Source: a virus. From it: DNA of 64,000 nt. The position numbers were made by a program, and so were the translations under genes. Below are positions 1 to 64,000 of this stretch, one piece after another. Numbering within the stretch: the stretch's first letter is position 1; every line of letters starts with the position of its first letter. The stretch is from positions 1 to 64,000 of the IMG/VR virus record IMGVR_UViG_3300035660_000001; one strand, written 5' to 3'. The notes below the pieces were generated by a model that had not been told where the DNA came from, did no database searches, and was given only the letters and a program-made list of their open reading frames with translations.

Positions 1-8
1 CCAAAGAT

Positions 9-85
<77 letters not shown>

Positions 86-89
86 AGAT

Positions 90-166
90 CGGGGAGTAGC
101 TCAGATGGCAAGAGTTCCTGATTTGGGATCAGGAGGTCGCCGGTTCGAGTCCGGCCTCCCCGACCA
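90..166 (+). tRNA. tRNA-Pro (anticodon TGG)
   Basis: Acceptor CGGGGAG/CTCCCCG, anticodon arm CCTGA-TT TGG GA-TCAGG, GGTTCGAGTCC T-arm, encoded CCA. Confidence 0.95.
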
Positions 167-552
167 TGAATGATCAGATTGTAAATCCGGAGGCAGTTCT
201 GGATCCGCAGGGATCGCAGAAGGAGTTCCTCGTCGCAATAACTACGGGCGTAAAAGGGGAGGTGGCCTGGAAGAGGGTCATCGGGGAGGAGATAACCGTT
301 CCTGGTCTCGAGGAGTTCCGGCTTTTTATCCAGAGATTGGCGCCGGATGAAGATGGTTTTCTTATCGTCGAGGTCACTACGGGCAGGATTCTGTTCGGCT
401 TGGAGGATGTAACTCAAGAAGAGATGTTTAGTTATATCAACAAGTTTATCGGGGCGCACGGAGGGGCTTTCAATCTGAGGTTTGCGATGGCATCCTATGC
501 TCCGGCTCCCTACGTCCCGGACGGAGAATTCAAAGTGAAGGAGCCAATCTGA
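166..552 (+). CDS. hypothetical protein
   Basis: 128 aa ORF; its ATG overlaps the tRNA CCA and its stop overlaps the next start. Confidence 0.6.
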   Translation: MNDQIVNPEAVLDPQGSQKEFLVAITTGVKGEVAWKRVIGEEITVPGLEEFRLFIQRLAPDEDGFLIVEVTTGRILFGLEDVTQEEMFSYINKFIGAHGGAFNLRFAMASYAPAPYVPDGEFKVKEPI

Positions 553-779
553 TGGATAATCCCAGTAAGATCCTATCGTTCATGAAGTCCGATGAGTTTG
601 AGAAACTCAGCAAGCACTTTATGGAGGAGATCATTCCCAGGGGTCTCCGGGGTGTGGTCGCTGAGGCGCCCATCCGGAAGTGCCAGAAGAAGAAGTTTCT
701 TCAGAAGATCAACAGGGGTCTTAACGTGGCGCAACCCGCTCGGGGATTTGTAGGCCAGTTTCTCAGGAGGAAAACATGA
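552..779 (+). CDS. hypothetical protein
   Basis: Translationally coupled at both ends. Confidence 0.6.
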   Translation: MDNPSKILSFMKSDEFEKLSKHFMEEIIPRGLRGVVAEAPIRKCQKKKFLQKINRGLNVAQPARGFVGQFLRRKT

Positions 780-1456
780 ACCCTGAGCTCGGTCGACTAA
801 GGGCCCGCTGTAACGTCGTCCCCCGATGGTTTCACAAGATTTCGATCAAGAAGATAGGCAACGATTGGTTTCAGACGCCCGGGACGGAGCCTGCCGAGTT
901 CTCCCTATGGAAGATTAAGGCCATCCCCGACGTGACCGGGAAGAAGTGCCTGGACGTCGGCGCCTGGGATGGCCTGTTTACGTTCTACCTTCGGGAGAAG
1001 GGGGCTACGGATATCCTGGCGATCGACTCCTACCAGAACAAGGCCGGGATGAAGGGCTTCGAGCTCGCCCGGGAACTCCTTGCCGAGGTGAAGAGGCCGG
1101 TGGACGGGATCCGTTACCTGCACATGGACGTCCGGGATCTACCGTCCCTCAAGGAGGAGTTCGACGTATCCCTCTTCTTCGGTACGATCCACCACCTAGA
1201 AGACCCCTACATGGCCATGAAAGTTCTCGCCCGCTTGACGAAGCAGTGCATGGTCTTTGAGGGGCATTTTATCAAGGGCGACGATCCGATCGGTTACTTC
1301 TACAACCCCGGGCAGTTAAATAACGACGACACCAATTACTGGGGGCTTACGGTCCCCTGTATCGTGCGGATGGCGATTCGGGCGGGGTTCAAGAAAAGCG
1401 AGATGGTGGACACCCGGGGTGACCGCTGTCTCCTTCGCTTTTTCAAGGAGCTATGA
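776..1456 (+). CDS. class I SAM-dependent methyltransferase (CmoB/DUF1698-like)
   Basis: Motif I CLDVGAWDG, and FDVSLFFGTIHHLEDP. Confidence 0.85.
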   Translation: MNPELGRLRARCNVVPRWFHKISIKKIGNDWFQTPGTEPAEFSLWKIKAIPDVTGKKCLDVGAWDGLFTFYLREKGATDILAIDSYQNKAGMKGFELARELLAEVKRPVDGIRYLHMDVRDLPSLKEEFDVSLFFGTIHHLEDPYMAMKVLARLTKQCMVFEGHFIKGDDPIGYFYNPGQLNNDDTNYWGLTVPCIVRMAIRAGFKKSEMVDTRGDRCLLRFFKEL

Positions 1457-2448
1457 TGAAGAGCATAGCTGTCTTAGGGCCTACGGGAATGCTCGGGTCG
1501 ATGGTTCTGGATTACTTCTATCGGGAAACGGAGGAGAAGGATCATCTGGTGGCCGTCGGTCGTTTCCCCATCCGGGAAGAGGATCCCGCCCCCGATCTTT
1601 ACGTTAAGCTGAAGGAGACCTATCCCGAGGTTGAATTCCGTCACCTGGATGCCGAGCGATGTCTGGCCGGGGACATTGAAGAGGCCCTTCGGGACGTGGA
1701 CTGGGTCGTAAATTGCATGGGAGTGATCAACAAGAAGATCGACGAGGACGACCGGGAGAGCGTCGAGCGGGCGGTCAGGGTGAATGCGATGTTCCCGTAC
1801 CTGCTGGCGATAGCCGCCGAGTGGAATGAATTTCGGGTGATTCAGATCACTACGGACTGCGTGTTCTCGGGGCAGTCCGGACTATACTCAGAGAACGCTC
1901 CTCATGATGCTACTGACGTCTACGGGAAAACCAAAAGTCTCGGGGAAGTCGGCTCGGATTATTTTATTAATCTCCGGTGTTCTATTGTCGGCCCGGAGCT
2001 CAGAACCCACCAATCCCTGCTCGACTGGTTCCGGAGCCAGGAGCGGGGAGCCAGTGTGAACGGCTATGTCGGTCATATCTGGAATGGGATAACGTCCCTG
2101 CACTTCGCCAAGATCTGCTGGGGTCTAATGTGGGACGACCGCACATTGAAGTTACGGAAGGTCCAGCACGTTGTTCCCCGGGATCGGATCAATAAGTTCG
2201 AACTCTTGAAGTGTTTTGCCACGGCCTATCATCGGGAGGATATCCAGATCGCCCCGAATCAAGGCAGGGCTCCACATGAGATGGGTTTGGACCGATCGCT
2301 GTCCACAGTGTATGCGAATATCAACCGTGAATTATGGAGGAACGCTGGCTACGAAGAGATTCCGACGATTCCGGAGATGGTGGAGGAGCTTGCTTCCTAC
2401 CATCCGAGTCTCCTGGATAAATCTCTCTCGGCAATCGTCATGCCATGA
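1453..2448 (+). CDS. rmlD: dTDP-4-dehydrorhamnose reductase-like extended SDR
   Basis: GPTGMLG Rossmann motif, ITTDCVFSG, catalytic YGKTK. Confidence 0.88.
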   Translation: MMKSIAVLGPTGMLGSMVLDYFYRETEEKDHLVAVGRFPIREEDPAPDLYVKLKETYPEVEFRHLDAERCLAGDIEEALRDVDWVVNCMGVINKKIDEDDRESVERAVRVNAMFPYLLAIAAEWNEFRVIQITTDCVFSGQSGLYSENAPHDATDVYGKTKSLGEVGSDYFINLRCSIVGPELRTHQSLLDWFRSQERGASVNGYVGHIWNGITSLHFAKICWGLMWDDRTLKLRKVQHVVPRDRINKFELLKCFATAYHREDIQIAPNQGRAPHEMGLDRSLSTVYANINRELWRNAGYEEIPTIPEMVEELASYHPSLLDKSLSAIVMP

Positions 2449-3491
2449 TTCCCGGCAGACCCCCCTTCGAGAACAAACTGCGGATCGACTCGCCTTTTGG
2501 AATCGATGACGGCTATGGCCATGCCGCAGAGAAGATTGTCTTGTGGTTGGATCGGCTCGGGGTCGACATGTATGCTACGACGGGCTGGGGGCATACCCGA
2601 TTCGACGGCGTCCATCCCCGGGTCCAGCAGATTGCCCAGCGGGGACTTCGGGCGGAGACGACCTACGGGATCCGCATGTCGACTCCCCCGAGCTTCAACA
2701 TCTGCCCGGGGAGCGTTAAGATCGGGTTTTCGATGTGGGAGTTCATTCCCTTCCCGCAAGCCTGGGTCGCCGGGACGAACATGGTAGCCGCGAACTTCGT
2801 TCCCTGCGAGCAGAACAAGCAATTATGGCTTGAGGCCGGATGCACTCAGCCCATCTACGTCGTTCACCTGGGTGCGGACGTGGAGGTCTACCAGTATTAT
2901 GAGCGGCCGCCACGGGAAACCTTCACCTTCGTCATGGCCGGGACGCTCTCGGAGCGGAAGAATCCCAACATGGTCGTGATCGCCTTCCACGAGCTGTTCA
3001 AGGACATAGACGACGTCTACCTGTATGTGAAGTCCTCTCCTTATCTCGCTCATGGCTTCGCGTCGGACAAGGTCAAGGTCGTGAACGATCTCTACGCCGA
3101 GGATGCGATGGCTGAGATGTATAAGTCCTGCGACGTATTCGTCTACCCATCGCAGGGGGAGGGTTGGGGGATGTCTCCGTGCGAGGCGATGGCGACGGGT
3201 CTCCCTGCGATCGCCCCGGCGCACTCCGGCATGGCCGAATACATGACCGATGAGATCGGATACCCCATACGCTTTGAGCCTACCCGGAACCTGATCGGGT
3301 CCGGCCCGGAGCTCAGGGGACAGCAGTTCGGGTTCGCCGTGATCAAGATCGAAGATTTGAAGGAGCTCATGTGGCACTGCTACAAGCATCGGGATGAGGT
3401 TCGTGAGAAGGGGAAGAAGGCCGCACAGAGGATGCGAGAACGTTTTACCTGGGAACACACAGCAAGGAGGATTTTGGAGGTGCTGAGATGA
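2445..3491 (+). CDS. GT-B glycosyltransferase (GT4-like)
   Basis: RKNP motif and DVFVYPSQGEGWGMSPCEAMATGLP (EX7E). Confidence 0.92.
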   Translation: MIPGRPPFENKLRIDSPFGIDDGYGHAAEKIVLWLDRLGVDMYATTGWGHTRFDGVHPRVQQIAQRGLRAETTYGIRMSTPPSFNICPGSVKIGFSMWEFIPFPQAWVAGTNMVAANFVPCEQNKQLWLEAGCTQPIYVVHLGADVEVYQYYERPPRETFTFVMAGTLSERKNPNMVVIAFHELFKDIDDVYLYVKSSPYLAHGFASDKVKVVNDLYAEDAMAEMYKSCDVFVYPSQGEGWGMSPCEAMATGLPAIAPAHSGMAEYMTDEIGYPIRFEPTRNLIGSGPELRGQQFGFAVIKIEDLKELMWHCYKHRDEVREKGKKAAQRMRERFTWEHTARRILEVLR

Positions 3492-3865
3492 GTATGTTTC
3501 TCCTTCGGCTTCTGCCTCATGTAGCACGTCTGCATCCCAAGAACTGGCGGCCCGACAGGTGGCGGTATCCCCAGCTCTGGTATTGCGGCCCGAAGAGGTG
3601 GAAGAGAAACAAGCGGGGCGTGATCTTACGGAAGGCCAGACCGAGGCTGTTTCTCGAGTGGCTGTGCGGGGCGATGACGGGACACGAGTTGAGCAAGACG
3701 GAGTGGGGTTACGGGGGAGGGAAGTTTATAGACCGGAACTGCCGCTGGTGTGATAAGTTTGTTCAAGTTCCAAAGGATGAGGAGCCGACCAAGAGGGATC
3801 GTTTGCTGGATATTTACCTTAGTCATGGGGAAGGAGAGGAATGGAATACAAACCCGTCAACCTAG
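3488..3865 (+). CDS. hypothetical protein
   Basis: Coupled ORF with a CxxC motif. Confidence 0.55.
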   Translation: MSMFLLRLLPHVARLHPKNWRPDRWRYPQLWYCGPKRWKRNKRGVILRKARPRLFLEWLCGAMTGHELSKTEWGYGGGKFIDRNCRWCDKFVQVPKDEEPTKRDRLLDIYLSHGEGEEWNTNPST

Positions 3866-3996
3866 ACGTTCTCCCGAAGGCGTTGCGGGAGAGGATTCTA
3901 AAGTCCCGGAAGTGGATAAGCCGGAACAGCCGGTGCATCTGCGGGAGTAGGAAGCGGTTCAAGCGGTGCTGTGCCAAGGGGATCAGGCTGAGATGA
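3841..3996 (+). CDS. small SEC-C zinc-binding motif protein (51 aa, not in the ORF track)
   Basis: Manual translation MEYKPVNL...ISRNSRCICGSRKRFKRCCAKGIRLR*; purine-rich SD; stop overlaps the next ATG. Confidence 0.75.
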   Translation: MEYKPVNLDVLPKALRERILKSRKWISRNSRCICGSRKRFKRCCAKGIRLR

Positions 3997-4679
3997 CTAT
4001 AAGGCAGACTCGGATTTGGATTCCCCGAACGAAACGCTTTGAGACCCTGTGGGCCGAGACGGTGTTCGGAGCAATCATCGCCCCGATCGTGCGGAAGTAT
4101 CGTGCGGGCCTGAAGTGGTTTTGGTTCTCCCGTTACGGCTGTCCTCCGGAGCTCGATTCCGGAGACAGCGACTTCTCCAAAGTACCCGCCGACTTTGGGG
4201 ATCCCGAGACCAGGGAGTTCCGGAGCGTCAAATTCCGCTACTGCCTGTCTGTGCGATCGCCCTATCTCTTGAAGCATCTGCCGAAGTCATTTGAGGCCAG
4301 GGTCCGGGCTCTGGTTGCGGAGGCCGGATGTCTGATCACGGACTTCAGAAACTACGACTATCTTGCCGACCTGGGAGGGCTAAGGCATCTTGAGCCGGAT
4401 CGGACGAAGGAGCGGATGAAGGAACGCGCCGACCTTGTTGCCGAGAACTACTGCTCGGTCGCGAAACTTATCCTGCATGCTTTGAAGGGGCCAGATAAAG
4501 CCTGGGGTCGATATTCTCTTCCGCACAGCTTCTGGGGGCCGTATGACGGGGAAACACCCTTCCACGTGATTCACCATATCCTTTGCAACATGACATTCCT
4601 CCCTCTGTATAATGCCTTCCCCGTTTATTTCAACAACGACAAGACCTACGAGGTCAGACTCTGTAAGGTGAGGTTCTAA
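3993..4679 (+). CDS. hypothetical protein, weak resemblance to the lanthipeptide dehydratase C-terminal (elimination) domain
   Basis: WFWFSRY...VKFRY...YD-x-DLGG...HHILCN pattern. Confidence 0.5.
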   Translation: MTIRQTRIWIPRTKRFETLWAETVFGAIIAPIVRKYRAGLKWFWFSRYGCPPELDSGDSDFSKVPADFGDPETREFRSVKFRYCLSVRSPYLLKHLPKSFEARVRALVAEAGCLITDFRNYDYLADLGGLRHLEPDRTKERMKERADLVAENYCSVAKLILHALKGPDKAWGRYSLPHSFWGPYDGETPFHVIHHILCNMTFLPLYNAFPVYFNNDKTYEVRLCKVRF

Positions 4680-5140
4680 TGGATATCCTGGTGACGACGC
4701 CGAAGGCCGAGCACGAGACCGCCAAGATGGAGGGGGAGGCGCTCGCTGATGGCAACGGATTCTGGTTCAGGGTCTTCCCAAGAAGGCCGGACGTCAGGAG
4801 GGGAGATAAAGTTTACTTCGTGGACGGAGGGGTCATCCGGGGCTTCGGGACTGCCCTCTGCGACGTGGAGGAGCTAGAGGAGGGCGAGGAATGCGATTTA
4901 ACAGGCCGGATTTGGGGCAAGAGAGGCCACTGGGTGGTCAGATACCACGAATGGCAGTGGTTGCCTCACCCCGTCCCGATGAGGGGCTTCCAGGGCTTCC
5001 GGTACGTTTCCCGGATTCCTGGGCTTCCGGAGAGGCTTCGGCAGGGACCAGGGAAGGCGTTGGTGGCCGTTGATGAGGCTTTAGGAGGAGCCTTATCTCG
5101 GGGCATGAAGGCAGTGGTAGGAAGCCATGCTGGAAGTTAA
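4679..5140 (+). CDS. hypothetical protein, possibly PUA/ASCH/EVE-like
   Basis: VRRGDKVYFVDGGVIRGFG and PMRGFQGFRY. Confidence 0.55.
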   Translation: MDILVTTPKAEHETAKMEGEALADGNGFWFRVFPRRPDVRRGDKVYFVDGGVIRGFGTALCDVEELEEGEECDLTGRIWGKRGHWVVRYHEWQWLPHPVPMRGFQGFRYVSRIPGLPERLRQGPGKALVAVDEALGGALSRGMKAVVGSHAGS

Positions 5141-5570
5141 GGGAGACATTTGGCGGTGCCACGGATCAGGGGAGTGGGTCGTCGTCACGACCAACGGGGC
5201 GACCCGCCGTGACGGAGCCTGCATCATGGGAAGAGGGGTGGCCCTGCAGGCCGCTCAGCTCTATCCCAAGCTTCCCTTCGAGCTCGGGGATCGGATACGG
5301 ATGTTCGGTAACCTTGTATTCCTCTTCGATGATCGAAAAATCGCATCCTTCCCCGTGAAGTATTCCTGGGAGCAGAAGGCCGATCTCAAGCTCATAGAGT
5401 CGTCGGCCCGGCAATTATCCGTCCATGTCCGCGAGAAGGAGATCCCGGTCATTTATCTGCCCCGCCCCGGGTGCGGTAACGGGCGGCTCGACTGGGAGAG
5501 AGAAGTGAAGCCCGTCCTATCGAAGATTCTGAATGACCGTTTCGTCGTCTTGGAGAAAGATGTATCCTGA
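5127..5570 (+). CDS. macro domain (ADP-ribose binding/hydrolase) protein
   Basis: VKGDIW, VTTN, MGRGVALQ, FPVK, LPRPGCGNGRLDW. Confidence 0.88.
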   Translation: MLEVKGDIWRCHGSGEWVVVTTNGATRRDGACIMGRGVALQAAQLYPKLPFELGDRIRMFGNLVFLFDDRKIASFPVKYSWEQKADLKLIESSARQLSVHVREKEIPVIYLPRPGCGNGRLDWEREVKPVLSKILNDRFVVLEKDVS

Positions 5571-5740
5571 CGAAGAATTTGGCGCCTATTTGAAGGAGAG
5601 TGAATCATGACTTTCTTCTGGAATGTCTTTTGGCCTGTCCTGGCCGCATCGCTGATCGTCCACGTCATCGGATGGATGTGGCATCAGGCGATTTATCTTT
5701 TGAGGTCGATCGGAATGAAGGGTCCCAAGAGGAGGGGAAG

Positions 5741-5956
5741 ATGAAGGTCGAGGTATCCGGAAAGATTAAATACGGCAAGAGGAAGAAGGCGATCGCCAAT
5801 CTCGCCAAAGACCTTACCGGAAGGTTCGATAGGGCCGTCGAGACAGCCAGGGGAGGGCTTGTTTCGGGAGAGCACTTCAAGACGTCCCCGATCCTTTCGG
5901 TAACTATGTCCGTGGAGATGGATGCCGAAATAAAAGCACAGGACTACGGGCCATGA
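5741..5956 (+). CDS. hypothetical protein
   Basis: GAGGAGG SD before ATG 5741; coupled to the next gene. Confidence 0.5.
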   Translation: MKVEVSGKIKYGKRKKAIANLAKDLTGRFDRAVETARGGLVSGEHFKTSPILSVTMSVEMDAEIKAQDYGP

Positions 5957-6468
5957 AGATCGATGCGATCGTGGCTTCCTCCGTTGTCGCGAACGGGACT
6001 GGGGCATGGACGCCCATTGAGGTGTTACGCCACGTCGCCCAGATGATTAAGGACACGGAGGTCTTTTTCCTCGAGAAGGATGAGTGGGGGCCCCCGGACG
6101 ATGATGGTGGGGCTCTTCCCGTGAGCATGGTGAAGGTCGGGATCGTGGACGACGCCTTCGTGAAGGAAGGCGATCTCGTGGCCAAGATCAATATGGACGA
6201 TTCAACCGAGCTCGCCCATGTCCTTGCGATCGCCCAGCCTTTCTCCCCGGCTCCGGAGCCGGTTTACAAGTTTCTTAAGATGGAGGCTCCGAAGGCGTAC
6301 CCCGGGATCCGGATGCTCTGTAAGATTAACCCCGATGGAGCCCTTTACATGCCCTACTGGGCCCGGGTCTGCTTCGCTACGGTCGTTCCCAACGAGCGGT
6401 GCGGGGTCTTCCGGAGGGACGGGACGAACATCTGGCACGGACCACCTCCCGTGCATGGGCAGGTGTAG
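5953..6468 (+). CDS. hypothetical protein
   Basis: 171 aa coupled ORF. Confidence 0.6.
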   Translation: MKIDAIVASSVVANGTGAWTPIEVLRHVAQMIKDTEVFFLEKDEWGPPDDDGGALPVSMVKVGIVDDAFVKEGDLVAKINMDDSTELAHVLAIAQPFSPAPEPVYKFLKMEAPKAYPGIRMLCKINPDGALYMPYWARVCFATVVPNERCGVFRRDGTNIWHGPPPVHGQV

Positions 6469-6470
6469 CC

Positions 6471-7559
6471 ATGATTCGGGTTGCGGAACCGTGCATGACC
6501 GGGAACGAGCAGGACTACGTCTGGGATTGTCTCAAGCAGATACGGAATCAAATTACGGTCGGCCCGTATGTCGCCCGGTTTGAGAAAGCCTTTGCGGAGT
6601 TCATCGGAACGAAGCATGCGGTGGCGACGATGAACGGCACGGTTGCCCTGCATCTGATCTTAAAAGCCTTGAGGGTCGGTCCAGGAGACGAAGTGATCGT
6701 TCCGAACCTGACCTACGTTGCCACAGCCAACGCCGTGACCTACTGCGGAGCGACGCCCGTCTTTGTCGACGTAGACGAGACATGGTGCATGGATCCCGGT
6801 AAAGTCAGAAGGGCTGTGACCGGGAGGACGAGAGTCATCCTGCCCGTCCACCTCTACGGACAGCCCGCCAACATGGATGAGCTCGAAAGGATTGCCCTCG
6901 AGAATAGAATTTTGGTCGTGGAGGATGCGGCGGAGTCGTTCGGGGCAACCTATCACGGGAAAAAGACTGGGAGCCTCGGCGTGGCCGGGACGTTCTCGTT
7001 CTTCGGGAACAAGACGATCACGACCGGGGAGGGCGGAATGATCACGACGGACAACGATGAGTTTGACCGAGAGATGAGGATTCTCCGGGGGCAGGGCGTG
7101 GATCCCGAACGGCGTTACTGGCATACCGTGATCGGATTTAACTACCGGATGACCGACCTTCAGGCCGCTATCGGGCTGGCGCAGTTAGAGCAGGCAGACT
7201 TCCACATCGGGAAGCGGAGGGGAGTGTTCAAGGCTTACTGGGATAACCTTGTCGGAGTCAGGGAGATAGAGTTCCAACCATGCCTTCCCAACACGGAGCA
7301 TGGCTACTGGATGGTCGTGGTCACATTTCCTTCGGGCTTCGACAGGGATCACATCGCCAAGAGGATGCTGGACTGCGGGGTAGAGACTCGCCCCGTGTTC
7401 CCCCCGATGGTCGATCTCCCGATGTATCACAGCGAGGTGCTGTATCCCATGTCTAAGTTTATCTCCCAGCAGGGTCTTTGCCTTCCGACTCATGCCAATC
7501 TCACCCGGAAGGACATCGATCTGGTCTGCGGATATTTGAGGGCTATCGTTCGTGAGTAA
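6471..7559 (+). CDS. DegT/DnrJ/EryC1/StrS PLP sugar aminotransferase (perosamine synthase-like)
   Basis: NGTVALHL, VEDAAES, FSFFGNKTITTGEGGM, GFNYRMTDLQAAIG. Confidence 0.95.
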   Translation: MIRVAEPCMTGNEQDYVWDCLKQIRNQITVGPYVARFEKAFAEFIGTKHAVATMNGTVALHLILKALRVGPGDEVIVPNLTYVATANAVTYCGATPVFVDVDETWCMDPGKVRRAVTGRTRVILPVHLYGQPANMDELERIALENRILVVEDAAESFGATYHGKKTGSLGVAGTFSFFGNKTITTGEGGMITTDNDEFDREMRILRGQGVDPERRYWHTVIGFNYRMTDLQAAIGLAQLEQADFHIGKRRGVFKAYWDNLVGVREIEFQPCLPNTEHGYWMVVVTFPSGFDRDHIAKRMLDCGVETRPVFPPMVDLPMYHSEVLYPMSKFISQQGLCLPTHANLTRKDIDLVCGYLRAIVRE

Positions 7560-8250
7560 TCCCGCCGTCGCCATGATGAGCCTGTGGCGTAACGACGCAG
7601 GCCGGAAGATCAGAGAGAGGGCGTACCATCTCCTCGAGAAGAGCTACCCTAACCTGCGGTACGTCTGGGTCATCGGGGACAGCCAGGATCGGACTGTCGA
7701 CCTGCTTCACGATATCTGCTGGAAACAGCACAAGGAAGTGCAGTTCGTTAAGGCGAATACGGGGATCGAAGGGGAGGATGTTCACATCCACAGGAAGCGG
7801 TTAAGCGTCTCGGCCAATTTTGGTTTCGCGGCGGTCCGGGCCGAGGACGAATACTGGATGATTCACGAAAGCGATCTGATCACCCATGTCGATATTGTGG
7901 AGCGGTTTCTGGCTACACAGAAGTGCCCGATCGGGGGATGGCCTACTTTGACTTCGGGAGGCCGAACGATCTTTTACGATACTTGGAGTTACCGGAAGGA
8001 CGGCGTGAAGTTCATCAACGATCCGCCCTACCACGCCTGCTACAGGCCGAACGAGCTCTTTGAGGTCGATAGCGTCGGGTCGTGCTGGATGTTCTACGCT
8101 CAGGACCTCCGTGCCGGTGTGAGATGCTTCAACGAGGGTTGTGTTGAGCTCTGCGGGCAATTTAAGAGGTTAGGCCGGACGATCTGGGTCGACCCGAGGA
8201 TCCCGGTTGTCCAGCCGGAAGATTTGTGGATTCCCGCCCCCCATGACTAA
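7552..8250 (+). CDS. GT-A fold glycosyltransferase-like protein
   Basis: GDSQDRT, HESD (DxD-like), EVDSVGSC, IWVDP; located in the sugar cluster. Confidence 0.65.
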   Translation: MSNPAVAMMSLWRNDAGRKIRERAYHLLEKSYPNLRYVWVIGDSQDRTVDLLHDICWKQHKEVQFVKANTGIEGEDVHIHRKRLSVSANFGFAAVRAEDEYWMIHESDLITHVDIVERFLATQKCPIGGWPTLTSGGRTIFYDTWSYRKDGVKFINDPPYHACYRPNELFEVDSVGSCWMFYAQDLRAGVRCFNEGCVELCGQFKRLGRTIWVDPRIPVVQPEDLWIPAPHD

Positions 8251-9115
8251 GCGAAGGGTTCTGTCGTTCTACCCGACCCACGACGTGATGATGAACTCGA
8301 TCGCCGGGAGTGTTCCGGATGTTCAGTTTGATCTGGCGAAGATTCGCGAGCTGGACTATCCCGCCCCGCTTTTATTAGCGAAGAACATCACCCTTCTGAA
8401 CGAGACCTGGAAAGAGGTCGACGAGAGCCGCTACGATCTGGTCATCTTCTGGTGGCAGATTTATCAGGTGGTCGGGGCAAGGAGATGGACCCTTCCCCGG
8501 ATAGCCTTAGTTCTCAACACCGGGGACCCGATTATTCCGGGTTGCGATGGGGTCGTCTACAATACGTGGCTTACCCAGGAGAGGAGCTCAACGCCCGGGA
8601 CGGTTATTCCGTTCTGCCTCAGCAGGAGCGTTCTCGGGGACTGGACCGGGGAGGACCCGAGGGCGTATTTTTGCAACCGGAAGTCCTTTTATGATAGGGC
8701 CGGGTCGGGATGGAATGTCCCCCTCTGGGAATCCTTCGTTAAGAACGTTCCCTTCTATGTTCCCGATACGTTCCAGTCTTGGAAAGAATATCTGGCCCAG
8801 CGGAAGAAGATGAGATGCTACGTCGAAATGTCGAATCGGGTAAATACCTGTGCCTTCTTCGAGGCCTTGATGATGGGACAGCCCACGATCGTTCCCGATC
8901 AAAGGGATTATAATCTGGTCATTAAGAGCGGCCAGAACGGGTTTGTTTATCGGAACACCAATGAGGCTGTGGTTATGGCCCGGGATTTGATATGGGATTT
9001 ATCGCTGGCCCGGAAGATCGGAGAGGCTGGGGCCCGGACGGCGCAGGAGCTCGCGGGCGACGATCTCAGGAATGGTTTGTGGGAGAGCATGTTTAGGGTG
9101 GCGGTAGAGACATAA
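8243..9115 (+). CDS. GT-B glycosyltransferase
   Basis: FFEALMMGQPTI...IKSGQNGF...ARKIGEAGAR. Confidence 0.8.
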   Translation: MTKRRVLSFYPTHDVMMNSIAGSVPDVQFDLAKIRELDYPAPLLLAKNITLLNETWKEVDESRYDLVIFWWQIYQVVGARRWTLPRIALVLNTGDPIIPGCDGVVYNTWLTQERSSTPGTVIPFCLSRSVLGDWTGEDPRAYFCNRKSFYDRAGSGWNVPLWESFVKNVPFYVPDTFQSWKEYLAQRKKMRCYVEMSNRVNTCAFFEALMMGQPTIVPDQRDYNLVIKSGQNGFVYRNTNEAVVMARDLIWDLSLARKIGEAGARTAQELAGDDLRNGLWESMFRVAVET

Positions 9116-9768
9116 TGTTTTACGGACAGTGGAGCCCGCCCGTAGATGAGGTTCTGTTCAGGAATTATTTCAGCGACAAGAAGGATGGCTTCTTTATTGA
9201 ATGCGGGGCGGGGGATGGTATCGGAGATAGCTGTTGCCTCTTCTTCGAACAGCAGGGATGGAGCGGCATTAACGTCGAAGCCTCGGACGTTAATTTCCAG
9301 CGCCTGGTCGCCAACCGTCCCCGGGCACACAACCTTCACATGGGCCTTGGAGACAGGGATCACTGGGCGAAGTTTTCTAAGGCCGTCAAGGGAGCCGACG
9401 CCGGGGGAGTGTTCGCATGGCATCCGAGACAGAAGCGGGAGTGTGCGGAGGCGGGCTACGCCTTCGTGGATATCGACGTTGAGATCATAACCTACCAGTC
9501 CCTGGTGGGTCACAAGGTCGATCTGTTCGTGCTCGACGTTGAGGGCTACGAGCTTCAGGTCATTAAGGGCATGACCGGGTCGGAGTTCCTGCCGGACGTT
9601 ATCTGTGTCGAGTATCCGTTTGTAACGCTGGGTTACCTGCAGGAGATGCTGTGCCCGAGGGGTTACCGATACGACTTCTTCTCGTTCAACAACGCCTTCT
9701 TCGCCAAGCCGGAGATCCCAGTGAGGCCGGAATGGTTCGGGCAAACGAAAACCCTGTTGGAGTATTAA
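9115..9768 (+). CDS. FkbM-family methyltransferase
   Basis: FFIECGAGDG, GWSGINVEA, LFVLDVEGYELQVIKG. Confidence 0.92.
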   Translation: MFYGQWSPPVDEVLFRNYFSDKKDGFFIECGAGDGIGDSCCLFFEQQGWSGINVEASDVNFQRLVANRPRAHNLHMGLGDRDHWAKFSKAVKGADAGGVFAWHPRQKRECAEAGYAFVDIDVEIITYQSLVGHKVDLFVLDVEGYELQVIKGMTGSEFLPDVICVEYPFVTLGYLQEMLCPRGYRYDFFSFNNAFFAKPEIPVRPEWFGQTKTLLEY

Positions 9769-9769
9769 T

Positions 9770-10270
9770 ATGAACGGCTTCGCCAAGATCGGGAAAGACT
9801 GCAAGATTTACAATGTCTTGATTCTCAGGCCGGAGATGGTCGAGCTCGGAGACGGTGTCCGGATCGACGACTGGGTGAAGATAGAGGGCGGGACGGGACT
9901 GAGGGTCGGGAACTACGTTCACATCGCCTCGTTTGCCAGCATCCTAGGTGGCGGTCGGACGTTGATCGGAAACTACGCAGGAATCGCCCAGGGCGCTCGG
10001 ATCATCACGGGGCGGGGTCATCCGTTCGCCGATCACTTCCCGCAGAAGCCGCCAGCCGGAGACCCCTATGATAACGAGCGATTGTTCGTTCAAATGCACG
10101 ACTACTCCTTTGTAGCGGCCAATGCCGTCATTCTACCCGGCACCGTTATCGGGGAGGGAGCTGTCATCGGAGCTGGGTCCGTTGCCTCTGGAATGATTAA
10201 ACCCTGGACGATCTATCTGGGATCTCCGGCCAAGCCAGTTAAACTACGAGGGAGGTTTGAGGCAAGATGA
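9770..10270 (+). CDS. hexapeptide-repeat (left-handed beta helix) acyltransferase
   Basis: [LIV]G-x4 repeats, ANAVILPGTVIGEGAVIGAGS, GSPAKPVK. Confidence 0.92.
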   Translation: MNGFAKIGKDCKIYNVLILRPEMVELGDGVRIDDWVKIEGGTGLRVGNYVHIASFASILGGGRTLIGNYAGIAQGARIITGRGHPFADHFPQKPPAGDPYDNERLFVQMHDYSFVAANAVILPGTVIGEGAVIGAGSVASGMIKPWTIYLGSPAKPVKLRGRFEAR

Positions 10271-10386
10271 GGATTATGTTTGTCGGAGAGAATACGTTCA
10301 TCGGAAGCGGGTTCGCCGCTCAGGGGTCTAAAATCCTGGAGGCCCTGTCGAAGAAACACGAAGTCCCCTTTACTTCTTTAGTTTAA
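10267..10386 (+). pseudogene. orphaned native N-terminus (39 codons) of the glycosyltransferase at 11040
   Basis: MRIMFVGENTFIGSGFAAQGSKILEALSKKHEV matches 31/33 aa of the 11040 N-terminus, then runs into AT-rich inserted DNA and stops. Confidence 0.88.
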
Positions 10387-10398
10387 ATATGTTACAAT
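10369..10398 (+). promoter_or_regulatory. putative sigma70 extended -10 promoter of the endonuclease element
   Basis: TTTACT...TGtTACAAT directly upstream of the structured leader. Confidence 0.5.
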
Positions 10399-10404
10399 TA
10401 TTAT

Positions 10405-10512
10405 GTCGCTCGGAGAGTAGGGTTTTACTATTGGGAGTTATAAGCCCCCGAATCCGCAGGTTGAAGCTGGTGGAAGTTAACCCTTCTCCTGAGCGACCGG
10501 ATGAGGGGGCTT
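10405..10512 (+). ncRNA. pseudoknotted structured RNA upstream of the HNH gene
   Basis: Stem GTCGCTC-GGAGA-AGGGTT / AACCCT-TCTCC-GAGCGAC; loop AAGCCCCC..ATCCG can pair with downstream CGGAT..GGGGGCTT. Confidence 0.55.
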
Positions 10513-10530
10513 TCAGTTTCGGGAGAAAAT

Positions 10531-11043
10531 ATGAAGATAATAGCTGGTTTGCCAGCGAGACAATACTTTCGGGAGTATTACCGTAATCATAAGAAGGGAA
10601 CTCTAAAATACAAGAGATATCTTCGGAGGCATCGTAAACAGAGGTTAGCTCAACAGAAAAAGCACTATCACGAAAATTTTGAGAGTGTTGCCGCTTATAG
10701 TAGGAATTATTACATAAATAATAGAGAACGTCTTTTAGAAAGGATTCGCATGTATAGAAGCGGACGCCACGGAAAGATGATGATGAGGGCAAACCACCTA
10801 AAGCGGAAGTATAATTTATCGCTCGAAGAATATAGAGCGATGGTTAAGAAGCTTAAGGGTCGGTGTCCTTCTTGTAAAAGAAAGATTAAGCTGTATGTAG
10901 ATCACGACCATAAAACCGGGAAGGTTCGTGGTCTTCTCTGTAGAAAGTGTAACCTCAGCATAGGTTATATTGGCGATGATTTAAAAGTTTTGAAGAGGCT
11001 CGTTAAATACCTTGAGAATTCCTTAAGGAGGACTGGAAGTTGA
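10531..11043 (+). CDS. endonuclease VII-type HNH homing endonuclease
   Basis: CPSC...LYVDHDHKTGKVRGLLCRKCNLSIG; basic Tyr/Arg-rich N-terminus; low GC. Confidence 0.93.
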   Translation: MKIIAGLPARQYFREYYRNHKKGTLKYKRYLRRHRKQRLAQQKKHYHENFESVAAYSRNYYINNRERLLERIRMYRSGRHGKMMMRANHLKRKYNLSLEEYRAMVKKLKGRCPSCKRKIKLYVDHDHKTGKVRGLLCRKCNLSIGYIGDDLKVLKRLVKYLENSLRRTGS

Positions 11044-12275
11044 AAATAATGTATGTGGGTGAAAACACGTTTATTGGCTCTGGTTTTGCGGCACAAGGGT
11101 CGAAGATTTTAGAGGCTCTCTCAAAAAAACACGAGGTACATGCTTGTCTGTGGAGCTACAACGGGACGGACCCGATCATTGGGGCGCCCTATAAGTGCTA
11201 TCCCCTCTCGATGATCGACTACTGGGGAGTGCAGTTAATCCCCCGTTACTTGGACAGGATACGTCCCGATGCGGTCTTCACCTACGGCGATCCGCACTTT
11301 ATGAACGAGCGCGGGCATAACATTCTCCATGAGGCGAAGATCCGGGAACTCCCTGTGGCCGCCTATCTCGCCATTGATTCTGAGAATCATACCCTCGAGG
11401 TAAAGCACGTTCTCGATCAGATCGACTACCCTGTGTTCTTTACGAACTGGGCGAGGGAGATTATCGCAGGGGAGTTTCCTGAGACTGCACCGAAGCTCCG
11501 GACGATCTACCACGGGGTCAAGCCGATGAAGGTGGTCGACGACGACAAGAAGCTCGAGTTCAAATCCCTTAACGGATTTCAGGGCCGGTATATCGTGGGG
11601 TCGGTATTCCGGAACTGCATACGTAAGCACCCTGAGCGTCTCATGCGGGCGTTCCGGAAGGTCTTGGAGCAGATCCCGAACGCCATGCTCCTGCTTCACA
11701 CCCAACCCGTGGACGTGGCGAGGGACTGCCTGAATATAGTCCAGCTCGCCGATTACATGGGGTTTAAGAAGTCGGAGCTCTTTATCTCGAAGGTTCCCAA
11801 TCCTACCGATACGCAGAGGATGGCCACGGAGGAGGAGCTCAACAAAATCTACGGGATGATGGACGTCCACGTCCTGACCTCGGGCCGGGAGGGATGGGGG
11901 CTTCCGTTGATCGAAGCGGCGATGGCAGGTCGGGCGTCGATAGGGACGAACTACGCCTCGATGACGGAAATCCTTGCGGACGATCGGGGATGGCTTGTGG
12001 ACTACTCCGACTGGTATCCCCTGGACTCCTCGCTTAACTTCAAGGACGTCCTGATTGATATCGACAAGCTCGCCGATACGATCGTGGAGGTCTGGCGGTA
12101 TCCGAAGGAGGCCGCGCTCAGGGCCCAGAGGCTCCGCCGCTGGACGCAGGAGCATTGCGAGTGGGGGAACATTCAGAAGCAGTGGGTTACCCTTTTCGAT
12201 GAGATCGAAAAGAAACTGCCGCCCAAAGCGGTGGTCGTTCCATCTCCCGAGAAGGTAAATCCCAAGACCTCTTGA
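11040..12275 (+). CDS. GT-B glycosyltransferase (GT4-like)
   Basis: RNCIRKH and DVHVLTSGREGWGLPLIEAAMAG. Confidence 0.92.
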   Translation: MKIMYVGENTFIGSGFAAQGSKILEALSKKHEVHACLWSYNGTDPIIGAPYKCYPLSMIDYWGVQLIPRYLDRIRPDAVFTYGDPHFMNERGHNILHEAKIRELPVAAYLAIDSENHTLEVKHVLDQIDYPVFFTNWAREIIAGEFPETAPKLRTIYHGVKPMKVVDDDKKLEFKSLNGFQGRYIVGSVFRNCIRKHPERLMRAFRKVLEQIPNAMLLLHTQPVDVARDCLNIVQLADYMGFKKSELFISKVPNPTDTQRMATEEELNKIYGMMDVHVLTSGREGWGLPLIEAAMAGRASIGTNYASMTEILADDRGWLVDYSDWYPLDSSLNFKDVLIDIDKLADTIVEVWRYPKEAALRAQRLRRWTQEHCEWGNIQKQWVTLFDEIEKKLPPKAVVVPSPEKVNPKTS

Positions 12276-12300
12276 CAATCAAGTTGAGAACCGTTATAAT
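12272..12300 (+). promoter_or_regulatory. consensus sigma70 promoter
   Basis: TTGACA-17 nt-TATAAT. Confidence 0.88.
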
Positions 12301-12325
12301 AAACAACCAACCATAGGAGGAAGAG

Positions 12326-12673
12326 ATGTCAGAGAACAGCCCAGGCGAAAATATCCTGTTTCGGATGCCCGAGAAGATGTTCACCGTCGCGGTGAAGGTT
12401 CGGACGCTCCTTCAGATGTATGAAGAGGCTCGGATGGCCTGCGTGGACTTCGAGACCCGCAGGGAGATGTTTCGGCAGATGAGCATGCTGGCTCAGGTTA
12501 AGGAGCTCAACATGCACATCGAAAAGCAGAAGGTCGCCGTCGACAAGACGATCTCCATGATGGCCTCTCTTCTGAATCTCCCCGACGTCGTTCTTCCGGA
12601 GGAGCCGAAGATTGAGACTGCGGGAGCGGGAGCCGAGACGTTGATTTTCAGGCCGCCGGGCGTGAATGAATAA
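12326..12673 (+). CDS. hypothetical protein
   Basis: AGGAGG SD downstream of the promoter. Confidence 0.7.
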   Translation: MSENSPGENILFRMPEKMFTVAVKVRTLLQMYEEARMACVDFETRREMFRQMSMLAQVKELNMHIEKQKVAVDKTISMMASLLNLPDVVLPEEPKIETAGAGAETLIFRPPGVNE

Positions 12674-12684
12674 CTGATCAGGAG

Positions 12685-13215
12685 GTGGTTAGTTTGGTTC
12701 CGCAATCAGTAGCCGACAGGAAGAAATACTACCGGAAGTGGTATAAGAATAACCGGGATGACCTTCTGGACAGACGCCGTGATAAACGGGTGGAGTTCAG
12801 GAGGGATCACCCGGATTACAAAGCCCCATCCGTCGTGCGAAGGCTTCTGGACCGGCGACTCGAGTTTAACAAGAAACGACAGGAGCTGATCGCCAAGGCT
12901 CCGTTGGGTCGGACGCGCCGTCCCGTCATTAGGGATGGCGTGACCTATTTTCACAGCAGTTTCCTGTCGCACATTCTCGGGGTCCGGAAGGTAACGATAG
13001 CCAAGTGGGAGCGGCTGGGGGTGCTTCCCAAGACTCCCTTCCGTCGCCGGGGGGCAAGGCTTTACACGGTGGAGATGATCGAGGCCGTCCAGGTGGCCGC
13101 TCCATGCGTGATCGGGCTTCCCCGGGGGAAGAAGGATAGGGCTCTCTTCTATCGTCTGGTTGTGGACAGGTGGAAAGCGTTGGGTGTCAAGATTACTAAA
13201 CCCGTAGAGATTTAG
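12685..13215 (+). CDS. putative MerR-like HTH DNA-binding protein
   Basis: LSHILGVRKVTIAKWERLGVLP...RLYT. Confidence 0.65.
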   Translation: MVSLVPQSVADRKKYYRKWYKNNRDDLLDRRRDKRVEFRRDHPDYKAPSVVRRLLDRRLEFNKKRQELIAKAPLGRTRRPVIRDGVTYFHSSFLSHILGVRKVTIAKWERLGVLPKTPFRRRGARLYTVEMIEAVQVAAPCVIGLPRGKKDRALFYRLVVDRWKALGVKITKPVEI

Positions 13216-13221
13216 GAGGAA

Positions 13222-13740
13222 ATGAAGATGCGAGCAAAACCGAAGAAGGACGATACCATCGAGAAGTTCTTGAAGGGGATGTCGAAGGTATCAAGCGTAT
13301 TCCTCAAGGGATTTGAGGCTGTTCTTCGCAGGAGTTTCCAATCGGGTATCCCCGCAGTTACACCCCAGCCCGACGCCCGGGCGGTCCCGTCGACCATCAT
13401 CGTAGAGCGTTCCTACCCCGGTGGCGATCCGGTCACTGAGCGCACTCTCGAGATCAAGCCATTCGTTACGTCACCCGCCAGCGTAACGGCGGGTTTCGGT
13501 TTGACGATCCCTCTGGCCGCCTATGCCTCGGGACGTGTCTACGTCCAGGTCACGCTTCCTTGCTACAAGGAGGAGCTGGATGCCACTCTGCTCGTGGCAA
13601 AGGGGATGGTGGAGAGGGAGGTCACTGTGGAGGCCGAGAAGATTTACTCCAAGAGGGATGAGCTTTCCGGCCAGGCTCGGCCCGGAGGCGGTCCCAGCGC
13701 CCCCGGCGAAAGCCATACTCCGGAAGTTCCTGGGGCGTAA
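13222..13740 (+). CDS. hypothetical protein
   Basis: AGGAGG SD; lies in the operon upstream of recA. Confidence 0.7.
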   Translation: MKMRAKPKKDDTIEKFLKGMSKVSSVFLKGFEAVLRRSFQSGIPAVTPQPDARAVPSTIIVERSYPGGDPVTERTLEIKPFVTSPASVTAGFGLTIPLAAYASGRVYVQVTLPCYKEELDATLLVAKGMVEREVTVEAEKIYSKRDELSGQARPGGGPSAPGESHTPEVPGA

Positions 13741-13752
13741 GGAGTTTTTCCG

Positions 13753-14901
13753 ATGGCAAAAGAGAATGCCGAGAAGGAAGCTCCCAAAACAAACAGAAGC
13801 CTCAAGACCGTAATCTCCGATCTGAACGAGAAATTCGGGGATATTACTGCCGCTGGTTCGGAAGCGTTGGAGGTGGACATTCCGAGACTATCGACAGGAG
13901 TTTTTGTGCTCGATTTTGCAACGGGCGGCGGGATTCCCATGTGGCGGTTCTCCGAGGTCTACGGAATGAAGTCGTCCGGAAAGACGACCATGTCCTTGAG
14001 GGTATGTGCCGAGGCCCAGAGAACATGTCGGAATTGTTACCACTCTCTCGTGACTTGCAAGTGCGGAAAACGGGAGCCCATGAGAGTTGTCTACGTGGAC
14101 GTCGAGGGGAAGCTCGATGAAGCCTGGGCGATCCGTCTCGGGGTGGATATGGATAAGAACCATCCAAATCCCTGCTACATATCGAAGCCGGACTCCGCAG
14201 AGCAGACAGGGAACATCGTGGAGGAGTTCATCAAGTCGACCGCCGTGGATGTTCTGGTGGTGGATAGTCTGGCCGCCATGATGCCTTTCGATGAGGGACA
14301 GCAGGCGATGGAGAAGCAGTATCAGGGTCTTGCGGCACGAATACTCAACAAGGCCATTCGGAAGTGGACCTCGGCTTTTAATCACTCTTGGACGACGAAC
14401 CGGCGAAGCCCGGCAGTTATCCTGCTCAACCAGATCCGTCACAAGGTGGGAGTTATCTGGGGTGACCCTACGGTAACTCCCGGGGGATTCGGGCATCGGT
14501 TCGCAACCGGGATTGAGCTCCGGATGTGGGGCGGGAAGGTCGAGTATGATGACGACTCGAAAACCGGACTCAAGTTTCCTCTGGCTACTACGATGGGTTT
14601 TGAGGTAAAAACGTCCTCCCTCACGACACCCTACATGCAGGGCGAGTACAAAATGGTTTTGGCAAATACCCAGACCAAGAAGATCGGAGACATATTCGAT
14701 GAGGATCGGGTGTTCGCTATCGCCATGCGTTACGCGATTATTACCCGGAGCGAGGGAAACCTCCTCTTCGATGGTGCGCCCTATTCCCCCGAAGGAACTC
14801 CCTTTAGGTCGGAGGGGAGCGTCGTCGACTACTGGATGTCCCATCCCGAGGAATACGCCAGGGTGAAGAAGGCCCTTCTCGAGAAGGTGAGGCTGAAGTA
14901 G
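13753..14901 (+). CDS. recA: RecA/UvsX-like recombinase
   Basis: LSTG..LD..TGGGIP, Walker A GMKSSGKTT, Walker B VLVVDSLAAM, LNQIR.KVGV, TPGG. Confidence 0.95.
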   Translation: MAKENAEKEAPKTNRSLKTVISDLNEKFGDITAAGSEALEVDIPRLSTGVFVLDFATGGGIPMWRFSEVYGMKSSGKTTMSLRVCAEAQRTCRNCYHSLVTCKCGKREPMRVVYVDVEGKLDEAWAIRLGVDMDKNHPNPCYISKPDSAEQTGNIVEEFIKSTAVDVLVVDSLAAMMPFDEGQQAMEKQYQGLAARILNKAIRKWTSAFNHSWTTNRRSPAVILLNQIRHKVGVIWGDPTVTPGGFGHRFATGIELRMWGGKVEYDDDSKTGLKFPLATTMGFEVKTSSLTTPYMQGEYKMVLANTQTKKIGDIFDEDRVFAIAMRYAIITRSEGNLLFDGAPYSPEGTPFRSEGSVVDYWMSHPEEYARVKKALLEKVRLK

Positions 14902-15102
14902 ATGACCGAAGGCGAGATTCACGTCTACGATCGTGTCTGTAGGGGATGTGGATTTCCCTTTAAGCTTTATACTCGAAATGTTGTCCCGGAGCATAGACGA
15001 TCTAACTTCTGCGATTCGAATTGCTATGCTCGTTACTTTAAGGGACAGAAACTCAAACGAAAGCGAGCGAAGAGATGTCCTTCGACACTATCTTTAAAGT
15101 AG
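14902..15102 (+). CDS. small Cys-rich putative zinc-binding protein
   Basis: CRGC...FCDSNCY. Confidence 0.5.
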   Translation: MTEGEIHVYDRVCRGCGFPFKLYTRNVVPEHRRSNFCDSNCYARYFKGQKLKRKRAKRCPSTLSLK

Positions 15103-15965
15103 GTGGTATCCGGGATCTGGTTCAGGCCGATCTGGCGGCAAAGCCGAAGAAGGAGAGGAAGCCCGAGGCGCCCGTTGAGAGGTCGGACGTGGCGGCCGCT
15201 CTCGAGACGTGGACGAGGGTTCAGACCATGAAGCCGCTTACCCCGGAGGATTATCTCAGGGTGTCCAATATCGTAAACCAGGACTTCTGCGCCCGGGCGG
15301 TTGTCTTGGCCTCTCTGAACAGGATAAGCCTGACTAGGACGGTGGAAATCCATAGTGCCTACATCATGGACCTCGGGACGAAAATTCACGAACTGGTCCA
15401 GGTCTACCTGGGGGAGCTCGGGATCCTGATCGGGGACTGGCAGTGTTCGGAATGCCTCACGATCACAGAGAACACCTACTACCCCGGGAAGTGCGTCTGT
15501 GATCACGGAAACTGGCGGTACGTGGAAAAGACGATCGAGAGCAAGGAATATCGCCTGCGGGGGCATTACGATGGCCTGCTGATGCCCGTTCGGAAGACCG
15601 AAGGGGTTGCCGGGGTGGACCGCCTTTTGGAAATCAAGACCGTCGACGCCCAAGTGTTCCATCGGATGACTGCCCCAAAGGTTCCCGCCGTTCACCAGAC
15701 CCAGATTTACATGAAGTTAAGGGGAATGCCGAAGGGTCACATCTTATACGCTCCCCGGGGGAAGCCGAAGGACGTCGCCCTGTTCAAGGGATTTGACGTG
15801 GATCTCGATTCCAATATCGTCCAGCCCTATCTCGACATGAGCAAGAGGATTTTCGACGCCATCACCGGAGCCGGCCCGGTTCCGGACTGCGCCTGCTCTC
15901 CCATGCAGAAGAACTCTTGTCAGGTCATAAGGCAGTGCGTTGATACGGCGTGGAAGAGGCCATGA
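15075..15965 (+). CDS. PD-(D/E)XK Cas4/RecB-like exonuclease
   Basis: FCAR, GTKIHE, GHYDG, LEIKT, QTQIYM, C-terminal Cys cluster. Confidence 0.85.
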   Translation: MSFDTIFKVGGIRDLVQADLAAKPKKERKPEAPVERSDVAAALETWTRVQTMKPLTPEDYLRVSNIVNQDFCARAVVLASLNRISLTRTVEIHSAYIMDLGTKIHELVQVYLGELGILIGDWQCSECLTITENTYYPGKCVCDHGNWRYVEKTIESKEYRLRGHYDGLLMPVRKTEGVAGVDRLLEIKTVDAQVFHRMTAPKVPAVHQTQIYMKLRGMPKGHILYAPRGKPKDVALFKGFDVDLDSNIVQPYLDMSKRIFDAITGAGPVPDCACSPMQKNSCQVIRQCVDTAWKRP

Positions 15966-16510
15966 AGACCTCTTTTACGGGTGCCAAGCGGGATTGTGTC
16001 ATGGGGATCGACCTGAGCTTGCGATCGACGGGGATAGTCCTGCTCTCTTTGGATAATAATGAGTTCCACCAATACGGAGCGGGGTGCGAAGTCAAGAAGG
16101 ACGACGAGGAGGGTCGGTTTCAAAGGCTTATCGATATTACCTGTGAGATCAGAACCCATATCGGGAGTTACTCTCCCGTGATGATCGGGGTGGAGGGACC
16201 GGCCTACTCAAAGTTCCAGGGGCCTCAGTTCAGCCTCGGCAGGCTTCTGGGCTGGGTGGAATCTACGATCTGGGAGAACTTCCAGAAGAAGATCGTGGTC
16301 ATCGGGTCGACCTCGGCCAGAAAGTTCCTAATCGGAACGAAGGGCGGGGGAGCGATCAAGAAGGATCGCCTCTGGGAGTTTCTGACCAGCCGGGGAATGA
16401 AATTTGAAAATAAAGATATGATGGATGCTTGGGTGATCGCCATCTACTTGAAGGGCAAGCTGTTGGATAGAAAAATCCCACGCATGGTTTTAAAGCTGGA
16501 GGGGCTATAA
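15962..16510 (+). CDS. RuvC-like Holliday junction resolvase
   Basis: VMGIDLSLRSTG, IGVEG, KK, D..DAW. Confidence 0.85.
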   Translation: MKTSFTGAKRDCVMGIDLSLRSTGIVLLSLDNNEFHQYGAGCEVKKDDEEGRFQRLIDITCEIRTHIGSYSPVMIGVEGPAYSKFQGPQFSLGRLLGWVESTIWENFQKKIVVIGSTSARKFLIGTKGGGAIKKDRLWEFLTSRGMKFENKDMMDAWVIAIYLKGKLLDRKIPRMVLKLEGL

Positions 16511-16611
16511 GGGCATAGGGTTTCCTCTCCCCTCTTGAAATCAGTAAACCCTTATGGTGTATCATTATCGGGATGTCTTTGACGGAGACACCCTAACATG
16601 AGGAAACCCTA

Positions 16612-17022
16612 ATGCTCGGAATTAACAACGTCGTCGTCGCGGGAAACGTAGCCAGGGACCCGATGTTCGACAAGACGAAGGAGGGAATGGACGCCTGCTC
16701 CTTCGTGATCGTGATCAATGAGAAGGGCTCGAGAGCGGAGGACATCGTAACGTGGGTCCGGATAAACATGTTCGGAGACGTCGTTGCGATCGTCCGGGTG
16801 AAGGTCAAGCAGGGGGACTACGTGATCATCCGGGGGGAGCTTATGAACCGAGCCGCCTCAGAGGATCCCGGAAAATCTCTTGGAGCCAGAAACCTTCTCG
16901 AGATAAGAGGACGGGGGTTTGTAGCTCTCCGAAAGCCGAGGGCCAACCATGCAGGAAAGGCTCCTGCAGGAGAGGCCGAAGAAAAGGAAGTGGATTTGAA
17001 GGGGCCGTTAATTCCCGAGTAG
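16612..17022 (+). CDS. ssb: single-stranded DNA-binding protein
   Basis: INNVVVAGNVARDP, TWVRI, KQGDYVIIRGEL (OB fold). Confidence 0.88.
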   Translation: MLGINNVVVAGNVARDPMFDKTKEGMDACSFVIVINEKGSRAEDIVTWVRINMFGDVVAIVRVKVKQGDYVIIRGELMNRAASEDPGKSLGARNLLEIRGRGFVALRKPRANHAGKAPAGEAEEKEVDLKGPLIPE

Positions 17023-17056
17023 ATGCAATCCAAAACGATCAGAAGGGAGAAGGTTC

Positions 17057-17773
17057 ATGCTGGAAGTAGCCAAGATTCAAAAGGCTGTGGACGGCCTTTC
17101 CAGGGCCGAAATCAGGCGTCGAGTGGTGCAGTTAAAGGATCGTGTCGATGAGTCTTATTTTGAGATGGCCGGGCTTCTCTATCGGATTTACAAGGAGGAG
17201 CTCTATCGGGCGTGGGGATACAACGGGTTCGAGCCTTACGTCGAAGCGGAGATGGGGTTCAAGGGCCGGAAGGCGTGGTATCTCGTCGGGGTCTACGAAC
17301 ATTACTGCGTTAAGAATAAGGATCACCCCGAGATGATCAAGGCGGCTTCTGATATCGGGTATGAGAAAGCGAAGGAACTCGTGGGCGTAGCCACTCCGGA
17401 GAACATCGGGAAGTTCGTCACCCTCGCAGAGAAGACGAACGTCATTCAGTTCAAGGAGCACGTCAAGAAAGAGGCCGGGGTCACCCCGCAGGTGGAAGAG
17501 GTGTTCCGGTCCTCCTTCGTCCTCTACCGGGATCAGCACCAGTCTGTGATGGAAGCGATTGAGATGGCGAAGAAGATGGGCGAGACGGAAAAGCCCTCTC
17601 ACGCCCTCTCGTTGATCTGTCTAAACTTCGTGGCAACCAACATCGGCAAGGAGAAGTCTGCGTCCCTGGTTGTTCCCATGCTGAAGCGTTGGGAGAAGCA
17701 GGAGGAGTTACGGTTCCTCGTCGTCAATTCCAAAGATAAGGTCGTCTACAAGAGCCGAGGCCTTCCGGAGTAA
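17057..17773 (+). CDS. hypothetical protein (putative DNA-binding)
   Basis: LYRIYKEELYRAWGYNGFEPYVEAEMG motif. Confidence 0.65.
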   Translation: MLEVAKIQKAVDGLSRAEIRRRVVQLKDRVDESYFEMAGLLYRIYKEELYRAWGYNGFEPYVEAEMGFKGRKAWYLVGVYEHYCVKNKDHPEMIKAASDIGYEKAKELVGVATPENIGKFVTLAEKTNVIQFKEHVKKEAGVTPQVEEVFRSSFVLYRDQHQSVMEAIEMAKKMGETEKPSHALSLICLNFVATNIGKEKSASLVVPMLKRWEKQEELRFLVVNSKDKVVYKSRGLPE

Positions 17774-17777
17774 TGCC

Positions 17778-18083
17778 ATGGCTCAAGCTCGACGGATCAA
17801 GGTGGATGAGTGGGAGATCGATTCCCTCACGAATCCCGGGACGATCTACATCGTGGTTTCCGGGACGTGGTCTTGCACGTGCCCGAGCTTCGTGTTCCAA
17901 CATGTCCGGCAGTGCAAGCATATCCTGTTGATTCAGGATATCATGACGAGGGTTTTCCCGATGTTCGTGGCCGCAGGAGGCCCTCCCCCGAACGAATACG
18001 ATATCAAGGAGTTCGGGCAGGCGGGGGTCGGAAGGGGAGGGCATGTCCTTCGGGCCGTTGACGAACACGATCAGGCGATTTAA
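17778..18083 (+). CDS. SWIM zinc-finger protein
   Basis: WSCTCPSF...CKHI. Confidence 0.8.
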   Translation: MAQARRIKVDEWEIDSLTNPGTIYIVVSGTWSCTCPSFVFQHVRQCKHILLIQDIMTRVFPMFVAAGGPPPNEYDIKEFGQAGVGRGGHVLRAVDEHDQAI

Positions 18084-18091
18084 GGAGAGAG

Positions 18092-18298
18092 ATGGATAAT
18101 TATGTTGGGAAGTCGATTTGCTTCATCTGTAACGGGGAGGTCCTGTTGAGGGACGACCGGGACTTCACGGGGGGCGTTGCGGTATGCCCGAAGGATGCCC
18201 GGAAGGTCTTTCGATCCCTCATGGCAGTCCAGAGGGCGAACGTTCATAAATGTCTCGAGGCATCCATTGGGAATAGCCCACGAGAAGAAACTCGCTAA
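18092..18298 (+). CDS. small Cys-containing hypothetical protein
   Basis: AAGGAG SD; CFIC...CPKD. Confidence 0.55.
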   Translation: MDNYVGKSICFICNGEVLLRDDRDFTGGVAVCPKDARKVFRSLMAVQRANVHKCLEASIGNSPREETR

Positions 18299-18839
18299 GG
18301 AGCTGGGGGGTCGTCCCCAGCCCGGTTCCGGATCGGGAGCCTTCCGGAAGGAGGATGTGTTCTTCCCTGGCTTTTTATGCCAGGAGAAGGAGACTGCAAA
18401 GTCCTTCATGTCGGTCCAGGCGAGGTGGCTCCGTCAGCTCGATGAGCATGCGATGGGGAGGAGCAAGATTCCTCTCCTTAATATTTGTTTCACCCGTCCG
18501 GATGGGGTTCGGGAGTGGATGGGGTTTCCCGAGAACGACGTCGAGAAGGTCTTGCACTATAACGTGGAATCGTGGCAACTAGGTATCGCCCAGCACCCGC
18601 CGTTTCACACCCCGAACAAGAGCCTCCGGGTCCAGGTGTGTCACCTTGATGAGGCTATCCGGGACCGCAAAAGGGAAGGGGATTATGATTATACTCTTGT
18701 CCGGCTCGACTTTCCCATCCTTCGTCCTCCGGCGCCTCGGATGTGGTATCTGATGCCGCTGGATGATTTTAAGAGGGTCGTCGATCCGTCACTCCTAGGA
18801 AAGAAAGCACAGTTAGGGCATGCCGGAAGCAAATCCTAA
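18177..18839 (+). CDS. PD-(D/E)XK Holliday junction resolvase-like protein (start uncertain)
   Basis: HEKKLAKELGG..QPGSGSG...EDV...QEKET. Confidence 0.7.
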   Translation: MRYARRMPGRSFDPSWQSRGRTFINVSRHPLGIAHEKKLAKELGGRPQPGSGSGAFRKEDVFFPGFLCQEKETAKSFMSVQARWLRQLDEHAMGRSKIPLLNICFTRPDGVREWMGFPENDVEKVLHYNVESWQLGIAQHPPFHTPNKSLRVQVCHLDEAIRDRKREGDYDYTLVRLDFPILRPPAPRMWYLMPLDDFKRVVDPSLLGKKAQLGHAGSKS

Positions 18840-19065
18840 GTGCGACTCGTGCGGGACGGAGACCGTTCCGTTCGCCGACGATGGAAGGGTGAGGACTTAC
18901 TACTGCATGCAATGTAATGTAGAAACCAATAACCGAGGAATAGCGATATGGAGTTTGAGTTCGATTCCGGATCCCGCCCTGGTCGAAGAAGAAGGGCCTC
19001 CGGACGTGATTTCAACCGAGGATTTGCTGATGGAGGAAGAGGTTGGAAGTCGTGACGATTCTTGA
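18820..19065 (+). CDS. small zinc-ribbon protein
   Basis: CDSC...CMQC. Confidence 0.5.
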   Translation: MPEANPKCDSCGTETVPFADDGRVRTYYCMQCNVETNNRGIAIWSLSSIPDPALVEEEGPPDVISTEDLLMEEEVGSRDDS

Positions 19066-19096
19066 TTTACTCGTCCCCCTAATGTTGGGAGGTTTT

Positions 19097-19471
19097 ATGA
19101 AGACCCTCACCGCCTCGGTGATCATGCTGGTGGCCTTATGGGTCGGCGTGACCATCTCGGAAGAACTTAACGGGCCAAACGCCCAGGAAATTGCCTCCCG
19201 GTTTCAATATGCCGGGAAAGTCAGATTAACCCACTACGTCTACGGGAAGGTTACCTCGAGCGGAGCCAAGGCTTGCTCAAGCATCGTAGCAGTGGATCCC
19301 GCCCTCTTCGCAGAGGGGACGATCCTTTACATCGAAGGCGTCGGGTTCCGCTGGTGCGGGGACAAGGGAGGCCTCGTCAAGGGCCGCCGGGTCGACTTGC
19401 GGGGTCACCACGTGGACCCGCCGGACTCGGTAAACGTCTGGGTGGTGTTCGATCCCCCGAAGAAGAAATAA
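19097..19471 (+). CDS. secreted 3D-domain (MltA-like) cell wall hydrolase
   Basis: Hydrophobic N-terminus; LTHY..TSSG..VAVDP..GTILYIEG..DKGG..KGRRVDL. Confidence 0.8.
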   Translation: MKTLTASVIMLVALWVGVTISEELNGPNAQEIASRFQYAGKVRLTHYVYGKVTSSGAKACSSIVAVDPALFAEGTILYIEGVGFRWCGDKGGLVKGRRVDLRGHHVDPPDSVNVWVVFDPPKKK

Positions 19472-19478
19472 GGTTGGG

Positions 19479-19826
19479 ATGACGAGGGACGACTGGAAGG
19501 AGGCGATCCTCGGATGGTCGATCAAAATACTTGCCGGGACAATGGGGGTCGTGATTATGAAGGCTATGCATCGTCTAACCGGATTAGACATTTTCTCCTT
19601 CCCGAACCTTTCATCTGTGGATCAGGTGGGGTCGTTCGTAGGGATGTGGGTGGCGGGCGTGTGGATACTCGAAAGACCCATTCAGAGTTTCGTAAAGTTA
19701 TTCCGGCATGAGGATCCCGAACCAGATGGAAGAGAGCAGTGGCTAGCTGAGGAGAGGAGGAAGGAAAAGGCGAAGGAGGAGGAGCCTCCGGACGACGGCA
19801 AGATCAGGGTGATAGGTTATCTATGA
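19479..19826 (+). CDS. membrane protein (2 TM; possible holin)
   Basis: Two hydrophobic segments and a charged tail; next to the 3D hydrolase. Confidence 0.5.
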   Translation: MTRDDWKEAILGWSIKILAGTMGVVIMKAMHRLTGLDIFSFPNLSSVDQVGSFVGMWVAGVWILERPIQSFVKLFRHEDPEPDGREQWLAEERRKEKAKEEEPPDDGKIRVIGYL

Positions 19827-19911
19827 AACGGCTAGCCCGTTCGACAGGGGCGTTTGATGGGCGAGATCCTTTTATCAAGAGCAAACCATCGGCGGGCTGG
19901 CCGCTACTTGG

Positions 19912-20127
19912 GTGATGGCAGTCTACACGGACGGGAAGCACCTGGTGGCGGATACCCTGGATGAGCTCCACCGTTTTGCAGAGAAGATGAATTTGAAGAG
20001 ATCGTGGTTTCAGGATCATCGGCATCCGCACTACGATCTCACAACCAAGAGAGCAGTCATGCGGGCAATATCCGGAGGGGCTACGATGATTACCCCTCGG
20101 GAGGCGGCCAGCGTAATGACTATCTAA
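19912..20127 (+). CDS. DUF4031-like protein
   Basis: HLVADTLDELHRFA...RSWFQ...HYDLT. Confidence 0.85.
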   Translation: MMAVYTDGKHLVADTLDELHRFAEKMNLKRSWFQDHRHPHYDLTTKRAVMRAISGGATMITPREAASVMTI

Positions 20128-20136
20128 GGAGGAACC

Positions 20137-20337
20137 GTGGATGCAATTCTGAGGTTCGTCGTTGATCACCCGCAAGTTCACGATGCCTTGTTCTGGATCC
20201 ACGTGATCAGCGGGCTCGTGGTCTTTCTGGTGGCCGTGGCCGCCCTTACGCCGCTTTTATGGTTTCTCGTCGATTCATGGCTTCGGGAGAACATCAAATA
20301 CACCTACAGCCGGAAGTCCAATGAGTATATTGGATGA
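20137..20337 (+). CDS. small membrane protein
   Basis: AAGGAGG SD; one long TM segment. Confidence 0.55.
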   Translation: MDAILRFVVDHPQVHDALFWIHVISGLVVFLVAVAALTPLLWFLVDSWLRENIKYTYSRKSNEYIG

Positions 20338-20521
20338 AGATAAGGTCATTTCGCTCGGAGAGGACGCCATCAGGGAGTGCGCCGCTGAAGGCCACCAGGA
20401 TAAGATGAAGTATTTTGGCTGGGATCGATGCCGTTGCGGAGAGGTATTTTACTGTCCCAAGTGTGGGCAGTCTGTTGTCCCGATCGGAGAATTTGTGGGA
20501 GGATGCGAGGAGCACAAATGA
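20321..20521 (+). CDS. small Cys-rich hypothetical protein
   Basis: Coupled ORF; CRC..CPKC. Confidence 0.5.
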   Translation: MSILDEDKVISLGEDAIRECAAEGHQDKMKYFGWDRCRCGEVFYCPKCGQSVVPIGEFVGGCEEHK

Positions 20522-20898
20522 AGAGCTTTATCAATGCGATCAGGGGGGTGTTTGGCTGGCGGGAGCGGATGGTTCCCGTCCAGCCGTTGTGCCACGTTTT
20601 GGAGATAGTCGGCAAGGCCGGACGAGGTCGGAAGCTGGACGGCGGGAGCATCCACTACGTCACGATTGACCGTGTGGTTTTCAAGTGCTCGGTATGCGGG
20701 GTGAAGAAGGAATACGCCACGCTTCCCGTCAACCGCTACAGTGAGGAATATATCGACCTTATCAATCAAGTCCACAGGACCGCCTTCGGAGACGATCCGA
20801 GCGACTTTGGATTTGATACCAATGAGGTTATCCGGACGGTTTTCGATGCGATCATCACCAGGGGAAAGATTCCCGTTTCGATGGGGGTAACGAGATGA
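20518..20898 (+). CDS. hypothetical protein
   Basis: Coupled at both ends. Confidence 0.55.
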   Translation: MKSFINAIRGVFGWRERMVPVQPLCHVLEIVGKAGRGRKLDGGSIHYVTIDRVVFKCSVCGVKKEYATLPVNRYSEEYIDLINQVHRTAFGDDPSDFGFDTNEVIRTVFDAIITRGKIPVSMGVTR

Positions 20899-21923
20899 AG
20901 AAGCACGTGAGAAAGATATTCGGGAAGAGGCCAAAGGGACGGACGCCCGACCCGGTCAAAGAAGCCCTTAAGGGCGGGGAGAGCCCGAGTGAGGCTACTA
21001 CCCCTCCCCAGGCTGGTGAAAGCCCCCCAGAAGCCCCTGTAGCCCCCCTGGAAGCCCCCCAGGTGGAGCCTCAGACGTCTGTGACCGCTCCCGGAGAGGG
21101 AGTTACCCATCCGGAGGGGATCCAGGGGGTCACTGCCGTCCCGGGCGTGGTCCAGATGGTCGACCCGGACAAGCTCGTGGCCAACGACTGGAATCCCAAC
21201 CAGATGACGGACGATGAGTTCGATACCCTCGTGGAGCAGATCGCCACGGTGGGGTATATCGATCTGGCTCAGGTCATTCCCCTCGAGGATGGAACTTACC
21301 GCATTCTGGGCGGGGAACACCGGATCAGGGCGATTAAGGTTCTGCGGGAGAGGGATCCCGAGAAGTGGTGCCAGATCCCCGTGAACGTTTTGACGGAAAC
21401 CAGGTTCCAGGACGTGGACCTCCAGAAGTTTCTGACTGTCCGGCTGAACGTCCTGAAGGGGAAGATGAACCCCGTGAAGTTCAAGAAGCTCTACGAGGAC
21501 ATGGCCGTCCGGTACGGCGATGAGGCTCTGCAGAAACTGTTCGCCTTTACCGATCGTTCGAGGTTTGAAGAGCTCTTGAAGAACGTCGGGGAAGGCTTGG
21601 AGCATTCGGGGGCCCCCAAGAGGGTTGTCGATGAGTTCGCCCGCATGTCCAAGAACGTCAACTCGATGGAAGGATTGTCTGCTCTCCTCCGGAAGCTGTT
21701 CCTAGAGCACGGGGATCAGCTCCGGTCGAATTTCATGGTCTTTTCGTACCGGGGGAGCGACAAGAAGATTCTATTCGTAGTGGCCAATGATGCCGTCTTT
21801 GATCTTGCCGAGCAAATCGCTACCCGTGCCTACGATCATGGGCAGGATGTGAACGAGCCCTTTGAGCAGGCTTTCCGCTGGTTTCAGACTCAGAACCCGG
21901 TGCCTGCGGCAGAAACTCTTTAG
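20895..21923 (+). CDS. ParB/Srx-like domain protein
   Basis: VDPDKLVANDWNPNQM...YRILGGEHRIRA. Confidence 0.88.
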   Translation: MKKHVRKIFGKRPKGRTPDPVKEALKGGESPSEATTPPQAGESPPEAPVAPLEAPQVEPQTSVTAPGEGVTHPEGIQGVTAVPGVVQMVDPDKLVANDWNPNQMTDDEFDTLVEQIATVGYIDLAQVIPLEDGTYRILGGEHRIRAIKVLRERDPEKWCQIPVNVLTETRFQDVDLQKFLTVRLNVLKGKMNPVKFKKLYEDMAVRYGDEALQKLFAFTDRSRFEELLKNVGEGLEHSGAPKRVVDEFARMSKNVNSMEGLSALLRKLFLEHGDQLRSNFMVFSYRGSDKKILFVVANDAVFDLAEQIATRAYDHGQDVNEPFEQAFRWFQTQNPVPAAETL

Positions 21924-21946
21924 GCAAAGCAGAAGGAGACCCATCC

Positions 21947-22789
21947 ATGATGAAGATCGAAGAAGTGGAAGTCCTGCGGAACAAGAAGCGGGACTTTCTC
22001 GACCGTCTCGAGAAGTTCATAGCCGTGTCCCACCTGAACGGCGCCCGATCGGCGGGACTCCGGGCTAAGGTGGATTGGCTTTACGAGCTTCGCCGCCAGA
22101 AGAGCGACGAGGTGAACGACGTAGTCGAGTCGTTCATGAAGTCGCTCGAGTCCACCAGGGACATGTGCGGAAGGGCCGTGGAGTTCCTGCAGGGCTACAA
22201 GGATGTCGCCCAGAGGACGCAGGAGACGGCCTCGGCCATGATGGAGCGTGGGATGATCAAGATGATCACCGACGACGACATCGGCTTTAACTTCTCCGGA
22301 GATTCCTTCCTCCTTAATTGGGAGAAGGGCGTCTCGATGATCAACGACGCCTCGGAGGAGTTCTTCTACTACATCCTCGTCCTGCTCTTCCCGGCCTGGG
22401 TCGATCCGGCCATCACGAGCGGACAGATGGAGATCGTGCGGACGTTCGGGGCATCTCTGGCCCGGACGAGACCATCCAAGCATGAGGAGGATCGCCTTCT
22501 CAACCCGACCGACCTGAGCATGGCCTACGTGACGGACCTTTCGGTCAGCCTCGAGAACCTCACCCTCGAAGATCTGAAGAGCAAGTATATCGCATCGCTC
22601 GTAAACTCCATCAGTGACATGGAGCGGAAGATGATGGAGTTCCGGGGGCAGGTCGCCGACGAATGTAAGCGACTGCGGGAGCTCGAACGGACGTTGCAGT
22701 TGGCTCCCCTCCCGGAGGTGCCGGTTCCTCCGGCTGTGGAGTCCCCGACCGTTCCCGAACCGCCAGCCCCCCAACCGCCCGCCGTTTAA
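21947..22789 (+). CDS. hypothetical coiled-coil protein
   Basis: 280 aa ORF with AAGGAG SD. Confidence 0.7.
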   Translation: MMKIEEVEVLRNKKRDFLDRLEKFIAVSHLNGARSAGLRAKVDWLYELRRQKSDEVNDVVESFMKSLESTRDMCGRAVEFLQGYKDVAQRTQETASAMMERGMIKMITDDDIGFNFSGDSFLLNWEKGVSMINDASEEFFYYILVLLFPAWVDPAITSGQMEIVRTFGASLARTRPSKHEEDRLLNPTDLSMAYVTDLSVSLENLTLEDLKSKYIASLVNSISDMERKMMEFRGQVADECKRLRELERTLQLAPLPEVPVPPAVESPTVPEPPAPQPPAV

Positions 22790-22804
22790 CCCGGGAGGTG
22801 CACC

Positions 22805-22984
22805 GTGGGACCGGTAACTAAAACCGTTGTCCTCAAGATCATGCTTAAGGAGGGGGAGCCGGATACGGCGATCCCCGAGTTCCTTGACGCCCTCCGGACG
22901 GGAAAATCAGAGGGAGTTCAAACCATGATGAAGGGAATGAGCTTTGAGGTCTTTGAGGACATTAGAAGCGTTTCCATTTCCTGA
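22805..22984 (+). CDS. small hypothetical protein (59 aa, not in the ORF track)
   Basis: GGAGGT SD; MGPVTKTVVLKIMLKEGEPD...SVSIS*. Confidence 0.55.
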   Translation: MGPVTKTVVLKIMLKEGEPDTAIPEFLDALRTGKSEGVQTMMKGMSFEVFEDIRSVSIS

Positions 22985-23014
22985 TTTACGCCGTTCAACA
23001 CCTGGAACGAATGG

Positions 23015-23794
23015 ATGCCAAAACATTTTCGCGGTAGAGTCAATAGCGGGGGAAGGACGTTCATCAAGAGGGCTATTCCTCGAGCGAAGATTGAACGTCT
23101 TCGCGGTCTGCTCTGCTTTCCCGAGATAGACCGTCGGGTTAGAGAGGGACAGCCCGCACTTAAGATAGCGGAGTTCGTCCAGTCTCAGGGCGAATACAAC
23201 GACGTTAAGCTCGAAAGCCTTCGCCGGGTCGTGGACGCCTACCGAGAGGCCATCCCGCCCGGTGAGCTTATCTCGACCCGGATCCCGCCCGCCATAACCA
23301 AAGCCATTGAGAGCCTCGAGAGCGGAATCTATTCCATCAAGAAGCTGAAGGAGCTCTACGCCAAGCAGGAAGAGCGTCTGGATATCGATCTCGCTACCGA
23401 GCGGCAGATTCACAAGATTTTCAAGAATGCCCTTGAGTTTGAGGTCGCCAGAAAGATTCTCGTATCGATCATTGAGAAGGAGATGGACCTCGGGATTTTC
23501 AGGCGCCATGTTCCCTGGATGGAAGGTGGCGGGGCAGATGACATGAGCAAGATCATGACCAACGCCGAGCGGCAGTTCGGGCACAGCCGGGCGCTCATGG
23601 CGGTCCTCTCGACGCCGGAGAAGCGGACCCGGGTGCTGAGCGTCATTCGGAAGCTCCGAAGCCTCGGGCCTGAAGGCATGACTAAGCTGATCGGCTTGAA
23701 GTCGTCCATCGACACGGTGCAGAGAACGGAGGGCCAGGATGACGGCGGCGGGCGGAGACGGGGCAGTGCTGAGGTTCGGGTCGAGGTTGAATGA
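23015..23794 (+). CDS. putative terminase small subunit
   Basis: Helical protein overlapping the terL start; assigned mainly by position. Confidence 0.5.
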   Translation: MPKHFRGRVNSGGRTFIKRAIPRAKIERLRGLLCFPEIDRRVREGQPALKIAEFVQSQGEYNDVKLESLRRVVDAYREAIPPGELISTRIPPAITKAIESLESGIYSIKKLKELYAKQEERLDIDLATERQIHKIFKNALEFEVARKILVSIIEKEMDLGIFRRHVPWMEGGGADDMSKIMTNAERQFGHSRALMAVLSTPEKRTRVLSVIRKLRSLGPEGMTKLIGLKSSIDTVQRTEGQDDGGGRRRGSAEVRVEVE

Positions 23795-25788
23795 TTGAAA
23801 CCTCCGGAGGTCATAGCCGGAGCGTCCGGACGGTCGATGAGGCTCTCCTCGATGCCCTCCCCGAGTTAAAGGGGTTGGATCCCGATGAAGTTGCCGCCAT
23901 CATGGAGTATGTCCGGAACCTCGATGTTATTGGGGAGGACTACGAGAAGACCCTGAGCAGTTTGGAATACACTAGCCAGCCCGTAGATATCGAAACCTTC
24001 CTGACCAACGATTACTTCTTCGGGCGGTTGGGGATCCAGGTTTTTCCTAAGCTCATCGACGATCTCTTTGAGCTATTTTCCGGGGAGTATTATGAAGCCC
24101 TGGTGACAGGAGCGATCGGATGGGGTAAGACCACGATCGTGGACATCGCCGAGCTTTATTCTCTTTATCAGACTTCCCTCCTGCGGAGCCCGCAGAAGAC
24201 CTACGGGCAGATGGAGACCACGTCGATCGTTATGGCCTTCATCTCGATCACCCTCAAGCTCGCCAAGCACGTGGTGTTTGGAGAGCTTGCCGCCATGCTG
24301 AACGCCATCCCCTACTTCCGGGAGCAATTCCCGTTTGCGGAGACGCAGGAAGAGCTTAGGTTCCCGAGCAATATTTACCTCTCCGTCGCCAGCTCCCAGG
24401 ACACTTCCGTCCTCGGGCAGAACGTCATATCGGCTGTCGTGGACGAGACGAACTTCATGGACTACGGCCCGAAGAATAAGGGCGTTCCGATTTTCGGGTC
24501 GAGGATTTACGGGAAGGCCGAGGGCCTTTACTACGCCCTGAGCCGTCGTATGCAGTCCCGTTATCTGAAGCATGGGAAGCTCCCCGGCATCCTGTTTCTG
24601 GTGTCGTCCAAACGAAGCAAGACCGACTTCCTGGACCGGAAGATTTCAGAGGTCAAGAACGATCCCCATGTGTTCGTGCGGGATTATTCGCTGTGGGATA
24701 CTCGGGAGCAGGTCTTTCTGCAGAGCAAGCGGTTCCGGGTGTTCGTCGGAAACGAGCGGATCCCGTCCCGGATTCTGTCTCCGGGCGAGGAGCCCCTTCT
24801 CGAGGAGGGGTGTTTTATCATTGAAGTCCCGGAAGACTTCCGGAAGAACTTTGAGGACGATATCGATGGTTCTCTTAGGGACTTTGCCGGGATCTCCACG
24901 ACGGCGATCAACCCGTTCATTCACCGGCGTGAGAAGATCGCCCAAGCCTTCGATCGTGGCCGGGAGAGGAAGAACCCCTTCCGTTGCGGAGGAAGCCTTG
25001 TCCACATGAGCGGGGAGCGATACACGATCGACTGGGACTATCTCTGCACGACCAACGAGCGGGGAGAGAGGGTCCCACGGGAGTGCCCAGATGCCCCACG
25101 GTTCGTTCACATCGACACCTCGAAGTCCGGCGACCGGACGGGTGTGGTCATTGCTCACTCTGCGGGGAAGGTGCGGGTCGCGAGACAGAAGAGGGAAGAG
25201 TCCGAGGAGAACGTCCTCATGGAATACTTCGAGGAGGTTCCCGTCATCCGGGCCGACCTTACTTTGGCTGTCCAAGCTCCTCCGGGCGGGGAGATTAGCT
25301 TTGCGGAGATCAGGGGTATCATCTACGACTTCATAGAGCACGGGTTCCACATCCTGAAGATCACGATGGATACCTACCAGAGTGCGGACTCCATCCAGCA
25401 ATTCAACGCCCGGGGCATTGAGGCTACCATCCAGTCCGTGGACACGACGCCGGAGCCCTACCGGGCCTGCCGGACGTCCCTCTACGAAGATCGGGCGATT
25501 CTTTACCACTACTACATTCTCGAGAAGGAACTTCGGGAGCTTCAGTATGACGTCGCCAAACAGAAGATCGACCACCCCGAAGGGGGAAGCAAGGACGTCG
25601 CCGACGGGCTGGCCGGGGTGACCTTCCAGATCGACCTGCACACCGTGTCCGGGGCAGAGCTTCCAGAGCCACGGCTGGGGATCAGCGAGTCGCCCGAGCC
25701 GGAGGATGAGGGGCCCAAGGGGGATGCTTGGGTGATCGGGGGATTGATACCGAAGGAGCAAGAGAGGGGAGGAGGATGGCGAAGATGA
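23791..25788 (+). CDS. terL: terminase large subunit
   Basis: Walker A TGAIGWGKTT, Walker B SAVVDE, RNase H-like HIDTSKSGD..TMDTYQS..KIDHP..KDVADG. Confidence 0.93.
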   Translation: MIETSGGHSRSVRTVDEALLDALPELKGLDPDEVAAIMEYVRNLDVIGEDYEKTLSSLEYTSQPVDIETFLTNDYFFGRLGIQVFPKLIDDLFELFSGEYYEALVTGAIGWGKTTIVDIAELYSLYQTSLLRSPQKTYGQMETTSIVMAFISITLKLAKHVVFGELAAMLNAIPYFREQFPFAETQEELRFPSNIYLSVASSQDTSVLGQNVISAVVDETNFMDYGPKNKGVPIFGSRIYGKAEGLYYALSRRMQSRYLKHGKLPGILFLVSSKRSKTDFLDRKISEVKNDPHVFVRDYSLWDTREQVFLQSKRFRVFVGNERIPSRILSPGEEPLLEEGCFIIEVPEDFRKNFEDDIDGSLRDFAGISTTAINPFIHRREKIAQAFDRGRERKNPFRCGGSLVHMSGERYTIDWDYLCTTNERGERVPRECPDAPRFVHIDTSKSGDRTGVVIAHSAGKVRVARQKREESEENVLMEYFEEVPVIRADLTLAVQAPPGGEISFAEIRGIIYDFIEHGFHILKITMDTYQSADSIQQFNARGIEATIQSVDTTPEPYRACRTSLYEDRAILYHYYILEKELRELQYDVAKQKIDHPEGGSKDVADGLAGVTFQIDLHTVSGAELPEPRLGISESPEPEDEGPKGDAWVIGGLIPKEQERGGGWRR

Positions 25789-25994
25789 TCGTTCAAGCTG
25801 TTTTGATCGATGCGGATATGTCCACGATAACAGGGATGGGCTTTAACCCGAAGGGGCTTCAGGCTCTCGCCACGAAGATTATGGGCACGGAGGTGACTAT
25901 CGCCGGTGAGGGTGCGGGCAAGGTTATTGCCTCGAAGGTCGAAGGTCGAAGGGTGATTGTGGATATCCGGATGAAGAAAGGGCTGTGGTTATGA
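25776..25994 (+). CDS. hypothetical protein
   Basis: GGAGG-rich upstream sequence; overlaps the end of terL. Confidence 0.5.
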   Translation: MAKMIVQAVLIDADMSTITGMGFNPKGLQALATKIMGTEVTIAGEGAGKVIASKVEGRRVIVDIRMKKGLWL

Positions 25995-26443
25995 GTGTCC
26001 TTCCACGTCTCCCCCGGAATTACGAAGAGGATCCCGATCTGATATATATGTGGAGTAAGATATGCGAGGCGTTCAAACTGAAGAACATGTTTTACGTCAC
26101 GTGCCCGGAATGCCACCAGCAGACCGTCGTTCGTCTCGGCATGCGGAAGTGCCAGATCAAGCACCTTCTCGATTGCTGTCTGCATGCCGTTTCGGGAAGC
26201 CTGACGAGGGAGGTTCTAGATCGGGCGTTCAGGGAGGCCAATAAATATACCGGAAGGAACCCGGACGTCTGGGTAATTGGTCATGGGGAAGATCATGCCC
26301 GTCAGGAATGGGAGAGAATAGTTCGGGCAAACGGGTTGGAACCTGGGGTCCCGTCGAGGCCAGCCTACGGTGGTGTCGTGAGGCAAGTTCCAGACCGTCC
26401 GGTTCTCGTTCCACCTGAAGGTCTAACTTACGATATAGAGTAG
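25985..26443 (+). CDS. hypothetical protein
   Basis: CPEC motif; coupled ORF. Confidence 0.5.
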   Translation: MVMSVLPRLPRNYEEDPDLIYMWSKICEAFKLKNMFYVTCPECHQQTVVRLGMRKCQIKHLLDCCLHAVSGSLTREVLDRAFREANKYTGRNPDVWVIGHGEDHARQEWERIVRANGLEPGVPSRPAYGGVVRQVPDRPVLVPPEGLTYDIE

Positions 26444-26445
26444 CC

Positions 26446-26682
26446 GTGCCCGAACTGGTCTATGATAAACTTCTCGAGGCTCTTCCTCTCTGCCCTTCCT
26501 GTGTCCGGAAGATCAAGCACAATAAGAACCGGGGTCTGAGGAAGTGCTCCAAGAAGAAGATGATCGCCGACTGCCTGAACGATCGTGGCCATGACACCCG
26601 CCGCTGGCCAGCTCTAGGCGATGCCCGGAAAGTGCTTCGGAGGATGGGAATTGCGACGTCTAGTTTGACCGAGATAACTTAA
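26446..26682 (+). CDS. hypothetical protein
   Basis: Short basic ORF in gene-dense context. Confidence 0.45.
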   Translation: MPELVYDKLLEALPLCPSCVRKIKHNKNRGLRKCSKKKMIADCLNDRGHDTRRWPALGDARKVLRRMGIATSSLTEIT

Positions 26683-26688
26683 CCCTTA

Positions 26689-27297
26689 ATGCGAGGAGGA
26701 AACGTGAGAGGAAGCGTGGAACACGGATTTGGTCATTGGCTGGTCGATCTCAAGATGAACGTTGGGAAGGACGTTGCCGTGGTCTTGAAGGAGACGAAGG
26801 TGTGCGTTCTCGAAACCGTAATTGGGCGCCTTATCGCGGTGGACACGGACAAGAGGGTCGTCCACATCGAAGGAGGCGCCGTTTTCAATGCGAGCGTTCC
26901 GCAGATTGTCCCGGATCATCCAGCAAAGAAGATTCGGGTGAAGCCGACTTATAACTACGTCGGCCTGGGGGCGGTCGAGCCGATCCGTCCCGGCAAAGCC
27001 TGGGCCGTGAACTGGATCGCGCTGGCGTCGATCCCCGGAGAGCTCATTCAGGAGGTCGTCGTTAGGGATAACGGTCTCGGCCCGGGATCCAATGATCCGC
27101 TGGGTGATCTCAAGAGGGGCATGGAGAAGATTCTAAATACTCCTTACCAACCCCCGGTAGACGTTCCCTTTAATGAGCCCTACAGCAAGAGGTTCTGGGA
27201 TGCCTTCTTCAGGTCCATGCGAACGTCGTCCCGTAGAGCTACGAGGCGCTCATTCTTGGCGTGGGTAAAGGTTCGGGCGAGAAGAATAATTCCGTGA
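26689..27297 (+). CDS. hypothetical protein
   Basis: About 200 aa ORF; the GAGGAGG SD suggests a start near 26704. Confidence 0.6.
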   Translation: MRGGNVRGSVEHGFGHWLVDLKMNVGKDVAVVLKETKVCVLETVIGRLIAVDTDKRVVHIEGGAVFNASVPQIVPDHPAKKIRVKPTYNYVGLGAVEPIRPGKAWAVNWIALASIPGELIQEVVVRDNGLGPGSNDPLGDLKRGMEKILNTPYQPPVDVPFNEPYSKRFWDAFFRSMRTSSRRATRRSFLAWVKVRARRIIP

Positions 27298-27311
27298 ATC
27301 CAAAATACCAC

Positions 27312-27340
27312 TTGACTGTGAAGTTCAGATACGTTATAAT
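27312..27340 (+). promoter_or_regulatory. near-consensus sigma70 promoter driving a non-coding region
   Basis: TTGACT-17 nt-TATAAT. Confidence 0.85.
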
Positions 27341-27345
27341 GATTT

Positions 27346-27683
27346 CGGCGGGCGTGGGAAGTGGGCTGGGGGATAGGCTATCCTGTCCGGCTGAATCCTA
27401 AGCCCGGAAGCCAGGGGATAGGTACTGCTTCCTCCCTGCCCGCCGTAGAACTTATTGAGTTCGTGTGGGTGAATAAAATCTCACGGTGAGGTGCCACCAC
27501 CCTCGGAAGGGAAGCACCAAGGTAAACCCCCGAGCGGGCTCGTGAACTTACTAAACTGGCGGTGCGGTGTGGTGGGAACACGCCCGATGACCGAATGTAG
27601 GCGTTGCACGCTGTCGGGAGCGGGTTCCGTATGAACCCCTATAAAAGCGAAACACGTAAGCCGGTTCGAATCCGGCCCCGCCC
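27346..27683 (+). ncRNA. cluster of three structured RNAs, the last tRNA-like
   Basis: No plus-strand ORF; closing stems 27346-53/27438-45 and 27456-65/27541-50; T-arm GCCGG-TTCGAAT-CCGGC near 27660-27676. Confidence 0.7.
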
Positions 27684-27709
27684 TGAACTTATGATGCGAG
27701 GAGAAGCCG

Positions 27710-27919
27710 ATGGATGAGGAGAAGAAGGAAGTCAAATACGACTGGTCCGATGCGATGGAGAAGTGCCCGAAGTGCCGTAGCAAGGTCATCCAGATCGGGG
27801 GATGCGGCCACGGGCACTGCTTGGCCTGCGGGTTCACGTGGGATTATCGATCGGAGACGCCCGTGGACGACGAGATGTTCGACGAAGGGAAGAAGGACAG
27901 AGGGAGGAAGCATGTTTGA
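27710..27919 (+). CDS. small zinc-ribbon protein
   Basis: GAGGAG SD; CPKC...CLAC. Confidence 0.6.
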   Translation: MDEEKKEVKYDWSDAMEKCPKCRSKVIQIGGCGHGHCLACGFTWDYRSETPVDDEMFDEGKKDRGRKHV

Positions 27920-28277
27920 CCTCGGCCACATCGTTCTGAACGCTACGACGGGGAAGAAGGGACTCGTCGTTCCCGACATGATGGGATGCTGTGCGGAATA
28001 CGAAGTGCCCGTTCTTTATGAAGGGTCCCCCGGGTTCTGCGGGACGAACAAAGAGGAGCTCGAAGATCTGGGTCCGGAGAACCCGATCCCGGACTTCAAC
28101 AAGTGCGGGGGAGGCAAGGGAGCGGAGTGCTGTATTTTCCTGACGGCGGGAGCGAATGGTTTCGGGTGCGAGCGTTCCTCGGAGTTAAGGAATGCCCTTA
28201 TCTTTAGGACGATGAGCTCCAAGCGGAATCCCACGGCTCTCTTCCCGAAGTGCCAGCTCAACGGGAAGGCTTCATGA
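27912..28277 (+). CDS. Cys-rich hypothetical protein
   Basis: GGAGG SD; CGGGKGAECCIFL. Confidence 0.6.
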   Translation: MFDLGHIVLNATTGKKGLVVPDMMGCCAEYEVPVLYEGSPGFCGTNKEELEDLGPENPIPDFNKCGGGKGAECCIFLTAGANGFGCERSSELRNALIFRTMSSKRNPTALFPKCQLNGKAS

Positions 28278-28863
28278 CCCGGACGGAGTGGATCCCGTTT
28301 GCCCGGAGGTGCAAGCACCGGGCGTGTAGCAGGTCCCGAGAGGAGCTAAGGCAGGGCGCCTTTAAGGGAAATCCTATCTGCATATGGAGCATCGTAGGGA
28401 TGCGTTGTATGTTCGCTAAATGCCCTATTTTAAGGTTTGGGAAGGTGAAGGATTTTGGGAAGGTGAATAATTGAGAGAGACGATTCTGTTTCCTAATACA
28501 CCCTACGAGATCCGCCTCATGGAGGCCGAGTGGATGGCTGTCGGTAAAACGCTCGTCACTGACCACATGAGATCGTTTTTAATTGTCAACACCGAGTTCG
28601 ACGTGGATGTCTCCAAAGAACAATTCTGCGTGATCGGAGGTCTGTGATGCCTGGTTACTCAGATGAAGTGCATGGAATATGGATAGCCCATGCAGGAGCC
28701 CACAGCGAACCTTGGCTCAAAGGGAAAGTTGATGGCGGGCTTCCAGTAGCTCGGGTAGACCTACCCCGAGATTTGCAACCGATCTATTCTACAACCAGAA
28801 GTGAGGGATACCACCTTTTGAGAGAGATGCTTATCGATATGGGCTATACGGAGGAGGGAGGCT

Positions 28864-29397
28864 ATGCGAGACGTTAAGGAGCTGTTGACGGTGGCCAAGC
28901 GGGCGTATGAGCCGGTGGCCGCTACGATGTCTGCCGATACACTTCAGAAGCATATGATCGATGCCGAGAAAATGAAGGCCATGATCAAGAAAAAGCTCGG
29001 CTTCGATGCGGAGATCGTTCAGGTTGATCACTGGCGAGACCAACACGATCTGAAGTATGCCGGGAAGATCGTCGTGGCTAAAGAGCCCATTTACGCCGGT
29101 CCAGCCTTCATCGTGAATTCAGTCGTGCGGATACTGCTCGTGAAGGACAATTGGCCGACCGGAAGGCTGACTGAAGGTTTAAATGCCAAGTATGAAGGAG
29201 TCAGGGGAGACTACTTGATCGGGGCGAATACGCTCGGGTACATCTCAGGGATGCCGTCGACTTACTCTCAGACCAATATCCTGGTCAATTCGCTGGCCGA
29301 CCTCGGGGGCTTCGTCGAAGAAAGCAAGACCCTCGAGGAGTGGGTCGGGAAGCACGGTGGGATGAAGCTGTTTGTCGATCGGGACAAGAAGAGATGA
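28864..29397 (+). CDS. hypothetical protein with a leader resembling the capsid-cargo family
   Basis: MRDVKELLTVAKRAYEPVAATMSAD. Confidence 0.65.
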   Translation: MRDVKELLTVAKRAYEPVAATMSADTLQKHMIDAEKMKAMIKKKLGFDAEIVQVDHWRDQHDLKYAGKIVVAKEPIYAGPAFIVNSVVRILLVKDNWPTGRLTEGLNAKYEGVRGDYLIGANTLGYISGMPSTYSQTNILVNSLADLGGFVEESKTLEEWVGKHGGMKLFVDRDKKR

Positions 29398-30078
29398 GGA
29401 AATGGTTTTGGTTAGCCGTGCAGGTTCTGGCTGTCCTGCTTTTCTTCGTCGGGATGATCGCCGTCCGCTACTGGGCCTTCAGGGTAGGGCATCCCCATGT
29501 TCCGTGGTGGGTTTTTCTGTTTCATGGTGGTTGACCGATGGGACGTTATCCCTGGTGCATGACGCCGACCCGAGAGAACGTTCTCGGGTATCTGGAGCCC
29601 CAAGGGAAACCCGTCCCGCTCTCGGAGATCTGCTTCTGCCTGGACGCCGTCCACGGGTGCGTCTGGTCGGAGAGCCGGGTTCTGCGGGTTCTCGTATCCC
29701 TCGAGGAGGACGGGTTGGTTAAACGGATGGAGAAGGACGAATGGCTAAGTTTGAAACAATCCTCGGCATCACCGACATCGTAGAGCACTGCGGGTATTGC
29801 TTCTACTGCCAGGTGCCGCTCGGAGATCATTCTCCGCTCTGTTCCCGGAGGGTCTTTCTTCCCGTTATACCCTATGCTCCTCCCCCACCGAGATGCCCTC
29901 TGCGGGACGTAATTCCCGGGAATATTGACGTTCATAGCGTATAGGTATCGATTTGACCAACCCGCTTTTTACAAGGATTGCTATTTCAGTGACTTATGAA
30001 ACACGACCCCGCATCCTCATGCACTCACGAGCATCGATGGATACGGGAATATGGATTTTGGATAGCCCTAAATAGGCC

Positions 30079-30384
30079 ATGAAAGAGAAACGAATTACCC
30101 GGCAGTGGATTGAGGTCGAGCCCCACACCTATTCGGGGTCCCTTACCGACTACGGTTGGGAGGATGCGGCCCGCAGGCTTACCGAGCTTCTGGCCGAGCA
30201 CGATGCGTTCAAGAGGGATCGGGTCGAGCTCATGAAGGAAGAGGAGGATATCTGCTCGTTCTGTCACTGCGAGTGGGAGACGGACCCGGACGGATGCCCG
30301 GTCTGTTGCGAGAAGGCACAGAAGGAGTATGAGGCCGAGGAAGAGCGGAAGCGTCGGGCGATCTCCGTGGTTGGGAGCCTATGA
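30079..30384 (+). CDS. hypothetical protein
   Basis: CSFC.EWE..PVCCEKA motif. Confidence 0.65.
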   Translation: MKEKRITRQWIEVEPHTYSGSLTDYGWEDAARRLTELLAEHDAFKRDRVELMKEEEDICSFCHCEWETDPDGCPVCCEKAQKEYEAEEERKRRAISVVGSL

Positions 30385-31259
30385 TAGACGATCAAGGCAA
30401 CAGCTGGGAGCCAGGGGTGTTCCCGAGGCGTAGCCATAAGGCTATCAGGGGAGCGGATGGAGTGCTGAGGCTCGTAGACCAGGAGGGGAACGTGATCATC
30501 CCTCCCGACCCTCTTACTGCTCCCGACGATGGGCCTTACTCGGTTGGTTTCCGAGGGGATGTCGTCCGGGCCCAAGACGGAACGGTCGTTAGGGATCGGG
30601 GAAGCTACGGAACGCAAAGATGCGGGCGATGCAGTGGAGTGTTCAGTCCCCATCGAGATATCGGGACTCCTTTATGCCCGTATTGTGGTTCGAATGATAC
30701 CATCCCAACGGTTGCCTCGGCTGGGGTCAGCCTCGAGCAGGTATACCGGGCGGTCGATGCGATGGATTCCGGCCAGTTTATGGACATCTGTATTGCCCGG
30801 GAGGTTTTCGTAATGGAGGTCTTTGAATCCCGGGAGGAGTTCGAAGCGAGATATCCCCGTTATACCGGTGCTCATCGACAACTCGAGTATTCGGCGGGTT
30901 ACCCCGTCTGCGTGGGAATCGCGACCCCAGACGGGTGGCCCGTTCATCCGCATCCCCTGCGTCTTTATTCTACCAGCGAGGAAGATGCCTGGCGGGTCGT
31001 CTCGATGATGATGGCCTACACGGACAAGTTCTCTCTGTCCCGGGAAGGGCGGCTTTACAAGTCGAGCTTTATCGATGTCGCAGACGGCGTCCATTTCGTC
31101 TTCCCGCTGGCCGGGGAGTTCTCGAATGCGAACCTTCCGGAGGCCATCTGCAAGGCCGCACTCTACGCCATCCGATCGGGACTGGTGAGGCCGCAGAACG
31201 AACCGGCGATACCAGCGACGCCCGAGAATGAGAAGTTCGGGATCCGGGGGGCAATCTGA
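30381..31259 (+). CDS. zinc ribbon plus phage ABA-sandwich-like domain protein
   Basis: MDICIAREVF...YSTSEEDAWRVV...LPEAICKAAL. Confidence 0.65.
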   Translation: MIDDQGNSWEPGVFPRRSHKAIRGADGVLRLVDQEGNVIIPPDPLTAPDDGPYSVGFRGDVVRAQDGTVVRDRGSYGTQRCGRCSGVFSPHRDIGTPLCPYCGSNDTIPTVASAGVSLEQVYRAVDAMDSGQFMDICIAREVFVMEVFESREEFEARYPRYTGAHRQLEYSAGYPVCVGIATPDGWPVHPHPLRLYSTSEEDAWRVVSMMMAYTDKFSLSREGRLYKSSFIDVADGVHFVFPLAGEFSNANLPEAICKAALYAIRSGLVRPQNEPAIPATPENEKFGIRGAI

Positions 31260-31261
31260 TT

Positions 31262-31705
31262 ATGGAATACTACGATGTCATCCGAGGGGAGGAGCGGGAG
31301 AGGTTGGCTCATCTCGCCCCGGGCGGGATTATGGATGCTGAGGTAGACCGAGAGGTCTTTGGCTACGCCGGGAGCGATAATGTGAGAGGGGCTATTCCTC
31401 TCTACTCGAGCATCGGCGAGGAGCTTGTTTGGGAAATCGTCGTGGCCATGAGGCGCCACTCGAGACGCTTTTATATGGACCATGGATTTGGCTGGTGTGC
31501 GGTCAGTTTTACCGATGCGGCTACTTTCGGAAAGTTTAACTCGCAGAATGTTCCCGAGGCCGTTTGCAAGGCCGCCCTATTCTGCGTCCGGACGTTGAAG
31601 CGGGAGAGGGAGGTCGCGGAGACATTGAAAACCATCGCGGATTCGGACAGTGCATCGTTCTTCCAGTCCAAAGAGGAAGCCTTTGGAATCCAGGGGGCGC
31701 TATGA
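31262..31705 (+). CDS. phage ABA-sandwich-like domain protein (paralog of the preceding gene)
   Basis: MDAEVDREVF...YSS...VWEIV...VPEAVCKAAL. Confidence 0.65.
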   Translation: MEYYDVIRGEERERLAHLAPGGIMDAEVDREVFGYAGSDNVRGAIPLYSSIGEELVWEIVVAMRRHSRRFYMDHGFGWCAVSFTDAATFGKFNSQNVPEAVCKAALFCVRTLKREREVAETLKTIADSDSASFFQSKEEAFGIQGAL

Positions 31706-32013
31706 GGACGGGTCACATAGCGATCTGCGTCCCGGCGACCAAGAAGTGCTATGCCTTTATGTGGAGCTACGGGGAGATCTGCGTCCACTGTAACTGTTGC
31801 GGGGTGATGCAGAAGGGCCTGCCTATGTGGATCGCCCGGGCTCGCTACCACATCCACGAGATAGCCGAGGCCTGCGAGAAGGCGATCAAAGACCCGAAAT
31901 GGTATCTGGACCGAACGAAGGCTGTTTACTTTCATCCCAATTTAAGGCATACTATAAGGGAGTACCGCTACACCCTTCAGAAGGTGGGGGAATGGGAAAC
32001 GAGAAGAAGCTGA
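31702..32013 (+). CDS. hypothetical protein
   Basis: CY..WSYGEICVHCNCC. Confidence 0.55.
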   Translation: MRTGHIAICVPATKKCYAFMWSYGEICVHCNCCGVMQKGLPMWIARARYHIHEIAEACEKAIKDPKWYLDRTKAVYFHPNLRHTIREYRYTLQKVGEWETRRS

Positions 32014-32320
32014 CCGTAGACGTCACGGAAATGATCACGGATGAGATTCAGCGTTGCGAGGCGAACGCCAAGACCTGGGCCCACTGCAAGTGCGCCACCT
32101 GCCAGGGGATGGCGAAGGCGTTCCGTGCAAGGGCCGATCGCTTGCGGGACAAACTGAAGGGGCTGTGATGCGGAAGAAGAACAAGCGGGGGAAACGGAGA
32201 TGACGGACTTCACGCTCAAGTTCATGGACTGGACGCCGGTGCCTCCGGAGTATATGGAGAAGCTCGCCCCGCTCATTTCAGCGGCCGCCCGGTCCCAGGA
32301 ACTCATGACCCCGGAGGAAC

Positions 32321-32641
32321 TTGATGAGCTCGAAAAGACGATCCCCCGAAGCTGAGGCTTTGCTCATGGAGGCTACTTTGGCGACCCTTACGCCCAAGCA
32401 GAAGCAAGCCCTGGCGATCGTGCGGGCCAACCCCGGGATCCGGCCTCAGCGGTTTGCGAAGCTGATGTGGCCGAACTCGGAGTGCTGGGAGAAGCGGTAT
32501 CGGTGCGGGAACGGGACCCACAAGGGAGGCGGGATGCACACGGCGGGCGGAGCCTATCTCGGGAAGCTCCGGAAGCTCAGACTGGTTCATCTCGAAGGGG
32601 AGTGGGGACATGAGGGCTACTATGTCTCGAGGAAGAGATGA
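32321..32641 (+). CDS. putative winged-helix protein
   Basis: LTPKQKQALAIVRANPGI...YLGKLRKLRLV. Confidence 0.55.
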   Translation: MMSSKRRSPEAEALLMEATLATLTPKQKQALAIVRANPGIRPQRFAKLMWPNSECWEKRYRCGNGTHKGGGMHTAGGAYLGKLRKLRLVHLEGEWGHEGYYVSRKR

Positions 32642-33120
32642 AAAATCTACTTATAGATATTGCTAAATATTTTAATCTCAATGACCATTCCGATACGGTC
32701 TTTTCCCGCTGGGCCCCCGGAATAGCTCAGGCTGTCATCTACGCCTATTTCACCGTGATGTTTTCCCGGGAGTATTTCGTGAGCCATAAGCCGTGGTATT
32801 ATCTTCTTCTGTCCGCCGTCTGTTGCCTCGTTTCTGCTGGGATGATATCCCTCGCAATTTATAAGACCGTGTTGGAGGATAAGCTAAAGAACGTCCGCCG
32901 AGCGATCGATGAGGCTTGCACTCGCTGTGGCGGTCTCGGTTATGTCGGGTTGGACGGCGATCCTTGTCCCGTCTGTCATCCGACCGATGATTTCGGATGG
33001 GTTGCGGATGGATGCGGGGACTGGATCATAGCTCGGGTTTTTAGGAGAAAGAAACGGGTCGTTCTTTCGGAGGACGATGGATCTCGGGAAGAGCAGTTCG
33101 GAGTGCGAGGGTATTTATAA
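32638..33120 (+). CDS. membrane protein with a CxxCxGxG motif
   Basis: Two TM segments; CTRCGGLG..CPVC. Confidence 0.55.
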   Translation: MKNLLIDIAKYFNLNDHSDTVFSRWAPGIAQAVIYAYFTVMFSREYFVSHKPWYYLLLSAVCCLVSAGMISLAIYKTVLEDKLKNVRRAIDEACTRCGGLGYVGLDGDPCPVCHPTDDFGWVADGCGDWIIARVFRRKKRVVLSEDDGSREEQFGVRGYL

Positions 33121-33135
33121 ACGGAGGGATGCACG

Positions 33136-33588
33136 ATGGATATCAAGATGTTCGAGATCAGGGACGTGGGGACGCTTATTCCCGCAATCGGGATCCGGCT
33201 GAACCCCACCGATGGAGGCGAGCGATGGCTTCTGGCTCGGGCCGGATTCGGGCAAGACGTGGAAGGAGTGGATGGGCAGGGTTCTTACGTCCTTCTCATT
33301 TTTCTCACCAGGGACATAGCTCATTACGATCCGGCCCAGTGGGGAGACCGGACGATGCTTCAAGCCCACCTGTTCATCCGTGATAAGTGGTTTGCATTAA
33401 GGACCGGTGACGTGGTCGACGTGCAGTTCGTTTTGGGCGAGACGGATCATCCCAAAACTGCGGAACGGTGGGACCCATCCCTGTTGGAGCTTGCGGGGAA
33501 AGACATGCCTCGCCTTGAGAGAGCTTCGGCGTCTCCTGCGCCTCGGGCGGGACTTTCCGATGACAGTATAATCCCAGATCTTTTATAG
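33136..33588 (+). CDS. hypothetical protein
   Basis: GGAGGG SD; typical codon usage. Confidence 0.7.
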   Translation: MDIKMFEIRDVGTLIPAIGIRLNPTDGGERWLLARAGFGQDVEGVDGQGSYVLLIFLTRDIAHYDPAQWGDRTMLQAHLFIRDKWFALRTGDVVDVQFVLGETDHPKTAERWDPSLLELAGKDMPRLERASASPAPRAGLSDDSIIPDLL

Positions 33589-33738
33589 GCGATGGGAGAA
33601 TGAGCCTGTCTGAGGTCAGCGAGGTCCGCCGGTGCAACAGGTGTAAGTATGAGTGGGAGGACGAGGGAGAGGAAAAATGTCCTCGCTGTGGATCGGAGGA
33701 TACCGAGGTTGTCCGGAGCGATTAACGGAGGAGACCGC

Positions 33739-34191
33739 ATGAAGAAGAGGAAGAGCCGAGAATACGTTCATTCCAACGTGGATGCCCTCCGGTTCCGGCT
33801 ACCCGAGCGGGGATCGGATGTTCCCTACGTCGGGCCCGCCTTTGCCCCTCAGTATGCCCGGCAAATCCCCCCCAAAGCCCCAGAATATGCCCTACGGCCC
33901 CTCTTCGTGACGGGTCCAGGGAGTAAGGCCTCCGACAAGGCCTACCCCCTCAAAGCCATCCCCGTGATGGAGATCGATGCGGGAGGCCGGGGCGTGTCGA
34001 TCTACGGGGCGGAGTTCAAGGTCTGCAAGCATTTCAAGAGCCGGGGGGACGTCCGGGTCGAGGTGAACGTATTCGACGTGAACGGGGCGTTCCGGACGAT
34101 CCCGTTCCTGCTGGACGAGGACGAGCCGGTCTACCGGATCAATTCCCGGCTTCCCGGCAAGGTCGTGCGGATCGGGGTAGTGGACATTTAA
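33739..34191 (+). CDS. hypothetical protein
   Basis: GGAGGAG SD before ATG 33739. Confidence 0.65.
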   Translation: MKKRKSREYVHSNVDALRFRLPERGSDVPYVGPAFAPQYARQIPPKAPEYALRPLFVTGPGSKASDKAYPLKAIPVMEIDAGGRGVSIYGAEFKVCKHFKSRGDVRVEVNVFDVNGAFRTIPFLLDEDEPVYRINSRLPGKVVRIGVVDI

Positions 34192-34207
34192 CCAGGAGGA
34201 TGCAGAC

Positions 34208-34497
34208 GTGGGACCGAACCAGATGACGGGACGGGTGAAGGCAGTCTCCTTCTCGATGGTGCAGGAAGGAGACAAGGAGGTCGTGAAGGCGAAGATCGCG
34301 TTCGAGTCTACGGCCTCGGAGGGATGGCAGACTATCTTACGTCCCTGCTCAAGAAGGAATGCCTCATGACTCTTCAGCCCGTGCAGTTATCCTTTGTGGG
34401 AAGTCCGGCCGCTCCGGAGCCACCGAAGGAGGAGAAGAAACCCGAAACCAAGCCGGGGGAGAAGGCGCCCCCAAAGGAGAAGGCTAAGAAGAAATAG
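34208..34497 (+). pseudogene. apparently frameshifted small gene
   Basis: MGPNQMTGRVKAVSF...STASEG continues in the -1 frame as MADYLTSLLKK...KAKKK* at GAGGGATG (about 34321). Confidence 0.5.
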
Positions 34498-34538
34498 CCG
34501 AGCAAGGAGGATCCCGCCCACCGAGGGCGGGTTCTCTC

Positions 34539-34874
34539 TTGGGAAAGGAGAACGTGAACGACGTGCTTTTCAGGATTATGTTTTCCGGGTGCGGTTTGGG
34601 CCTCGGGCTCGTGGGAGTCATCACGATGCTCGTGATGCCCTGGGCCTTCAGGTTCGACAAGGACGAGATACACCACTTCTATGGCGGCTGGCTGATGACG
34701 ATCGTCGCCCCGATCCACCTCACCGTGTGGCCGGACTGGGTCGTCTGGACGGTCTACGGACTCGGCTTCTGGCTCATGGCGGACGACTGGTATCAGCACT
34801 ACCGACAGGTCAAGGATCCCGAATACCGGAGCCTCTGGCACAGAATTCTGTGGAGGCTGTGGTTGGTCTTTTGA
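34539..34874 (+). CDS. membrane protein
   Basis: Three hydrophobic segments; HHFYGG and ADDWYQH. Confidence 0.7.
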   Translation: MGKENVNDVLFRIMFSGCGLGLGLVGVITMLVMPWAFRFDKDEIHHFYGGWLMTIVAPIHLTVWPDWVVWTVYGLGFWLMADDWYQHYRQVKDPEYRSLWHRILWRLWLVF

Positions 34875-34895
34875 CGATAAATTACGGGAGGGGTA

Positions 34896-34925
34896 TTGAC
34901 AAAGGTAAACGATTTTAAGTAAACT
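34896..34925 (+). promoter_or_regulatory. putative sigma70 promoter
   Basis: TTGACA-18 nt-TAAACT. Confidence 0.6.
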
Positions 34926-35006
34926 TATACCCATCAGCCGAAATGACCACAATATATTGAGGTCGGTTCTACGGAGAATACAAGCGGTGTGAACCCTCAG
35001 TCATTG

Positions 35007-35186
35007 AACGGAGGAGGAGCCAATGGATACGTCCAGCGGTCATCCTCCGTTTTATCGCTGTCCGCATGCACAATCGGGGTGTCTCATTGTCTACTGCGAG
35101 CCGACGACGCGGGTGCCCTCGGTGGGCGTCCTGTTAAATCCGGAGAGTGATCTCACCGGAACAAAATGCGGGCCAACGCAGTAGAC
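35007..35186 (+). ncRNA. structured leader or ncRNA
   Basis: Stems AACGGAGGA/TCCTCCGTT and GTCTACTGCG/CGCAGTAGAC; the second encloses further hairpins. Confidence 0.5.
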
Positions 35187-35200
35187 CTTAAAGGAGTTAT

Positions 35201-35440
35201 GTGGAGACGTTAGTCGACATCATCCAGAGTGTGATCGAAAACATCTCGTCCCGAAAAGAGAGGGTTAACTGGACGTGGCAGGGGAAGATAAACGACCTGC
35301 CCGATTGGGTCGTTGAGAAGCTCAAGGAGTCAGAACGCCCGATCCATTTGACCGGGACGATCTGGGTCTGGGACGACAACGGGACCATCCGCTTGGGGAC
35401 GACGGGTTCTTATAGCGTCAGTCCCAAGAACCTGTCGTAG
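35201..35440 (+). CDS. leader-bearing hypothetical protein
   Basis: METLVDIIQSVIENISSR, shared with the next gene. Confidence 0.7.
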   Translation: METLVDIIQSVIENISSRKERVNWTWQGKINDLPDWVVEKLKESERPIHLTGTIWVWDDNGTIRLGTTGSYSVSPKNLS

Positions 35441-35444
35441 CATT

Positions 35445-35903
35445 ATGGACTCTTTAGTCGACATCCTTCAGAGCACGATCCGGAGCCTCTCCTCCCGGGC
35501 GGAGGTCGATTGGGACATCATGGGGTCGAAGCCGAACTTCCTCGACTTCGTTAAGAAACTAATCCGCACGGACGACGTCGAGGACGGGTTGCGGAAGGCG
35601 CTCGAGCGGGACGGATGGAAGCACACCTTTGCCTTTCTGCACCTGCAGTCGAGGAAGCCCGGAGTGCCCCGCTGGTCTGTGAAGGTCAAGTCGGACTTCC
35701 GGAGGGACGGAAAGAAGTGGACGGGCATTCGGGAAGACCGGGGAGAGATGGACGCCCTGGACCGGACGATCGCCAAGTTCTTTAAGCGTTATCCTACCCT
35801 GCGGTGGGCGGGCCTCGGGGCCCCCGGCCAGGGTTATCCCGGGTACGTCGATACGCAATTCGGGAACTTTGAAACCACAGGCGACTTGGAGGTGGACGAA
35901 TGA
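35445..35903 (+). CDS. leader-bearing hypothetical protein
   Basis: MDSLVDILQSTIRSLSSR. Confidence 0.7.
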   Translation: MDSLVDILQSTIRSLSSRAEVDWDIMGSKPNFLDFVKKLIRTDDVEDGLRKALERDGWKHTFAFLHLQSRKPGVPRWSVKVKSDFRRDGKKWTGIREDRGEMDALDRTIAKFFKRYPTLRWAGLGAPGQGYPGYVDTQFGNFETTGDLEVDE

Positions 35904-35950
35904 TTTACGTTGAGAGTCCGAACGAGTGGGATGAATATTCTGGAAGCTGA
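35900..35950 (+). pseudogene. orphaned native N-terminus of the 36637 gene
   Basis: MIYVESPNEWD vs MIYIESPTEWD (9/11 aa); coupled to the upstream stop. Confidence 0.75.
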
Positions 35951-36650
35951 AAAGTTATATCTCCGGGATCTCTGGTCGATCAAGAAGATCGGTGACCATT
36001 TTGGCGTTGGTTATAAGGCCGCTCGGAATGCTCTATTGCGGGCGGGTGTTTCTCTTCGGAAACGAAATACATTGGGGCTTCATGAATTAAGTCGGATTAC
36101 CCGAGATAAGATACGGCAATCCTGCTTGGGAGACAAGAATCCCAATCATCGTAGTAGGCTCTCAGCTGAAAGGTGGGAACGTCTTCGTTCTATATTAAAT
36201 AGCATCCGTCCAAAGGAACGTTCTACTGAGGCAAGACAACATACAAGCCAAACTAGGATAGAGCGTGGTTTGGCTAAGGGCAACCGCAATCCCATGAGTA
36301 ATCCGGAGGCGATACGAAGGTGGGCGTTGTCAAACCGCCTTAGTCCTAATAGGGCGGAGCAAAGAATGAAGGTAATTCTCGATTCCGTAGCTCCCGGGGA
36401 CTATGCTTTCAATGTGGATGGAAGCGTCCTGATCATCGGCGGGAAGATTCCGGATTTCGTGAATATCAATGGACAAAAGAAGGTGGTCGAACTCTATGGG
36501 GATTTTTGGCATAAAGGAGAGAATCCCGATGACCGTAAATCATTGTTCCGGGGATTGGGTTATGATGCTTTAATTGTCTGGGAAAGTGAGCTCAAAAATC
36601 GGGAGTCCGTAATCCAGAAAGTAAAGGAGTTCCACTGTGATTTACATTGA
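35931..36650 (+). CDS. Vsr/DUF559-like (EDxHD-type) homing endonuclease with N-terminal DNA-binding modules
   Basis: PNRAEQ..IPDFV..VVELYGDFWH..GYDALIVWESEL; GDKNPN/GNRNPM NUMOD-like repeats; lower GC. Confidence 0.85.
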   Translation: MNILEAEKLYLRDLWSIKKIGDHFGVGYKAARNALLRAGVSLRKRNTLGLHELSRITRDKIRQSCLGDKNPNHRSRLSAERWERLRSILNSIRPKERSTEARQHTSQTRIERGLAKGNRNPMSNPEAIRRWALSNRLSPNRAEQRMKVILDSVAPGDYAFNVDGSVLIIGGKIPDFVNINGQKKVVELYGDFWHKGENPDDRKSLFRGLGYDALIVWESELKNRESVIQKVKEFHCDLH

Positions 36651-37080
36651 ATCACCTACAGAATGGGACGGAGACCGACCAGCAGTATTTTTGGCTGGCG
36701 GCATTACGGGATGTGTTGACTGGCAGAAGGAGGTCGTCGCCGGACTGGCGGATCTCGATATCGCCGTCCTGAATCCCCGGAGAGAGAATTTCCCGATCAG
36801 CGACCCGACCGCCGCCCGTGCCCAGATCGAGTGGGAGTTCCGCCACTTGAGGAAGGCTCAGGCGATTTCGTTTTGGTGCCCTGCGGAAACCGCCTGCCCG
36901 ATCGTGCTGTATGAACTTGGGTCGTGGATCAGGACGAGCAAGAAGCTCTTCGTGGGCGTCCATCCGGACTACAAGCGGAAGCAGGACGTAGAGATCCAGA
37001 CGCTTCTGGTCCGGCCCAAGCTTGCGATCGTCTACTCCGTGGGCGATCTGATCGCCCAGATCAAGGAGCACTTCGCCTGA
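36637..37080 (+). CDS. nucleoside 2-deoxyribosyltransferase-like protein
   Basis: VFLAGGITGC.DWQ..LNPRR..QIEWE..PIVLYELG. Confidence 0.88.
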   Translation: MIYIESPTEWDGDRPAVFLAGGITGCVDWQKEVVAGLADLDIAVLNPRRENFPISDPTAARAQIEWEFRHLRKAQAISFWCPAETACPIVLYELGSWIRTSKKLFVGVHPDYKRKQDVEIQTLLVRPKLAIVYSVGDLIAQIKEHFA

Positions 37081-37082
37081 GC

Positions 37083-37535
37083 ATGTATGCCACGATCTTG
37101 ATTCACCGGGTGTTGGTCTACGCCTGGGGTCTGCTCGGGATAGTGATCGACATGAACTTCCGGTATCACCTGTATCTCGAGAGCCTCAAGAAGGGCGGTC
37201 AGGATCCCGCCAACGGGGACACCCTCAAGAAGTATGACGTCTGGCTGAAGGAGCATACCTTCGATCTGTGGACTGCGCTCGGGGTCTACACGGCCCTCTA
37301 CGGGATCTGGGCGGTCGGGATCCTCCCGGATATGCTCAAGCTCGTGGGATCGTTCTTCGGGTCGAGCGCCTACTGGCAACCGAAGGTGGATATGGTGGTT
37401 GGATGGTTCTCGGGGACTCCGAACTTCGCAACCATTTTCCTGGGGATGGGAGCCCTCGAGCTCTTTGAGTGGTGCGGACGTATCTGGAACACGAAAGTGA
37501 TGGGGCTGATAAACTCCCGGATGAAGAAACCATGA
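37083..37535 (+). CDS. membrane protein (possible holin)
   Basis: Several hydrophobic segments. Confidence 0.55.
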   Translation: MYATILIHRVLVYAWGLLGIVIDMNFRYHLYLESLKKGGQDPANGDTLKKYDVWLKEHTFDLWTALGVYTALYGIWAVGILPDMLKLVGSFFGSSAYWQPKVDMVVGWFSGTPNFATIFLGMGALELFEWCGRIWNTKVMGLINSRMKKP

Positions 37536-37867
37536 GCCAGTCCAACGATGCGTTCCTGAAAATGGTAGATGCAACGAAGTATGCGGTAGGTTCTGGTTAC
37601 CAACCGACCGTGAGCAGGACCGACCCGGACGACCCGCCCCGGGGAATCTCGGGCGTCCCTTCCTTGGCTCCGGTCGAGACGTCCCTGCAGGCCCTCCGTT
37701 GCCCTAACTGCGGGGCCCCACTGAACGTGAAGGGTCGGGCTCCTTATAACTGCGACTACTGCCATTGCACGATCGTCGTAGGAGGGTATGTCCCTCCCCG
37801 TCCCGCAGAGCACGTCGTTTTGCTCAAGCCAGACGAGAACCTTCCAATGGGGACCATTTTAGCGTAA
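37532..37867 (+). CDS. zinc-ribbon protein
   Basis: LRCPNCGAPL...CDYC. Confidence 0.6.
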   Translation: MSQSNDAFLKMVDATKYAVGSGYQPTVSRTDPDDPPRGISGVPSLAPVETSLQALRCPNCGAPLNVKGRAPYNCDYCHCTIVVGGYVPPRPAEHVVLLKPDENLPMGTILA

Positions 37868-37871
37868 TCCT

Positions 37872-39518
37872 ATGGCCTTTGATTTCCTAAAAAAGTGGTG
37901 GTCGGCAGAGAAGGGTAAGCAGGTCCCGACCGCTCGGGAAAAGCTTATCAAGATGTGGGACTTCCTCTCTGCCCTTGCGATGGGCGGGTATGATCTCTCG
38001 ACCATTCTCAAGATGGAGGAGGATCTCGTAGGCCGCTACATGGACTACGAGGATATGAACGACTACCCAGACCTCTCCTCTGCTCTGGACATCTATGCCG
38101 ACGAAACCAGCCAACCGAACATAATTTCCGGCGAGACGGTCTGGGTGGAGTCTGACGACGAGAACCTCGCTGGCGAGCTGAACGACATGTTCTCCAAGAT
38201 TTACTTGGATGACCACATCTGGTCGATCGCCCGGGGCGTCTGCATGTATGGGAACGAATATCACGAACTGCTCCTCAAAGAAAACGAGGGGCTTTGCGGT
38301 TTGTCCTTCCTTGCACAGCCGACGATGCGGTGTGTGATCGACCTGCGGGGCGATGTGATCGGCTTCATCCAGAACATCCGGGGGCAGTTCTCCCCCATGA
38401 CGGAGAAGGAGTTCCGGGCCAAGGTCGAAGGCAAGCAGACGATGGGGGACGGGGAGATCGTCTTTGAGGACTGGCAAGCCGTCCACTTCAAGCTCGGGGC
38501 CCGCCAACGCTGGGACGTCTACGGACGTGGCGTTCTGGATCCTGCCCGATGGATATGGAGGCGGCTGGTGCTGATGGAGGACGCCGCTCTTATCTACCGT
38601 CTTACCCGGGCGCCCGCCCGGTTCGCATTCTACATCGATGTCGGGAAGCGGTCCCCCGCCGAGGCCGAGAACTACATTCAACGCCAGATCGCCCAGTTCA
38701 GGAAGAAGAAGTTCGTGAACCCCAATACCGGGAAGCTCGACACTCGCTATAACCCTCTTGCCTCGGACGAGGACTTCTTCGTGGCTACCCGGGACGGGAA
38801 GAAGGCCACGGAGATCGAGTCCATCGGCGGCCTCGAGTGGAACAACATAGAGGATATCGAGTACTTCAAGGATAAGCTCTATGCCGCCATCAAGATACCT
38901 AAGTCGTACCTTGGCTTCGAGGAAGATGTGTCGGCGAAGAACATCCTGGCCTCGGAGGACGTCCGGTTTGCCCGCACGATCCTGCGGATCCAGCGATCGC
39001 TCCGGGAGGGCTTCAACCACATGTGCAAGATCCACCTGGCCGCCCGGGGGATCGATCCGGACAAGACCGCCGAGTTCGATTCCTACATGTCCGTCCCGTC
39101 GCTCGTGTTCGAGAAGAACTACATGGACGTGCTCTCCGTGCGGGCGAACGTCGCCTCGCAGATGAGGGAGTATGTCTCGATGGAGTGGATTCTCAAGAAC
39201 ATATTCCACTTCAGCGACGAGGAGATCAGGGACTACGCTGTGGCCAAAGGCGGAGCCACCGGCGAGATTCCCCCGGAGGAGTGGAAGAGCAAGACTCCCC
39301 CGCAGACGGAGGTCGACTTCCAGAAGCAGTCCGAGCGCATTCTCGGGGTTCACGGGACGAACCGTCAAAACCTCATGCTCGAGACCAAGATGCGCCGGGC
39401 GTTACTCGAAAACAAGGAGCTACAGCAGACCGTCAAGGTATTGAAGCCTCTCATGCTTGAGATCAGGGAAACCGTGAGGGGTTATGGTAAATACATGGCG
39501 AAGGGCGGTCGCAGATGA
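37872..39518 (+). CDS. portal protein (T4 gp20-like)
   Basis: SALDIYADE, YGRGVLDPAR..WRRLVLMEDAALIYRLTRAPAR..FYIDVG, EDFF, DIEYFKDKLY, EDVRFARTI. Confidence 0.97.
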   Translation: MAFDFLKKWWSAEKGKQVPTAREKLIKMWDFLSALAMGGYDLSTILKMEEDLVGRYMDYEDMNDYPDLSSALDIYADETSQPNIISGETVWVESDDENLAGELNDMFSKIYLDDHIWSIARGVCMYGNEYHELLLKENEGLCGLSFLAQPTMRCVIDLRGDVIGFIQNIRGQFSPMTEKEFRAKVEGKQTMGDGEIVFEDWQAVHFKLGARQRWDVYGRGVLDPARWIWRRLVLMEDAALIYRLTRAPARFAFYIDVGKRSPAEAENYIQRQIAQFRKKKFVNPNTGKLDTRYNPLASDEDFFVATRDGKKATEIESIGGLEWNNIEDIEYFKDKLYAAIKIPKSYLGFEEDVSAKNILASEDVRFARTILRIQRSLREGFNHMCKIHLAARGIDPDKTAEFDSYMSVPSLVFEKNYMDVLSVRANVASQMREYVSMEWILKNIFHFSDEEIRDYAVAKGGATGEIPPEEWKSKTPPQTEVDFQKQSERILGVHGTNRQNLMLETKMRRALLENKELQQTVKVLKPLMLEIRETVRGYGKYMAKGGRR

Positions 39519-39684
39519 CGTTCCGGTAAACATTTTCCCGAGCCCTCTTGATTTCGGTAAGTGGTTTTGTGGTAAGATAGTTAAGTAACTCGATTCACCA
39601 ACCGTCGATTCTAGCGCGAAAGTCCATGATGGATTATTATCCTGGGCTGTCTTTTTGTGAGAAAAACGGAGGTCGGAGTCATCG

Positions 39685-40551
39685 ATGAAAATTTTACGGT
39701 TCACAGGTTCGGCGAACGAGTATCAGTCTGCTCTCATGGCTAGCATCGGGGGGTCGATCGAAGAGTTCATCGAGAACGTCGGTCTGGCCGTCGAGCGGGC
39801 GGGGTATCAGGATCCCGCCCTGGTGGCTACGACCACGAAGGACGTGATCTTCTCGAGCGGCGATCTGTGCTACAAGGCGGTGCTCCTGTGGAATGACTCC
39901 GGCAGACCAACGCTCGGGGATGTGAAGCCGCTCTCGGAGGAAACGAAGAAACTCGGGGAGGAAGTGAAGCTCGTGAAGGACAACGTCGAGGTGGTTACCC
40001 GGATCATGAGCTCGATCAAGTCGAGCGCCCCCTGGACGCAGTATTATCAGACCAACGAGAGTCGGATTCGCGACTATCTCCGGGACGACCTTCTGGACCT
40101 CGACAGCAATCGCCTGCGTCCGAAGTATCAGGCGATCTGCGATGAGGGGATCCCGGAGGTCTATGCTTCCTGGTGGGGCAAGCAGATCCGGGGCAGTCTG
40201 AGCTCTGCAGTGAAGCGGCTGAAGGACCTCTACGACGGGGTGGCCGGGCTGACGGCGGAGTTCGAGGAGAACTACTCGATCAAGCCGTTCATGAGCGTGG
40301 AGCGGGACACGGTGATTCAAGCGGTGACGAAGTTTGGGCATGACTATCTGAATAACGTAGAGGAGGTGATCGAAAGCTTCGACGAGTTGGGCTTGGATGA
40401 TGAAGGGGACAATCAACAGGTCTCCTCAAAGGCGATTGGCAAACTTCACGATGAGTTTGTTAATTGGCTCTACTCCGCAGAGGTAGTAGGGCGTTTGATC
40501 AGTAAGTTAGTTAAGAAACCGATATCCGTCGACATCAGGTTTCTGCGGTAA
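39685..40551 (+). CDS. hypothetical protein (head assembly region)
   Basis: GGAGG SD; lies between portal and protease. Confidence 0.7.
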   Translation: MKILRFTGSANEYQSALMASIGGSIEEFIENVGLAVERAGYQDPALVATTTKDVIFSSGDLCYKAVLLWNDSGRPTLGDVKPLSEETKKLGEEVKLVKDNVEVVTRIMSSIKSSAPWTQYYQTNESRIRDYLRDDLLDLDSNRLRPKYQAICDEGIPEVYASWWGKQIRGSLSSAVKRLKDLYDGVAGLTAEFEENYSIKPFMSVERDTVIQAVTKFGHDYLNNVEEVIESFDELGLDDEGDNQQVSSKAIGKLHDEFVNWLYSAEVVGRLISKLVKKPISVDIRFLR

Positions 40552-40578
40552 CCGTTTAACACGATAGGAGGACAAGCA

Positions 40579-41301
40579 ATGCCTTACAAGACGGGAAGAC
40601 TCTCCACGCTCGAGGAGGACTTGAAAGTTCTCGGGCTGGGTAAACTGCTGGTCGCAGAGGACCGGCAGGAAGAGCCCGGCATCGATCCGCCGAAGCCGGG
40701 GGAAGAGCACGACGATCCCCCGAAAGGGCGGACGGAGATCGAGCAGAGCCCGGCGCTGAATAACGCCGCCGAGCGGAAGGCCTGGCTGGCCAGCGACTTC
40801 GGTCGTGCGGCCTGTGCCCGGGCGGCCAAGCGGCTGGAGCTGGGGTCCAGCGAACAGCGCGAGACGATGTGGCGTCTCGAGGCGGCAAGGGTGCGCCTCG
40901 GTCGTCGCCTCGAAGGCGCGTCCGTGAAGGACAAGCCCGAAGACGTCATCGTCAACGTCAAGAAGATGATCGGCGTCCTGTCCAGCAAGTTCCGCATCCT
41001 GTCGGAGGAGGGGGTCATCGACAAGAAGGACGCGACGATGGCCACCGACGATCTCGACACGGCGGACAAGGAACTCACCAAGCAGGCGGCCGCTCAGAAG
41101 CCCGAGGAAGAGGAGATCAAGTCCTCGACCCAGGACGTGCTGGCCGTGATGGATCGGTTCCTGCAGGTGGCCCAGGAGGTCGACCAAGCGCTCGGCCCGG
41201 GGCCCCAGGCGGGGACCAGCAAGAAGCTCCACGACACCGACGATCCGGACAACCCGACCCTGGTCGACAAGAAGCCCAATCCGGAAGACATCCCGGTCTA
41301 A
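40579..41301 (+). CDS. acidic hypothetical protein (possible prohead core protein)
   Basis: AGGAGG SD; directly upstream of the protease. Confidence 0.7.
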   Translation: MPYKTGRLSTLEEDLKVLGLGKLLVAEDRQEEPGIDPPKPGEEHDDPPKGRTEIEQSPALNNAAERKAWLASDFGRAACARAAKRLELGSSEQRETMWRLEAARVRLGRRLEGASVKDKPEDVIVNVKKMIGVLSSKFRILSEEGVIDKKDATMATDDLDTADKELTKQAAAQKPEEEEIKSSTQDVLAVMDRFLQVAQEVDQALGPGPQAGTSKKLHDTDDPDNPTLVDKKPNPEDIPV

Positions 41302-41336
41302 GCCGGGAGTAACCCGGTCTTAGGGAGAGGCTCGAC

Positions 41337-42860
41337 ATGGAGAAGTTACTCTTAACCACAGTCTACGACGCCCCAGGCTTGCAGTTAGTTGAGCAGGATG
41401 CGCCTGGCGGTGGGGCTCGCAAGGTGATCATGCGAGGGGAGTTCGCTTTGGCGGACAATCCAAACAAGAACAACCGAGTGTACCCCCATGCGCTCTGGGA
41501 GCGTGAGATCTCGAGACTAAGACCGTTGATGAAAGATCGGAAGCTCTTCGGATGCCTGGACCACCCCGCCGATGGCCGGACCCGCCTGAACGAGGTCTCG
41601 CACATCATTACGGACCTCCGCTGTGACGGCGGCAAGGTCATCGGAGAGGCCGAAGTCCTGGATACCGAGCGAGGGAACAACCTCCGGAGCATCCTTAAGT
41701 CGGGTGCGAAGGTGGGGATCTCGAGCCGTGGATTCGGGTCGTTGGCCCAAGAGGGTGACACATTTAACGTGAACGACGATTTCAGGCTCCTGACATTCGA
41801 TGCAGTATCCGAGCCCGCTGATTCTACCTGGCCAGAAGAGATCATCTTTAACGAGGAGATGTTGATGGGAAATGACGAACTTCGGAAAAAGCTGGTCGAG
41901 GAGATTACGGGCAAGATGAAAGAGATGCTCCACGAGGAAGTCGCGGCAAGCGTTAAGCTTAATCAAGTCGCACCTCTTGGCGATCCGGTCGTGTCGGAAG
42001 CGGAGAAGGACAAGGCCGTTGCTTCGTTGAAGGCAGAGATCGAACGGGTCACCAAGCTCGCTAACACCTACCGCTCCGAGTACAAGAACCTGGGCTTCAA
42101 GCTCTTCCTGAATCAGCAATATGGCCGGAGTCCGAAGGCTGGGGCTCTCATGGCCGCCCTGGGTGACCTGGGGAGATTCTCGGATATCAACGAGCTGACC
42201 AAGACCGCCCAGCAGGTCGCCGAAGCGATGGGGATCGAGAAGACGGACGAGGTGGACGAGAAGGACAAGACGGATGCCGCCGAGACCAAGAAAAAGCTGG
42301 AGGTCGAGCTCACGGGCAAGAACGCCGAGTTAGAGCAGGCCAAAGGCGTGATCGCCAAGGCCCAAGAACAGCTCGAGGTCATCAAGCGGGGTGTGGGGGA
42401 GGCCGACGAGAAGGAAGCCGAACTTACGTCCGAGGTGTCCCGGCTGACGAGGGAACTGAAGGTCGCTCGTGGGGATGTGGAAATTCTCAGGAACCAGGTG
42501 GCCGTCGAGAAGGAGAGTGCCACGTCTGCGCTGGGACGTGCCAAGAAGGCGCAGTTAATGTTGGAAGCTGAGAAGCAGATCTCTCATCGGTCTGACGTAA
42601 TCAACCTTCGAAACAAGCTGGGGATGCTCGTCGAGTCTGGCGACGTCTCCACGAACGTGCAGTTGCGGGAGTGGGTCAACCGTTCCCCGGACACCCCCGG
42701 ACCCCTTCTCTCGAGGGTCCAGCAAGGCATGCGGAGAGGGGTCACGTTGCTGAACGAGGACGTCGTTCTCGAGACTCGCGGTACGGGTCGAGGGACGGCG
42801 ATCGAACAGCTTACGGGGATGTCGATGGAGAGGCTCGCCCAGTTATCGGGCGAAGATTAG
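41337..42860 (+). CDS. prohead protease (T4 gp21-like) fused to a coiled-coil scaffold
   Basis: NKNNRVYP, GCLDHP, VSHII, VGISSRGFGS, FDAVSEP; long helical C-terminal half. Confidence 0.93.
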   Translation: MEKLLLTTVYDAPGLQLVEQDAPGGGARKVIMRGEFALADNPNKNNRVYPHALWEREISRLRPLMKDRKLFGCLDHPADGRTRLNEVSHIITDLRCDGGKVIGEAEVLDTERGNNLRSILKSGAKVGISSRGFGSLAQEGDTFNVNDDFRLLTFDAVSEPADSTWPEEIIFNEEMLMGNDELRKKLVEEITGKMKEMLHEEVAASVKLNQVAPLGDPVVSEAEKDKAVASLKAEIERVTKLANTYRSEYKNLGFKLFLNQQYGRSPKAGALMAALGDLGRFSDINELTKTAQQVAEAMGIEKTDEVDEKDKTDAAETKKKLEVELTGKNAELEQAKGVIAKAQEQLEVIKRGVGEADEKEAELTSEVSRLTRELKVARGDVEILRNQVAVEKESATSALGRAKKAQLMLEAEKQISHRSDVINLRNKLGMLVESGDVSTNVQLREWVNRSPDTPGPLLSRVQQGMRRGVTLLNEDVVLETRGTGRGTAIEQLTGMSMERLAQLSGED

Positions 42861-42916
42861 GTCGGCTATCTCGGATAGCTGATTGTCTTTACACTAAGCA
42901 CATAAGGAGTTAGAGC

Positions 42917-44362
42917 ATGGAACAGTTTCTGACAGCCTGGAAGACTCCCGAGGCCCAGGCCCTGATGAGCAAGTGGAACCGTCTCACGAAGTCGATCGTG
43001 GAGCCGTACCGGAAGTTCTGCGTTTCCCGGCTCCTCGAGAACGAGATGGACCACCTGATCTATCTGGCCAGCGCCGGGAGCACGACAACCGGAGATGCGG
43101 GCTACTACACCAAGCACGTGTTCCCGGTGGTTCGGAGGGTCTGGCCGTTCCTGATCTCCAACGAGATCGTTTCGGTCCAGCCTATGAACGCCCCTGTGGG
43201 TGCCGTGTCCTACTTCAAGGTCAAGTATGGGACCGAGAAGGGACAGACCACGAAGGGCACGGAGATGATCGCGAACTTCGACATGTATTACTCGTCGGAG
43301 ACCGTGAGCGGAGAGGCAGTCGGAGCGTCGACCGCAGGGTCGGGGGCCGACAAGCTTTTCACCGGATCGCTGAACTTCTCCCCCGTGAAGAAGGCGACGG
43401 ATGCCGGGGCCGCCGCTCCGATCATCACCGTCGTGACCAACGAGACGTCCCCCCGGACGATCAAGTATACCGACCCGAACGGGTCGGGTACGCTGATCGG
43501 TGACACCGCCGGGGCATCGGGGTCGATCAATTACACCAACGGCTACCTCTTCGTGACGATCCCGACCCTGGAATCGCTGAAGGTGGGCGTGGTGACCGCG
43601 ACCTACGAATACAACAGCGAGCTCAACACGGCTGTCCCGGAAGTGGACGTGGCCGTGGAGATCGCCGAGGTTCGTGCGCGGAGCCGCAAGCTCAAGGCCG
43701 TCTGGTCGACCGAGTCCGCAGAAGACCTGCGGGCGTTGCACGGCATCGATGTGGAGTCGGAGCTCGTGGCCGGGGTTTCCAGCCAGATCGGCTTGGAAGT
43801 CGACCGCGAGATCATCAACGACATCTACACCCACGTCGATGCGGTCGTGAAGTATGCCTGGGATCGCACCGTGCCGTCCGGCATCTCCGACATCGACCAC
43901 ATCCGTTCGATCCTAACCGTCCTCTCGACGGCGTCGAATGCGGTCCACAAGCGGACGCTCCGTTCGCCCGCGAACTGGATCGTGACCTCGCCCGACGTGG
44001 CGGCTCTGTTCGATCAGTTCGCGACGCACCAGCTGTTCCGGCCAGCGGTGGGTTCCGTTCCCGAGACCGGGGTGCCCGTGACCCCGCCTCGGAGACCCGG
44101 GATCTACTTCGCCGGGACTCTGCAGTCCAAGTGGGCGGTCTACGTCGACCCCTACTTCACCTCGACGAAGATCCTGATGGGCCTGAAGGGGGATTACTGG
44201 ATGGATGCGGGCTACGTTTACGCCCCGTATATCCCGATCCAGATGACCCCGACGTTCATGGACCCGTCGGACTTCGGGTTGAAGAAGGGCCTGCGTACCC
44301 GGTACGCCACGAAGCTGATCTACACCGAGTACTACGCCCTGGTGACCGTCCTCAACCTGTAA
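42917..44362 (+). CDS. major capsid protein (T4 gp23-like)
   Basis: PVVRRV..NEIVSVQPMNAPVG, ARSRKLKAVWS.E..EDLRALHGIDVESEL, DAGYVYAPYIP, KGLRTRYA. Confidence 0.97.
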   Translation: MEQFLTAWKTPEAQALMSKWNRLTKSIVEPYRKFCVSRLLENEMDHLIYLASAGSTTTGDAGYYTKHVFPVVRRVWPFLISNEIVSVQPMNAPVGAVSYFKVKYGTEKGQTTKGTEMIANFDMYYSSETVSGEAVGASTAGSGADKLFTGSLNFSPVKKATDAGAAAPIITVVTNETSPRTIKYTDPNGSGTLIGDTAGASGSINYTNGYLFVTIPTLESLKVGVVTATYEYNSELNTAVPEVDVAVEIAEVRARSRKLKAVWSTESAEDLRALHGIDVESELVAGVSSQIGLEVDREIINDIYTHVDAVVKYAWDRTVPSGISDIDHIRSILTVLSTASNAVHKRTLRSPANWIVTSPDVAALFDQFATHQLFRPAVGSVPETGVPVTPPRRPGIYFAGTLQSKWAVYVDPYFTSTKILMGLKGDYWMDAGYVYAPYIPIQMTPTFMDPSDFGLKKGLRTRYATKLIYTEYYALVTVLNL

Positions 44363-44395
44363 TCACGAGGGACTAGAGAGAACTCTAAAAGGAAC

Positions 44396-44510
44396 CTGGC
44401 GGGGCCGTCCAAAGCTCTGCGATAAGAAGGGGCCTGTAACACGGCCCCGCCAGTCTAAGAAAATCATCATCATGCTTCCCCAGAGACCTGCCGAAAACAG
44501 GGCTTGGGGA
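44396..44510 (+). promoter_or_regulatory. structured intergenic element after the capsid gene
   Basis: Perfect 13-bp stem 44396-44408/44441-44453 plus a second hairpin at about 44477-44510. Confidence 0.5.
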
Positions 44511-44533
44511 TTCTTGTCTTTATAGGAGGGCTC

Positions 44534-44941
44534 ATGAGTAAGGTTCTGATGAATGCGATATCGGAACTCGAGGGTTTTCTGAACGCCAGACCGCCCGTGA
44601 CGTCCCAGCGGGGATCGGGATTCGATCAGGAAATGTCGGATCTCGTCGCGAAGCTCGCCACAGAGATGGCGATCAAAATAGAAGCCGAGAAGGGCGACTT
44701 CTATACGATGCTTATGGAGGCGATCGGGGAGCGGTGGGAAGGAGCCATGAAGAAGGCCGGGCTCAGAGACGATGTCGATATCCTGGCGATCACGGAGAAC
44801 ATAGTCGATTGGCAGGCCGAGCATACTCAGGGAGGCATGGAGGCCGCGCTCTATGGTGTCCTCGACCGGCTCATCTCGGCTTGCAAGGCTACCGCACAGA
44901 ATCCCGTCTCGATGGCGAAGCGGGCGGGCGTCACTTTATAA
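44534..44941 (+). CDS. putative internal head (cargo) protein
   Basis: Leader MSKVLMNAISELEGFLNAR. Confidence 0.7.
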   Translation: MSKVLMNAISELEGFLNARPPVTSQRGSGFDQEMSDLVAKLATEMAIKIEAEKGDFYTMLMEAIGERWEGAMKKAGLRDDVDILAITENIVDWQAEHTQGGMEAALYGVLDRLISACKATAQNPVSMAKRAGVTL

Positions 44942-44950
44942 GGAGGCTCT

Positions 44951-45379
44951 ATGGACTATCTTTTGAACGTCATTAACTCCTGCCTCGTATCCCTGTCCGG
45001 AGAACCCAAGAGGGTCCGTCTCTCGAGTGCCACAAGCCTCAAGGACGTCTACGGGATGGGGCGGGGCGATCTCAAGCGGACGAAGGAGGTCTACGAGTGG
45101 CGCGACTCGACGTGGTATTCCATCGATGAAGCCGCTCGGCGTTTTGAACAAGCTGGGATCACAGAATACAACGAGTTCACCCCGAACAGCATCCGAGCCC
45201 TGAAGCGGATCGACCCACAGCTCGAGGTCCAGCTTGCCCGGGAGGGATCGCCGTGCGTTTACGTCAGGAAAGATGGGGCAGACCTCGAAGCGATTTCCGA
45301 GATGATCGAGGACTCCAAGAAGGTCGGGGCCGACGAGGTTCACGTTCGGAACAACGAGATCCGCCTCTGGTGGGACTGA
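44951..45379 (+). CDS. putative internal head (cargo) protein
   Basis: Leader MDYLLNVINSCLVSL...LSSA. Confidence 0.7.
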   Translation: MDYLLNVINSCLVSLSGEPKRVRLSSATSLKDVYGMGRGDLKRTKEVYEWRDSTWYSIDEAARRFEQAGITEYNEFTPNSIRALKRIDPQLEVQLAREGSPCVYVRKDGADLEAISEMIEDSKKVGADEVHVRNNEIRLWWD

Positions 45380-45380
45380 C

Positions 45381-45743
45381 ATGAAGAACCTTCTCGAGTC
45401 TCTGCGGAGCCTTGCGAGATCCCTTACGTCGGGGAAGCAGATTCTAACTTCCGGCCTCGAGAAGCACCTTACGGAGATTCTCGATGACGCCGGAATCGAA
45501 CGGAGCAGGTACGACTTCGATTGGTCGGATATCCCTGGGATAACGGTTTCCACCCCGAAGGATGCCGACGCCCTCATGAAGGTTATCGATGCCTCCAGGG
45601 AGATCGGGCCGACGAGGTGGAACCGGAGGAAAAAGAAAATTGAGCTGGGAACCCATGAGTCGCTCTTTAAGTCGACGACGGATGCCAAGACGATGACCTT
45701 CGACGAGTACGTGAAGAAGTTCAAGAACTTCGAGGTCGACTAA
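45381..45743 (+). CDS. putative internal head (cargo) protein
   Basis: Leader MKNLLESLRSLARSLTSG. Confidence 0.7.
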   Translation: MKNLLESLRSLARSLTSGKQILTSGLEKHLTEILDDAGIERSRYDFDWSDIPGITVSTPKDADALMKVIDASREIGPTRWNRRKKKIELGTHESLFKSTTDAKTMTFDEYVKKFKNFEVD

Positions 45744-46010
45744 GTGGACCTGCTTCTGTCCTCCGTTGATCGCCTGGGAAGGCTTCTAATCAACCAGGAG
45801 ATATCGCAGGCGATCGCCCAGCAGGTGCTTGAGGATATCGCCCCGGACTTCGACGTCGATCCGGAGCAGTTCCGGATGGGGCTTGCGGACGAGCTTGAAC
45901 ACTACGACGTCACCGGCGGGGATCTCGTGACCACGGGGCAGATCGCCCTGGCGCACCTCAAGGAGCATCCCGACTACTACACCAGGCTCAAGCAAGCGGG
46001 ACTGGATTGA
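45744..46010 (+). CDS. DUF5661-like domain protein with cargo leader
   Basis: MDLLLSSVDRL; FRMGLADELEH..GQIALAHLKEHPDYYTRL. Confidence 0.75.
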   Translation: MDLLLSSVDRLGRLLINQEISQAIAQQVLEDIAPDFDVDPEQFRMGLADELEHYDVTGGDLVTTGQIALAHLKEHPDYYTRLKQAGLD

Positions 46011-46327
46011 ATTGTCTCCTCGTATGCACACGGAGGGTCTGTTCAGCGGTCGATCTGGCTCCGGCGAAGGCAGTCAAGGCCGTGGCCTTCGAGATAGACG
46101 GTCGGGTCTACGAGGGAAGGCCGGGAGAGACACACGCCCGGCTGTTAGCCCGGCTTCCCGCCAGCGTGGTGGATCGGTACTACGATCTGATGGAGGATCC
46201 CGATGAGGCGGGTTTCGTCGACGGGTTCGTCATGAAGAACGGGGAGTTCCTTACCCGAGGGGACGTGATGGTGAGAACGGGCAAGCCTGGGGAGTCAACC
46301 GCTCTCGGAGTGTCTCCCCGGCGATGA
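46007..46327 (+). CDS. putative internal head (cargo) protein
   Basis: Degenerate leader MNCLLVCTRRV; GRVYEG..TH..GFV..GEFLTR. Confidence 0.65.
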   Translation: MNCLLVCTRRVCSAVDLAPAKAVKAVAFEIDGRVYEGRPGETHARLLARLPASVVDRYYDLMEDPDEAGFVDGFVMKNGEFLTRGDVMVRTGKPGESTALGVSPRR

Positions 46328-46791
46328 ACGGCCTCCTCCTGTTGGTCGGACAGATCGGGGATGAGCTCCGGTTTCAGGCCCGGACTGTGAAGCGTTCAGA
46401 AGACGAGCCGGACAAGAGGGTTGCTGGATGGCCCAATGCCGCCCGGGTCCCGTCGAGGGTGGAGTCCAAGAGCGAGTTTGAAGAAATCCTCGAGATGCTT
46501 CAGGAGCTCGGGAAGTCCGGGGAGTTCGAATTTACGTCACGCTATGGAGACCTGGACGATATCCCGAGGACGATAGAATCCCTGAAGCTTCAAGGCCGTG
46601 CGAATCCAGCGAGAGTCGACAAGACCGCCCAGGACATCATCCAGCAATACAAGGCCTATGGTTTCCCGACCGACTTCTATGGAATTCAGGACATGCTCCG
46701 CGACGCCGACTGGCCGGACGATGCGATCGTCCACGTGTGGGAGCGGGTGCGGGAGCTCGGCAAGAAACAGGGCATTCACTTTGTGGAGTGA
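46324..46791 (+). CDS. putative internal head (cargo) protein
   Basis: Leader MNGLLLLVGQIGDELRFQAR. Confidence 0.7.
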   Translation: MNGLLLLVGQIGDELRFQARTVKRSEDEPDKRVAGWPNAARVPSRVESKSEFEEILEMLQELGKSGEFEFTSRYGDLDDIPRTIESLKLQGRANPARVDKTAQDIIQQYKAYGFPTDFYGIQDMLRDADWPDDAIVHVWERVRELGKKQGIHFVE

Positions 46792-46797
46792 GGAATT

Positions 46798-47184
46798 ATG
46801 AAAGACCTGCTCGGTTTGGTCAATGCCGCAATGCCATCTCTGGCTCCGATGTCTCCGGCCTCCCCGACGAAGGACGTGCCGGACGACGAGTCCCGGAGGC
46901 GGATGGAGAAGAGGGACAATGAGAAGAAGGATGCCGTCCGGTCGGGGCATCTAACCTCGTCCTTCACTTATGCGAAACCGGAAAGGCATTATGATGTCGA
47001 AGATCTCCGAGGAAATACGTCCGGCTACATCGGCGGGGCGAACGTAGCCCGGAAGGCCTCGGACGATGAGCTTATCCTGATCGCCCAGCTCAAGGACGAG
47101 GCCGCAGGCTTCGCTAACCATGCGAAGGAGTTCTCGGATCGGGCCGAGTCGATCATGAGAGACATCGAAAGAAGGAAGGGATGA
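46798..47184 (+). CDS. putative internal head (cargo) protein
   Basis: Leader MKDLLGLVNAA. Confidence 0.7.
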   Translation: MKDLLGLVNAAMPSLAPMSPASPTKDVPDDESRRRMEKRDNEKKDAVRSGHLTSSFTYAKPERHYDVEDLRGNTSGYIGGANVARKASDDELILIAQLKDEAAGFANHAKEFSDRAESIMRDIERRKG

Positions 47185-47411
47185 AAAACCTACTGAGTGC
47201 AGTCGAAGCCCTGCAGTCCAAGGTGGACGAAGCTGATTTTTTAAGAAAGGCGCAGGATGCCTTCGACAATACCGAAGCGGCGGCGGGCGGGCTCATTGGC
47301 CTTCAGGACCATTTCAAGAGGGACAGTAGCGTGAAGAGGGAGCTGGAGAGGGACGTCGAAGAACTCGATCGGATCGCCAAGTTCATTACCAAAATCGCGG
47401 GGGTGAATTGA
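47181..47411 (+). CDS. putative internal head (cargo) protein
   Basis: Leader MKNLLSAVEALQS. Confidence 0.7.
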   Translation: MKNLLSAVEALQSKVDEADFLRKAQDAFDNTEAAAGGLIGLQDHFKRDSSVKRELERDVEELDRIAKFITKIAGVN

Positions 47412-47412
47412 G

Positions 47413-48291
47413 ATGGATAACTTGCTTCAAGCGGTCAAGAACGTAGCCTCCCAGGTGGGCCTGCAGTCTGCACGTGGTGGCGTAGACGATGACACCGCCC
47501 GGAGGTGGACGCATTCCTTCTACGCCCAGTTCGGCGGCATCACCTTCATAGTCATGAAGGACGAGAGCCCGTATGTGAAGATGGGCGATACCCTTACGGT
47601 CTCCACGGGCGGGGTTGTTCCGGAGGACATCACGGGGCCCAACAGCTACGTTTATCTTGAGCATGAGCTGGGGAGCGAAGAGCAGTGGGAGCAGTTTAAG
47701 ATCACGATCCCCGATCAGGAGAAATACTTCGCCCGCAAGACGGTCGGCAGGGATCAGTGGCAACTCCAATTCATAGCCGAGAACCTCAGTAAGGGAAAGT
47801 ATGTCATCGATGACGACCACCCCGACCGGATCAAACGGGAGTTCATCCAGTTTGTTGAGAGCATCGAAGAGCAGGACGACGATGACTTGGAGGACTCCCG
47901 GATCAGGCGTGGCCGGAGGCTGAACTCGGCCAGGGGTGACATTTGGCTGGACTCCGACGATGAGGTGAAGGCCCTCGGGAACTACGCTGAGGGATACGCC
48001 AAAGCCTTAACCGATCCGGAAATGGTCGATGCCATCAAGGATGCTTACGGCGAAGCCGTAGGCAAGCTTTCCGATGAGCTGATGCCTCCGTCGAAGGGTG
48101 ATATCGGATGGTCGGGTCTGGCCGACGTGTTCTACTATATCCTGAACCGTCAGACGGGAGGGGAGAATGGACAGCTCCGCAGGATCAAGGAGTTTCTCAA
48201 GGGTGAATTGGATGTCGCCAAGCAGATCGCCAAGAACCCGAGAAAAATGTTCGATGAAGCGGGCGGGATTATCAAGCCGAGGGGAGAATAG
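47413..48291 (+). CDS. putative two-domain cargo protein
   Basis: Leader MDNLLQAVKNVASQVGLQSARG; internal LNSARG. Confidence 0.72.
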   Translation: MDNLLQAVKNVASQVGLQSARGGVDDDTARRWTHSFYAQFGGITFIVMKDESPYVKMGDTLTVSTGGVVPEDITGPNSYVYLEHELGSEEQWEQFKITIPDQEKYFARKTVGRDQWQLQFIAENLSKGKYVIDDDHPDRIKREFIQFVESIEEQDDDDLEDSRIRRGRRLNSARGDIWLDSDDEVKALGNYAEGYAKALTDPEMVDAIKDAYGEAVGKLSDELMPPSKGDIGWSGLADVFYYILNRQTGGENGQLRRIKEFLKGELDVAKQIAKNPRKMFDEAGGIIKPRGE

Positions 48292-48294
48292 GTC

Positions 48295-48645
48295 GTGAAT
48301 AAGGAATTCAACGAAGCCTTCGGACGGTTGGAGCAGATTCTCTTCCCCGGAGTAGCCGCAGAGAAGAAGGGCGAGTTTCCTGGGGTGGACGTTACCGATC
48401 CGGTAGCTTCCGCTGTAGCCCCCGTCGAGACCAAGCAGGTCGTCCAGTCTGCCGGGGAGCCCTTGTTCATGTGCCAGGAGTGCGGGAAGAAGTTCTACAC
48501 GACAGCTTCTGCCGAGCGGGCGACGAATAACGGTTGCCCGAAGTGCGGGGGTGTGGATATTGACACCTACGTCAAGAGCTCGAAAATCGGGCCGATGAAC
48601 GATCTGGTGGCGTCTCTGCGGTCAATCGAAAGGAGCCTCAGATGA
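48295..48645 (+). CDS. zinc-ribbon protein in the cargo array
   Basis: VQSAG followed by CQEC..CPKC; ends in leader-like MNDLVASLRSIERSLR. Confidence 0.7.
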   Translation: MNKEFNEAFGRLEQILFPGVAAEKKGEFPGVDVTDPVASAVAPVETKQVVQSAGEPLFMCQECGKKFYTTASAERATNNGCPKCGGVDIDTYVKSSKIGPMNDLVASLRSIERSLR

Positions 48646-48911
48646 GAACCTTACTGGAAGCTATGCAGGCCGTCGAGACGGGACTAGTCTCCGCCCGGTC
48701 AACGGACACGTTGCGGGGAGACTTCGCCGTCCGGGCCGAGAAGTGCAAGGGCATCCTCGTCCAGGTCGACAAGCTCCTCGACCAGATTGAAAAGTATGAC
48801 CCCTACGGGGACATGATCGAGAACTTCGCCGATCCCGACGCGGACAGTAAGCGCGACCGGGTAACGACGAGGTTGATCGGCCAGATCAACGGAGACCTGG
48901 GACGTAAATGA
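48642..48911 (+). CDS. putative internal head (cargo) protein
   Basis: Leader MRTLLEAMQAVETGLVSAR. Confidence 0.72.
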   Translation: MRTLLEAMQAVETGLVSARSTDTLRGDFAVRAEKCKGILVQVDKLLDQIEKYDPYGDMIENFADPDADSKRDRVTTRLIGQINGDLGRK

Positions 48912-49264
48912 GAACCCTGCTGGAAGCAACCCGGGCGGTCGAGCGGGGTCTGGTGCTCTCGGCATTTCCGAGGCCCTCGGACTCGGAGCTACAGCGGAAG
49001 TGCGAGGAATATGCGAAGATGGCCGAACAGTTTCCAGAGTTTATGGACGAGGCTTACTTCGGGGAAGCCATCTTTAAATCCGAGCTGGGCAAGGATCACG
49101 ATGTGGCGATGGAGGTAGCGGAGATCTTCTGGTGGGCTCTCAGGGAAACGCCTCTAGGGAAGGGGCTCATGAGGAGAATAAACAGCCTTTCCAAGGAGAT
49201 GGCATCCTTCTGGCGGGATCTACAATCGAACGTCGCTAGCTGGCGGTCCAAGACAGGTCAATAA
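48908..49264 (+). CDS. putative internal head (cargo) protein
   Basis: Leader MRTLLEATRAVERGLVLSA. Confidence 0.72.
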   Translation: MRTLLEATRAVERGLVLSAFPRPSDSELQRKCEEYAKMAEQFPEFMDEAYFGEAIFKSELGKDHDVAMEVAEIFWWALRETPLGKGLMRRINSLSKEMASFWRDLQSNVASWRSKTGQ

Positions 49265-49272
49265 GGAGAATC

Positions 49273-50223
49273 ATGAATACCCTTTTGGAATCTTTGGACT
49301 CCCTCCGCAAGATGCTCGTCCTCTCGAGGTTTGAGGACGACCTGGAACCCGAAGAGGAAGATGTCTTCATCCAGGACACCCGGGGTGGCGGGACGGAAGC
49401 GAACCAGGGCGGGAAGACGATCGCTACCTTGGATGACGACTGGGACAAGTTCTACAAGGACATCCTGGGCTGGATGAATAAGAGCAAGTTCTGGCCGACC
49501 GTCTGGGTGGTCAGCGATCACGGGAACACGGAGGTCGACACCGACTTCATCACCTACTCGAGGAAGCACGGGGGGATGAGGGCCGCCGGGGTCGAAGGCA
49601 TCTACTCGAAGGTCGGGCCCACCGGCGACCTCGAGAGCCCTTCCTACCGGGAGGTCGACCATGAGTTCATGCGGATCGAAACCATGAGCATCCCAGCTCT
49701 CCGGACCCGTATCACGAAGATAGGGAAGCCGGAGAAGATGTATGCCTTTATCTACGCCCTCGAGAAGCAGGTCGACATCTACGGGGCAAATAGCCCGCAG
49801 GGTCAGGACTACAAAGAGCTGGCGGACTCAGCCCGGAACTACCTGAAGATCTGGGGCTACGACACGAGGGGCCGGGTCATGTCCGAGAAGCTCACCAACG
49901 CCGGGGAGGACCCGACGGCTACTCACAAGGAAGAGCTCTACACCCTGGCCGGGTTGATGACGGGGGCCGTCATGCCAGGCGATCTCCGGCAGGATATCCT
50001 CTCTGTGATCAAGGAGAAGGTGTGGCCGGAGATCGATGAGAAGGCCCGGATGATCAACAAGAGTAACCCGAAGGATTTGGCCCGGATAGCCGGAGACGCA
50101 TTCGAAGAGACGATGGGAGGAAGAACGTCGGCTTCCGGGGAGCTCGGCAACGCCCTTCGGTCCATCCAGGATGCCGTCGATGAAGTGTGGCATGCTCTCG
50201 CAAGAGAATGGGGGAAGAAGTGA
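49273..50223 (+). CDS. putative multi-domain cargo protein
   Basis: Leader MNTLLESLDSLRKMLVLSR; internal MRAAG and LTNAG. Confidence 0.72.
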   Translation: MNTLLESLDSLRKMLVLSRFEDDLEPEEEDVFIQDTRGGGTEANQGGKTIATLDDDWDKFYKDILGWMNKSKFWPTVWVVSDHGNTEVDTDFITYSRKHGGMRAAGVEGIYSKVGPTGDLESPSYREVDHEFMRIETMSIPALRTRITKIGKPEKMYAFIYALEKQVDIYGANSPQGQDYKELADSARNYLKIWGYDTRGRVMSEKLTNAGEDPTATHKEELYTLAGLMTGAVMPGDLRQDILSVIKEKVWPEIDEKARMINKSNPKDLARIAGDAFEETMGGRTSASGELGNALRSIQDAVDEVWHALAREWGKK

Positions 50224-50576
50224 TGGAGAATTTCAAAGAATCGGCTGACTGGCTGGGCGTTCTCTGCGGGGAGAGCGACGGGACGGAGATCGGGGACAAG
50301 CTGATGTCCGTCCGGGGTGGTGAGCCTGCGGCCTTTATGGACGACCAGGACCAGGAGAAGCTCGGAGAGACAATCAAGTGGGGCAAGGCCTCCGAGCAGT
50401 TCTTGGCGGAGCTGGCGAGCAACATCCGGTATGCCATAGCGTCCTACGATCCCAAGCACAAGTCGGAGATGGAGGATGTCGTGAGGCTTCTGCAGAAGGC
50501 CGCGACCGCTGGGGAGGAAATGTCGCATCAGGTCAAGAAGGCCGTGGAAATTCTCGAGAACAGGGACTGGGCTTAG
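50223..50576 (+). CDS. putative cargo protein, CGE-type leader
   Basis: MENFKESADWLGVLCGE. Confidence 0.65.
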   Translation: MENFKESADWLGVLCGESDGTEIGDKLMSVRGGEPAAFMDDQDQEKLGETIKWGKASEQFLAELASNIRYAIASYDPKHKSEMEDVVRLLQKAATAGEEMSHQVKKAVEILENRDWA

Positions 50577-50584
50577 GAGGGATC

Positions 50585-50887
50585 ATGAGAGATCAGGTGA
50601 TCAAAGCCCTGCAGGCGCTCGAGGCCACGATGAAGAAGGAGAGCAACATCATCGAATGGGTTTCCACTACCCTGCACAATGATGAGGCGTCATCGGATTC
50701 CGAGATGGCAGACCATTTCAAGAAAGAAGGTAAGGTCTCCAACGAGACGGCCTGGGATTTTGTCAGGCTCCGACAGAAGGCACTGAAGGGCCGCGATGTC
50801 ACTTCCGAGATCGCACAGATCCTCGAGAGGGGGGGGTTGGCCGATGGGGAGCTCTCGAGAGGGGAAGCCGTTGGAGAGTGGTCTTAG
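50585..50887 (+). CDS. putative cargo protein
   Basis: AGGAGG SD; MRDQVIKALQALEATM. Confidence 0.65.
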   Translation: MRDQVIKALQALEATMKKESNIIEWVSTTLHNDEASSDSEMADHFKKEGKVSNETAWDFVRLRQKALKGRDVTSEIAQILERGGLADGELSRGEAVGEWS

Positions 50888-51083
50888 GAACACGAAGGTT
50901 CTCATGAAGACCCTGATGGACGATCGGAGCAAGCCGAACCTGCAGTATGTGGAGGAGACCCTTTCAGACGGATCGAAGGCCTATAATATCATCGTCGGGG
51001 CTTTTGAATATGCCGCCAAAGACCGGGACGATGCGGATGCGGTCTACGAGGCGATCTACACCGCCGTGGGCGAGAAAGGATAG
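50844..51083 (+). CDS. hypothetical protein (separate gene or frameshifted continuation of 50585)
   Basis: PLESG...VEETLSDGSKAYNII; follows a G8 run. Confidence 0.5.
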   Translation: MGSSREGKPLESGLRNTKVLMKTLMDDRSKPNLQYVEETLSDGSKAYNIIVGAFEYAAKDRDDADAVYEAIYTAVGEKG

Positions 51084-51084
51084 C

Positions 51085-51459
51085 ATGAGCCAAGAGAATA
51101 AAGCCGTTTTAATCCTTGCCGAGCTTTGCGGAGAACCGATCGCGTCCGCAGGGCCCCGGGTCTTGGGCTACAAAGGCGTGGATCCCGCCGTCCTTCAGAA
51201 GACTGCCCTTCAGATAGCGAACGGGGGCGTTCTGGGTGATTCCCGGAAGCTCTTCGAGTATGTGCTGAAGTTCGTCAAGGATGCGGTCGGCCATTCCGGG
51301 GATGCCAAAGCCACTGCCGAGATCAATGACGTGCTCTTCCAGTACCTGCGGGACAATTCCGACTGCAAAGAGGGCATGGGATTGATCACGAATAAATTGC
51401 AGGAGGTCGTCCGTGAGATCGCAGAGAGCGACGACCCATTCGGTTTAAAGGGGACGTGA
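51085..51459 (+). CDS. putative cargo protein, CGE-type leader
   Basis: MSQENKAVLILAELCGEPIASAG. Confidence 0.7.
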   Translation: MSQENKAVLILAELCGEPIASAGPRVLGYKGVDPAVLQKTALQIANGGVLGDSRKLFEYVLKFVKDAVGHSGDAKATAEINDVLFQYLRDNSDCKEGMGLITNKLQEVVREIAESDDPFGLKGT

Positions 51460-52085
51460 GAGACTTGCTCGAAGCTGTTCGAACCCTATCCAGCGGGATC
51501 TTCCTGGGGCTCTATCTCGATCCCAACCGGGAGAAGGAGTTTCAGGACCTCGAGCCGTCTACGCAGTTTATGATGATGGAGCTCTTCCGAAGGGATCGGG
51601 TCTACGGGGACTACGATCGGAACGTGAAGCCGGACTTCCGGAGCCGCTTGTCGGACTACGGGATCCAATGCGAGGACGTCCTCTGGGTGAGCCCGAAGAT
51701 GAGCTGGAAGGATGAAGAGGGAGACAGCCCGGACTACTACTTCAGGCCCGAGCGCCTCGTTCTCAAGAACGCAGTGGTCAAGGACGTCAGGCTCTTTCTC
51801 AAGGAGGCCGGGGCGAATCCGAACGATCCAGAGGTCCAGAAAGCACTGAACGATCGTCGGTCTCCGGTGAGCATCTCATTCTCGACCCGGGGCTACGCCT
51901 GTGTTCCCCCGACGATCGGCGGGGCCGACCTGACGGAATTCATCCAGGGGGTCGTAGAGGAACTGCTCGGGACCCTGCAGGACGAGTACGGGGATATGAT
52001 TGCCAACAACGACGTGGCCGATATTCTGGTGGACGGGGATACCTGGAAACAATACGCCCGGCAGGTGGGGTTGAAGGCCGCATGA
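51456..52085 (+). CDS. putative internal head (cargo) protein
   Basis: Leader MRDLLEAVRTLSSG. Confidence 0.7.
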   Translation: MRDLLEAVRTLSSGIFLGLYLDPNREKEFQDLEPSTQFMMMELFRRDRVYGDYDRNVKPDFRSRLSDYGIQCEDVLWVSPKMSWKDEEGDSPDYYFRPERLVLKNAVVKDVRLFLKEAGANPNDPEVQKALNDRRSPVSISFSTRGYACVPPTIGGADLTEFIQGVVEELLGTLQDEYGDMIANNDVADILVDGDTWKQYARQVGLKAA

Positions 52086-52264
52086 AGGAATTATTGAACG
52101 CCATTACCGATCTCTCGCAGAATCTCAAGCTCGTGAACGTCTCCCCTCCGGGCTGGGGCGGGACCGTCCGGGCGATGAAGAAGCATAAGGACATCGACAA
52201 TCCCTTCGCCCTCGGCTGGTGGATGAAGAACCGGGGCGACAAACCGCACCACAAGGAGGACTGA
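52082..52264 (+). CDS. small putative cargo protein
   Basis: Leader MKELLNAITDL followed by SPPGWGGTVRAMKKH..IDNPFAL. Confidence 0.7.
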   Translation: MKELLNAITDLSQNLKLVNVSPPGWGGTVRAMKKHKDIDNPFALGWWMKNRGDKPHHKED

Positions 52265-52265
52265 C

Positions 52266-52550
52266 ATGAAAAAGGAAACTCGAGCCGTTCAGCTTCTGTC
52301 AGAACTTTGTGGCGAGGGTCAACCCTTGTCGAGCGTCCGGATGGGCAAGGTCGAGTTCGAAGCCTCGCCGGACAACAAGACCGTCGACATTATTTCCCGA
52401 TTTATCAAGGAACTCACCCAATACGGCTGGGTCATTGTAGATGGGGTCGTGCAGGATGCCGGAACGACGACCCTCGGTCATGATGGCACGAAGCGCGCCG
52501 TGCTGGGGATCACCATCAGCATTGTCAGGCCGAGCGATACCACGATTTAA
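52266..52550 (+). CDS. putative cargo protein, CGE-type leader
   Basis: MKKETRAVQLLSELCGE. Confidence 0.7.
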   Translation: MKKETRAVQLLSELCGEGQPLSSVRMGKVEFEASPDNKTVDIISRFIKELTQYGWVIVDGVVQDAGTTTLGHDGTKRAVLGITISIVRPSDTTI

Positions 52551-52564
52551 AGGAGGATAGTGAC

Positions 52565-53005
52565 ATGAATAGAGAAACTCGTGCCGTCCAGCTTCTGTCC
52601 TCGATGTGCGGGGAGCCGCTCCTTGACGCCCGGGGGACGTCGGTCTGGGATGTCAAGAACAAGCTCTCCACGAGGGACTTCCTGAAGGCTGGCCGTTACA
52701 TCTCGGGAGGGTTCGGATTTTGGGCCCATTCTGCTCTCGCTACGAACCCCGAGCTGGCCGATGCGTGGATCGAAGCCCTCCGGCAGAAGGGCTACTCCGA
52801 TCTCGAGATCGTTCTCTACGGGGACTTCAAGGACGGAAGGATGATCGGGGACGAGCTGGAACCCGACGACATGACCAAAGAGAAGGCTATCCAGATCATC
52901 AAGAAGCGGTCGATCAGCCCGAAGGAAGTTCGTCGGATCGCAGAGGGCGAGGGAACTTACCAGAACGCTCTCGAGGATCCCGACTTCACGAAGTTCTTCG
53001 TGTAG
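52565..53005 (+). CDS. putative cargo protein, CGE-type leader
   Basis: MNRETRAVQLLSSMCGEPLLDAR. Confidence 0.7.
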   Translation: MNRETRAVQLLSSMCGEPLLDARGTSVWDVKNKLSTRDFLKAGRYISGGFGFWAHSALATNPELADAWIEALRQKGYSDLEIVLYGDFKDGRMIGDELEPDDMTKEKAIQIIKKRSISPKEVRRIAEGEGTYQNALEDPDFTKFFV

Positions 53006-53008
53006 ACC

Positions 53009-53440
53009 ATGAGAGCCTTACTCGAATCCATCCGATCCCTTGCCGGGCTCTTCTCGGTAGGACAGGGTTCGGCTGGGAGAGTCAGGACGCCGGACGACCT
53101 CGGGGAGTCCCCGTTCTACGCCCGGCTGAAGGATACGCCACAGCGGGACAAGAAGCTGGCGACCGATCTCATGAAGATCGACGAGGACATCTGGCGGAGC
53201 AAGGGTTGGGATGACGCCTCGGGTCCCTGGGGGAACTGGGATGACTACAAAGAGAATGTCGAGGTTGCCGTCCGGAGGATCGGGATCCGACCGGGCACTC
53301 TCTCGGAGCGGGTGTGGGAGATCCTCGAGAACGAGAACTACCATTCGATCAACGGGGCCCTCGATGACCTCGCGATGTATAAGGTCAAGCACTACACTGA
53401 CGCCCAGATCAAGAAGCTGTTTCGGAGCAAATCCCAATGA
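53009..53440 (+). CDS. putative internal head (cargo) protein
   Basis: Leader MRALLESIRSLAGL..GSAG. Confidence 0.7.
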   Translation: MRALLESIRSLAGLFSVGQGSAGRVRTPDDLGESPFYARLKDTPQRDKKLATDLMKIDEDIWRSKGWDDASGPWGNWDDYKENVEVAVRRIGIRPGTLSERVWEILENENYHSINGALDDLAMYKVKHYTDAQIKKLFRSKSQ

Positions 53441-53449
53441 GGGGGTGCT

Positions 53450-53725
53450 ATGGACATAACACCGGAGGAAGCAAGGGTCGTTCAGAAGGTCGAGCATTAC
53501 CTTCGGGGTATCGACTATCACAACATCGTGGGGATGCTCTCCGGAGGGATTTCCAACGATCTCAGGTTCGCCGGGGTTGATCAGAAGGTGAGCGCGAAAT
53601 TATCCCATCGGTTGGTAGCACTTATAGACGTGCAGTACCTGGAAGGGACCCGGCAGAAGCTCCATGATCTGTCGAATAACCAGGCCCTGCTTCTGGACCT
53701 CGTTCGGGCCTCAATGACGGCATAG
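53450..53725 (+). CDS. hypothetical protein (no obvious leader)
   Basis: 91 aa ORF within the array. Confidence 0.6.
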   Translation: MDITPEEARVVQKVEHYLRGIDYHNIVGMLSGGISNDLRFAGVDQKVSAKLSHRLVALIDVQYLEGTRQKLHDLSNNQALLLDLVRASMTA

Positions 53726-53733
53726 GAGGACTT

Positions 53734-54051
53734 ATGAAGGAACTTCTCTTGGCGGTAACCTCGATTGATCAGATGGTTGGAGGGGCAAGGTTTCTCGGGT
53801 ATCCCGTGAAGGAGAAGCCGGTCCAGAGTGCCGTGGACGTTAACTCTATCTTGCGGTGGCTCGCCTCTCCCGACTCCGTGAAGATATGGATCGCCTCGGG
53901 GATCGGCTATCATCTCGAGGGCGTGGATGAGCTCCGTGGAAAGTCGAGACGGATCGGGGATCGGGTTGCAGAGAAGATTCCCCGTTCGGACATCCAGGCG
54001 ATTGCCGATGCCGTGAAGGACATACTACCCGATGTGATAGAAAGGGTGTAG
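53734..54051 (+). CDS. putative internal head (cargo) protein
   Basis: Leader MKELLLAVTSIDQMVGGAR; VQSA. Confidence 0.7.
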   Translation: MKELLLAVTSIDQMVGGARFLGYPVKEKPVQSAVDVNSILRWLASPDSVKIWIASGIGYHLEGVDELRGKSRRIGDRVAEKIPRSDIQAIADAVKDILPDVIERV

Positions 54052-54054
54052 AGG

Positions 54055-54672
54055 ATGAGATACTGGAAGAAGAATCCGAAATACGGTCAGATCTCCTGCG
54101 GGGGAAACATGTTCAGCTCCGGCTCGGTCATCGAAGGTGACCACTGGGCGATCTACGCCGCTCCCCCGGACGACCGTTTAATAGAGTGCGACGCTGGCGG
54201 TAATCCCTTATCGGCACCACCTCCACTTCCTGTGCTACATGCGCCGGTGTCCGACGCGCCGGTGCCTGGTCCAGCCGAAGGGATAATCTCCTCTGTGGCG
54301 TCGCCTGCCTCTCAGCCAGCGCCTCCGGAACCGGCTCCCGCCATGTCGCCTGCGCCCGAACCTCCGCAGGAAGCTGTTTTAGGAGTCGGGGATGGTCTTC
54401 AGTCGGAGACGACTGAGGCTGTGGAAGTACCTCTCCACACGATCGCCCCGGAGGCGCTCAAGGCTGAGGGCGAAAAGCCGCCCAAGGCGGGTCAACCCGA
54501 GCGGGAGGGGTCTGTGGCCGGATCGGAGGCCAAAGCCCCACCTGAAGCCCCTGGCGAAGCCCAGGGGGGCAAGAAGGAGGCATCCAAGCCCTCCAAACCC
54601 GGGTCGAAGCCCGTCCAGGTAGCATCCAAGACCCCCGGCAAGAAGGGCGGGCGGGGAACGGCGTATGTCTAA
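54055..54672 (+). CDS. Pro/Ala/Glu-rich low-complexity protein
   Basis: Short folded-looking N-terminus and a long low-complexity tail. Confidence 0.65.
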   Translation: MRYWKKNPKYGQISCGGNMFSSGSVIEGDHWAIYAAPPDDRLIECDAGGNPLSAPPPLPVLHAPVSDAPVPGPAEGIISSVASPASQPAPPEPAPAMSPAPEPPQEAVLGVGDGLQSETTEAVEVPLHTIAPEALKAEGEKPPKAGQPEREGSVAGSEAKAPPEAPGEAQGGKKEASKPSKPGSKPVQVASKTPGKKGGRGTAYV

Positions 54673-54681
54673 CCTCCGCAT

Positions 54682-55407
54682 GTGCCTGCGGACATGACCG
54701 AAGCCGAACTCAAAGCGGAAGTTTTCACCAACCTCGGGTTCGGGACGAAAGTCCAGGTCGAGCTCGAGGACGATCACTGGGCGGCCGCTTTGCAGAACAG
54801 CCTGCGCTGGTTTAACTCGAGACTGGGGTCGGAGGTCCTGGCTCGGGAGATCCCGGTTACAAGCTGGGAGTATGAAGAGCATGTCCTGCCGAGCGGGACG
54901 ATCGGGGTGAGCGAAGTATACGCCGGGCTGGATTACCTCGGTCAATTCTCGTTTGATATGCCCGGGTTTGTCCTCTGGCAGGTGGGGCACGACTACCGGA
55001 GGTTGGGGCATCGGTTTTCCGCTCTCGTTCTCTACCTTCAGCACTCGGAGACGCTCGGACGGATTGCCGGAGGCTACGGATGGGAGTATGAGCCTGGGAC
55101 CAGGATTCTGCGGACGTGGAAGCTCCCGCAGACGATCAGCTCTCTTTTCTACGATGCCTGGGTCGTAGCCAACAAGATCGAGGATGTTCAGGCCGTGGCG
55201 GATATCGATCTCATCGTTCGGAGGGTGACGGCACGATGTAAGCAGACGCTTGGAAGGATCAGGGGGAAGTATAAGCAGTATCCCGGACCCGGCGGTCCGG
55301 TCGAGATGGACGCCGACAAGCTGTTGGATGAAGCCGCTGAGGAGATCAAAGAGACGGATGAGTATATCCTGAGTAGGGCTTCGCAAATCCCGTTCGTGAC
55401 GGGTTAA
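54682..55407 (+). CDS. neck / head-tail adaptor protein (T4 gp13-like)
   Basis: LGFGTKVQVELEDDH..; A.CKQTLGRIRGKY..PGPGG.V.MD...L.EA.EE. Confidence 0.85.
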   Translation: MPADMTEAELKAEVFTNLGFGTKVQVELEDDHWAAALQNSLRWFNSRLGSEVLAREIPVTSWEYEEHVLPSGTIGVSEVYAGLDYLGQFSFDMPGFVLWQVGHDYRRLGHRFSALVLYLQHSETLGRIAGGYGWEYEPGTRILRTWKLPQTISSLFYDAWVVANKIEDVQAVADIDLIVRRVTARCKQTLGRIRGKYKQYPGPGGPVEMDADKLLDEAAEEIKETDEYILSRASQIPFVTG

Positions 55408-55434
55408 CGTTTAACGCTAGAGGAGGAATCTAAA

Positions 55435-55779
55435 ATGACGTTCGCAGTGACGCAGGGTCAGATCAAAGAGCATTACGCCCCGGGCGGCGCGTATCAGGCC
55501 GTCCACACCGCCGAGGAGACGTTGGACTTCAGGCTCGGCGACCTCGTTCCGGCTGTCAAGGAGTACCTGGCGCCGGACGACTTGTCCGCCGTGGCAAACC
55601 TGGCCGCTCTCCTGGTGGCGATCGACGCCACCGTGACGGGCGCTCTCAAGACGTACCTGGACGCCGTCATCGCCGCTCAGATGCCGATCATGTTCTCGGG
55701 GCGGGACGGCTTCGCCGGGACGATGTCCTTCGTGATCGCCATTCTGATCATGTCGGGCTACTACCTCAACATCACCTAA
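55435..55779 (+). CDS. hypothetical protein (possibly structural)
   Basis: GAGGAGG SD; strongly GC3-biased codons. Confidence 0.7.
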   Translation: MTFAVTQGQIKEHYAPGGAYQAVHTAEETLDFRLGDLVPAVKEYLAPDDLSAVANLAALLVAIDATVTGALKTYLDAVIAAQMPIMFSGRDGFAGTMSFVIAILIMSGYYLNIT

Positions 55780-55806
55780 ACTGTTTCGGGGCGGGGGGTC
55801 TTCTTC

Positions 55807-56607
55807 ATGGTTTCCATTGCTCCGGCTCTCACCTCCCTTCGAGAGCTCCTTGAAACCCCGGCCAAGCTCCCCGCCCCCGCAGTTAGGTTCGTCGACAAGG
55901 CTGATGAGGTAGGGCACAAGCCAGCAGATGAAGATCTGCCGGGAATTGGTTTCGGGGTTAGAGCTCGAAGGGGAGGTGGAAGCGGTGTTGGAGATAGAGG
56001 AGGTGGGGTCGAGAGCATGAAGGAGTTAATGGCGGACATCCTGGGCGTTCTAGACACGATCAAACAGCGTCCCCATGCCATGAGGGTGACGGACGATGAG
56101 AAGCTCGAGAACCTCGTGACGAGGGATGCCTTCGGGAATCGCCTGCGTGGTCAGGATCAGTATATGGTCCGGCTTATCGGGCGGGGGCTGTGGCTTACCC
56201 CGAAGGGGCCGGGTAACTACACGGAGGATCCCGAGGACGCCTATCTCATGACTGGCTTCGAGGCCGAGCGATACATTCGGGGGAATTCCAACCTGGAAGC
56301 GATCTCCTACGAATCCTACGAGAAGCGGGGCTTGCGGTCGGATCGTCTGGATCCGAGGGATTCAGAAGGAACGCCTTTGAGGGAGGGTGATTACATCATT
56401 CGGAAGGCAGGCTCTTTCGGTCCAAGCAAGAGGACGGGGTTTGGTCTCCGGGCCGACAATGTTTATGCGGTGAAGAGCCTTTACGAAATGTCTGGGATAA
56501 CCTACGTTAATGCGTGGCCCATTACTCCTGGCCGGACGAAGACCGTTAACCCGGCTGTGATGTTCACCAAGATCACCGATGATGAAGTCCGGGCTTTGGA
56601 GAAATAA
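55807..56607 (+). CDS. putative cargo protein (second leader-like start at 56017)
   Basis: Internal MKELMADILGVLDTI. Confidence 0.6.
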   Translation: MVSIAPALTSLRELLETPAKLPAPAVRFVDKADEVGHKPADEDLPGIGFGVRARRGGGSGVGDRGGGVESMKELMADILGVLDTIKQRPHAMRVTDDEKLENLVTRDAFGNRLRGQDQYMVRLIGRGLWLTPKGPGNYTEDPEDAYLMTGFEAERYIRGNSNLEAISYESYEKRGLRSDRLDPRDSEGTPLREGDYIIRKAGSFGPSKRTGFGLRADNVYAVKSLYEMSGITYVNAWPITPGRTKTVNPAVMFTKITDDEVRALEK

Positions 56608-57198
56608 GTGGAGCCCGAAGGACTTACCCTCCACGACGTCGGGACGGACAGCAAGGGCTGGTTCGTCGTCCTGCAGGATAAGGAGGGCGGGCTTGCCAAA
56701 TACTGGTTTCCAAGCCAGCGGTATACGAAGGCGTTCCTCGACGACTTCCGGTTCGATAAGAAGAAGGGAGTCGAGACCCTCGAGAAGCGTTCGACTGGCA
56801 CCGAGACGATCGGGGATAATCTCAAGGCCGAGGATTCGTTCAGCGTCCGTTTGATAGAGCCCGACAAGGGCGATCCGTTCTTTGAAGTTCAGCGGGGCGA
56901 CAAGAAGCGATACCGCTACTACGTTCCGAAGAAGGACATGATAGAGATTGCCCGGGAGCTTTCCGACCAGACGTCCACGGAGCAGTTTAATCGTGTTCTC
57001 GGTATGTTGAACGATGTCGCCTATCTCGTGCAGGTGGAGAAGGCCACGGGGACGGGAGACTGGGAGACCGTCCGGCAGGACAAGGAGCAGACTTACGATG
57101 ACCCCGTCCACCTGAAGCCGATCGACAGCCCCTACTTTACGGTAACCGTTTCGCATCATCTCGAGCACATGCTGGGACTGCTTTCTCATGGCCGATAG
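56608..57198 (+). CDS. hypothetical protein
   Basis: 196 aa coupled ORF. Confidence 0.65.
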   Translation: MEPEGLTLHDVGTDSKGWFVVLQDKEGGLAKYWFPSQRYTKAFLDDFRFDKKKGVETLEKRSTGTETIGDNLKAEDSFSVRLIEPDKGDPFFEVQRGDKKRYRYYVPKKDMIEIARELSDQTSTEQFNRVLGMLNDVAYLVQVEKATGTGDWETVRQDKEQTYDDPVHLKPIDSPYFTVTVSHHLEHMLGLLSHGR

Positions 57199-57670
57199 AT
57201 TCTTTGAAAATCCCCGTGACCGGAGAATGTTCGACGGCGTCGCACAGGAGGTTCCGGCCCTCAGCGGGTTCCACATCAGTTACTACTCCCTCAATCGTGC
57301 GGCCTCGATTCAGGACCCGCTGTATCAGGAGCCCACGACGGAGTCTGATTTCGTCTTTCTCGGACCTTACGACATCATCGGGAATCTCGAAGTCCCGACC
57401 TGGACGTGGGAGGAGAACGAGGTCGGAGGGATCGGGGAGATCGATGCGCTCGCCCACCTGCCCCGGAAGAGCATTGAGGACAATCACTGGCCTCTCCCGA
57501 AGCGGGGAGATATCCTGTTAGTTTGGAATACGCCACAGCCTTTATTTACGAAGTATGATATCGTGAAGGTCACGCCGACGGAGTTCTACTGGGGGACGGG
57601 TGACCACATGTTCTGGACTTGTGAACTTAAACGGCATGCCGATGCGCCAGGGGAGCAGAAAATACCATGA
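57188..57670 (+). CDS. head completion / neck protein (T4 gp14-like)
   Basis: QEV..SG..ISYY...DPLYQE...PKRGDIL. Confidence 0.65.
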   Translation: MADRFFENPRDRRMFDGVAQEVPALSGFHISYYSLNRAASIQDPLYQEPTTESDFVFLGPYDIIGNLEVPTWTWEENEVGGIGEIDALAHLPRKSIEDNHWPLPKRGDILLVWNTPQPLFTKYDIVKVTPTEFYWGTGDHMFWTCELKRHADAPGEQKIP

Positions 57671-58002
57671 GCTTAAAAGTTCTGTTAAATGAAGTGCAGG
57701 CGTTGGAGGCGGCGATCGTCTCCGGAGCGAAGACGCCGCTCAAGCAGTGGAAGCGAGTTCCTTACCGGAGGGTGCCCGTGACGTCTGGCAAGGTAGTATC
57801 CCCGTTCAGCAGGGACGCCCGCAGGGCTACCAAGAGGGTCGTGAAGTCCGATCTGGGCCTCACCATGCGCTCGAAGTCCCGCAAGGACAAAGAGCACAGG
57901 CTTCACCGGAAGGCCGTGGAGGGCGGACACACCCTGGCCGGACAGGTGAAGGGCCTCATGGACATTTTCAACTCGGTTGATCTCAAGGTGAGGGCGACAT
58001 GA
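57667..58002 (+). CDS. basic putative cargo protein
   Basis: Leader MSLKVLLNEVQALEAAIVSGA. Confidence 0.65.
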   Translation: MSLKVLLNEVQALEAAIVSGAKTPLKQWKRVPYRRVPVTSGKVVSPFSRDARRATKRVVKSDLGLTMRSKSRKDKEHRLHRKAVEGGHTLAGQVKGLMDIFNSVDLKVRAT

Positions 58003-58304
58003 ACGATCTGCTTAAGTCTGTCGCATTGACAGAGGAGACCTTGAAGTCCGCCATCTCTCCCGGGGAAGCCGGGCTCAGGAGTGGGGATCCCGAGAAGCAA
58101 CAGGCCGAGATTGCAGAGAACGTCTCGAAGCTCGTCGGGGTCGTCGGGGAGATGAAGAAGCTCGCCAACGATCTCTATAACGAACAGGTGAAGGGGGATG
58201 GGGATACCAGGCGGATCGGGCGGCTCGCAAATAATTTCAAAGACGCCGTCCGGAGAGCCAGCGTTATGATCGTCGCCCTTACCGATATCACCGATCAGTG
58301 GTAG
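57999..58304 (+). CDS. putative cargo protein
   Basis: Leader MNDLLKSVALTEETLKSA. Confidence 0.68.
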   Translation: MNDLLKSVALTEETLKSAISPGEAGLRSGDPEKQQAEIAENVSKLVGVVGEMKKLANDLYNEQVKGDGDTRRIGRLANNFKDAVRRASVMIVALTDITDQW

Positions 58305-58313
58305 GGTCTGTGA

Positions 58314-58700
58314 GTGCCAGGAGAGATCAAGTATCCAGGGTCGGACGTTACCTTCGCTTACCTCAAGAAGCTCAGGAAGGTTCCTCCTCTTCTGGCTCAC
58401 ATGATCAGGGCGATCTTCTTAACGGCGAAGGCCTTGAAAGGGGAGCCCTATCTCGAGCGGCTTCAGGCGGCCCAGAAGATAACGTTTGCTCAGCTTCTGA
58501 AATATGGATACCTTAAAAACTACGGGGGTCGTATCTTGTTGACCTGGAAGGGGATCAAGCGTAATCAATACCACTGGCGGGAAGGCTCTTTCAAGGACTA
58601 CCAGCTTTGGATGATCATCACGGCCGCTGAGAACAGGCTCCGTATGCTTCATAGGGCAAAGGAGCTCGAGCTCATGGGAAGCGTCCCGGGGCTGAGGTAG
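58314..58700 (+). CDS. hypothetical protein
   Basis: Basic 128 aa ORF in the structural operon. Confidence 0.6.
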   Translation: MPGEIKYPGSDVTFAYLKKLRKVPPLLAHMIRAIFLTAKALKGEPYLERLQAAQKITFAQLLKYGYLKNYGGRILLTWKGIKRNQYHWREGSFKDYQLWMIITAAENRLRMLHRAKELELMGSVPGLR

Positions 58701-58703
58701 CCG

Positions 58704-59510
58704 ATGCCTGTCAAGTTCTTGGGTCCAGATCACGCTCGGATCGCCGCCTTCTTCCAGGAGGCCGACCAGCGTTTCGATGCGTTCAAGAGACGCTTCATCC
58801 GGGAGATCGCCAAGGAGTGTCTCGTCGTTTTGAAGCGGGCTCTTCCGGAGGGGGAATTCGACCTTTACCGAAATGCGTTTTCGGTGCGGGACATAGAGCC
58901 GGATAGGGAGATGGACGACGATAACATCATCGCCGCTGGGATTTATGGCGAGGCGAAAGAGGAGAATATCAATGACAAAGACGCCGTCACAACCCTCCTC
59001 TACTTCGATCTCAAGGGAGTCACGGTCCCTCCGTGGGGAGGAGTCTACGAACAGAACGAGCCATGGACGATGGATCAAGTTCCTGTTATCCCTGACCTCG
59101 AATTTTACCATATCATCTATCGTAACACGACGCCGGACGACGTGGTCGCCCGGAGAGAACAGCTCATCCCGATCGCCAAAGACGTAGCCGACCTGCTGTT
59201 CATGAATAACGTTCCTCTTCACTGGGGGCTGATCGGGTCGGGCCGTCCGGTCTACATGGACCTCGGCTTTAAGGCTGTTCAGACCGAGTTCGGGCTAGCC
59301 GGGGAGCGGTACATCGATCACTGGAAGCTGATGGTCTCGATGGTCCCGATCATCGTTCGCAGGGTGCTCTCTCGGGATCCTAAAATCCGGTCCAGGATTT
59401 TAGAGGATGGTTCTTACACGATGCATGACCTTAGAATAGAACCTAATGCGGTTCCGACCGAGCTGATGAGGGAGTCTGAGGAGTTCGTTAAAATGCTGAT
59501 CGGAGCGTAG
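58704..59510 (+). CDS. hypothetical protein (virion morphogenesis region)
   Basis: 268 aa ORF between neck and tail genes. Confidence 0.65.
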   Translation: MPVKFLGPDHARIAAFFQEADQRFDAFKRRFIREIAKECLVVLKRALPEGEFDLYRNAFSVRDIEPDREMDDDNIIAAGIYGEAKEENINDKDAVTTLLYFDLKGVTVPPWGGVYEQNEPWTMDQVPVIPDLEFYHIIYRNTTPDDVVARREQLIPIAKDVADLLFMNNVPLHWGLIGSGRPVYMDLGFKAVQTEFGLAGERYIDHWKLMVSMVPIIVRRVLSRDPKIRSRILEDGSYTMHDLRIEPNAVPTELMRESEEFVKMLIGA

Positions 59511-59520
59511 GAGATAGAAC

Positions 59521-60267
59521 GTGCCGTGGGCGCCAACAGACCCGCACATCATCGGGAACAGGATCGGGGAAGTATTTTTAAGGCACTTCGACGAGGGTGT
59601 GGCGAGGAGCCTTGGGGGAACGGTCGTGACGATGACTCCGGCCAGGGCCGCCGGGATGGGGATCGACCTGGCCAGGACTCCGGTCGTTCCTTCGGGGGGA
59701 GCGTGTTACACGGTAGTCGTTCCAGGTCTGGGGCAGGCCGCGTCGCCTCTCGAGGTTTTGGTTCACATCACCAATCCGGAGACATCCCTGCGGGATTACA
59801 TCATTCCCTCTTATGTGATCAAGCGAGGGAGCCCGACTCTGGCGATGGATCGGTTCGAGGTCGGGAAGCTGTCCTTCAGGGTTCCGGCCTCGGGATCCAC
59901 GCCTTCCGGAGTGGGCTACTCTGCCTACGCCGAGAGGGACGCCCCGTATCAGTGGGACATTCCCTACAGCATCCAGGGGCATGCGAGGAATCAGGGGCAG
60001 GGAGCGATCATGTTCCGCTTCATGCTCAGGAAGTTTCATCCTCTCGGGGCGATCTCCGTGTGGGATTCTCTCGGCATGGAGCGGGGCTACGACTTCGTTC
60101 TCGAGGGCGTTGAGGACTTGACCAACCTCGTGTCGTTAGCCAAGAGGGATGTTGCTTTCGGGGCGAGCATCCGAGTGTTAGGAGAGTTTGATCTTCATCC
60201 GGAAAGAGAGGAGAGGAGCGTGTGGGGCGAGGTTTTAACCTTTGATCAGGGAGTTCAACCGTCATGA
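59521..60267 (+). CDS. putative tail terminator/completion protein
   Basis: Position before the sheath gene; PYQWDIPYSI..ARN. Confidence 0.55.
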   Translation: MPWAPTDPHIIGNRIGEVFLRHFDEGVARSLGGTVVTMTPARAAGMGIDLARTPVVPSGGACYTVVVPGLGQAASPLEVLVHITNPETSLRDYIIPSYVIKRGSPTLAMDRFEVGKLSFRVPASGSTPSGVGYSAYAERDAPYQWDIPYSIQGHARNQGQGAIMFRFMLRKFHPLGAISVWDSLGMERGYDFVLEGVEDLTNLVSLAKRDVAFGASIRVLGEFDLHPEREERSVWGEVLTFDQGVQPS

Positions 60268-60635
60268 AAGAATATCGCTACACTTCGACGACGCCGCAAG
60301 TTATCAAGTTTGCGGAGAAGAACGGGACGGTTGTTTATATCCGGCATTATGGCAACCACCAGACCACAACGCCGCCGTCCTTTCATCTCAACAAGCCCCT
60401 GCTCGAGAGTGGTCGACTCGTGTATGTCGGGGAATTTGAGAATGAAATCTTGGTGGTCGGCGTTGCCGAGCACGTGACGCACGAGAAGAAGCCGGACGTA
60501 CCGCCTCCTCCGAGGCCCACACCGCCGCCCGAGCCGAAGGTCGATCCGGGTGCTCTGAAGGCTGAGGAGACCAGGAGGGTAGAAGTCCCGCAATCCAGAC
60601 CCATGAAACAGCAAAGACCGAGAACGGATAACTGA
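60264..60635 (+). CDS. hypothetical protein
   Basis: Coupled ORF with a Pro-rich tail. Confidence 0.6.
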   Translation: MKEYRYTSTTPQVIKFAEKNGTVVYIRHYGNHQTTTPPSFHLNKPLLESGRLVYVGEFENEILVVGVAEHVTHEKKPDVPPPPRPTPPPEPKVDPGALKAEETRRVEVPQSRPMKQQRPRTDN

Positions 60636-60649
60636 GAGGAGGATAAGTC

Positions 60650-62221
60650 ATGCCCGAATATTTGAGCCCTGGAATTTTCATCCAGGAGAAGAGTGAGGGC
60701 GCCCGGGCGATCGCTGGTGTCGGGACGTCTACGTGCGTTTTCCCTGGCATCGCAGAGCGGGGCCCTGTCGACGGGGCGAATGCGAACGTCCCGTACCCAC
60801 TGTTCATCGTGGGCTATGCCGACTACGAGACCAAGTTCGGCAGGATGAACCGCTACACCGACGGCGGGTCGGTCTACGAGTTCTTCGATCTGCCCCAGTC
60901 GGTGGCCATGTTCTTCAACAAAGGCGGTCTGCGGGCGTATATCGCCCGACTGATCGGAGCCGATGCCGCGACGGCCAAGATTGTCACCGGAGCCAACGAG
61001 TGGACGATCTGGTCCGGGAAGTGGTACGGGAAGAACACAATCAAGGAGCCCGGGAAGTGGGGCAACCGGGTGTCTGTGACCGTCACCCCAAATCTGGACT
61101 ACAGCCCGCTCAAGCATGACGTGGCTGTGTTCTACCAGGACACCCCGACCTCGGACGTCGTGCAGGTCGAGGCGTTCACGGCGGTCGACTTCCTGGATGC
61201 CGCATCCCCGTCTTATTTCCCGGAAGTGATCAATGCCGGGTCCAATTTCATTTGGGCGGCAAAGGGAATCGGGGGAGTTCCGGCGGCCCTTCCTTCCGGA
61301 ACGTCCTGCTCGGGCGGGACGGAGGGGACGGCGATCACCCAGGCCATCTGGGGGAGTTCGCAGTCCGGGGCGCTCGCAACCCTCAACATCATCGACGAGA
61401 TGTTCATGATCGTCGCTCCCGACGAGATGTGGTATTCCGATGGCGCCACAGCGGCGGCGGTCCAGGGAGCCCTGATCGACTACGCCGACTACCGGAAGTA
61501 TGTCTTCGCCATCTGCACACCTCCGAGCGGCCTTTCTCCGCAGGATGCCCTGTCGTGGATGCGGACGACACTCAACAAGAACTCCCAGAGATATGCCGTC
61601 TACTATCCCTGGGTGAAGATCCAGGACCAGCTCAACCTCGGCAGGCCGAAGCTCTTCCCGAACGTCGGCTTGGTCGCCGGGGTCTATGCCGCGACGGACA
61701 ACAACCGGAACGTGGCGAAGGCGCCTGCCGGGATCACGGACGGGGCATTGTCCGGGATCATTGACCTCGAGCGGACGCTGACGAAGGCCGAGCGGGATCT
61801 GATTTACCCCGCACGGATCAACCCCCTGATCAGCACCCCTCAGACGGGCCGCTGTGTCTGGGGCGCCCGGACCGGATCGCTCGATTCTCTCTGGCGTTAC
61901 GTGCCTGTCGTGCGGACGTTCCAGTTCCTCGAGAAGAGCACGTTCGACGCCACGCACTGGATCGTGTTCGAGAACAACGACGCCGGGACCCGGCTGAAGG
62001 CCAAGCTCCAGATGGAGAGCTTCCTGCTCTTCTACTACAACGAGGGCTACTTCGCCGGAAACACCCCGGAGGAAGCCTTCTTCGTGGTCTGCGACGACAC
62101 CAACAATCCACCGGAGGCTGTGGAGGCCGGATTCCTCTACATCAAGGTGGGGGTCGCCCCGCAGAGGCCAGCCGAATTCGTCGTGTTCCAGTTCATGCAG
62201 AAGACGACGAAAGCCCAATAG
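60650..62221 (+). CDS. contractile tail sheath protein
   Basis: MPEYLSPGIFIQE, ERGP, AVYYPWV, VAKAPAG, INPL, VWGART, RYVPVVR, FVVCDDTNN, RPAEFV. Confidence 0.97.
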   Translation: MPEYLSPGIFIQEKSEGARAIAGVGTSTCVFPGIAERGPVDGANANVPYPLFIVGYADYETKFGRMNRYTDGGSVYEFFDLPQSVAMFFNKGGLRAYIARLIGADAATAKIVTGANEWTIWSGKWYGKNTIKEPGKWGNRVSVTVTPNLDYSPLKHDVAVFYQDTPTSDVVQVEAFTAVDFLDAASPSYFPEVINAGSNFIWAAKGIGGVPAALPSGTSCSGGTEGTAITQAIWGSSQSGALATLNIIDEMFMIVAPDEMWYSDGATAAAVQGALIDYADYRKYVFAICTPPSGLSPQDALSWMRTTLNKNSQRYAVYYPWVKIQDQLNLGRPKLFPNVGLVAGVYAATDNNRNVAKAPAGITDGALSGIIDLERTLTKAERDLIYPARINPLISTPQTGRCVWGARTGSLDSLWRYVPVVRTFQFLEKSTFDATHWIVFENNDAGTRLKAKLQMESFLLFYYNEGYFAGNTPEEAFFVVCDDTNNPPEAVEAGFLYIKVGVAPQRPAEFVVFQFMQKTTKAQ

Positions 62222-62239
62222 GTGAATCGTGGATAAGGA

Positions 62240-62365
62240 ACGCGCCGCACAGAGCCCGGACGGTAAGCCCGCAGAGTGGACGCCCGTAGAGAGCGCCACA
62301 ACGACGGGTAACGTCCCCCCGCACTTGGGGGTCCCGCCGTTTCCGCTGGTGATGGTGCGGCGCGT
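62240..62365 (+). promoter_or_regulatory. structured intergenic RNA between sheath and tube genes
   Basis: Perfect 11-bp closing stem ACGCGCCGCAC/GTGCGGCGCGT. Confidence 0.5.
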
Positions 62366-62417
62366 CCCCCCGCGAGAAAAAGACGACGAACGAGACGACG
62401 AATAGGAGGACTTAAAC

Positions 62418-62945
62418 ATGGGCGCAAGAGCACAAGTAACGGACTTCCTCCAAGCATATCGCTTCCACGTGACGTGCGATGCGGGGGCCCCCGGCTACAT
62501 CAAGGACGCCTTCGGACCGCCTCATGGTGGCTTCCGGACCTGTAACTTCCCAGAGTTCAGCACGGATGCCGTGGTCTACAAGGAAGGCATCTGGCGGATG
62601 GAGAGGAAGTATCCTGGGAACACGACCGTTTCGGACTGCACCCTCGAACGGGGTGTGGTGAAGAGCAACAACGGGTTCTACGACTGGATCGTGAAGAAGA
62701 TCAACGGCCAGGACTACCGTGTCGACATCAACATCCTGCACTTCCACCGGGACGACTGGAAGAGCGACGCCAAGCATCCGGACCCCTGGCAGGTCAACAC
62801 CGGGTCGGCCAACCGGAGGGTCATCCTTCACGAGGCGTTCCCGATCCGTTGCAAGCTGGCGTCGGACTTCGACGCCACATCTGGGGAGATTTCCGTGGAG
62901 TCCCTGGACCTCGCCTTCGAGTGGATGCAACTCGACGTCGGGTAA
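62418..62945 (+). CDS. tail tube protein (T4 gp19-like)
   Basis: YRFHV, GGF, YKEG..RKYPG..TLERGV..FYDW..AFP..DFDATSGEISVESLDL. Confidence 0.93.
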   Translation: MGARAQVTDFLQAYRFHVTCDAGAPGYIKDAFGPPHGGFRTCNFPEFSTDAVVYKEGIWRMERKYPGNTTVSDCTLERGVVKSNNGFYDWIVKKINGQDYRVDINILHFHRDDWKSDAKHPDPWQVNTGSANRRVILHEAFPIRCKLASDFDATSGEISVESLDLAFEWMQLDVG

Positions 62946-62977
62946 TCGATATTCCGAGTAGAGGCCGGAGGTGACCG

Positions 62978-63559
62978 TTGGCAAGGAAGCATCGCTTTAC
63001 CGAGTTTCTTCAACCGAACGTTTTCTATGTCTTGGACTACTCGCTGGGAGAAACCAGCATGCTGGCCCAGCTCGTCCAGGCGGGCTTCCGGAGCATCAGT
63101 GCGCCGGAGCTCACCTTAGAGACAGCGGAAATCAAGGAAGGGAATTGGCCGTTCAAACGCAAGCTCATTACGGGGGCCGCAGTCAATACCCTGACTCTCT
63201 CGAAGGGGGTCACGTTCTTCGACAGCGACTTCTGGCGGTGGGCAAGCAGGGCCTCGGTAGGCGCGAAGACCTTCGGCCTCGATATCGGGATGTTAGGGCT
63301 CAAGAGCGGGTTTCGAAAGGACCTGTTCCTGATTCAGTTCCTGCGGGGCGTTCCGAACGCCATGAAGTTCTTCCTTCCCTTCGGGGGATGGGATCGTGGA
63401 TTGAATGTTTTTCCAGCCAAGATATGGATGCTCGAGAACACGATCCCAACCCGCTACAAGGTGGGAACGGATTTCGACGGATCGACGGGGGAGATATCGA
63501 TAGCCGAAATTGAGCTATCGATGGAAAACTTCGACGAAATAGCGATCGCTTCTCTCTGA
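62978..63559 (+). CDS. second tail tube-like protein (gp19 family)
   Basis: GFRSISAPE..IKEGNW..LTLSKGV..FWRW..DFDGSTGEISIAEIEL. Confidence 0.88.
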   Translation: MARKHRFTEFLQPNVFYVLDYSLGETSMLAQLVQAGFRSISAPELTLETAEIKEGNWPFKRKLITGAAVNTLTLSKGVTFFDSDFWRWASRASVGAKTFGLDIGMLGLKSGFRKDLFLIQFLRGVPNAMKFFLPFGGWDRGLNVFPAKIWMLENTIPTRYKVGTDFDGSTGEISIAEIELSMENFDEIAIASL

Positions 63560-63586
63560 TTTTTTTTGAACGGAGGTGTGTAACTC

Positions 63587-63943
63587 ATGGCGTATATAGA
63601 TGAGGAAACTTTTTACCAGATCAAGGCGGAGGTGGTCGCCAGGGACAAGGTCTGCCAGCACTGCGGGGGAGATCAGAACCTGGTGATGCACAAGGTCGAC
63701 CCGGAGGCCAATGGGCAGGCCATCGGGTACGTTCTGCTCTGCGAGTACTGCGACTTTGTCGCCGAGAGTGAGAAGGGGAGGAAGCGGTTCGGGGATAAGA
63801 TCCCAGTGCGGGCGAACTTCCTGCTTTCCCGGGGTCAGAGAGACCTGCTCATCGAAACCGCCCGTGCCCAAAACATCAGCGCCAGCGAGTTCGTCCGGGA
63901 TTTGCTTGACCGGGAGCTCAGGCCAGCGCACCTGCGGAGATAA
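63587..63943 (+). CDS. degenerate HNH-like zinc domain plus ribbon-helix-helix-like C-terminus
   Basis: RDKVCQHCG..L.MH..LLCEYC; ARAQNISASEFVRDLLDR. Confidence 0.55.
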   Translation: MAYIDEETFYQIKAEVVARDKVCQHCGGDQNLVMHKVDPEANGQAIGYVLLCEYCDFVAESEKGRKRFGDKIPVRANFLLSRGQRDLLIETARAQNISASEFVRDLLDRELRPAHLRR

Positions 63944-64000
63944 CCTTTAGTCTGGATGGGATTGACTCTATGACTTCCTTCGGCCCGTTTAGCCCAGCTT

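Follow-up and report, generated by a model that had tools for sequence, protein, structure and literature searches.

Introduction

A glycosyltransferase gene in the virus genome described here has its beginning written twice, once before and once after an endonuclease gene, with almost the same amino acids encoded by different codons, which raises the question of whether a nuclease gene could persist inside another gene by replacing the start of that gene instead of being spliced out of it. The window, i.e., the whole stretch of 64,000 nucleotides that was analysed, covers positions 1 to 64,000 of a complete virus record, which is 160 kb long and bears terminal repeats. An original prediction interpreted the locus as an HNH (EndoVII) element that supplies a recoded N-terminus to the enzyme it interrupts, and regarded this as a splicing-free homing strategy.

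The duplicated gene start

The upstream open reading frame (10267–10386, 39 aa; hereafter the stub) and the downstream one (11040–12275, 411 aa), a GT4-type glycosyltransferase (Pfam Glycos_transf_1, PF00534; phrog_2170), are identical at 31 of their first 33 residues, the start being counted, and at only 6 of the 33 codons, with 68/99 identical nucleotides and no exact run longer than 8 nt. Beyond the duplicated part, the reading frame of the stub closes 6 codons later with a TAA (10384–10386). Its ATG overlaps the stop of a hexapeptide-repeat gene (9770–10270) and its GC3 is 0.70, compared with 0.76 in the remaining glycosyltransferase gene, whereas the downstream copy shows the same GC3 as the nuclease ORF (0.42), starts with a TTG at 11040 that overlaps the nuclease stop (11041–11043), and is preceded, 8 nt upstream, by AAGGAGG (11025–11031). 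The counts of shared residues and codons, the early stop, the GC-rich and AT-rich character of the two copies, and their coupling to the preceding gene and to the nuclease stop, as well as the presence of an EndoVII-type HNH gene within a glycosyltransferase gene, had already been part of the original prediction, and the same counts were recovered; the TTG start and its AAGGAGG refine that description. The repeat exceeds chance by far and, among the matches listed, constitutes the strongest non-repetitive recoded peptide duplicate in the genome.

The inserted cassette, of about 775 bp, interrupts the glycosyltransferase gene 33 codons in and, as judged from its sequence, comprises a promoter-like site, a structured leader, an intact nuclease of the EndoVII/F-CphI type, a ribosome-binding site, and re-spelled codons 1–35 (Table 1); the bases between the stub and the nuclease that remain non-coding amount to 164. 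Codon differences from the uninterrupted allele discussed below extend to codon 35 (11144), 2 codons beyond the match of the stub, and then drop to the background level. A reading in terms of a diversity-generating retroelement was ruled out, since the differences are not limited to adenines. The protein collection calls the glycosyltransferase gene from an internal ATG, as a product of 408 aa.

Table 1. Positions of the elements of the two cassettes in the window and what each assignment is based on.
Feature	Position	Strand	Basis
Stranded native 5′ end, 33 codons of the glycosyltransferase gene	10267..10366	+	84/99 nt to L001; presumed left homology arm for homing
Sigma-70-like promoter (TTTACT, 18 nt, TACAAT, extended −10 TG), candidate	10369..10398	+	Motif scan
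Structured leader RNA, predicted pseudoknot	10405..10511	+	Folding z −2.9; homolog in G001
EndoVII-motif (F-CphI-type) endonuclease, 170 aa, predicted	10531..11043	+	PF02945; residues matching F-CphI and T4 EndoVII
Shine–Dalgarno-like site serving the replacement start, within the 3′ end of the nuclease ORF	11025..11031	+	Sequence; 8 nt before TTG 11040
Re-spelled replacement of codons 1–35, cassette-borne	11040..11144	+	32/32 aa, 8/31 synonymous codons shared with L001
Complete chimeric GT4-type glycosyltransferase gene, 411 aa	11040..12275	+	PF00534, phrog_2170; 88% aa to L001
Second cassette, same design	35900..36669	+	11-codon stub; putative nuclease 35931–36654; re-spelled start at 36637

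The uninterrupted allele of a sister phage

One related phage genome was found (L001, also present as L002 and L003), so that independent empty alleles of the glycosyltransferase gene amount to a single one. Its glycosyltransferase, 88% identical at the amino acid level, is encoded by an uninterrupted gene with a single copy of the start; the presence of both copies in element-free relatives, which had been named in advance as evidence against a homing element, was thus not observed. Over its first 99 nt, this allele agrees with the stub in 84 positions, a level equal to the 85% identity found further along the gene, and with the downstream copy in 72. Moreover, the stub shares 17 of 29 synonymous codons with the empty allele, a proportion not different from that of the gene body (P 0.13), whereas the downstream copy shares 8/31, compared with 218/300 in the gene body (Fisher P 4e-7). 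The expectation that an uninterrupted relative would match the upstream copy thus holds for the DNA and fails for the protein, since the sister protein equals the downstream copy at 32/32 residues (K2, Y5) and differs from the stub at two (R2, F5).

At the DNA level, the stub is nearer to the empty allele than the working start is, which argues that the stub is the displaced native start and that the working start arrived with the nuclease. In this comparison, the cassette (about 10367–11144) is an insertion relative to the sister phage, the stub is native DNA, and the history of the working start differs from that of the remaining gene. Upstream of the stub, 3.8 kb (6469–10266) are non-homologous between the sister phages, which leaves the stub as the sole nearby homology on the left side in this pair, and indeed the only homology between 6469 and 11040.

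The encoded nuclease

The nuclease ORF matches Endonuclease_7 (PF02945, E 1e-22) over residues 99–173 of a 180-aa frame, although translation likely starts at ATG 10531, with GGGAG upstream, rather than at 10501, giving a protein of 170 aa. The predicted fold consists of long basic N-terminal helices followed by a beta-beta-alpha-metal domain, and its best Foldseek matches, T4 EndoVII and Hpy99I, are modest (E 4e-3). The C-terminal half contains the two Cys pairs, the DHDH, the Arg, and the Asn of the F-CphI/EndoVII motif, with all active-site residues present (C112, C115, D124, H125, H127, R133, C137, C140, and N141); the corresponding residues are essential in F-CphI and T4 EndoVII (PMC6083498). 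The predicted nuclease thus retains an intact EndoVII active site. It is absent at this site in the sister phage, as would suit an optional gene, and two other EndoVII genes occur elsewhere in the sister genome.

Around nuclease relatives, a flanking duplicate was found in 2 distinct cases (L044 and L017) among about 30 loci; L044 is an unrelated contig with the same 5′ layout around an EndoVII protein that is ~40% identical. In five more relatives that were checked, a flanking duplicate was not found. Since most other relatives lack it, the layout is no fixed property of the nuclease family.

Seven cassettes in two sister genomes

A whole-genome comparison between the genome of the window (G000) and the sister phage (G001) revealed five cassettes in G001 that are absent from G000; with the two in G000 that are absent from G001, the total is seven. 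Four are located at 5′ ends and three at 3′ ends, and their inserts (EndoVII, other HNH, LAGLIDADG, and one unclassified) represent at least three nuclease families. The cassettes of G001, all of which correspond to empty sites in G000, carry EndoVII genes in two places (the start of a ThiF-family gene and the end of a second GT4 gene), HNH genes at the start of a gene without assigned function and within the 3′ portion of a probable helicase gene (so judged from its sequence; a Pfam search gave no match), and a LAGLIDADG gene at the end of the tail-sheath gene. The second cassette of the window contains an inserted ORF of 239–240 aa, a putative nuclease for which Pfam and PHROG searches gave no family match, followed by a re-spelled start of a nucleoside deoxyribosyltransferase-like gene (PF15891); its stub agrees with the empty allele of G001 at 26/30 nt and its working copy at 21/30 nt. 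In all seven cassettes, the stranded copy is nearer than the working copy to the empty allele and the longest exact run between both copies is of 5–8 nt, and amino acid changes are found in five of the seven working pieces. Thus, at the level of sequence comparison, the order of stub, nuclease, and replacement recurs seven times in the two sister phages.

This recurrence bears on the view that no homing is involved, that the arrangement was left behind by illegitimate recombination where a variable glycosylation island ends, and that the nuclease is a passenger or a resolvase. The non-homologous 3.8 kb upstream of the stub would fit such an island edge, and EndoVII motifs occur in resolvases too (PMC6083498). 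Nevertheless, the same order appears at six other sites, mostly in collinear regions and with different nuclease families, and the protein encoded here has the F-CphI order, with a C-terminal catalytic domain, is AT-rich at the gene level, and is absent from the sister at this site, so that a relic of this kind appears very improbable compared with a homing element.

Divergent spelling of the replacement pieces

The original prediction treated the re-spelling as recoding that serves a function; that it was selected finds no significant support in this cassette alone and is supported by the seven cassettes together. Here, 8/31 codons are identical to the empty allele and about 10 would be expected (P 0.18–0.28 under uniform, AT-rich, or nuclease-usage nulls), while the downstream copy and the stub share 5/29 codons (P 0.03–0.09). 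In the pooled test, which comprises seven cases from one genome pair with 3′ cassette boundaries set by eye, working copies share 23 of 107 synonymous codons with the empty alleles, compared with 32–38 expected under composition nulls (P 0.001–0.025) and 35.1 ± 4.1 expected by permutation within amino acids (P 0.002). Saturation alone fails to explain this deficit, since a saturated control of 14 distant homolog pairs had no deficit (424 shared codons observed and 398 expected). The pooled deficit thus suggests selection for divergence.

It is possible, although the less favored explanation, that the replacement start is a foreign allele from a distant, more AT-rich phage that arrived together with the nuclease, its spelling differences reflecting neutral saturation. 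The replacement has the GC3 of the nuclease and fits the codon usage of the nuclease better than that of the genome, the amino acid changes in five of seven working pieces point in the same direction, and this is the accepted reading for the gene hybrids formed by mobile ORFs (mORFs) in fungi (PMC3630166). However, the piece is identical to the empty allele at 32/32 amino acids, whereas the next homolog (~37–40% identical) has a clearly different N-terminus, and the pooled codon identity lies under the permutation expectation, which saturation did not produce in the controls. Both explanations are partly compatible, given that a foreign piece subsequently filtered by selection also fits the codon deficit.

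The leader RNA

Between the stub and the nuclease, a promoter-like site and a structured leader are predicted. Sigma-70-like sites number three, compared with 1.9 expected, which makes the promoter call weak by itself; a matching promoter-like site occupies the same place in a sister cassette (G001 48477–48506). The leader, with a folding stability z of −2.9, is predicted to form a pseudoknot through three helices, namely, P1a (10405–10413/10489–10497), P1b (10419–10424/10479–10484), and P2 (10443–10449/10505–10511). A homologous leader is found in the G001 cassette at 48472–49118 (blastn E 2e-6), before a different HNH subfamily and at a different target gene. Between these two sequences, 22/22 pairs of the three helices are kept, with five compensatory changes, four of them in one 6-bp helix; since there are only two sequences and the structure was derived from both, this covariation is suggestive and no proof. 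A third copy was not found by exact and gapped patterns in viral contigs and prokaryote genomes, by blastn against 50,697 phages, or by a two-sequence covariance model run over ~650 kb of loci and the virus's own genome. Several alphaproteobacterial matches share the 3′ 20-mer of the leader within a short repeat-like hairpin that lacks the upstream helices, which is a lead at most.

Rfam covariance models gave, at a permissive threshold, only chance-level matches to the leader, far below the gathering scores, and hammerhead, HDV-like, and pistol identities were rejected because the core or the topology did not fit. The leader is a predicted structured motif without prior description. RNA structures restrain the translation of homing nucleases in T4-like phages, according to a review (PMC2988022), and, by this analogy, a regulatory role seems most likely. 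A leader is dispensable for the design, since it is absent from other cassettes built in the same way. The leader has been kept, with compensatory changes, before two different nuclease subfamilies at two different target genes; that it might be a new functional RNA travelling with start-replacing cassettes and doing more than damping translation, e.g., as an RNA partner of the nuclease or as a self-processing RNA by which the message loses its dead stub, is regarded as improbable.

A conserved structured RNA directly after the stub could also be taken as a sign that the insert is spliced from the RNA as a self-splicing intron, or bypassed by the ribosome, so that the stub would be connected with the gene body. 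The last bases of the stub can pair with 10503–10513 in the lowest-energy fold, and T4 gene 60 offers an example of bypass that arose beside a homing nuclease (PMC5009743). However, no Rfam intron or ribozyme match appeared at the permissive threshold, and the hallmarks of group I/II introns, an Rfam core and a junction of U and G that restores the frame, are lacking, the only in-register U/G junction for a group I intron lying at codon 21, which leaves 12 duplicated codons unexplained. Non-coding bases are only the 164 mentioned above, the known span of bypass is 50 nt and 773 would be required here, and other cassettes of the same design are leaderless. Moreover, the downstream copy is equipped with a ribosome-binding site and a start, and it is this copy that matches the protein of the empty allele. 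Splicing or bypass is therefore very unlikely, and the least likely of the readings considered.

A model of start replacement

The cassette is very probably a homing element that has no intron and instead puts a new start on its target gene, with the nuclease gene flanked by the stranded native start and by the working replacement. During a mixed infection, the uninterrupted gene would be cut by the nuclease across codon 33/34. Of the two cut ends, the left would then pair with the stub and the right with the gene body past codon 35, and repair would copy the whole cassette, turning the recipient's own start into a new stub. The enzyme would be translated from the TTG start of the cassette without splicing. 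The carrier, and with it the replacement end, would resist the element's own nuclease, as can be inferred from a site whose left junction is split and whose right junction is re-spelled. Divergent spelling would be maintained because it forces the cut end to pair upstream of the nuclease gene; with a replacement spelled like the native start, the cut end could pass over that gene, and recombination between the two copies could delete the cassette. The promoter and the pseudoknotted leader most likely control the expression of the nuclease and the downstream enzyme, which is the weakest step of the model.

Such a mechanism would add a third option to introns and inteins by which homing nucleases can reside within phage genes, one that seems routine in this lineage, with seven cassettes, at least three nuclease families, and both gene ends involved. 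The pooled deficit suggests that natural selection yields the kind of recoded rescue copy that engineers build into gene drives, and the codon-sharing test within amino acids is a simple statistic that could be applied to many genomes. In addition, the reciprocal empty alleles give predicted target sites for several new nucleases, and cassettes of this kind make gene ends chimeric and thereby mislead annotation and phylogeny, as in the 408-aa call of the glycosyltransferase gene from an internal ATG.

Comparison with known systems

Within phages, the protein resembles F-CphI in its C-terminal EndoVII domain with zinc-binding Cys pairs, DHDH, Arg, and Asn, and in being phage-encoded and not intron-borne (PMC6083498). 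The F-CphI gene of S-PM2 adjoins psbA, in which a group I intron prevents self-cleavage, an arrangement called 'collaborative homing' (PMC6083498), whereas protection here would come from the split, re-spelled site. The locus also has features in common with the free-standing T4 seg/mob genes, T4 mobA (gene 39/60), and Aeh1 mobE (nrdA), i.e., intron-less phage homing, coupling to neighboring genes, and RNA structures upstream of the nuclease, and mobA and mobE sit inside a host gene as well (PMC2988022, PMC5009743). However, mobA and mobE split the host protein into two functional pieces, while in the present locus the upstream piece is given up and a replacement takes over; the downstream ORF is complete and encodes the upstream piece a second time, unlike genes in pieces, whose pieces are complementary and both needed. 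A comparison of the end of T4 gp39 with the start of gp60 gave no significant duplicate (score 24). No report of 5′ replacement in phages was found in the literature searched, which is weak evidence, as most subscription journals lie outside it, and neither Barth et al. 2023 (PMC10448857) nor the T4 review (PMC2988022) yielded a passage on it under the terms searched.

The original idea of a splicing-free homing strategy is supported by the empty allele, but is less unprecedented than it had implied, since the WHO elements of yeasts are a tested splicing-free precedent (PMC7282813). In FBA1 of Torulaspora and Lachancea, allele-specific cutting by WHO elements has been demonstrated and a replacement of the 3′ end modelled, with the stranded fragment as a homology arm (PMC7282813). 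Both systems dispense with splicing and combine an endonuclease gene, a resistant replacement gene end (presumably resistant in the present case), a displaced native end as the second homology arm, and a chimeric host gene. Nevertheless, WHO elements act at the 3′ end, on a yeast chromosome, and through an intein-like LAGLIDADG/zinc-finger protein, whereas the cassette described here acts at the 5′ end, in a phage gene, and with an EndoVII-type nuclease. Because the 5′ end is replaced, the cassette also has to bring along a start codon together with a ribosome-binding site and, probably, a promoter. In fungal mitochondria, mORFs form gene hybrids in atp6 of Allomyces macrogynus and in atp6, atp9, cox2, and nad3 of Glomus (PMC3630166), which likewise show a duplicated gene end around a nuclease ORF and a stranded copy nearer to an element-free relative, but are C-terminal, mitochondrial, and associated with LAGLIDADG or GIY-YIG nucleases; their divergence has been read as horizontal transfer (PMC3630166), whereas pooled codon sharing here is below random.

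The traits of the WHO and fungal mORF families (3′ end, LAGLIDADG or GIY-YIG, fungal host) are thus absent, and the element works like WHO but is no member of the WHO family. To these systems, the present locus adds seven reciprocal cases found by comparison with a sister genome, pooled evidence that re-spelling exceeds chance, and a predicted pseudoknotted leader. The logic of replacing a gene end was already known from the 3′ ends of genes, in yeast WHO elements and in fungal mitochondrial mORFs; here, it is the start of the gene that is replaced, and in a phage.

Cassettes in the Sister Phage

The sister phage genome, G001, carries cassettes at the starts and towards the 3' ends of genes, and empty alleles of some of them lie in the window or elsewhere in the genome of the window phage, G000 (Table). 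At the start of the ThiF/E1-like gene, which a JAB gene adjoins, the displaced native stub agrees with G000 at 61/63 nt, whereas the gene body does so at only about 90%, and the re-spelled replacement matches at 46/63 nt. In the phrog_1221 gene, the stub matches G000 at 59 of 60 nt and the replacement at 38 of 60; moreover, the HNH cassette in this gene harbors a second copy of the promoter and the predicted pseudoknot leader. Another GT4 gene has an EndoVII cassette at its 3' end; there, the last 12 codons and the stop of the nuclease are now supplied by the displaced native end of the GT4 gene, and a 91-aa passenger ORF comes after.

Table. Cassettes, similar layouts and variable-island genes.
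Feature	Position	Details
EndoVII cassette, start of ThiF/E1-like gene	L053:1237-1796 = G001 about 71070-71630	Empty allele G000 141631
HNH cassette, start of phrog_1221 gene	L056:8412-9178 = G001 48412-49178	Empty allele G000 116113-116172
EndoVII cassette, 3' end of another GT4 gene	L052:1269-2081 = G001 about 96400-97210	Empty allele window 3450-3492
HNH cassette, 3' part of probable helicase gene	L058:2430-3225	Re-spelled working end, stranded native end
LAGLIDADG cassette, behind tail-sheath gene	L061:12645-13520	Re-spelled working end, stranded native end
Independent 5' replacement, 232-aa gene	L044:1939-2470	18-codon stub, 137-aa EndoVII, replacement start
EndoVII gene with a diverged copy of presumed psbA C-terminus on either side	L017:2392-3150	20/24 aa, 6 codons identical
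Island genes, window	6469-10266	Probable aminotransferase (tail), glycosyltransferase-like, FkbM, hexapeptide
Island genes, G001	L001:954-4000	Radical SAM, two methyltransferases

Genomic Surroundings

The sugar-modification genes upstream are entirely different between the sisters, and EndoVII cassettes are located close to both ends of this variable island. Two in-frame inserts of G001, absent from G000 (L054:2647-3684 and L061:2613-3630), have Cys as first residue and look like inteins; one contains an HNH-like motif.

A predicted promoter with a perfect sigma-70 consensus (window 12272-12300) is placed directly behind the glycosyltransferase stop. Alphaproteobacteria-like genomes (L068, L075, L076, L079, L080) share a common short intergenic hairpin repeat, which terminates in a 20-mer identical to the 3' part of the leader. 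Separately, a duplicate scan detected small ORFs with recurring short similar N-termini at about 47200-58300 of the window (e.g., 48642 and 48908).

Similar Layouts on Other Contigs

In the 232-aa gene, stub and replacement start share 16/18 residues and 11/18 codons. On L017, the duplicated ends flanking the EndoVII gene are what we take to be the psbA C-terminus, and this arrangement is possibly a case of 3' replacement in a cyanophage, located at the F-CphI site.

What the first reader, a model, noticed from the sequence alone, without database searches (positions are those of the whole stretch)
44534..58304. Array of about 24 unrelated small proteins sharing an N-terminal leader: a candidate modular capsid-cargo (packaged effector) system
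SEEN: between the capsid and tail genes, ORF after ORF begins with the same roughly 15-20 aa amphipathic pattern M-x-x-L-L-x-[AS]-[VIL]-x-x-[LV], then diverges completely. Examples: MKNLLESLRSL (45381), MDLLLSSVDRL (45744), MKDLLGLVNAA (46798), MKNLLSAVEAL (47181), MDNLLQAVKNV (47413), MRTLLEAMQAV (48642), MRTLLEATRAV (48908), MNTLLESLDSL (49273), MRDLLEAVRTL (51456), MKELLNAITDL (52082), MRALLESIRSL (53009), MKELLLAVTSI (53734), MKELMADILGV (56017), MSLKVLLNEVQAL (57667), MNDLLKSVALT (57999). Looser versions start 44534, 44951, 46007, 46324 and 50585, and four more ORFs carry a second leader class (separate finding). The leader is rare in the first 44 kb. KNOWN: T4 internal proteins (IPI/II/III) use a short N-terminal capsid-targeting sequence that gp21 removes, and IPI* is injected to block the GmrSD restriction enzyme. 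INFERENCE: this leader docks diverse payload domains onto the prohead core, giving a large, exchangeable set of virion-delivered proteins such as anti-defence or host-takeover factors. It could also serve as an engineering tag.
Basis: partly seen in the sequence, partly recalled or inferred. Interest (0 to 1): 0.9.

Follow-up and report, generated by a model that had tools for sequence, protein, structure and literature searches.

The report
Shared address tag on phage proteins
An uncultivated 160-kb phage with a T4-type head puts the same short helical N-terminal tag on about twenty otherwise unrelated small proteins encoded beside its capsid gene, most likely to load them into the capsid for delivery with the DNA; this is a larger, differently spelled version of a trick known from phage T4.

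Summary
In the complete 160,139-bp genome, a strict leader pattern hits 10 start sites, all on the + strand at 45.3-53.8 kb. In leave-one-out profile tests, 13 of 15 leaders beat every other position in six frames. About five more members fit only loosely. Four carry a second leader ending in C-G-E.

The tag is selected as a peptide: six different Leu codons occur at position 4. It is predicted as a separate helix followed by a linker and then the domain. It is an add-on, because stand-alone relatives of two payloads lack it. The payloads are unrelated to each other.

Three payload domains recur inside giant "polyvalent" proteins elsewhere. Two of them are fused to head-maturation proteases in other phages, one of them a cultured Vibrio phage. 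A sister phage (about 88% identical) differs by whole-cassette gains, losses and swaps.

The best reading, at about 0.6, is a capsid-targeting tag like T4's. It differs in being longer, having no fixed Glu cleavage site, and serving about 24 genes. Packaging, cleavage and injection are untested.

Other agents in this scan noted similar tag arrays on other T4-like phage DNA. I rate it a new variant of a known kind, interest about 0.6.

The parts
37872..39518 (+). T4-type portal protein (context)
   Evidence: PF07230 Portal_T4 1.7e-70; phrog_213
40579..41301 (+). Highly charged head-core or scaffold candidate; possible docking partner
   Evidence: No family hit. N-terminal motif L-x-x-L-E-E-D-L-x-x-L-G-L recurs in the genes before the protease in relatives
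41337..42860 (+). Prohead protease (S77, gp21-like) fused to a ~300-aa coiled-coil scaffold-like C-terminus; starts MEKLLL and keeps L-V-E at residues 17-19
   Evidence: PF03420 1.9e-16; phrog_207 1.1e-44; alignment A1
42917..44362 (+). Major capsid protein, gp23-like; its maturation-site column reads L-A-S (43064-43072) where 39 relatives have hydrophobic-x-E
   Evidence: PF07068 5.7e-68; alignment of 41 N-termini
44534..44941 (+). Loose class-1 leader (MSKVLMNAISELEGF) plus 135-aa ORFan
   Evidence: (loose pattern)
44951..45379 (+). Weak class-1 leader (MDYLLNVINSCLVSL) plus payload
   Evidence: failed leave-one-out
45381..45743 (+). Class-1 leader (MKNLLESLRSLARSL) plus payload; the whole cassette is absent from the sister phage
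45744..46010 (+). Class-1 leader plus DUF5661 domain
   Evidence: PF18905 8.7e-15 at residues 38-84. Stand-alone homologs start about 17 residues later. AF2 model: helix 3-16, then domain 22-85
46007..46327 (+). Loose class-1 leader (MNCLLVCTRRV) plus payload
46324..46791 (+). Weak class-1 leader plus payload; 155 aa here, 78 aa in the sister
46798..47184 (+). Class-1 leader plus payload
47181..47411 (+). Class-1 leader plus 76-aa payload
47413..48291 (+). Class-1 leader plus 292-aa payload
48295..48645 (+). Zn-ribbon protein with a doubtful N-terminal leader and an in-frame orphan class-1 leader at its C-end (48595-48645, MNDLVASLRSIERSLR)
48642..48911 (+). Class-1 leader plus payload
48908..49264 (+). 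Class-1 leader plus payload. In the sister the leader is kept (11/16) but the payload is only 36% identical; DNA identity ends 55 nt into the gene
49273..50223 (+). Class-1 leader plus a widespread ~70-aa 'WPxVW..SDHGN' domain (residues 20-100), a second mobile domain (residues 116-210) and a C-terminal part
   Evidence: AF2 model: helix 3-19, linker, domain 31-98 with pLDDT above 90
50223..50576 (+). Class-2 leader (…WLGVLCGE) plus payload
50585..50887 (+). Loose class-1 leader (offset +1) plus a payload domain also found in P0198
51085..51459 (+). Class-2 leader (MSQENKAVLILAELCGE) plus payload
51456..52085 (+). Class-1 leader plus 209-aa payload
52082..52264 (+). Class-1 leader plus 60-aa basic protein; the sister allele carries an intein
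52266..52550 (+). Class-2 leader (MKKETRAVQLLSELCGE) plus payload. Missing in the sister, where this leader is joined to the next payload
52565..53005 (+). Class-2 leader (MNRETRAVQLLSSMCGE) plus payload
53009..53440 (+). Class-1 leader plus payload
53734..54051 (+). Class-1 leader plus payload; the whole cassette is absent from the sister
54682..55407 (+). Conserved neck protein (gp13-like), no leader; marks the end of the main block
   Evidence: phrog_211 2.1e-7; 42% identical to the L006 gene on record as PF26809 Phage_T4_gp13
56017..56607 (+). Loose class-1 leader (MKELMADILGVL) plus payload, lying between neck genes
57188..57670 (+). Conserved structural gene, no leader
   Evidence: Homologs in L006 and L007
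57667..58002 (+). Loose class-1 leader (offset +2) plus very basic 111-aa protein
57999..58304 (+). Class-1 leader plus payload; last member

Best explanation
The block is a lineage-specific expansion of accessory late genes inside a T4-type head-neck operon. Each gene encodes an N-terminal amphipathic helix of about 15 residues (class 1: M-x-x-L-L-x-[AS]-[VIL]-x-x-[LV]-x-x-x-[LV]; class 2: …AVxLLxxLCGE), then a short linker and an independent payload domain. The helix most likely acts as an address tag. It would bind the prohead core (the coiled-coil tail of the protease-scaffold fusion, or the charged 40579 protein), so the payload is enclosed when the capsid shell forms, stays in the head with the DNA, and enters the next host cell with it. 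[quoted passage not shown] The payloads come from the same pool of small domains that other phages and plasmids string together in 'polyvalent' injected proteins or fuse directly to their head proteases. Here the domains are unbundled, one tag per gene. Cassettes are gained, lost and swapped by recombination at gene boundaries and within leader-coding DNA. SHOWN: the tag's specificity to this block, selection at the peptide level, its add-on nature, payload diversity, the domain links, and cassette turnover. INFERRED: late co-expression, binding to the core, encapsidation, any cleavage, ejection, and effector roles.
For: The head is T4-type. The tag occurs only in this block of a complete genome. 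It is selected as a peptide: position 4 uses 6 Leu codons and position 5 uses 4, and no upstream DNA is conserved beyond the ribosome-binding site. Genes are packed at -4 to +16 nt within the head-neck operon. AF2 models show the leader as a separate helix ahead of a confident domain in two members. DUF5661 homologs and SDHGN-domain homologs elsewhere lack the tag. The SDHGN domain sits inside a 1066-aa S77 prohead protease-scaffold protein, P0262. DUF5661 sits inside the head maturation protease of cultured Vibrio phage VPs20, encoded between the terminase and capsid genes. In relative L008, a DUF5661 protein lies in the same slot after the capsid gene. P0198 combines three of the array's payload domains in one protein. 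P0152, P0159 and P0301 combine them with InPase and ART-PolyVal, which are hallmark domains of polyvalent proteins predicted to be injected (PMC5512222). Comparison with the sister phage shows whole-cassette indels, a leader-to-leader deletion and a payload swap behind a conserved leader. T4 precedent: 10-19-residue N-terminal tags are sufficient for packaging, and the internal proteins of T-even phages are diverse with only the tag conserved (PMC9026906, PMC3012670).
Against: There are no virion data. Class-1 leaders have no Glu or other invariant residue at a fixed distance that would mark a gp21-type cut; all characterised T4-like and giant-phage proteases cut after Glu (PMC5694885). The payloads are mostly acidic (median pI 5.15), unlike the basic T4 IPII and IPIII. 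Only two genomes carry the tag, so co-variation with head genes cannot be tested. Relatives with 45-49% capsid identity have no such tags. Only 3 of about 24 payloads have the domain links. DUF5661 also occurs fused to bacterial amino-acid transporters, so it is not exclusive to heads.
Confidence: 0.6

Rival explanations
1. The tagged proteins are packaged, but they are structural or packing components of the head interior (an inner-body or core-like set, or DNA-condensing proteins) rather than injected effectors.
For: The genes lie in the head module. The leader has a coiled-coil-like heptad spacing that could build a core. DUF5661 appears to be a regular part of one head-protease family (phrog_530 profile matched nearly end to end). 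Giant phages have many internal head proteins (PMC5694885).
Against: Members are dispensable and variable between two phages about 88% identical. The payloads are unrelated to each other. Payload domains are shared with polyvalent proteins that carry enzymes. Relatives build the same head without them.
Confidence: 0.15
2. The leader is a recognition tag for some other machine, such as a modifying enzyme (RiPP-like), a chaperone, or an export or degradation system, and not a capsid address.
For: An earlier AI note (e1-127136, not checked here) reports that a shared N-terminal tag in RB43-like phages tracks a radical-SAM enzyme. This genome encodes two radical-SAM proteins and, according to other unchecked notes, ATP-grasp and ubiquitin-like systems. 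Class-1 leaders lack a protease site.
Against: The radical-SAM genes lie at 76.2 and 101.9 kb, 18-44 kb from the array. The array is embedded in and translationally packed with head and neck genes. Payload domains are fused to head proteases elsewhere.
Confidence: 0.12
3. These are ordinary late accessory proteins (morons) that act in the producing cell. The N-terminal helix is a generic oligomerisation or membrane-surface helix that spread by duplication.
For: The genes are in tandem, most are ORFans, and amphipathic N-terminal helices are common.
Against: The pattern is far more specific than general amphipathicity: all strict hits fall in one block. It is attached to domains of independent origin. 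The hydrophobic face is narrow and Leu-rich rather than membrane-like (inference). Cassette swaps keep the leader while replacing the payload.
Confidence: 0.1

Closest known systems
T4 capsid targeting sequence on internal proteins IPI/II/III and Alt, and the polymorphic ip loci of T-even phages (Mullaney and Black 1996; Repoila et al. 1994, as cited in PMC9026906 and PMC3012670)
   Same: Both have a T4-type portal, protease and capsid. Both put a short N-terminal tag on otherwise unrelated proteins. In both, the loci differ between close relatives. The early positions look alike (Met, basic or polar, x, hydrophobic-4, x, often Glu-6, x, hydrophobic-8), compared from my own memory of MKTYQEFIAE.
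   Different: The tag here is about 15 residues and helical, against 10 in T4. Class 1 has no L/I-x-E at a fixed position. About 24 genes are tagged in one contiguous block (8.6% of the genome), against 3-4 in T4. There are two tag classes. The payloads are mostly acidic. Nothing has been tested experimentally.
Polyvalent proteins of phages and conjugative elements (Iyer et al. 2017, PMC5512222)
   Same: Three payload domains of the array occur in such proteins together with InPase and ART-PolyVal. Both are predicted to be delivered with the DNA, and both are encoded beside virion genes.
   Different: Here each domain, or pair of domains, is a separate small gene with its own tag, instead of 2-15 domains in one polypeptide.
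Propeptide-bearing internal head and ejection proteins of giant phages phiKZ, 201phi2-1 and SPN3US (PMC5694885)
   Same: Both have a gp21-like protease, many internal head proteins, and conserved N-termini on diverged proteins (SPN3US gp53/gp54).
   Different: The giant-phage propeptides are mostly over 100 residues and are cut at [AS G]-x-E. Here only the class-2 C-G-E resembles that motif.
Head-maturation protease or scaffold fusions carrying passenger domains (P0262; Vibrio phage vB_VpaM_VPs20 DUF2213+DUF5661 protein)
   Same: The same passenger domains appear (the SDHGN domain and DUF5661), tied to the prohead interior.
   Different: In those proteins the link is covalent. Here a detachable tag is presumed to do the job.
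Encapsulin cargo-loading peptides
   Same: A short terminal peptide directs diverse cargo into an HK97-fold shell.
   Different: Encapsulin peptides bind the shell protein itself, are usually C-terminal, and involve no DNA or ejection. This comparison is from my own knowledge and is only an analogy.

Membership tests
T4-type CTS-tagged internal head proteins | Phage builds its head with a gp20-type portal, a gp21-type (S77) prohead protease and a gp23-type capsid protein | tested here: met
   PF07230 1.7e-70, PF03420 1.9e-16, PF07068 5.7e-68; PHROGs agree
T4-type CTS-tagged internal head proteins | Short shared N-terminal peptide on proteins that are otherwise unrelated | tested here: met
T4-type CTS-tagged internal head proteins | Tag ends in the protease site (L/I-x-E at about residue 10-19) and is removed | tested here: not met
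   Class-1 leaders have no Glu at a fixed position. Class 2 has an invariant C-G-E at residues 15-19, which is only suggestive. Cleavage itself cannot be tested here.
T4-type CTS-tagged internal head proteins | Proteins are present inside the virion and are ejected | not testable with these tools
   Needs virion proteomics.
T4-type CTS-tagged internal head proteins | Locus is polymorphic between close relatives while the tag is kept | tested here: met
   Sister phage comparison
Polyvalent proteins (Iyer et al. 2017) | Two to fifteen disparate domains in one polypeptide | tested here: not met
   Array genes are 60-316 aa with one to three small domains each
Polyvalent proteins (Iyer et al. 2017) | Domains drawn from the polyvalent-protein domain pool | tested here: met
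   The payload domains of 49273, 50585 and 45744 co-occur in P0198. They occur with InPase or ART-PolyVal in P0152, P0159 and P0301. The other roughly 20 payloads are untested or ORFans.
RiPP-like or enzyme-recognition leader tags | A dedicated modifying enzyme is encoded next to the tagged genes | tested here: not met
   No enzyme family found in the block. The radical-SAM genes lie at 76.2 and 101.9 kb. Action from a distance is not excluded.
Tandem paralog family | Detectable similarity along the whole protein | tested here: not met
   BLASTP of payload parts: all E>0.05. Payloads have different independent homolog families.

The most novel reading that the evidence does not exclude
This lineage has rebuilt T4-type head loading. 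A 15-residue helical tag that no longer depends on a Glu cleavage site (the capsid protein's own maturation site has also lost its Glu, reading L-A-S here and L-A-N in the sister) loads about 24 separately encoded payloads. In effect this is a polyvalent injected protein taken apart into swappable single-domain cassettes. It would give a packaging tag orthogonal to T4's and a natural library of co-injected factors.
Probability: 0.2. Interest if true: 0.8.

Novelty: new variant of a known kind. Interest (0 to 1): 0.6.

Why it matters
If the tag does load proteins into the head, then 8.6% of this genome encodes proteins that can be predicted from sequence alone to arrive in the host with the DNA. 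That would offer a direct route to new counter-defence or takeover factors, most of which have no known relatives. It would also link two ideas that are usually treated separately: T4's capsid-targeting tag and the giant polyvalent injected proteins. The same small domains could then be delivered in three ways: by a tag, by fusion to the head protease, or strung together in one polypeptide. A second, differently spelled packaging tag would also be useful for loading foreign proteins into phage capsids.

Tried and rejected
- Co-folding of a leader (40 aa, alignment of 19 leaders) with the protease-scaffold fusion and the 40579 protein gave no answer (score 0.00). This is neither for nor against binding.
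- Pfam and PHROGs on about 30 array proteins found only DUF5661 (45744) and a Zn-ribbon (48295).
- Fold searches of the SDHGN-domain model (Foldseek PDB; VIA wide, best Z 5.2) and of the DUF5661 model gave no convincing match, so payload functions stay unknown.
- PDB sequence searches of 47413 and 51456 found nothing usable.
- The nearest database phage by capsid protein (LR756511, 33% identity) has no array.
- Three relatives at 45-49% capsid identity have 1-5 genes in the slot and no M-x-x-L-L leaders.
- tblastn of the SDHGN domain against 50,697 phage records found no match.
- The promoter and terminator scan showed nothing above shuffles.
- The context of P0126, a DUF5661 protein with a different N-terminal extension, was uninformative.
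- The Repoila 1994 paper is not held, so it is cited only through reviews.
- I rejected a DNA-level repeat or recombination-site explanation for the shared start, because codons differ freely while residues are kept.
- I considered the hydrophobic-x-[SN]-[AG] idea as a cleavage site. It is enriched in residues 9-25 of array proteins (11/32 against 15/200, p=1.2e-4). However, it is present in only a third of them, and the capsid site differs (S versus N) between the sisters, so I do not rely on it.

Full report
WHAT IS THERE

The window is the first 64 kb of a complete 160,139-bp phage genome with direct terminal repeats. Almost all genes are on the + strand.

The head module is T4-type:
- a portal at 37872-39518 (PF07230, 1.7e-70);
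- an S77 gp21-like prohead protease at 41337-42860 (PF03420, 1.9e-16), fused to a coiled-coil tail of about 300 aa;
- a gp23-like capsid protein at 42917-44362 (PF07068, 5.7e-68);
- a tail sheath at 60650.

Between the capsid gene and the sheath lie about 32 tightly packed genes, with gaps of -4 to +16 nt. Four of them (54682 gp13-like, 57188, 58704, 59521) have homologs in related phages. The rest do not.

THE LEADER IS REAL AND SPECIFIC

A strict pattern was run over all 4385 start-codon candidates in six frames of the genome. It hit 10 sites, all in this block. A 16-residue profile separates members (9-18 bits) from every other position in the genome (4.8 bits or less). The one exception is an in-frame orphan leader at 48595, which is also inside the block. 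In leave-one-out tests, 13 of 15 leaders still beat the genome-wide background.

About five further genes fit only by hydrophobic spacing. Four carry a second leader ending in an invariant C-G-E.

The conservation is in the peptide, not the DNA. Leu-4 uses six different codons and Leu-5 uses four. Upstream DNA shares only ribosome-binding sites.

THE LEADER IS AN ADD-ON TO INDEPENDENT DOMAINS

The payload parts show no similarity to one another. Most have no family assignment.

- Gene 45744 carries DUF5661. Twenty-odd stand-alone DUF5661 proteins from other sources start about 17 residues later and have no leader.
- Residues 20-100 of 49273 form a widespread domain of about 70 aa (WPxVW..SDHGN), with 164 hits at E<=1e-3. 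It occurs as small stand-alone proteins and inside large ones; none of the 47 stand-alone homologs I read carries the leader.
- AF2 models of both proteins show an N-terminal helix (residues 3-19 and 3-16), then a linker, then a confident compact domain.

WHERE THE PAYLOAD DOMAINS OCCUR ELSEWHERE

- The SDHGN domain lies inside P0262, a 1066-aa S77 prohead protease-scaffold protein of another phage.
- It also lies at the end of two giant proteins that carry InPase (P0152, P0159).
- DUF5661 lies inside the head maturation protease of the cultured Vibrio phage vB_VpaM_VPs20 (phrog_530 2.6e-64; DUF2213 1.4e-34; DUF5661 1.2e-18). That gene sits between the terminase and capsid genes.
- DUF5661 also occurs in P0301 with ART-PolyVal and InPase.
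- In relative L008, a DUF5661 protein occupies the same slot after the capsid gene.
- One 751-aa protein, P0198, contains the payload domains of three different array genes: 49273, 50585 and 45744.

InPase and ART-PolyVal are signature domains of 'polyvalent proteins', which Iyer et al. proposed are packaged and injected with the DNA (PMC5512222). These fusions are indirect evidence, independent of the leader itself, that at least some payloads belong inside heads.

TURNOVER BETWEEN SISTER PHAGES

A sister phage (IMG/VR contig of 159.5 kb, capsid protein 91% identical) aligns at about 82-91% DNA identity over most of the block (single pieces 79-97%). The breaks fall at gene boundaries:
- cassettes 45381 and 53734 are absent from the sister;
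- the sister has an extra tagged gene (MRELLSSLVLVEGSL…) between 46007 and 46324;
- the two class-2 genes 52266 and 52565 correspond to a single sister gene, made of the first leader joined to the second payload, with a 46-nt overlap of homology;
- gene 48908 keeps its leader (11/16) but has a payload only 36% identical.

Relatives at 45-49% capsid identity have only 1-5 genes between the capsid and gp13-like genes, and no such leaders. The block is therefore a lineage-specific expansion.

HOW IT MOST LIKELY WORKS

In T4, N-terminal propeptides of 10-19 residues target IPI-III and Alt to the prohead core. The first 10 residues of IPIII are sufficient, and they also carry foreign proteins into the head. 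Internal proteins differ between T-even phages while the tag is kept (PMC9026906, PMC3012670).

The present tag shares that logic and the type of head. I therefore read it as a capsid-loading address that probably docks on the coiled-coil core.

The differences from T4 matter:
- The tag is longer.
- Class 1 has no Glu at a fixed position.
- In the capsid protein, the column where 39 relatives have hydrophobic-x-E reads L-A-S here and L-A-N in the sister. By position this column corresponds to T4's gp23 cleavage site, a placement I make from my own knowledge of gp23.
- The protease N-terminus, in contrast, keeps L-V-E.

So whether the tag is cut off, and where, remains open. A hydrophobic-x-[SN]-[AG] motif is enriched just after the leaders (p=1.2e-4), but it is present in only a third of them.

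LIMITS

- There are no virion data.
- Only two genomes carry the tag.
- Only three payloads have informative relatives.
- The payloads are mostly acidic.
- The co-folding test gave no answer.
- Fold searches did not reveal functions.

COMPARISON AND VERDICT

The system works like the T4 CTS system, but it fails the strict family criterion of a tag that ends in L/I-x-E. It shares domains with polyvalent proteins but is not one. Earlier notes of this scan describe similar tag arrays in other T4-like phages. Those notes are unchecked leads, and they show that the scan found this kind of thing before on other DNA.

I rate it a new variant of a known kind. My confidence in the capsid-address reading is about 0.6, and interest is about 0.6.

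Noticed in passing
L004:9486-10631 (sister phage) versus window 52082-52264: The sister's ortholog of the 60-aa tagged protein is 381 aa because an intein-like insert (…NPFAL|CLGGDTEV…SHN|SYWMK…) splits it. The window has the empty allele. An intein in such a tiny accessory protein is unusual.
   Followed up: partly
window 43064-43072 (capsid protein residues 50-52): In the alignment column where 39 related capsid proteins have hydrophobic-x-E (the expected maturation cut), this phage has L-A-S and its sister has L-A-N. The protease N-terminus still has L-V-E.
   Followed up: partly
window 35201-35440 and 35445-35903: Two adjacent genes upstream of the portal share a different N-terminal pattern (METLVDIIQSVIENISS / MDSLVDILQSTIRSLSS) with unrelated remainders. 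This may be a third tag class outside the array.
   Followed up: no
L006:1172-4927 and L007:4865-7000: The portal genes of two related phages are interrupted by inteins (Intein_splicing hits within Portal_T4).
   Followed up: no
L006:5039-8521: In one relative, the gene before the protease is a 1160-aa protein. It starts with the same N-terminal motif as window gene 40579 and then carries extra domains (DUF8033). It looks like a head-core protein loaded with passenger domains.
   Followed up: no
L009:1798-4053 (P0198): The multi-domain protein that holds three array payload domains has recurring R/K-x-N-P…R-R-P linkers between domains. These may be processing sites.
   Followed up: no
window 44363-44533: The only long gap at the head of the block (171 nt after the capsid gene) holds a GC-rich hairpin (44429-44448). 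It may be an attenuator that sets capsid-to-cargo expression ratios.
   Followed up: no
window 55807-56016: The reading frame of 56017 is open for 70 codons upstream (alternative ATG at 55807). A strong GAGGAGG precedes 56017, so the tagged start is more likely. This leaves a 237-nt stretch that is either untranslated or has an uncertain start.
   Followed up: no
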